NCBI GenBank assembly: GCA_054600435.1
Contig: BAAIJX010000079.1
Span: 47,568-67,567, forward strand
DNA length: 20,000 nt
Direction of reading: 5' to 3'
DNA from: Neophaeotheca triangularis
Lineage: Eukaryota
Part shown: positions 1 through 20,000 of the stretch, in pieces
Layout of the letters: each line of letters begins with the position of its first letter
How positions within the stretch are numbered: the stretch's first letter is position 1
The notes under the pieces: model-generated
Database searches by the model: none
The model's input: the letters and a program-made list of their open reading frames with translations, nothing else
Told to the model about the DNA's origin: nothing
Position numbers and translations under genes: made by a program

Positions 1-738
1 CTACAAGGTAATTATGTCTCGTCGATTAACGACCTTAGAGATGAGCTTCTTCTACCTTCTATTAAAGAAGGTCGTGCTATTATACTAGTAGATAAGCCTA
101 AGTTAGAGCTAGAGTAGGAGCCGGTAGATAAACTAGACTAGGAGCTACCGGAGTAGGAGCTAGTAATAAATAACATAGAGCTAATAGAGTAGGAGTAGTT
201 ACCCTAGAAGCGTGCCCCTACGACAGTCCGTACCCCGTTAGTTACGCCGCCTATAACTCCTACTTATTCGTTAACACCGAGTAGGGGTTAGGCCGTTTAG
301 ACGACTAAGAAGAAGGTTACTACTATAGAGGTTGTCGCTAATTCAGCCTCTTAGATAGTAGAAGGGTTTACATGCCTTAGCTAGTAGTTTGTAGAGCTCA
401 AGGTGCCCCCTACTACTAAGGTAATAACGCGGTTAAAGGCCTTACCTTACTTCTAAGCCTTAAGTCTTACCTACCGAGTTATGGCCTTCCATATTATCGT
501 AAACGAGACCGTAGCTACTACCTTCTTACCCCCTATTACTAAAGAGGAGATAGTCGAAATGCTCTATACCGAGTTTATAGAGCGTAGTGTATAGTTGCCG
601 TAGGAGGAGTCTATTAGTAAGGCCGTAATAGGAGTAGTTAAAGGTAGTATAGAAGAAGAAGAAGGTCGAGTAATAGGGGAAGAAGGTGTGTTTAGTGTTA
701 GCGAGGTTAAGGGCTTTACTACCTTAGGCATACATTAA
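1..738 (+). pseudogene. C-terminal part of a RIP-degraded ORF, probably the second (Myb/SANT-like) gene of the PIF/Harbinger element; begins before the window
   Basis: Frame +1 reads as a protein (LQGNYVSSINDLRDELL...acidic/Pro-Thr linker...AFHIIVNETVATTFL...) interrupted only by TAA/TAG, ending TAA 736-738. It is convergent with the Harbinger transposase. The Myb/SANT domain itself is not in the window, so the identity is inferred from Harbinger two-gene architecture. Confidence 0.5.
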
Positions 739-841
739 AGAAGCAGTAAGATATAGCTATGACTATCTACTATACTAATAAAACATGAGCTAAGGCGATA
801 GACGAGACTACATCCTTATACCTCTATAAAATTTAAGCTAG

Positions 842-1639
842 TTACATAACCTTAGACATCCCTTAGACTTCATCCCCTTTAGACATACCTTCGTACGGTA
901 TACTCCTAGTAATAACTAGCCCTAGTACAAGAGGCCTCTTTATATGTCGACAATACTAGCGCCACATCCTCTAAGCAATACGGTCACGCCGCGTAGTGAC
1001 AATAGGGCTCTTATAAGCACTAGAGGGCCGTCTAGTATAGCTGTATTCGTCGGTATTAAGGGTTAGGGGCGGTACCTCCTTATGCGCCGGTTAGCTATAC
1101 GAGTTTATGAAGTTATGAAGGCTATAGAGCGTATACACTAGCATTACCTACACCTTAATCGAATACCCTTGCCTAGGGCTATGTTTTAAGATCTCAAAAC
1201 GAGCCTTAAGTACACTAAATACCCTCTTAACGATGTTCTAGAGCTGTACATGGCGTAGGTTAAATAGTTCCTCTAGAGTCTCTAGTTTTACTTACGACTT
1301 ATACTACTCCTTAAGGTGATACCGCATCTTCAAGTAGGGTGTCAAGAGCGTCTTGTCTATAGCTATATACCCTACATCTACGAGCTAGTATGCCCTCTTA
1401 GGTATCTCAAACCCCTTCATCTTAGCTATATTTAGTACGGTACCGTCGTTCGTAGAGCCCTCCTACCCTAGTAAGACATATACAAAGTTCATGTCAAAAT
1501 CTACTACTACTAGCATGTTCTACGATATGAACCCCTTCTAGTTATGCTATAGACCTTACATATTAGCTAGTATTGCGGCTAGGATGTACGAGCCATTAAG
1601 AGTACTAACATACCCTCGAAAGAACGGCTAGAGCTTCTT
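842..1639 (-). pseudogene. PIF/Harbinger (HARBI1-like, DDE_Tnp_4) transposase, C-terminal catalytic part, RIP-inactivated
   Basis: Minus translation shows PFFRGYVSTLNGSYI (de-RIP GCVGALDGSHI), DFDMNFVYVLLG*EGSTNDG, LVDVGY, TPYLKMRYHLKE*, ELFNLRHVQL*NIVKRVFSVLKARF, LHNF and RDRIA*RMW, which are the hallmark Harbinger motifs. The 3' end is approximate. Confidence 0.9.
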
Positions 1640-1800
1640 TGACACAGTACGACAGTATGGGTCAGTATGTATGGTGTATAAAAGATAGGATAGACTCTCT
1701 ATCTACAGCTAAAGCTAGAAGTACACACTATACATACTCTCTCCCCCTCTAGGTAGGAAGCTATAAGCCACACCCACACTAGATAACTCCTGCCATAACA
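1640..1800 (-). repeat. 3' LTR (161 bp)
   Basis: TGACACAG...CCATAACA; 147/161 identical to 13838-13998 with no indels. Confidence 0.97.
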
Positions 1801-1860
1801 GGTAGGGGGCTCCTCATGCTTACTATGTCCTCATTAAGCCAAGACCGTCATGGTCCGTAG

Positions 1861-2110
1861 GAACCGAGTCGGTCAGTTTAAACCGAGTCGGTCGGTCTAA
1901 ACTGAGGGGGCTTGCCGAAACCGAGTGGGTTTGCCGAAACCGAGTTGGTTACGTCAAACCGAGTGGTTTTGTTCGAACCGAGTCGGTTAGTAGGCATCTA
2001 GATAGAGTAAAACCGTGCGTGGGGTCCAAACCGTGTCCGCGGCTTCAAACCGCGCTAGTAGGTTCAAACCGCGCTAGCAAGTTCAAACCGCGCTAGTAGG
2101 TCAATCCGTA
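1861..2110 (+). repeat. Subterminal tandem array, ~13 units, mostly 19-bp period, core (A)AACCG
   Basis: AACCG-like cores at 1862, 1881, 1900 (AACTG), 1919, 1938, 1957, 1976, then 2011, 2029, 2048, 2067, 2086, ~2104. Confidence 0.9.
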
Positions 2111-2243
2111 GTAGTAGGTTCGCAGCTCGTGGTCTAAGGCCGACGGAGTTAGGGAAGAGTATTAGCGTGTCACGCTACTAGGATGAGAAATTAGTGGACC
2201 GCGATTCTATTCGATGTGTAACTAAGGAAATATCTCGAACTAC

Positions 2244-2480
2244 GGGTAGGCAAAAGCCTTCGCTGGATGGAAATCGCTTGTGGGTAGGCGAAAGCCTTCG
2301 CTAGATAGAAATTGCTTGCAAGTAGGCGAAAGCCTTCGCCTAGTGACGCTAAGTTTCGGACGCGGGCTCCGGAAACTGAAGGCAGGTGAACACCTTCGCC
2401 TTAATCGCTATATCGGCAGGCAAAAGCCTTCGCCTAGGGAGAAACGCTAAGCTTAGAGGCAGGTAAAAACCTTCGCCTAG
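2244..2480 (-). repeat. Six copies of a hairpin-like motif (plus strand GGYAGGY-N4-RCCTTCGC)
   Basis: AGGY starts at 2248, 2286, 2324, 2384, 2418, 2461; the first three are spaced exactly 38 bp apart. Confidence 0.85.
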
Positions 2481-2661
2481 TAGACTAGAGGGAGAAACAA
2501 CGTAGGACAGAGGAGCGCGCATCGCGGTTATACGGCTAGGCCGAAGTCTACAGCTACCTTGTTAATTTTTTAGGTCAGTGTTGTCTCACTATATCCCGCG
2601 CTGACGCGCCGTAGTTTATATAGTCTTCGGACCGTGGCACTCCTAAGGAGTAAGGAGCGCA

Positions 2662-5601
2662 TCATGCTCTAAAGTACGGCAGCTAGTAGCGTGCGCGCCT
2701 AGCTAACCTAGTCTCTATAGGAGGAGAGGCCTTCTAGCGGCGCACTAAAGGTGTCTAGGCCATAGCCTAAGGGCCTACGTCGTCTTCGGTAAGGTCTATG
2801 AATTCGACCTTCTTGGCGCTAGACAGAGGTACTTTCCCGGGAAAATGGAGGAGGACGGGAAGGGTTTCGGCTACGTCGCGGACAGTCTAGGAGATGCCGG
2901 AGGTATCGATTGTGACGGCGTCGAGCGCCTAGGCTTCTAGCCATTGTTTCTAGCTCTTTATCGTCTCCTACTCACCTTCCTACGGGCTAGGATCTTCGTA
3001 GATAGTGATGTCTCCCAAAATCATCCCTTTGTCCTATACGTCTTGTATTGCTTACATCCTCGCTCTTTGAACTTCCGCCGCCATGATAGCTATAGACTCG
3101 GAAGCTACCTTGACTAAGTCGTATTCCTTATGGGCCACCGCTATTAAGTTCATGGCCCTAGTGCGGACACCGTAGTCTACGCTGTTCATGTCCGACTTTA
3201 TACTGTCGTAGTTAGTCTCCGCGTCCTAGAAGGTGCTAAGGGCGTTGATTCGCGCCTCGTAGAAGGCGAAAGCCTTCTAGTTGTACTCGCCTTAGAACTA
3301 GCTAGTACGGTACTAATCAATCTAACGCGCGGGGGAGGTCGGTTGTGAATGGCTCTATACGCCGGAGGCGCGGCGGAACGGGTTATTGCGGAGAGATAGG
3401 CTAGTAGGTGTGCGGTTAAACGGGTCGTTCATGGCGCTCGTATTAAGCGATAGGAAACGCTGTCCGCTACGCGAGCTATACGCTAGTTGTCTACCGCTAG
3501 AGGTAGGCTGCAACTACGCCTACTAGTTACCCGATGTGCGAGGGTATTGGCCGGCTAGGGTAGCTTTTAGGTACTTATCTTTACGCCCCGAGAGGCCGCT
3601 AGACATTAGCGGAAGTTAGGCGCCTAGGACATAACTACTATCGGCTAGGGTTCGCGCTTGGCCGGAGTATTAGGTTAGGTAATGGCCGCAGCGGTCCGGG
3701 GTAGCTGCTCCGTCGCTAGTGACGCGGTAGAGGTGGGGAGGAATCTAGAAACCGGCTTCTGACAACGTGGCCTAGTCGTTACCCGCTGCTGTCGTCGGCG
3801 AGGTGGAAGTGGACGGCAATCCCATGTAGCGGAGGGGTATAGGTGGCGGGAACGCCGCCATTCTTGCCATGGGTAGCTCTATGTCGGTATAGCGTTCCGC
3901 CGTGTCATCTAGTAGGATATTTCTCTATCCCTAGACTAGGGGCGGGGTGCGTAGAGTGGCGTTTCGTCCCTCTAACTAACTGTTGACAGTCACGTCGGTC
4001 ATTAAGCGGTCGGGATGGCTACGGGGTAGCGATACTTGGTTGTCCATGAACTCGCGGTAGGCTAGAGAGATCCTATCCACATCGATAACCGTTAGCCAGC
4101 GTATTACTGTCTAGTCTACCTCGAGGTACTCCTCGTACTAGAACTTTTTGGCGCGGGCTTACCTCTACGTATAGTACGTGGACGGTTTAGTAGCGAGCGT
4201 GGGACGCTGCTATAGGAAGCTGCGCGGTAGGTTCGAGACTGTCGTCATCAGGTCTTTTTCTAGATCTCTAAGTGTCGTCAGGTAGTTGTATAGGTACCCG
4301 CTGCCGTAAAGCGTGTAGCATCCGTAGATGCACGCATACTACTACTTCCTACTTATGTTTAACTAGAGGATGCCCGGGCGTCCCCTAGGGCGGCGGTTTA
4401 GTACTAGCTCGCCGCGAGCAGTAAAGGTCTCGGGCTAGTTACGGTACAAGATCTCGCTAGTCAGGAGAGAACGCTCCGATATAAGCATGAGCTCGAGCAC
4501 GTCGCAATCTTCTAGCGCCGCATAGGTTAGTGGTAAGCTGTCGATGTCGAAACGGGAGTAGAAAGCGTAGTAGTAGTATAAGCCGGTGGTTTCGCCTAGG
4601 TTGAGCTCATGGCTAGGGTCACGTGTCATGCCGATGCTCTCGGGGCGCTCCGGTAGCGTATACATTTAGTAGAAGTCGTAGGGAACCTTAGGGTTTCCGT
4701 ACCACACAAAGTACGGGTTTGGTTACGCGCCTCCCATGTTAGCGAGGCAGTAAGTGATAAGGGGCTAGGGGCAAATCGTATAGAGTACCGCAAGACCGAC
4801 CGCGCGGAGGACGAGTTCGAAGGCGCCGTCTTGCTTAAGGGTTTAGACGGACGAGTGTTCTCCCGCGGTCAGGAGTCGGACGGCCGCTACGACTATGTTG
4901 TTAAAAACACCGTTCGGTGTAAGGCTTTCGAGTGTTTCCTAGGGATGTAGTACTCCTAACGAGGTAGTTACGAGCTCATAGGCGTTGTCGATGAGCGCGA
5001 CGTCTTGCGCCTTATTGCTATTACGTTAAGTAACTAGTCGAAAGATAGAAGTAAACAGTGGATCGGCCTACTAGTAAACGGTAACGCAATTAGTAAGCGA
5101 TTTGAAGGGTCGGAGCGAAGCTAGCTAGTAGGAGGCGTACTACTATAGACGGAAAGGGAGGTCGGTTTCGTGTAGCGCGAGTAGCTAAATTGTTCGAAGG
5201 TTGAGAGCGAGGTCTAAGAATGAAGGCGCTGCCGCCTTAAGGTCACAGAAAGTGTTATAGTATTCGGGAGTGTTAGGAAGGGTTATATCTACGCTTAGTC
5301 TTTCAAAAGCGACCTAGAGCTAACTGTCGCCCTCTCGGTAGCGGCGCGCGGCTTCTTCTACTGTCTCGTTAGGATTAAGCGCGCCCTATTAGATAAGTTC
5401 CTAGCGAGTGTTGTAACCGGGAAGATTTGTGAAAGGTGACGCCTGAGTTAGGGCCTAACGACGGATACGTAAGGCTTTCTTAGCCGGAGTCTAGGTTATG
5501 TCTACTACCGTGCCGGTAGGGACGCTGGGTTTGAATACCCGCGGCGTGAAAGTAGCGCGGCGGGGGTATAGAGGTAAGGTATACCTGTTTAGCGCCGGTA
5601 T
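2662..5601 (-). pseudogene. Extra ~980-codon ORF of unknown function inside the retrotransposon, downstream of pol, RIP-inactivated
   Basis: One frame from a putative RIPed ATG (ATA at 5601) to TGA at 2662-2664. It contains about 55 internal stops, all TAA/TAG, no frameshift, and protein-like composition throughout. It includes the called 76-aa ORF 4435-4665. Confidence 0.8.
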
Positions 5602-5830
5602 CGATGTTACAAACCGAAACGCTTTAGAAGGTAGTTGTGAAGAAGGTAGGGCTAGAGACGGTTAGGATGTTAGTTAAGTCGGTTGTTATAAGTTGAAAGG
5701 TAGGAGTTATGGTTAGGAAAAGGTGTCGAGGTAAGTGTTGTTGTTAGTATTGTTATGAAGCTAGCTAGCGCGTAAGCGAGCGGAAACGCGGCGCCAAGCC
5801 GCGGTTACGACGTCACCCCTAACGATGGCG
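5602..5830 (-). promoter_or_regulatory. Putative internal promoter/5' UTR of the extra ORF
   Basis: GC-rich block with TGACGTCG (CRE-like, ~5808-5815) and ACGCG motifs, followed on the minus strand by a C/T/A-rich leader typical of fungal core promoters and 5' UTRs. Confidence 0.35.
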
Positions 5831-5875
5831 TCGGTATCGATAAGGTGATAGTGATAAGGAGGTGTACACGACACC

Positions 5876-8800
5876 TTAGGCCTGTCTATAGAAGGCTAGT
5901 GTGGCAGACCTCGTCTACCTCCTGACTTCCCTACTAGTACAGATAGGGCGAGTCGGTATCACTAGGATTAGTACGCGGTTTGCCGTGGATGCTTGCTACT
6001 ATTCTTCTCTAGTTTCAGTGTCGGTGGGGGCGGCGCTCTTAGCCGCCGCTACTAGGGCAGGATTAGTTATTAGGGTATTAGGCTTCCTACCCTTAACCCT
6101 AAGGTCTCCCTCCGTACCGGGGTACAGCTCGTCATATTGGGCGACCATTTCTCGTGCGTCTAGTAGGTCGTCGATGTCGTACCATACGTTATGAGCTGGC
6201 CCCTAGCCGAGCCACTAGACAAGGTACTGTCTAATGTCTTTCCCCTATTGCTTTCTCGTTCTACGTGCTAGTAGCCTCTTAATCTCGTATACTCCGACTC
6301 CGTCTTCATCTAGGTATACGGGCCTAGGCTCGCCGGGTTCCTAGCTGTAAGGGTCTAAGCTAGTTAGCGCCGGTTCGAGCTATATAACGGACACGACGGG
6401 GTGTATTTTCCAGTGCGGTAGGAGTTCTAGCTCGTAAGCCAGCTTCCCGACGACCTTAGAGATCTTGAAAGGGCCATATCGCTAGGCCGCTAGTTTCTTT
6501 AGGATAAAACCAGGTATTAAGTAACCACGCTAGAGGCGGAGTAGGATGTTTTGACCCTTTTTGAACCGGATTAGACGGTAGGCTTAGTCGTATCTGTCCT
6601 TTATGGCTACTACTACCATCGAGAGAGCGTCTATTGCTTAATCGCGGGCTACCTGTCGTAGGGCGACGTAGTCTGCGACCGGAAGCTTAATTAGAGGGTC
6701 TAAGGCATCAAGGTTAGATTTGAAACCCTAGATGAGGATGTTCGGCACTTATGCCGTCGATACGTTCACGGCGTTGTTTATCGACGATTGTATGTGCGTT
6801 AGGGCTACTACCTAGGGGGTATCCGGGTTGCCGTAGACGAAGAACCGGAGTGCGATCTCGATAGTCTAATTAGTGCGCTCCGACTGCCCGTCGGTCTACG
6901 GGTAGTAAGTAGTGGAGGCAAGGAAGCGAGTGTTTAACTTGGCAAACACTCCCTTCTAGAAAGCGGAAAGCCACAAGGGGTCCCGGTCACCGATAAGCAT
7001 ATAGGGGATATTCCACTCCGCGCTACGGAGAGCTTCTAGCCATACCGCCGCCCATTCCGGTACGTTCTAGTCGTTCCGCCCCTTGACCAGCAAGATTTTT
7101 TTGGAAAAACGGTCTGTGACCGTGAGCATTACGTCAAAGCCATCTGGCGTTAGAGGAAGCCCCGTTACCTAGTCGGCTGTCTAGGTATAGTAGGGGATCA
7201 GCTTGACTTGAGTAGGTTGTAGTTCGCCGAGCGGCTTAGATCGGAGAGTTTAGCACACCATGTAGTCGGGGCAATACGCGATGTAGCGCTAGAGCTTGTC
7301 TACTAGTCGGCGGATGTAAAAACTAGCCTATATGCGGGAGTAAGTCCGGAAGAAGCCTACGTGATAGTAGTTATCATGTGCCATGCGGAAAATTTCTTGG
7401 AACAAGGGCTTAGGGATGTAAAGTCGTTCGCGGCTATCTTCCTCGTCGCGGAAATAGATCAACCGGTCTCGTAGAAAGAAGCGCAGTCTAAGGGGACTAG
7501 ACTCTAGTTCGCCGGCAACATCCTCTAAGCTGCCCGCCTAGCCGTCGCTTTACGTAGTGGCGTTGTCTAAGGTAGTACGGGCTTCGCACTACTCTAGCTA
7601 CTAGAGTCGCGGCTGCTAGAAAGTGTCGTTTACGTAGCCGGTTCGAATCTCCTCTTTGAAACCGTCGTCTATTACGACTAGGGTGGTATGGAACACTACC
7701 GTTATCTATTCCTCGGCGAAATTGTTGTAGTAGGCGGCCATACTGCTATCGAAATAGTTCTCGTCGGCAGCCTAATTGGCCTCCTCGTAGCCAAGAGGGT
7801 CGAGGGTATCGGTATCTGGTTCCTTTGTTGTAGTGGCTCTATCGCCTAGTAGACGGCTAAGGGCGTCTAGGACTAGGTGGATTCGTCCCGGGCGGTACCT
7901 AACGTCGAGGTCGAACTAGCTAAGGTACTACGCTACCCGGACTAGGCGGAGGTTCAACTTATTAGTTGAAGTAGTCGTGGTAAGGCTAGAGTGGCTTGCT
8001 AATGCCGCGACGGCGGAGTGATCCGTGAAGACCACCGTTGATTTTGTGAACGCCTAGATCATATGGCGGGCTTTTCGTAATAGCTATACCATGCCGGCCA
8101 TTTCGAGCTCCGTGGGCTAGTAATTCTTTTCGGCCGTCGTAAGAGCTTTACTGAGGAATGCTACTAGTTAGATGTCGTGACGGGGGAAATGCAATGCTTT
8201 TCCCCTGTTCATTACAGGTTCTAGGTCCCCTGCCACTATATAGACCACTACTCTAAAGCCGAATTCCTTTGATGCATCGACATCGGTATATAGCTGACAG
8301 GTAGGGTCGATGTAATATAGGAACGGTGTGTCGCGGAAAATGCCCTGTAGTACCGCGAAGGCGCGGTAGGCTGCTTCCCAAATTGAATCGTCTAGGGAAA
8401 CCGGCGTCTTCTCTAAAAACCGTTTACGCGCTCCGCCTTTAAGCGGGCTGTCCTTAAGGAGGGCCGTCTTTAGCATTTGCAATAGCTACACGATCTAGGC
8501 GTAGTAGGGCACGCATTGCCGTAGCTAGCTAGTGAGTCTAAGGTACTTTTCTAGGTCTTTGAGCGTTCGGGGAAACTAGAGGTCGACAATAGCCTTAACC
8601 TTGTCGTCATGGGTAGCTAGGCCGAGCCCGCTAACCTACTAGCCTAGGAGGGTTATGGAGGGGAAACCTAGGAAGGTCTTCGCTAGGCTTAGACTGACTT
8701 TAACGGTGTTAAGGCGGCTAAACACCTATGCTAGGTAGTCTAGGTGTTCTTCTAGGGAGTGTAAGAACACCACGATATCGTCGATGTACGTATGGTAGAA

Positions 8801-11800
8801 AGGTCTTAGGTCGCGGAGAAGGTTGTCTAACTCTCTCTATACATAGGCGATCGAGTTCTTAAAACCCATTACCGCTACCTTAAAGACCTCTTGACCGCGA
8901 TAGGAGTTCACCGCCAACTTGTGACGGTCTTAGGCCGCTACTAACCATTAGTAGAAAAAACTGACTGCGTCTATAGTGGATATGAATTAGCAGCCGCGCG
9001 TTACCTATAGTAGGTCCTCTTGTAGGGGAAGGGGGTAGCTGTCCTTCTAGGTAACTTTGTTTAGCCCGCGGATGTCGACTACTACTCGGCCTTTTCGAAC
9101 CGGCAGCCCGTCCTTAATAACTGTTTTCTAGACAACGAAAACTAGGGAGGCAAAACGGGTGTGCTCGGTGCTCCACTCCATCTTGCCTTATACATAGAGC
9201 GGATCGAGCGTGTTGTCGACGACTTTTCGATCTACTACGCTGAGTGGGAAACCCTTTAAAGAAAGCTTGGCGGATTCCTAACCGTCACGAAGGGGTATCG
9301 GCATATGGCGCTACTCGGGAATGTCCACGTAGCGACCTTTGTCGATGAAAAGCTCCGGGAAGGACTACACTAATTTCTCTAGTGCGGTTACTTGGTCTTA
9401 CGCTCCGTACACGGTAACGCCGTTTAACAGGACGGTCTACTCTACCCGGGGCACTTCCTTATAGAAGGCTGTCTTTAATGGGAGGGCGGCGAGACAGTGA
9501 CTGTCTAGTTCGACATGGTAACTGCCTTCTTCTACCCATTCCGAGACACGACTGAGTGTTAATCCCTCGTGGACGGACACGGCTAGTGAGGTGTCATTGC
9601 GAACCATTACGAAGCTGCACTAGGCATCTATAGCATAGTTGTAGCTAGTGAGGCCGGCTGGCAAATTAGGCGACGGTGTAAACTAGGAGTCTCTGTTTCG
9701 TGGTAGGAGTGGGAATGTGGCTTCGACCCTTAGTAACGAGTTTGGTAGGACCTGGCATTGTTTCGCTACTATAACTGATCTAGCGGTACGCATTCTGTCC
9801 CGCTGTTTAACTAGGAGCGGGGCCTACGCTCCAGTATAGGTACCTAAGGTGACTAACTTCCTCGGGATGTCGATCTTCATGCGCTATAGAGATATGATAT
9901 CCATGGCTAAAAGCATGAGCGGTTTGAGGTCCCGCATAACGTGCACCTCATGTCTCATTTCGTAGAGGACTCTCTATCCACTAGAAGCCGCGGGAATCTA
10001 GAAAGTAAGCAAAACATGTTCGCGGACCTCCCTTAACGAAGGGCCCACTCCTCGCACTCGAAACGGTAATTTAGACTTGATACGAGATATGGTAGGGAGC
10101 TGCGATAAGAGGAAATGTTCGTCGATGATAGATACTACCGCGCTAGTATCGAGGCAGACGGGGGTGTCTATATTTTGCTGCTAGAAACAGACAGGTATTC
10201 TAAGGTAATGGAAATTTCGAAATGCGTATCCCTCGTATACGGCACCTAGGGCCTACGACTTGACCATGGGTAGGCTCTTAGTCGGATCAGTAATTGTCTG
10301 CCCTAGGGCTTTGCCGGCTAGTCAGGCAGGATCGCTATACTCGGCTCGCAGGTAGCGATACAGTGCGTTTTTAGTGCCGAACTTAGTTTTGTAGTGCTAG
10401 CATCGTTGCTTTACTGGCCTCGGGGACGCTACGATAAGCGGTCGTAGCGCCTACTCGGTTATTAGTGTAATGGATACGACGCTACGGAGTGTAGGGCTGT
10501 GCTAGGGGAGCACCTTATTGACATATGTATCGAAAACGTCGTCCTCGGGAGCATAAAGATCATCGCTATTAGTGCCGTAGGCGATTAGGTCTACGAAGTT
10601 GTTCTTAAACTCGGCGAGGACATCCTCGCCTTCTAACTACATTTCTTCACCCTCGTCATCTATAAAGTTGTTAGAAGGGCGCGAGTCTTGGCGATTCTAG
10701 CTTTAGCGGTTTTGATTGCGCCAGGTTGCCGCTAGTTATTACTAGGCTAGTGTGTTGCGCCCCGCCTAGCCATCTCGTGGTGGCGCCGTATCTAAGCGGC
10801 GTTTAGCCGAAACGGACGCGTTTCTAAATGGTAGCGCTTAGGGCGTCTAAGTTAGCCTTTCGCTTAGGCGGGCGCTACTAGGAAGAAACGGCTGGCGTTG
10901 TGCTAGAGCCTATTAGGGGGGATTAGTCTGTAGGCGGAAACCGTTATTGTTGTTTCGTCTAGAACGGCAGTTGTTGAAGCCGCGGTCCTAGATGCTGTCA
11001 AATCGCTTACTAGACTCGGCTAGCTGAACTATCGGACGATTTAGGTAAAGGTCAGTCTAGGTGTCGAAACAGTCCTCTATTTAACGGATGAGGCTCTCTT
11101 AGGTTGTTCTTCTATTAGGCTTAGGGATGTTTTGGCGAAGGGGGGCCTCAATTTTGAGCTAACATTAGGAGAGGCGAGCTGTAAGGCTATCAATTTTGGC
11201 CTCCTACGCCTATCGAGTACAACTAAGAACGAATTCGGAGGGGGCGCGGCCACTACGCACGTCGTTACGTGTATAGGCCTCCCGGTTAAGGTTACTCATG
11301 GCAGTTATGACTAAGACTCGGAATTTATTGCGTAGGGCTTTTTCCCATCTCTTGATGCTAGAACTACCCCGGAGGTGCCGTCGCTCCGACTTAGTTAGCT
11401 ACGACATGAGCTAAATAGAAGCTCCTCCGCGAAGGCACTTCCCTAGGTGTTTATGCGTTTCGGACGACGAATTCACTTCGGCGTAGTCTCTAGTAGATTC
11501 CAAGAAGAAATGCACTGATCGATAGTACTACTTGTTCTAGGCTATAACCTAGTCTCTAGCTAGTGCCTTAGCCGTGCTAAGGTAGGGGTCAAAGTACCTA
11601 ACCTCCTCCGCTTTAAAGGGGGCATGTTTAGATCGAGAGCGAGAGCCGCTACGTTAGGGGCTGTCGACTCGGTCGCCGGAGTCTTCGCGATAGCGGCAGT
11701 ACCCGCTCCCACGGGAGCGGCGATTACGGCAGTTACGCCTACGGCTTCGGGATAGGCTGTTAGACGAGGATGATCCCGAGCTTAGGCTAGAGCTACTACT

Positions 11801-13315
11801 CGGGTCTTAACGCCGGTGGTAGCGAGTGCTATAGCGGCGTGGCTCGCGGTGGTGACTACGTCCACGAGGCTCGGCTAGAGGTTAAGCGTCGGCTAGGTGT
11901 TCGTTTGGCTCCTACGCCTAGAGGTTACCTCTACGAAGCCGCTCGGAGCGCGAGTAGTAGCTATCTAGGCGGCTGACAATACGAGAGCCGAAATTCGACT
12001 CGACTAAGGGCATGGCGTAGGCATGTTCGTTATAGAGATAGCGGTCGATTACGCTAGGAGCACTTACGGGGCCCGAGGGCTAGTTAGCTAGTAGGATGTC
12101 GTTTTGCGTAGGACTAGTAGCTACACTCTATCGGTTCTCTTCGTTACGGGACTCTTTACGGGCGGCAATTAAGTCGCGAATCTCGTTGAAACGAGCTTCG
12201 ACGTACGCCTCGTTACGTTCTTAGACTTGCTGTATCGATTCCTATAAGAGACCTCGGATCGCGTCGAGAGTTAGCACTTAGGCCTATTACTAGGGCGGTC
12301 GCTAGGCCGGCTGTTATAGGGGCGGTTACGCCGGCTACTGTAGCGGCTACTGCGGCGGCTACTACTACGGCTACTCGGGGTAAGGGGGGGCTACTAAGCG
12401 GTTTCGCTATACGCGCCTAGGCTAGTCGGGTTCCCCGTGTACGTCGGCCATAGTAGCTAGCTGCGTTAGGGGTAATAGGGGGTAGGAGGTAAGTTGTTCG
12501 AAACGGTGTGGGATATAGCGGAAACTCATGACAGACGCTTAAGTCGAGGGGGAAGACAGGCGTAGGCTAACTTCGACAGCTGAGTCTGTATTACTAAGAC
12601 GGGCTAGTTGTATTAGATCGAAGAGAGGCGGCTCGTTAGGCTAGGCGGGGTTGTCACTTATTGTAGTGCTAAGCGGGGACGAAGAGGGTAGGGGGACTTA
12701 GGGTGGAGTCGTAGGGGTAGTGGGTAAGGGGATCTACGGGGGGGATAGTTAGGTCTAGGGGGTAGGTAGAGGGATCTAAGGAGGAGACAGGGCGGGCAAG
12801 GTAGCTCGGGTAATAGGAGGGAGCTAGCGGTTCTACGACGGGCGTATCGTGCGGGGAGCGAATGTGGCCGCTAGTATGTCGGCTAGCGTAGATCTCTCGT
12901 GCCCAAATTGGAGGCGTAGGTAGTGCCGGATCCGTTCGTACTAAGCTAGGAAAGTCTTTACTGTAGCGGTAATGAGGGTCTTGTCGACGGACCACTACTC
13001 TAGGAAACCGAATTCCCCTTAGGGGGCTCCTCTAGGGTATACGGCGGTGACCTTCTTAGTAGCTTAGTGTAGCGTCTTGTAGCGGTTCTTCAATGCTTTC
13101 GACCGTGTAGGATTAGTGTAGAAGCAAAAGAGTTAATGAGCTTCCTTAATGTTGTCGGCACTTAACTAGGGTAAGGGTAAGGAAGCCACGGTTACGAAAG
13201 GGAAAGACGGCTTAGAGCTTGTTTACTATGTGAGGCGTAGCTGCCGAATCGGACAATGGTTATATCTAGGCGGTTTATCGCGATTTGAGTAAAGGGCGGC
13301 AGAAAAGGGTGTTAT
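5876..13315 (-). pseudogene. gag-pol: Gag-Pol polyprotein in a single reading frame (gag, C2H2 finger, aspartic protease, RT, RNase H, integrase, chromodomain), RIP-inactivated; start codon uncertain (RIPed ATA candidates at 13315 and 12661)
   Basis: All motifs fall in the same frame: gag FKAEEV(G)YFDP...CLRGGASI(W) ~11420-11620; protease VCLDT(G)A ~10140-10159; RT KGRVVVDIRGLN, DAVSFFY, YIDD at 8777-8788; RNase H LYTDVDASKEFGF and YWPTELEMAG-like; integrase H-H-C-C ~7250-7385, D(W)VTGLP, DRDP, P(Q)TDGQSERTN; GPF motif ~6470. Confidence 0.93.
6133..6289 (-). other. Chromodomain at integrase C-terminus
   Basis: YEIKRLLARR...QYLV*WLG*GPAHNVWYDIDDL...MVAQY follows the GPF motif, matching the chromodomain pattern YxVxWxG...xW. 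Confidence 0.88.
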
Positions 13316-13583
13316 GAGCGTAGCTCGGAGGGGCGAGAGGTTAGGGTCGCTAGCCTCGTGTAGTACCGGGCTATAAGGCGCCTAGGCGCGTATAGAGATG
13401 CTTGCGATCTTCTTAGACGCTTGTCTACTCTCTACTGTTTCGATGTCACCCTCGATAGCTCTTTTTCCACTCGGCTCTATACCGAGCTCTCGACTCTACT
13501 ACTAAGGCCTAGTTCTAATTGCTTTAGTCAGCGTCGGTCCGGGCTAGCATAGGTCACTTAGGACGGGTAAGGTCGCCGGGAGC

Positions 13584-13785
13584 TAGTCGGTTCGTGCTGA
13601 CGTAATCGGTTTAAGCTAACGGAGACGGTTTAGAGTAAGCGAGTCGGTTTAGACCAATGAAGTCGGTTTGACCGAAGCGAGTCGGTTTGAGCTAATGGAG
13701 TCGGTTTAAGCAGGTCTAGTCGGTTTAAACTAGCGGAGTCGGTTTGGGCGGGTCGAGTCGGTTTGAAACGGCGGAGTCGGTTTGA
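13584..13785 (-). repeat. Subterminal tandem array, 11 units with strict 19-bp period, core GAGTCGGTTT (plus strand)
   Basis: CGGTT at 13588, 13607, 13626, 13645, 13664, 13683, 13702, 13721, 13740, 13759, 13778. Confidence 0.93.
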
Positions 13786-13826
13786 AGAAACTGTCTAGGG
13801 ATGATCTTGATAGATCTTGACCTTCT

Positions 13827-13835
13827 CAGCTACTA
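13827..13835 (-). promoter_or_regulatory. Putative primer-binding site (tRNA-iMet-like)
   Basis: Two nt after the 5' LTR the minus strand reads TAGTAGCTG. Reversing one RIP change gives TGGTAGCTG, complementary to a ...CAGCUACCA tRNA 3' end, as I recall for filamentous-fungal initiator tRNA-Met. Confidence 0.5.
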
Positions 13836-13837
13836 CT

Positions 13838-13998
13838 TGACACAGTATGACAGTATGGGTTAGTATATGTGGTATGTGAAAGATAGGATAGACTCTCTAT
13901 CTACAGCTAAAGCTAGAAGTATACACTATACACACTCTCTCCCCCTCTAGGTAGGAAGCCACAAGCTACACCCACACCAGATAACTCCTACCATAACA
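13838..13998 (-). repeat. 5' LTR (161 bp)
   Basis: Direct repeat of 1640-1800, TG...CA ends, followed by TSD TTCTT. Confidence 0.97.
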
Positions 13999-14477
13999 TT
14001 CTTATTACTATAGATTTAGTGTAGAGTAGTAGTAGTTATAGGTAGTTAAGTCTTTACCTTATACCGTCGTATAAGAGTAAGCAATATTACTTTAATATAA
14101 CTATAGAGACTAGTAGGTAAGTGCTAGAATGTCCGCCGTAGACCCCTAAGACTTACTCCCCTAGTATATATATCTAAAAAGATCACTACCTTCTCTACCG
14201 CTTTAACTTAGTAACCGTCCTTAAGGCTATACTCGCTTACTAGCTTATCTACTAACTATATTAAGCTCTCTCTTATCATCCGGGTAACCTCCTTATACCT
14301 CTAGTCATTATTTAGTACTAACTAGGTCTCCTTTACCCCCTTACTAGGCTCTAAAACTAGAGTTTATTAAGGCCCTTATAGTATGTAGTACCGCATAAGG
14401 AAGGTTGTAAGCTCCTCTATGACCTTAATGTTAGCTTCTATCTAAGCGATGACGAGCTCGTCGAGCAGTCTGTTCAT
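13999..14477 (-). pseudogene. PIF/Harbinger transposase, N-terminal part
   Basis: ATG at 14477 (MNRLLDELVIA...). It continues ...LKDG..VKAVEKVVIFLDI...RGLRRTF*H...IYSNK and joins in frame across the TSD to KL*PFFRG at the left side. Confidence 0.82.
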
Positions 14478-14572
14478 AAGAGTAACGCGTATAGCAAAAG
14501 CAGTATAGGTTTATAAGAGTAACGCGTATAGTAAAGGCAGTATGGCAAAAGCAGTATGGCAAAAGCAGTATA
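14475..14572. repeat. Local tandem duplications upstream of the transposase (ATAAGAGTAACGCGTATAG x2; GGCAAAAGCAGTAT-like x4)
   Basis: Directly visible repeated strings. Confidence 0.75.
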
Positions 14573-14894
14573 GCTTGTAGTAGACGGAGCTATATACACT
14601 TTCTATAAAAACACGAACAAGACACGACAGGGTATGTACGAGCTATAGGCCATAGGACCATAGGGCTATAGGACTACGAAATACACCTCTAGGGGTGTAT
14701 TTTGTGGCTCCAAAAAAGACTACGGTCCTATAGCTCTTAGTGGCTCTAGAGCCATGGCGGAGCTACCATACTACTACGAACAGTCGGAGCTACCAGAACT
14801 AGGACCGCTAAGGTACCCCCAAGGTACCTCCAATTCACTAATTAGTAGCGAGCCGTGGTCATGGTCCTAGGACTACCGTGGTCCTAAACCCTAA

Positions 14895-14911
14895 CTGCGA
14901 ACAGGCCCTTA
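14895..14911 (-). repeat. Harbinger terminal inverted repeat (GGGCCTGTTCGCAG) and TTA TSD
   Basis: Resembles PIF/Tourist TIR consensus GGGCCYGTTYG. The partner TIR is outside the window. Confidence 0.65.
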
Positions 14912-15826
14912 GTACTAAGTTCCTAAGGAGGTGGACCTTGTACTTCTAGGTGGCGTCTTTTATCTAATTGGCTGAAGGTTGCTTGTAGGGTTAGAGTTGT
15001 AGTCTTGAGCCACTCTAACACTAACCCTATGGTGGACTAGTGACACCTTCTTTTTGACGACGGTAAGGTATTGATACTGACAGTATTGACTAGAGGTATT
15101 AGAATCGCTAAGACAGGTTAGGAAACACAGCTGAGTATTGGTGTGGAGTGATCAAACAACTCTTACCGCTAATTTACCTTATAAAGACATCGCGACTTGG
15201 GAAAACCAACTTGAGGCTCTCTCCCAAGCCCAGCTCATCCGTCGAGAGGCAGCGTCGGCGTATCAAATGACGACTCACAAGACAGACGTCCAAGAACACG
15301 ATACTTGTATACCTAATGAAGGACGCCAACGCATACGAGGGAAGACAACACGATTGTAAAGCACCCGCCGCCCCGTCCAGCCTTGCAGCACAAGATGATT
15401 CGCCACCCAACCTACCCAGGCAGTAAGGTAGCCGCCCGGATGCCTTTGCAGAAGCACTGCAGCAATCCTCAATCTATGCAATAATGTTAGCAGCCACCGA
15501 CCTTCGCTTGACGGACGCGCCGCCTGGCCTGCGGATGACCGGTGTAGCTCGAGCCCCTCACGCGGTCAGGACTCACAGGCTCGGCCTCCTCTTCTGCAAC
15601 CGGTGAACCAAGCTCCCCGAGCTCCATCAGTCGCGTAGCCGCTGCCACGCTGCTCCACGCGTGCCTGGGCATGTGAAGAAGCTGGTTATATGTCGACAGC
15701 CCCCGCTGTCCAGTGTCGTCTACTTGTCTTGTCGATGAGCTATCGTTTCTTTCACTTTCGCCCTACCGGTTCGCAGTGTTTACCACTGCTTACTCCTGTT
15801 TCTCGCTCCCTCTCGCAGCTGCAAGT

Positions 15827-18800
15827 ATGGCAGCCGAACATGGTATAGAGGACGACGCCCAAGTCGCATCAGCAAGCATAGCAGCCCAGCGTGGCATGGA
15901 GGACGACACCCAAGACTTAGATCTCGCACACAGTCTATCGTTCCAATCTTCCTCTTCAGTCTTCGCTGACATGGGCCAGATGTCTGGAGAAGCAACAGGG
16001 TCAGAAGACTGGAGGCGCTACACTTTCTTCGAGAACTTTGGTTGATCCAGGTTGACGACGATGGAGACGTCAAGGATAGAGAAATGCAATCATCTGAATG
16101 TGACAGCAAACACGCGGTGAGTACCGACAAGGGGAAGCGGAAACAGACAGAAGATGTCGGCAGTGGATTCTGCAAGCAAGAAGCAATACACACCCGCGAC
16201 AATGGATGTCATCGGAGCAATGCTACGGAATCGGAGGCGGACACATCCGCACATGATGAGCCAGACTACCCTCACAACAAGTACCCAGTGGGCTACGACT
16301 GTGAAACAATTGACGCTATTCGGATGTCTCTTGGTGAGGACTTTGAGTCAGACCCTTCACCACCCCTGGAGTTTGAAAAAGGCTGCCGGAACCCAAATTG
16401 CACCTACGAGCACTCATCGTTGAGCTGCAAGAGGTGTGCCAGGGTTCGCAAGTTTCCTGAGGAGGCTACCACGTTCAAGCTTGTGAAGTCCGATTGCCCA
16501 CACTTCCTCGCTGTCTCTTACTGCTGGCCCAAGCATCCGGATGAGACGCCAAAGTCGACGCCGCAGGAATATCAGTATAGAAAAGTTCTTCCTAATGGCG
16601 AAAGCAGGCTTTGGAATGATCACAAACCTCCCGACCATGTCGTAAGACGGGCAATCGCAGTGGCTCGAGCTTTCGATATCCGCCAGATATGGATTGACCA
16701 AGTTTGCCTATCTCAAGATGAAGACGACCGTGATCACCAGCTTTCCATTCAGGGAATTGACTTTGTGTATAGGCGTGCGTTCGCCTGCGTCGGACTGTTA
16801 GAGTCCGTCTTGGACGATCAAAGGCTTCTCGCCGCTTATTCTTGGTCATTTGGCTACGCCCGCCTTGAACGGCTTCCTCCAAACCTGGGCCAGGTTTCGG
16901 AAGATCTATTGCGCTTGTTGGACTTAATCAATCAGGATCCATTCAATCAGCGAGCGTGGATTTTGCAAGAGTGCATCTCCGGGGATGGACGCATGATCCT
17001 CGCCTTGCAGCTGGCTCCGGGCATCGATTTCCCACCACATCCCACCTATAGGCCGAACCTCCCTCAACCGATCCATTCGTCAATCTTGTTCGACCAAAAA
17101 GTCATCCGAGGCTTGGGAGGCCTTGTCGCACATATGTGCACCAGGCTAGACGCGCCTGATCGCCCGGCCAACGCCTATACTCTGAGCAACAGCTTCGACA
17201 GCATGTGGCCAAGCAAACCGAGTTACGAAGACTCGCATCAGGATTATCACGCCCAATCTGATGAAACGGGCTTAGGTGAGAGGTCTGTCCCTCGATGTAC
17301 CGCTGCGCTCGCTGTAACGTATATACGACGGCGAAAGAACCATTCAGTCAGCGATCGCTTGGCTATCATGGCCAACATTTGCGATTACGAGTTTCGACTG
17401 GACACCCGCAAAGTCAAAGACTTTAAATCCCTTGCCGTTGCCTATTTGACCCAGGCGCTCACGAACGGCGACTTCTCACTTTGCATACCCGAGCTCATCA
17501 ACACTGCAACTCAAGCCAACGGGATGAACCTACCGATCTCCAGGCTCGCTTCCATTTCCGAAGCAAGGCGCCACTGGGACTCACACTGGTGTCCACATCC
17601 AAACTCCTCTCTTCCGTTCACCGACTCGAGATACACGAGACCGAGATCTTTGCTAGCCATCAGAAACAGCATGAACTACTGGATACACGATACGGGGTTA
17701 CGCTGTCCTGCGACGATCTGGCAAGTCGAGGAAAAGATCGATCTCCGAAGCGTCCGTGACAGGTGGCTTTCAACATGGAATGACATGAAGTGTGTCGTAA
17801 TCGAGACACATAGAAGCCCACAAGAGGCGAATGGGTGGACTTATCTGGAGATGAATGAGATGGTTGAATGGGCACGTCAACATCAAACGGAGCTGACTCA
17901 TGATCTCATTGACATTCCCGACAGGTACAGGCCTTACATATCTTGTAAGGTTCCCTCGTCAATCGAAGAGGACGAACATGCCCGAGAACGGGCGCTCTGT
18001 AATCTTCTGATTGACATTCTGGGGACCATCGCTCGTCTCGGCTACTTCTCTCTGGCAGACAGCATTTGGATGTCAACACGAAAAGATGCGATGCCAAAAA
18101 TACCCGGGAAACCCGATGCCGATAATTTCGTTGACCTTCCAGACACTGTTTGGGAGCTGCTATACCTTCGGCTTGACTCGAAATCCGAGCATATATTCCA
18201 ATTTGACTGGAAGGACGCTGGCAGTTTCTATCAAGCCTGGATCATCGACAGGGTCATGTCAGAGGGCTACTTGTGGTATGGGGAGGCACAGGCCAGTACT
18301 TACGGCATGTGGTACGACAGGACGAAACACCAGCAGGGCGCGGCCGTCGCCGATACGACAGTCAGACCAGATCGATTGGCAGATAGCACCTTCATGGAAA
18401 GAGAGCGCGAGAAAGAGAGGTTGATGCAGATTTACAACGCAACTTCTCTACCCGGTGGAGACCTGCGGGACGATGATTTTGCCATGTCTTCCGCTACACG
18501 CACGACCAATGAGATGAAGACGGCAAACCACAAACGTGCAATGCGGAGGCATGACCTTAGGGGGCTTCTTGCAGCCTTCGACGTCGATGGTCCCACCACA
18601 ATTGCCATCCCTCTCGATGAGGAACTTGAGAGGCTGCCGCATCCGCCGGAGCGGACCATGAGCGTTTGCTGGAAGGTCGATCAGCTGGATACGCTCAAGC
18701 TCGATGCGGGCATCAGAGAAGATTTCGAAGCGACGGAAGAATATGGCCCTATCGCCAGGTTCAAGGTCACGGGCAAGGTGAGAGGTTGCTGGCCGCAGAT

Positions 18801-18837
18801 GGAATACGTTCCATGTGCAAGGTATGAATTCGAATAG
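15827..18837 (+). CDS. Heterokaryon-incompatibility (HET, PF06985-like) domain protein; 5' exon structure unresolved (main ORF 16042-18837, first in-frame ATG 16084)
   Basis: HET motifs FLAVSYCW, IWIDQVCLSQ, IDFVYRRA and NQRAWILQE, followed by SDRLAIMANICDY. Intact 931-aa ORF with no RIP signature. Probable upstream exon from ATG 15827. Confidence 0.9.
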
Positions 18838-19065
18838 TGTCCGAGCCGGGAGGGACCCTAATCGGCAACGTCGGGATGTAATGGGCTGAACAGACATTGA
18901 ACTAAATGATTTGAGCATTGCTTCCTGATGCGCCTTTGGGAATACGTCAAGCTAGTAATATATGGTCTTCTCGTCACACTTGAACAAACTACTTGCCACG
19001 GTAATGCCCAAATTCTTGCTATACTCTCTTCTCCAACCAAAATCGGCGAAAAAGCTTCTCATCCT

Positions 19066-20000
19066 ACTTAACCTGTACAACCTCTAGCGTCTTCTCGAAG
19101 ACCGTCCCCCAACCCACCTCAAGCAACCACGCCCGCCATCAACATAGCCACCTACCTCGACCCCAGCTACCCCTGGGTGCGTCCATCCCTTCCGTCGTCC
19201 CTCCCCATCCCAAACCCATCCTAACAACCCCGCTCTCCAAACAGTGCCACATAGCCTACCGCACCCTCTACCGCGCCATGGACCTCTACACTACCCAGCC
19301 ACCCACCCACTCAACCCCCTCGGCCTCGCCTCCACTACGCTCCGCAATTGGCACCCTTCCTTCCAATCCTCAGCCCGCCAACCCTCAAAAGAGAAAATGG
19401 TACCCCCAATGCTCGCGAGGGTTGCTAACAAAAAACCAGCCCGGAGCGTGTCGCAGCCGTTCGCTCGCGGCTGGAGCGTGTGGGCCGCAATCTGGGCATG
19501 GTTTTCGGTTTCGAGAACGGGGTGGTAGGCGATTGCGGCGATGCGTTGAGTTTGGCGCACGCGGTTCGCCGGGGTCCGGAACGGCAGAGAGAGGTGGTGG
19601 AAGCGCTCTTGGAGACTGTGTGTGGGAAGTAGGCGGGGAAGTGGGGGATACGGAGACTTGGGAGAGGGTAGGAGGGGCTGCTGGGATGGGGGGGAAGGTA
19701 TGTTTTGCGCTTGGGAGTGAGGTTGATGAGCTGGTTTGCAGGGCGAGGGGGAGGGACGTACGGGCTGTTCCTTCTTTATTTTTATTTTTGAGATTAACGG
19801 GGTTTGGGTCAAGGGTACGGGGCGGGGGGGGGGGGGGGGGGGGGGGGGGTGGGGTTTTGGGGGTTTTTGGGGGGGGTTTTGTCGGGGTTGGGGGGGGAGC
19901 GCGGGAGGAGGAGGCCGTGGGTTGTGAGCAGTTCGCGGAGGGAGTCGAGGTGGTGGGCGTCGACTGTTTTGAAGGGGATGGTGGGGTCGCTGGCTAGGCG
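19066..20000 (-). CDS. Probable 3' part of an uncharacterised, Pro-rich, intron-containing gene that begins beyond the window; exon structure unresolved
   Basis: Minus frame open from the window end (RLASDPTIPFKTVDAHHLDSLRELLTTHGLLLP, then poly-Pro). Candidate splice donors GTACGT (~19760) and GTTAGC (~19429). No recognisable domain. Confidence 0.35.
19820..19900 (+). repeat. Poly-G / G-rich low-complexity tract
   Basis: Run of ~25 G followed by GGGGTTTT-type repeats. Confidence 0.85.

Follow-up and report, generated by a model that had tools for sequence, protein, structure and literature searches.

A RIP-inactivated fungal Ty3/Gypsy lineage with a conserved third ORF and mirrored 19-bp arrays at both ends, a candidate case of VANC-like self-recognition

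The window, the whole stretch of 20 000 nucleotides from Neophaeotheca triangularis that was analysed, contains on its minus strand (1640-13998) a full-length, RIP-inactivated fungal Ty3/Gypsy retrotransposon of the 12-13 kb class, which belongs, as a dead copy, to an old lineage. This lineage carried an additional ORF under selection (ORF3) together with phased arrays mirrored at its two ends, a description that can be given with great confidence. The arrays are predicted to be bound, as double-stranded DNA, by a factor that the element encodes and that is specific to the family, with ORF3 as its foremost candidate; a reading of the arrays by ORF3, by the mechanism outlined below as a whole, is put forward tentatively, as rather less likely than not. 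The features of the element are as follows.

1635..1639, partner 13999-14003, no strand: target site duplication (TSD) TTCTT, flanking both element ends
1640..1800, minus: 3′ LTR, 161 bp, TG...CA
1801..1830, minus: pre-LTR terminal motif (GAGGAC...), with a C-rich tract in the place of the G tract of other families
1850..2120, minus: 3′ array with 19-bp period, unit AACC-N5-GGTT-like and most conserved in its right arm
2248..2476, minus: hairpin array of six palindromic GGCGAA-N4-TTYGCC-type units, window family only
2746..5517, minus: ORF3, sense to pol and RIP-broken; the 5′ end may reach ~5700
~4010-5076, minus: conserved core of ORF3, followed by a low-complexity linker and a helical C-terminal part
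5520..6139, minus: CT-rich spacer from pol to ORF3, compared with another family
6140..6340, minus: chromodomain at the end of pol (Pfam)
6340..10240, minus: pol (protease, RT, RNase H, integrase), by Pfam, with the protease motif from the translation
10337..10402 (approximate), minus: C2H2-spaced finger in the gag-pol frame, directly ahead of the protease
11000..11680, minus: Gag core, same frame as pol
12750..13200, minus: lineage-specific Gag-pol N-terminal domain, no Pfam family, a rival candidate array reader
13587..13786, minus: 5′ array with 19-bp period, mirroring the 3′ one, unit AAACCGACTC..., most conserved in its left arm
13825..13837, minus: primer-binding-site position (AGTAGTAGCTGAG), a candidate position only, alike in the lineage and its sisters
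13838..13998, minus: 5′ LTR, from LTR comparison

Direct TG...CA LTRs and a short TSD identify the element as Ty3/Gypsy, as does the domain order, in which RT, RNase H and the integrase zinc domain were recognized by Pfam and the protease was read as a motif from the translation. The two LTRs were 91% identical, with 14 differences in 161 bp that were exclusively transitions, and the gag-pol frame from 13600 to 6140 was interrupted by a single TGA. The chromodomain integrase claimed in an earlier note on this DNA was confirmed; PF00385 matched the end of pol in this RIP-damaged copy with an E-value of 2.1e-5 and 24.8 bits, slightly below the 25.1 cut-off, and chromodomain matches were found in seven further elements, giving the integrase C-terminal chromodomain of a chromovirus. 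The RT may have its affinity with the Ylt1-like lineage rather than with the chromovirus clade.

The ORF3 frame contained 57 stops in 985 codons, all of them TAA or TAG and none TGA, while the remaining five frames held 2-19 TGA. Comparison with a second copy (82% identical) located 89 transversions at third codon positions vs 23 and 19 at the others, and transversion-only pN/pS between these two copies was 0.19 over 923 codons and 0.12 within the core. Because the frame is free of TGA stops and shows purifying selection between the two copies, ORF3 was a true gene under purifying selection. The unknown ORF of ~980 aa reported previously is therefore real; its length is at least 924 codons (5517-2746) and ~980 aa is plausible. 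It had also been credited with a promoter of its own; the sole feature seen in the putative promoter region was the CT-rich spacer (5520..6139), which may be a promoter or a splice acceptor. ORF3 lay in the sense orientation between pol and the 3′ LTR in all eight elements, and between families its core (31-59% identity) diverges faster than RT (62-71%). The core was mostly not basic (pI 5.4-6.5 in five of six full-length cores), and basic NLS-like words were present near the C-terminus in five of the six intact homologues scanned. An Env-like ORF, which position and sense strand would fit, is disfavoured by a crude hydropathy test for a signal peptide and transmembrane anchor; no strongly hydrophobic stretch was detected in six intact homologues (best 19-residue values 0.79-1.61), and the two highest values sat within the core or ahead of the coiled part.

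Intact ORF3 homologues were present in four named Dothideomycetes and include KAK3617380.1 (Elasticomyces elasticus), B0A51_11254 (Rachicladosporium sp. CCFEE 5018) and KAF2721752.1 (Polychaeton citri). A word-based search with the RIP-damaged ORF3 as query returned no match among 8000 candidates; a profile search yielded seven homologues, and one more protein came from later searches. No Pfam family was assigned to ORF3 or to nine intact homologues, the only three sub-threshold matches all being on homologue P0008. Searches with the ORF3 family produced two single-member matches in PHROGs (E 0.035 and 0.069), one match among PDB sequences (E 0.57) and a best score of 0.81 in the Atlas, inside the chance range, and no relative emerged when viral contigs were scanned, using RT and P0004 as queries. 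A 348-aa model (pLDDT 70.5) had no Foldseek match at E <= 0.001 in the PDB and viral libraries, and its top VIA Z of 4.3 was located on the helical part. The 233-aa core was modelled with pLDDT 83.9 and pTM 0.85 (four other models, 57.7-75.2); it gave no Foldseek match and no chain with Z >= 2 among 48 161, from which neither fold novelty nor exclusion of a family follows.

Phased motif arrays at both ends had also been claimed, and these are well supported, with lag-19 matches at the two ends of the window element of 0.71 and 0.67 vs shuffle maxima of 0.41 and 0.37. Among the eight ORF3-bearing elements examined in the N. triangularis genome, all 14 ends carried the 19-bp array (lag-19 0.49-0.81; shuffle maxima 0.36-0.41), as did none of four control ends. 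The unit is a quasi-palindrome of ~13 bp, separated by 6-nt spacers that vary from unit to unit, and between families the arms differ on both sides (AACC-N5-GGTT vs AGTC-N5-GACT). The motif thus varies by family, while the 19-bp period and geometry are constant and both ends change in step. The 5′ array matched the reverse complement of the 3′ array of its own family (cosine 0.22-0.52 for cognate pairs; 0.01-0.06 for the window family against others). As the two arrays are 11-12 kb apart and lie outside the LTRs, copying of the LTRs cannot homogenize the ends.

ORF3 followed the chromodomain in all six elements with RT 61-100% identical and in two partial ones. The nearest sisters (RT 44-46% identical) had no chromodomain match, and the other 50 RT matches were 27-32% identical. 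ORF3 and the two-ended arrays occurred together across this one lineage; neither was present in the sister or distant elements that were examined, and the two sister elements were without arrays and ORF3 alike. The pol and ORF3 trees agreed where resolved, the ORF3 tree being built without P0007 and the long pol tree without C49m, with two rows flagged for composition bias. Co-occurrence therefore represents a single clade with vertical inheritance, and as the trees agree nothing decouples ORF3 from pol. Co-occurrence, put forward as a check in the earlier note, held throughout the lineage in this genome. At metagenome locus L043, outside the lineage, an intact ORF3 homologue ends ~45 bp ahead of an LTR-like repeat, and no 19-bp array was found beside it (lag-19 0.36). 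The LTR there starts with an irregular CGTCG cluster (nine within 200 bp, against 2.2 per kb elsewhere), and the locus shows a doubling of depth and, at 2656, an alternative upstream flank.

In the proposed mechanism ORF3 would act in the nucleus, where it would load on the two ends of each copy of its own family and sustain transcription of the short LTR (~150 bp), either by trans-activation or by countering silencing locally; this would be VANC-like in its logic. A comparison of RIP load gave no sign of protection from RIP in ORF3-bearing elements, the RIP index of pol regions being 1.35-2.30 in the lineage, 1.46-1.53 in the sisters and 0.21-1.69 in distant elements. ORF3 as the reader is weakened by the single clade, by the equal co-occurrence of the Gag-pol N-terminal domain, by L043 and by the RIP damage. 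The broader proposal, that an undescribed family of sequence-specific nucleic-acid-binding proteins co-diversifies with mirrored palindromic arrays in retroelement self-recognition and anti-silencing or trans-activation, convergent with VANC, is rather doubtful.

The arrays might instead be read by a Gag-pol product, either the N-terminal domain or integrase, which would gather cDNA ends or package the genome in the manner of subterminal sites in DNA transposons, leaving ORF3 a separate job. This is unlikely, and is favoured by the two-fold symmetry of the arrays, whose best-kept half points to the LTR at each end, and by L043, where ORF3 stands without a phased array. All six full-length lineage elements had the N-terminal domain, a candidate binder; the genome search turned it up at no other place, and the sisters lacked it. 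The obvious Gag-pol candidate was the Gag-linked C2H2 finger, which was found in all eight elements, including both array-less sisters, with a helix nearly the same across motif classes; it was rejected as a specific array reader because those sisters have it. The motif itself is C2H2-spaced, with no Pfam match in the window copy and a sub-threshold zf-C2H2_11 match (E 0.068) in the copy of another family.

The arrays may alternatively act in genomic RNA, pairing of 5′ and 3′ copies joining the ends for strand transfer, dimerization or export, with ORF3 either a Rev- or CERV-like RNA factor or unrelated; this is less likely still. Cognate 5′ x 3′ duplexes were far below shuffles (in the window, for instance, -111 kcal/mol against -63 +/- 5) and were the best match in four of five families, the fifth tying with a sister family, and direct pairing would account for both ends changing together, no protein being needed. 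However, the same energies arise from any mirrored DNA site, the 6-nt spacers differ between units and no Rfam match was obtained up to E 1. Among 650 pairs, arm mismatches comprised 61 G-T and 89 A-C, a count for which RIP and motif-anchored sampling are confounders; as there is no G-T (G-U) excess, the balance leans towards DNA sites rather than RNA hairpins.

A 3′ hairpin array was a further part of the module first proposed. Its six units are present and the region folds at z -2.9, but the hairpin count was not above shuffles (four vs a mean of 2.4, with 22 of 100 shuffles reaching four). The GCGAAG unit occurred in two of eight elements, both of the window family, and the hairpin array was rejected as a feature of the lineage. 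The candidate module is hence smaller than proposed, with ORF3 and the two-ended arrays but neither the C2H2 finger nor the hairpin array, and a separate promoter is only putative.

Lastly, ORF3 could be an independent accessory enzyme or cargo gene, with the arrays binding a host factor or staying alike by template switching. His, Asp, Asp, Arg and Tyr are invariant in all eight intact cores and, together with an invariant Trp, may make up an enzyme site; an ORF3 relic on C14 has no RT match nearby; and in the sister elements the slot is taken by another 3′ ORF, unrelated to ORF3, so it is interchangeable. This reading is improbable, as a host factor poorly explains family-specific motifs at a fixed period and neutral exchange fails to explain a 19-bp period across families with RT 62-71% identical.

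If ORF3 is not the reader, the mirrored arrays still suggest an undescribed end-recognition step in Gypsy replication. The lineage comprises a number of families, each having a predicted motif of its own that is mirrored at both ends, and the candidate reader has natural homologues that are intact, which makes the idea testable. Neither mirrored 19-bp arrays nor the ORF3 family were described in the literature searched, which covered few subscription journals and not Repbase, and nothing on this lineage was found in PMC13159263 or PMC3248453.

Most of the additional ORFs known from LTR retrotransposons are unexplained. A survey of fungal Gypsy elements, PMC2864245, marks an 'add. ORF' (Fig. 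3) and reports lengths reaching >13 kb; its elements with the 'add. ORF' may overlap the ORF3 lineage. Boty, as cited in the excerpt of PMC7264820, is likewise a fungal Ty3/Gypsy element with an extra ORF, brtn, which differs from ORF3 in being antisense. Retand and other plant Gypsy elements harbour further ORFs, along with tandem arrays, between pol and the 3′ LTR (PMC11963269, PMC7264820, in part), resembling the ORF3 lineage in a long stretch from pol to the 3′ LTR, a conserved extra ORF and family-specific tandem repeats. In the sections used, the Retand ORFs are antisense and mostly TRP28, whereas ORF3 is sense with no Pfam family, and arrays occur in about half of clusters with units of 8-100 bp, against one constant period here, at the two ends of all members examined; a Retand-type antisense ORF was rejected on orientation and on the lack of TRP28 (PF04195) in nine intact homologues. 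CERV of C. elegans Cer1, a spliced-mRNA product that exports genomic RNA (PMC10309623, in part), is similarly a novel, nuclear accessory protein of an LTR retrotransposon, a nuclear role for ORF3 being predicted only. TET/JBP dioxygenases of fungal DNA transposons, with none found in retrotransposons according to the part of PMC12730594 consulted, are likewise proposed to defend the elements that bear them against fungal methylation and RIP-like silencing; they are a known enzyme family, whereas no TET/JBP-type Pfam family was matched by the ORF3 homologues.

VANDALs are Mutator-like plant DNA transposons. For VANC of Arabidopsis VANDAL, binding and demethylation have been shown, and the target motif changes between families (PMC5735166, in the part available). 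No sequence link to VANC was found, the ORF3 homologues, compared by Pfam only, having no family. The fungal elements, known here from sequence alone, differ from these plant DNA transposons in motifs that are palindromic, strictly phased and mirrored at two ends. The likeness lies in an accessory protein encoded and conserved in the element family, and in short tandem-array motifs in non-coding regions that differ between related families; if ORF3 reads the arrays, it would be a fungal retroelement counterpart of VANC and a new sequence-specific binding family.

RIP damage was confined to bases 1–15000 of the window (composite index 1.0–2.5 per kb), the remainder being undamaged, and within this zone the minus strand carried a full LTR retrotransposon, flanked on both sides by a TTCTT duplication.

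Features of the element and its surroundings.
950–1633, minus: RIP-damaged transposase gene (DDE_Tnp_4, E 1.1e-13), the insertion site of the element
1640–1800 and 13838–13998, minus-strand element: LTRs, differing at 14 of 161 positions by transitions only
12750–13200, minus: conserved N-terminal domain of Gag-pol, matching no Pfam family and restricted to the ORF3 lineage
14004–14520, right flank: probably the other half of the transposase gene (no significant Pfam match)
15970–18837, plus: intact gene of 955 aa whose product has a HET domain (E 8.5e-16), adjoining the RIP zone

The interrupted transposase is presumably PIF/Harbinger-like. From ∼13600 to 6140 the gag-pol frame contained one TGA, against 14 and 21 in the remaining two frames, so gag and pol formed one ORF. 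Pfam matches in pol were to RT, RNase H, an integrase zinc domain and an SH3-like domain, with a chromodomain match slightly below the cut-off. At the polypurine-tract position (1801–1815) the sequence was C-rich in both copies of the window family and in the sisters (two related elements lacking ORF3), and a G run in four other families.

ORF3, the additional sense ORF between the chromodomain and the 3' LTR, lay in a minus-strand frame that, between 5700 and 2746, was interrupted by 57 TAA or TAG stops and by no TGA, while the other five frames held 2 to 19 TGA; a second copy (contig C100 of this genome, G000), 82% identical, likewise had no TGA in this frame. Between the copies (2750–5519) indels were of 6 and 3 bases only, and differences were skewed to third positions (transitions 225 versus 100 and 80; transversions 89 versus 23 and 19). 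The pN/pS ratio, restricted to transversions, a change RIP does not produce, was 0.19 across ORF3, with the core lower (0.12) and the linker higher (0.33). These data indicate that ORF3 was once a genuine gene. Codon bias in another family begins ∼520 bases past the chromodomain, where the ATG is preceded by a CT-rich tract; such a start would fit an internal promoter, although splicing may also account for it.

Searched against 1.84 billion proteins, a two-copy profile retrieved seven at E ≤ 0.001; an eighth came from a later search. The named homologues, from Polychaeton citri, Elasticomyces elasticus, Peltaster fructicola and Rachicladosporium sp., all belong to Dothideomycetes. Homologues have in common a core of ∼350 aa in which His, Pro-Pro, Leu-x-Asp-x-Asp, Trp, Arg and Tyr are invariant; a linker of low complexity comes next, and the tail is helical. 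The 233 best-conserved core residues gave a confident predicted fold (pLDDT 83.9, pTM 0.85). ORF3 is thus a member of a protein family. At metagenome locus L043 an intact homologue stops just short of the terminal motif found ahead of the lineage's 3' LTR; there contig depth climbs from about 5–6 to 14–15, and one contig shows an alternative upstream flank at 2656. An LTR would give both signals, and at least one homologue outside the genome is therefore probably carried by a retrotransposon.

The genome yielded at least 58 RT matches, at least 6 at 61–100% identity to the window RT, at least 2 at 44–46% and at least 50 at 27–32%. Allowing for nested insertions, an ORF3 homologue followed the chromodomain in all six close elements, and in two partial ones. 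A period-19 (or 38) array lay just inside the LTR at all 14 available ends of these eight elements, and at none of four ends of two distant controls. The two sisters showed no ORF3, chromodomain or real N-terminal-domain match and no 19-bp array. The co-occurrence of ORF3 and arrays, which the earlier note proposed to check, was thus upheld, in one clade only, and so counts as one event. The sole further ORF3 match was a frameshifted relic (G000:C14:417856-418498) with no RT match nearby. The sisters (G000:C8:420611-428537 and G000:C2:11444-19760, about 8 kb) have another sense ORF in front of the 3' LTR; it is RIP-damaged, ends in a Lys-rich tail and bears no relation to ORF3. Lineage members were nested in one another on C49 and C100, as is expected where a chromodomain guides insertion into heterochromatin.

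Each array unit comprises a ∼13-bp quasi-palindrome and a 6-bp spacer. The arms read AACC-N5-GGTT in the window family and AGTC-N5-GACT in the majority of the others; the centres vary by family, and the best-conserved half points to the LTR at both ends. Every 5' array is similar to the same family's 3' array read as its reverse complement, and cognate duplexes were 40–70 kcal/mol lower than shuffles. The LTRs do not include the arrays, and reverse transcription therefore does not copy one end to the other. Something has held both ends matched during motif drift, our strongest new observation; explaining the match takes either direct pairing or a reader common to both ends, and the match itself names no particular reader. 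The evidence from L043 is two-sided: its ORF3 has no phased array alongside, but its LTR opens with a CGTCG cluster.

Other proposed components of the module fell away. The C2H2-spaced finger, with a nearly identical helix, was present in every one of the eight elements examined, the two array-less sisters among them. The hairpin array is real but, being found only in the window family, lies outside any lineage-wide module. In one other family its place is taken by 47-bp and 59-bp repeat arrays (G000:C1:1067704-1068072, C49:71009-71424, C100:19565-19875), and the C8 element sits within an 18–21-bp tandem array on both flanks (G000:C8:476704-477040 and 504258-504651). RIP damage was no lower in ORF3-bearing elements than in others, so any anti-RIP role failed here, a comparison that bears on RIP alone and leaves chromatin or transcription effects aside.

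The most likely reading, held tentatively, is that the arrays are putative DNA sites for ORF3, which on binding would keep its own family active. That a Gag-pol product reads the arrays is a close rival, possible but doubtful; its N-terminal domain is distributed as ORF3 and the arrays are. Pairing of the arrays at the ends of genomic RNA, another close rival, is rather unlikely; arm mismatches (A-C 89 versus G-T 61) lean weakly to DNA sites. An enzyme-like ORF3 unrelated to the arrays seems improbable. Pol and ORF3 trees agree wherever resolved, so no recombinant distinguishes these readings.

Mirrored, fixed-period, family-specific arrays and the ORF3 protein family were not found described in the literature searched, including the portion of PMC2864245 compared, which does record extra ORFs in fungal elements. 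Any likeness of ORF3 to VANC, the Arabidopsis VANDAL protein to which the earlier note likened it, would, from the part of PMC5735166 considered, be in working logic, and the system, with its putative binding and anti-silencing, is not classed as VANC. The nearest architecture, in the parts of PMC11963269 and PMC7264820 compared, is that of Gypsy elements that carry both extra ORFs and tandem arrays.

Follow-up and report, generated by a model that had tools for sequence, protein, structure and literature searches.

A probable third gene, inactivated by RIP, between pol and the 3' LTR of a fungal Ty3/Gypsy chromovirus

The element and its borders

The window analyzed here is a 20,000-nt stretch of a Neophaeotheca triangularis contig, and in it we found a Ty3/Gypsy chromovirus that spans 1640-13998 on the minus strand (12,359 bp) as a single unit with LTRs and a TSD. 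The TSD, TTCTT, was read directly as a perfect 5-bp match between a left copy (1635..1639) and a right copy (13999..14003). Both LTRs measure 161 bp, have TG..CA ends and lie on the minus strand: comparison of one LTR with the other placed the 3' LTR, which reads TG..CA on either strand, at 1640..1800, and the 5' LTR lies at 13838..13998, where other copies part from the window at 13998. Other LTR copies among the contigs of run X1, from the same genome, diverge exactly at 1640. The pair is identical at 147 of 161 positions and all 14 differences are transitions; blastn aligns the two at 90% over 171 nt. At 12.4 kb, the element is unusually long.

Several minus-strand features lie close to the LTRs. 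A PBS-like 14-mer (13822..13835), which may match a tRNA, stands 2 nt past the 5' LTR and is shared with a second contig described below, and a 19-nt tandem array in the 5' leader (13562..13802) is related to arrays of 19-nt units, built around a palindromic core, that lie close to the inner edge of the 3' LTR (1843..2121). The 3' untranslated region carries 38-nt repeat units at 2238..2481, each with an 8-bp stem and a 4-nt loop, and RNA folding of these repeats gave a z-score of -2.9, with 1 of 200 shuffles as good. No canonical polypurine tract or purine run was found abutting the 3' LTR.

The pol domains follow the order RT, RNase H, integrase in one minus-strand frame. Pfam, run on that frame with X at stops, matched RVT_1 (residues 1636-1786; 9094-8642), RT_RNaseH (residues 1944-2029; 8170-7913), Integrase_H2C2 (residues 2195-2245; 7417-7265), SH3_Tf2-1 (residues 2501-2543; 6499-6371) and Chromo (residues 2571-2624; 6289-6128; 28.1 bits against a cutoff of 25.1) at E values from 1e-12 to 2e-6, the last being that of Chromo; all coordinates in 6128..9094 are residue numbers converted to nucleotides. 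A chromodomain (SH3_Tf2-1 plus Chromo) is thus present at the integrase C-terminus. Neither gag nor an aspartic protease gave a Pfam match on the RIP-damaged frames, and upstream of RT composition scoring gave a coding signal for the pol phase. The pol frame ends with the stops TAG TAG at 6001-5996 and TAA at 5878-5876, so that, as the sequence-only reading had noticed, about 4 kb separate the pol stop from the LTR that begins at 1800. Within this region, the minus-strand stretch 5602..5998 is a spacer in which the coding score gave no signal.

RIP has marked the element throughout. Over 1-15000, the TpA/ApT index is 1.72-2.92 and the (CpA+TpG)/(ApC+GpT) index 0.31-0.69, whereas both are normal over 15001-20000 (0.45-1.07 and 1.01-1.39). 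When the X1 contigs that cover 1201-14400 were compared with the window, 459 of 578 differing places were transitions, a count that pools a sister copy of the element with other LTR copies. Summed contig word depth is about twofold higher over 1201-6480 than over 6481-13520, a ratio that is not a copy number. No contigs of runs X2 and X3, from the same organism, aligned to the stretch.

ORF3 is a former gene inactivated by RIP

Behind pol, at 2662..5601 on the minus strand, lies the frame that we call ORF3. It matches the frame of roughly 980 codons proposed in the sequence-only reading, running from 5601 to 2662 over exactly 980 codons, and it is recognized by its frame, composition and homologues. 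ORF3 lies on the sense strand of the element, 275-400 nt past pol and in a phase other than that of pol. Its start codon is ATA (5601-5599), which we read as an ATG altered by a RIP-type G-to-A change, and its N-terminus aligns with the Met-start N-termini of two homologues, P0003 and P0004. All 56 internal stops (46 TAG and 10 TAA) are of a kind made by RIP, as had been claimed, and the single TGA is the last codon (2664-2662). The original stop may instead have been the TAG at 2685-2683, giving a length of about 972-979 codons. An ordinary ORF finder retrieves a sole piece of 76 aa (4435-4665), in agreement with the earlier account.

ORF3 is nonetheless a real gene killed by RIP, a conclusion that we draw from the lack of internal TGA, a pol-like composition, HMMER matches and sense codons in the sister copy. 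The earlier description of a 'continuous protein' thus stands on TGA, composition and homology and falls on stop number: the other five frames hold 55, 57, 67, 71 and 74 stops against 57 in the ORF3 frame, and the count therefore proves nothing. TGA across the three minus-strand frames over ORF3 occurs 0, 12 and 8 times (binomial P 0.0003), and over pol 0, 9 and 10 times. ORF3 shows strong periodicity in the nucleotides used at the three codon positions (chi2 97.7, P 8e-19), in the pattern also seen in pol, with G high at position 1 and low at position 2 and C high at position 3; both halves of ORF3 share one phase, and the pol-like composition extends over 2.9 kb. When pol served as the training set for a scoring matrix, the ORF3 frame reached +49.9, compared with -233.6 and -163.5 for the other minus phases and -116 +/- 18 for 2000 shuffles (maximum -51.7), which places ORF3 9 standard deviations above the shuffles. 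In sliding 300-nt windows over 5550-2701, the ORF3 phase was best in 17 of 18 and positive in 14 of 18; the weak coding zone, 3900-3301, corresponds to a low-complexity linker. No introns interrupt the 980 codons.

The sister copy, which belongs to the same genome and perhaps to the same assembly as the window and is therefore not independent of this lineage, covers 2459-3007, 3016-3076, 3106-5929 and 6121-6354 in the same order and is telomere-capped, with TTAGGG repeats from 6354. It could be a segmental duplicate. It retains the end of pol and ORF3 together; absence of the region from sister copies had been named as evidence against the gene, and ORF3 was present. Two of the 56 stops could be compared, both within 3016-3076, and both are sense codons in the sister copy: CAA in place of TAA at 3054-3052 and TGG in place of TAG at 3036-3034. 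Among the 12 indels listed, out of 22, the length differences inside ORF3 are +6, -3 and one of -1, and six are 1-nt changes in the spacers that flank ORF3. The 17 ORF3 differences listed for 3016-3076 fall at third (10), first (5) and second (2) codon positions, a sample that is too small to build on and is confounded by the preference of RIP for C-rich third positions.

A divergent protein family and its second LTR context

ORF3 belongs to a small, very divergent protein family without Pfam assignment, as its sequence matches show. A HMMER scan of 1.84 billion representatives (clusters at 50% identity) returned nine matches at E 0.001 or better, ranging from 1.5e-35 to 8e-4, the best of them at 35% identity over query residues 309-608. 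All nine homologues are Pfam-less, stand-alone predicted proteins without RT, integrase or chromo domains. The shortest is 103 aa long and the longest 1924 aa; five are fragments of 103-526 aa, and P0008 and P0010 bear unrelated N-terminal extensions. Similarity is significant by BLASTP and HMMER over ORF3 residues 185-530 (4012..5049, minus strand), with BLASTP E values of 2e-22 for P0003 (residues 185-435), 6e-17 for P0004 (residues 185-519) and 3e-36 for P0002 (residues 309-528).

The family has a common layout: an N-terminal region, an alpha/beta core of about 100-200 residues, a disordered S/T/P/Q linker, a helix of more than 60 residues and a Lys/Arg-rich tail. In the alignment of ten sequences, conservation is highest at residues 357-431 (4309..4533, minus strand), with P357, D365, F393, G397, R403, P409, Y422, Y429 and L431 invariant in all ten, and in a whole-protein model of a homologue this core has 10-residue block means of pLDDT 87-95. 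The linker, residues about 560-770 by composition (3292..3924, minus strand), has an S/T/P/Q/G fraction of 0.36-0.43 in 70-residue blocks and a weak coding score; in P0002, pLDDT falls below 50 over the corresponding stretch. The C-terminal helical region (residues about 776-945; 2767..3276, minus strand), followed by the basic tail, was delimited by coding score and collinearity. It has the strongest coding score of ORF3 (+11.6 to +22.6) and is collinear with a long helix at residues 342-403 in the model of P0002, with a BLASTP E of 0.12; outside core and helix, that model is disordered. K/R clusters occur at the C-terminus in all six homologues that reach it (P0002-P0005, P0008 and P0010).

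Searches for a known domain or fold returned little. Pfam gave no family for ORF3 at E up to 1 or for ten family members at E up to 10. Foldseek against PDB and BFVD gave no match at E 0.001 or better, a PDB sequence-profile search gave none (best E 0.085), and VIA-align on the core reached at best Z 2.4; the whole-protein model matched generic long helices and coiled coils only (Z about 6, on the long helix), with coronavirus HR1 cores among many unrelated ones. The core may thus lack a known fold, a weak statement because confidence in the model of the core alone is middling (block pLDDT 74-84, mean 61.7). A language-model search of the Atlas placed the P0002 core nearest Ascomycota clusters that have DUF6590 (PF20233) in 17-73% of their members, with a score of 0.92 and 184-189 of 256 features in common, and the same search with P0005 gave no usable match. 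We rejected identity with DUF6590: its family HMM matches none of the ten sequences, even at E up to 10, and the term is absent from the literature that we searched. Word-index protein searches (with whole P0001, with alignment A1 and with P0002 residues 1-215 against longer proteins) returned nothing, and these blanks carry no weight because the full HMMER scan found relatives. Profile scans of viral contigs, with two alignments, and of genome contigs found no relative, and a scan of metagenome contigs found a sole one, on the contig that we call L001.

L001 encodes P0002, the closest homologue, in an open frame that stops at 2607, and about 500 nt past this stop lies an LTR end with a PBS. 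In an all-against-all blastn of L001 and the 20-kb window, the single best match (26/30, E 0.010) joined L001 3097-3125, on the strand of the gene, to window 13846-13817, which is the exact junction of the 5' LTR end, the 2-nt spacer and the PBS. The 12-mer core of this match occurs once in L001 and once in the window, and 3 of 200 L001 shuffles match when one mismatch is allowed. From its sequence, then, the L001 copy of ORF3 looks LTR-borne too, on a contig that shows an LTR end and a PBS and no pol; the shared PBS partly reflects the same host tRNA. DNA context covers the window and L001 only, that is, one of nine homologues; whether homologues are always LTR-embedded had been raised as a check, and this one does have an LTR end and a PBS behind it. 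Two further comparisons were discarded. RIP-tolerant Smith-Waterman alignment of the L001 tail with the element ends scored 75 and 78 against 43-44 +/- 4-5 in shuffles and reflected gappy GC-rich tandem repeats only, and one exact copy of the core motif of the 19-nt arrays in the L001 leader was matched in 63 of 200 shuffles with one mismatch.

Origin, possible role and relation to other elements

Taken together, we read the window as one RIP-inactivated Ty3/Gypsy chromovirus with a genuine third gene, ORF3, besides gag-pol, and we put the probability of this reading at roughly 0.8. That ORF3 is element-encoded, as first suggested from the letters alone, fits its sense-strand position after pol and before the 3' LTR, within one TSD-bounded unit and again in a sister copy.

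An unlikely alternative, though one that retains some weight, is that ORF3 is a host gene of an uncharacterized fungal family, acquired through read-through, template switching or recombination, that is carried without a role in the element's life cycle. Such an origin would suit nine homologues that are free-standing, none of their polypeptides including an RT, integrase or chromo domain, and the wide spread of their lengths with unrelated N-terminal extensions in two; a pol-like codon usage would be expected of any gene in the same genome, and bdelloid rotifer LTR retrotransposons are described as capturing extra ORFs (PMC5408684). However, in both the window and L001 the gene is on the sense strand with an LTR directly behind it, and its presence beside an LTR in two cases whose ORF3 proteins are only 35-36% identical argues for long co-descent rather than one recent capture. 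A carried host gene also sits poorly with the lack of introns, with a tiny and fast-evolving family (9 clusters at 50% identity among 1.84 billion) and with matches of which five in nine are fragmentary, as decaying repeats would be.

We consider it very improbable that 5601-2662 comes from a different, unrecognized mobile element that inserted downstream of pol, ahead of the 3' LTR, with the orientation of its host element. The length of the host element, the spacers without coding signal on both sides of ORF3 and the origin of complex fungal LTR elements by multiple insertions (PMC3248453) would allow for this, but ORF3 and the remainder of the element went in as one insertion. The sequence-only reading had named a nested element with its own termini and TSD, or a match to a host gene or another transposon, as findings that would count against it; we looked for direct or inverted repeats and a TSD bracketing ORF3 and found none, only five weak inverted pairs (18-25 nt, 72-83%), and Pfam on six frames of 2000-6200 found no host-gene family, transposase, RT or other transposon family. 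Moreover, the sister copy shares the junction from the end of pol to ORF3, and the L001 gene also lies about 500 nt upstream of an LTR end. That RIP-skewed composition produced the frame by chance has practically no probability: its stop count is as high as in two other frames (55 and 57) and RIP takes away TGA everywhere, but the match at E 1.5e-35 to an intact protein with eight more behind it, the coding score and the same frame standing open in un-RIPped L001 refute it.

What might such a third gene do? Extra ORFs behind pol in other retroelements are expressed via a subgenomic or spliced transcript or an internal promoter. By analogy, the ORF3 protein would be made by one of these routes; its basic tail suggests that it would then enter the nucleus, where it is probably located, and the modeled long helix may pair with itself. 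Judged by its residues, it is not an env, because it lacks a membrane anchor, which bears out the earlier doubt about a true env: the N-terminus is not hydrophobic, and the maximum 19-residue Kyte-Doolittle mean is 0.79-1.35 in six long homologues, whereas ORF3 itself peaks at 1.73, in a segment whose counterparts in the homologues are polar. We envision ORF3 as a putative accessory factor for the nuclear steps of the element rather than an envelope protein; candidate steps include getting the integration complex across the nuclear envelope, which stays intact in fungi, targeting to chromatin and escape from silencing.

More tentatively, ORF3 could mark a Pezizomycotina chromovirus lineage that has long kept a third gene for a nuclear protein of new fold, needed by or benefiting the element; we regard this as a possible reading with the odds against it. 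Such a protein might carry the integration complex through the closed nuclear envelope or blunt genome defence, and it would then be a fungal counterpart of retroviral accessory genes, hidden in most genomes since RIP shreds ORF3.

The analysis provides a searchable protein family with conserved core motifs, a defined layout and an LTR link in two diverged cases. It also illustrates that a gene of 980 codons can become invisible to every ORF finder through RIP and still be recovered by composition combined with profile searches. If the family is element-borne throughout, it would offer a test case for a non-envelope accessory gene in a retrotransposon and a marker for one chromovirus lineage, and a set of fungal 'hypothetical proteins' would be re-labeled as transposon genes. 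If ORF3 is instead a captured host gene, it would show cleanly, in a fungus, how an LTR element can transduce a gene.

LTR retrotransposons with genes beyond gag and pol are the presumed route by which retroviruses arose, and to our knowledge the extra genes of fungal LTR retrotransposons are almost unstudied. With the env genes of errantiviruses, Athila and retroviruses, ORF3 shares its position between pol and the 3' LTR, its sense strand and a long helix, but it has no signal peptide or transmembrane anchor, Pfam and the fold searches on its core gave no envelope match, and the basic C-terminal tails of its family point to the nucleus rather than the membrane. The eORFs of plant Tat/Ogre elements are closer in kind, being large extra ORFs beside gag-pol in Ty3/Gypsy elements, often with a coiled coil, whose origin and function 'remain enigmatic' according to the passages on them in PMC4408406. 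Tat eORFs are described there as carrying a plant mobile domain (PMD), whereas ORF3 is without any Pfam family; Tat/Ogre also differ in host kingdom and Gypsy clade, the window's element being a chromovirus. LTR elements of bdelloid rotifers likewise have ORFs beyond gag and pol, described as common to element types in PMC5408684, although the host is an animal and the proteins are unrelated as far as can be told.

In the literature searched, we found no description of the ORF3 family or of a characterized third gene in an ascomycete chromovirus; the sole mention is in the Figure 3 legend of Novikova, Smyshlyaev and Blinov 2010 (PMC2864245), which notes for fungal Gypsy elements an 'additional ORF of unknown function'. 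With that legend, the earlier statement that fungal chromoviruses carry only gag and pol proves too strong. Those elements resemble the window's in being LTR retrotransposons of the Ty3/Gypsy type from fungi that have an ORF in addition to gag and pol; some of them exceed 13 kb. The passages of PMC2864245 that bear on the additional ORF give no sequence, position, family or analysis of it, and identity with the ORF3 family is not implied. Unlike the ORF of that legend as those passages present it, the window's ORF3 is tied to a protein family, a domain layout and a second element.

The chromovirus and its insertion site

Because RVT_1, RT_RNaseH, Integrase_H2C2, SH3_Tf2-1 and Chromo domains follow one another in a single minus-strand pol frame read with stops as X (Pfam, E 1e-12 to 2e-6), we assign the element, on its domain order, to the Ty3/Gypsy chromoviruses. 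Its LTRs (1640–1800 and 13838–13998) are 161 bp each with TG..CA ends and agree at 147 of 161 positions, all 14 differences being transitions. They are flanked by a perfect 5-bp target duplication, TTCTT, at 1635–1639 and 13999–14003, and other LTR copies, on contigs of a sequencing run from the same organism (X1), part from the window exactly at 1640 and 13998. With the LTR ends and the duplication thus fixed to the base, the element is a single insertion of 12,359 bp. It sits in a RIP-damaged PIF/Harbinger-type remnant, whose DDE_Tnp_4 transposase is recognizable on the minus strand at about 1112–1543 (E 7.9e-13) and whose flank resumes at 13999. One X1 contig joins 1574 to 14024, as if from another copy of the DNA transposon without the Gypsy insertion.

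Repeat-induced point mutation (RIP), a process that changes C:G to T:A, has left its signature across positions 1–15000, where TpA/ApT is 1.72–2.92, (CpA+TpG)/(ApC+GpT) is 0.31–0.69 and the longest surviving ORF reaches 108 aa at most; at 15001–20000 the two indices are 0.45–1.07 and 1.01–1.39. The signature ends sharply near 15000, and beyond it lies an intact HET-domain (heterokaryon incompatibility) gene of 931 codons at 16042–18837. Farther along, at 19001–20000, GC skew moves from −0.44 to +0.63 across two adjoining 500-nt windows of 58–63% GC, and long overlapping ORFs occupy both strands at 19278–19998.

Just inside the LTRs lie two tandem arrays of 19-nt units, one in the 5' leader after the primer-binding site (PBS; 13562–13802) and one ahead of the LTR in the 3' untranslated region (1843–2121), which match in both orientations because their core is palindromic; such symmetrical arrays are unusual in an LTR element. 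Five or six copies of a different unit, spaced at 38 nt, sit between ORF3 and the 3' LTR at 2238–2481, with one more inside ORF3 at 3254–3284, and each could fold into a hairpin with a stem of 8 bp and a loop of 4 nt (RNA fold z-score −2.9). In their position, these units recall retroviral RNA export or packaging elements.

ORF3 as a gene disabled by RIP

ORF3 is a minus-strand frame at 5601–2662 whose 980 codons include 46 TAG, 10 TAA and a single TGA, the last codon; the longest ordinary ORF inside it is 76 aa (4435–4665). The sequence-only reading had described the frame accurately, in its 980 codons, its internal stops of TAG and TAA only and its 76-aa fragment, and its caution that RIP erases TGA as well was right. 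The stop count alone is no evidence, because this stretch holds 55, 57, 67, 71 and 74 stops in its five remaining frames; for both reasons, we chose tests that RIP does not fake. TGA triplets on the minus strand number 0/12/8 by frame in the ORF3 stretch (P 0.0003) and 0/9/10 for known pol. Base usage shows a strong periodicity by codon position (chi2 97.7, P 8e-19) and has the profile of pol, G-rich at the first position, G-poor at the second and C-rich at the third, with both halves of ORF3 in phase. A position-specific matrix trained on pol gave the ORF3 frame +49.9, the other minus-strand phases −233.6 and −163.5, and 2000 shuffles −116 ± 18. The ORF3 phase was preferred in 17 of 18 sliding windows, and the single exception, like the four windows with non-positive scores, was located at the ORF3 start or within the low-complexity linker. 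The same coding-score method also flagged the left-flank transposase remnant before that remnant was known, a positive control that had not been planned. ORF3 is an intronless third gene of the chromovirus, killed by RIP.

A second, diverged copy in the same genome was compared through X1 contigs over window 1201–14400; X1 is possibly the window's source, so the comparison is not independent. This sister copy covers 2459–3007, 3016–3076, 3106–5929 and 6121–6354 in unchanged order, and in it the pol end stays linked with the spacer, ORF3 and the region downstream. Because it runs into TTAGGG repeats at the equivalent of 6354, it is a telomere-capped 3' fragment; a truncated element thus stands directly at a chromosome end. 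Across the compared contigs, 459 of 578 differing places are transitions, about equal in both directions, a pattern that fits two copies RIPped independently. Position-level data cover 40 of the 578 differences, 17 of them within ORF3 at 3016–3076, where the sister copy has sense codons in place of both stops compared (2 of 56): it reads CAA for the TAA at 3054–3052 and TGG for the TAG at 3036–3034. Length differences within the frame, among those listed, are +6, −3 and one −1, and at least six 1-nt indels fall in the untranslated spacers that flank ORF3; ten indels exist beyond those listed.

The ORF3 protein family and a likely second LTR context

Pfam found no family in the ORF3 translation with its stops read as X. 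HMMER, run in full against 1.84 billion representative proteins, retrieved nine relatives with E of 0.001 or lower; one fell below 1e-30 and three below 1e-10, the best being P0002 (E 1.5e-35, 35% identity, query 309–608). BLASTP similarity lies at ORF3 residues 185–530 (P0002, E 3e-36; P0003, E 2e-22; P0004, E 6e-17), with a weak collinear match in the C-terminal helix region. The ORF3 start, ATA, falls opposite the initial Met of both P0003 and P0004, and nine columns of the 10-sequence alignment are invariant (P357, D365, F393, G397, R403, P409, Y422, Y429 and L431). Among the nine homologues, Pfam gave no match at E 0.01 or better and none that was consistent at E up to 10. The family is small, fast-evolving and fungal. 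In one distant member, P0008 (1924 aa), a module of about 60 residues, conserved at Trp and Leu positions, is present at least three times upstream of the core, which suggests internal duplication as the way in which N-terminal regions of the family grow.

AlphaFold2 models were made of whole P0002 and of the core only, both resting on ten sequences. In the whole-protein model (mean pLDDT 57.8), an alpha/beta core at residues 41–130 is confident (10-residue block means 87–95), one long helix spans 342–403 and the remainder is disordered; the core-only model is weaker (block means 74–84). For the core, Foldseek against PDB and BFVD returned no match at E 0.001 or better, a PDB sequence profile returned none, and VIA-align against 48,161 chains reached a best Z of 2.4; the long helix drew generic coiled-coil matches alone (Z about 6). 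Ascomycota DUF6590 clusters came up in a language-model search (0.92), a lead that found no confirmation: the DUF6590 HMM matches 0 of 10 sequences. None of the six long homologues has a segment of transmembrane grade, all six terminate in Lys/Arg clusters, and the window copy has an Arg-rich tail. In layout, the family combines a conserved core and a disordered linker with a long helix and a basic tail.

DNA context was read for one of the nine homologues, P0002, which is encoded on L001, a GC-rich, un-RIPped metagenome contig of 3404 nt. Its frame is open from the first base to 2607 save for in-frame stops at 316–318 and 733–735, and no Met lies near the equivalent of the window ORF3 start, so this copy may be decaying or starting elsewhere. 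The best blastn match between all of L001 and the whole window (26/30, E 0.010) joins L001 3097–3125 to window 13846–13817, which on the gene's strand comprises the last nine bases of the 5' LTR, a 2-nt spacer and a PBS-like 14-mer. One junction position is G in L001 and A in the window, the direction of RIP change in the window, and the 12-mer core of the PBS-like sequence occurs once in each. On this junction match, the L001 order reads as ORF3, about 300 nt, an LTR of about 200 nt whose start is not fixed, then PBS and leader; such a layout would arise when an assembler collapses both LTRs of an element present in many copies, or else from a form that is tandem or circular. The P0002 gene thus appears also to belong to an LTR retroelement, on a contig without pol and with a PBS match that partly reflects a shared primer tRNA. 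A common 9-mer occurs at about the expected 3' LTR start in both (within window 1801–1815, abutting the LTR; L001 2892–2900). In the window a polypurine tract would be expected at this place; the sense strand is pyrimidine-rich there, and neither sequence has a clean purine run at this point.

Origin, proposed role and known systems

ORF3 lies on the element's sense strand, 275–400 nt after the minus-strand pol-frame stops (TAG TAG at 6001–5996; TAA at 5878–5876) and 862 nt before the 3' LTR, within the unit bounded by the target duplication. We put at roughly 0.8 the probability that it is a real, element-borne, non-env third gene; within that reading, a genuine accessory role, kept across a lineage of chromoviruses, is a tentative further step, which we consider less likely than not. 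The main rival, that the element captured ORF3 as a passenger gene, we regard as unlikely. A nested foreign element carrying ORF3 is poorly supported and very improbable: no brackets were found around ORF3, where the direct repeats are tandem arrays only and five inverted pairs are short and poor, and Pfam detected no transposase or second RT in any frame of 2000–6200. A chance frame is likewise poorly supported and extremely improbable.

As an element-borne third gene, ORF3 could be expressed through a transcript of the element, subgenomic or spliced, or an internal promoter could drive it. Its protein may enter the nucleus via the basic tail and would assist the element there as an accessory factor in its nuclear steps, rather than as an envelope protein.

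Extra ORFs behind pol occur in plant Tat/Ogre and Athila elements, errantiviruses and rotifer elements (PMC4408406; PMC5408684), and PMC3248453 describes complex elements with additional domains, derived from multiple insertions. For fungal Gypsy elements, a figure legend of 2010 (PMC2864245) names an additional ORF of unknown function. The literature searched held no description of the ORF3 protein family, and the term 'DUF6590' was absent from those papers. An LTR retrotransposon with an extra ORF is an already known kind; what is new here is the protein family, the evidence from two diverged cases that it travels with LTR elements, and its recovery from heavy RIP.
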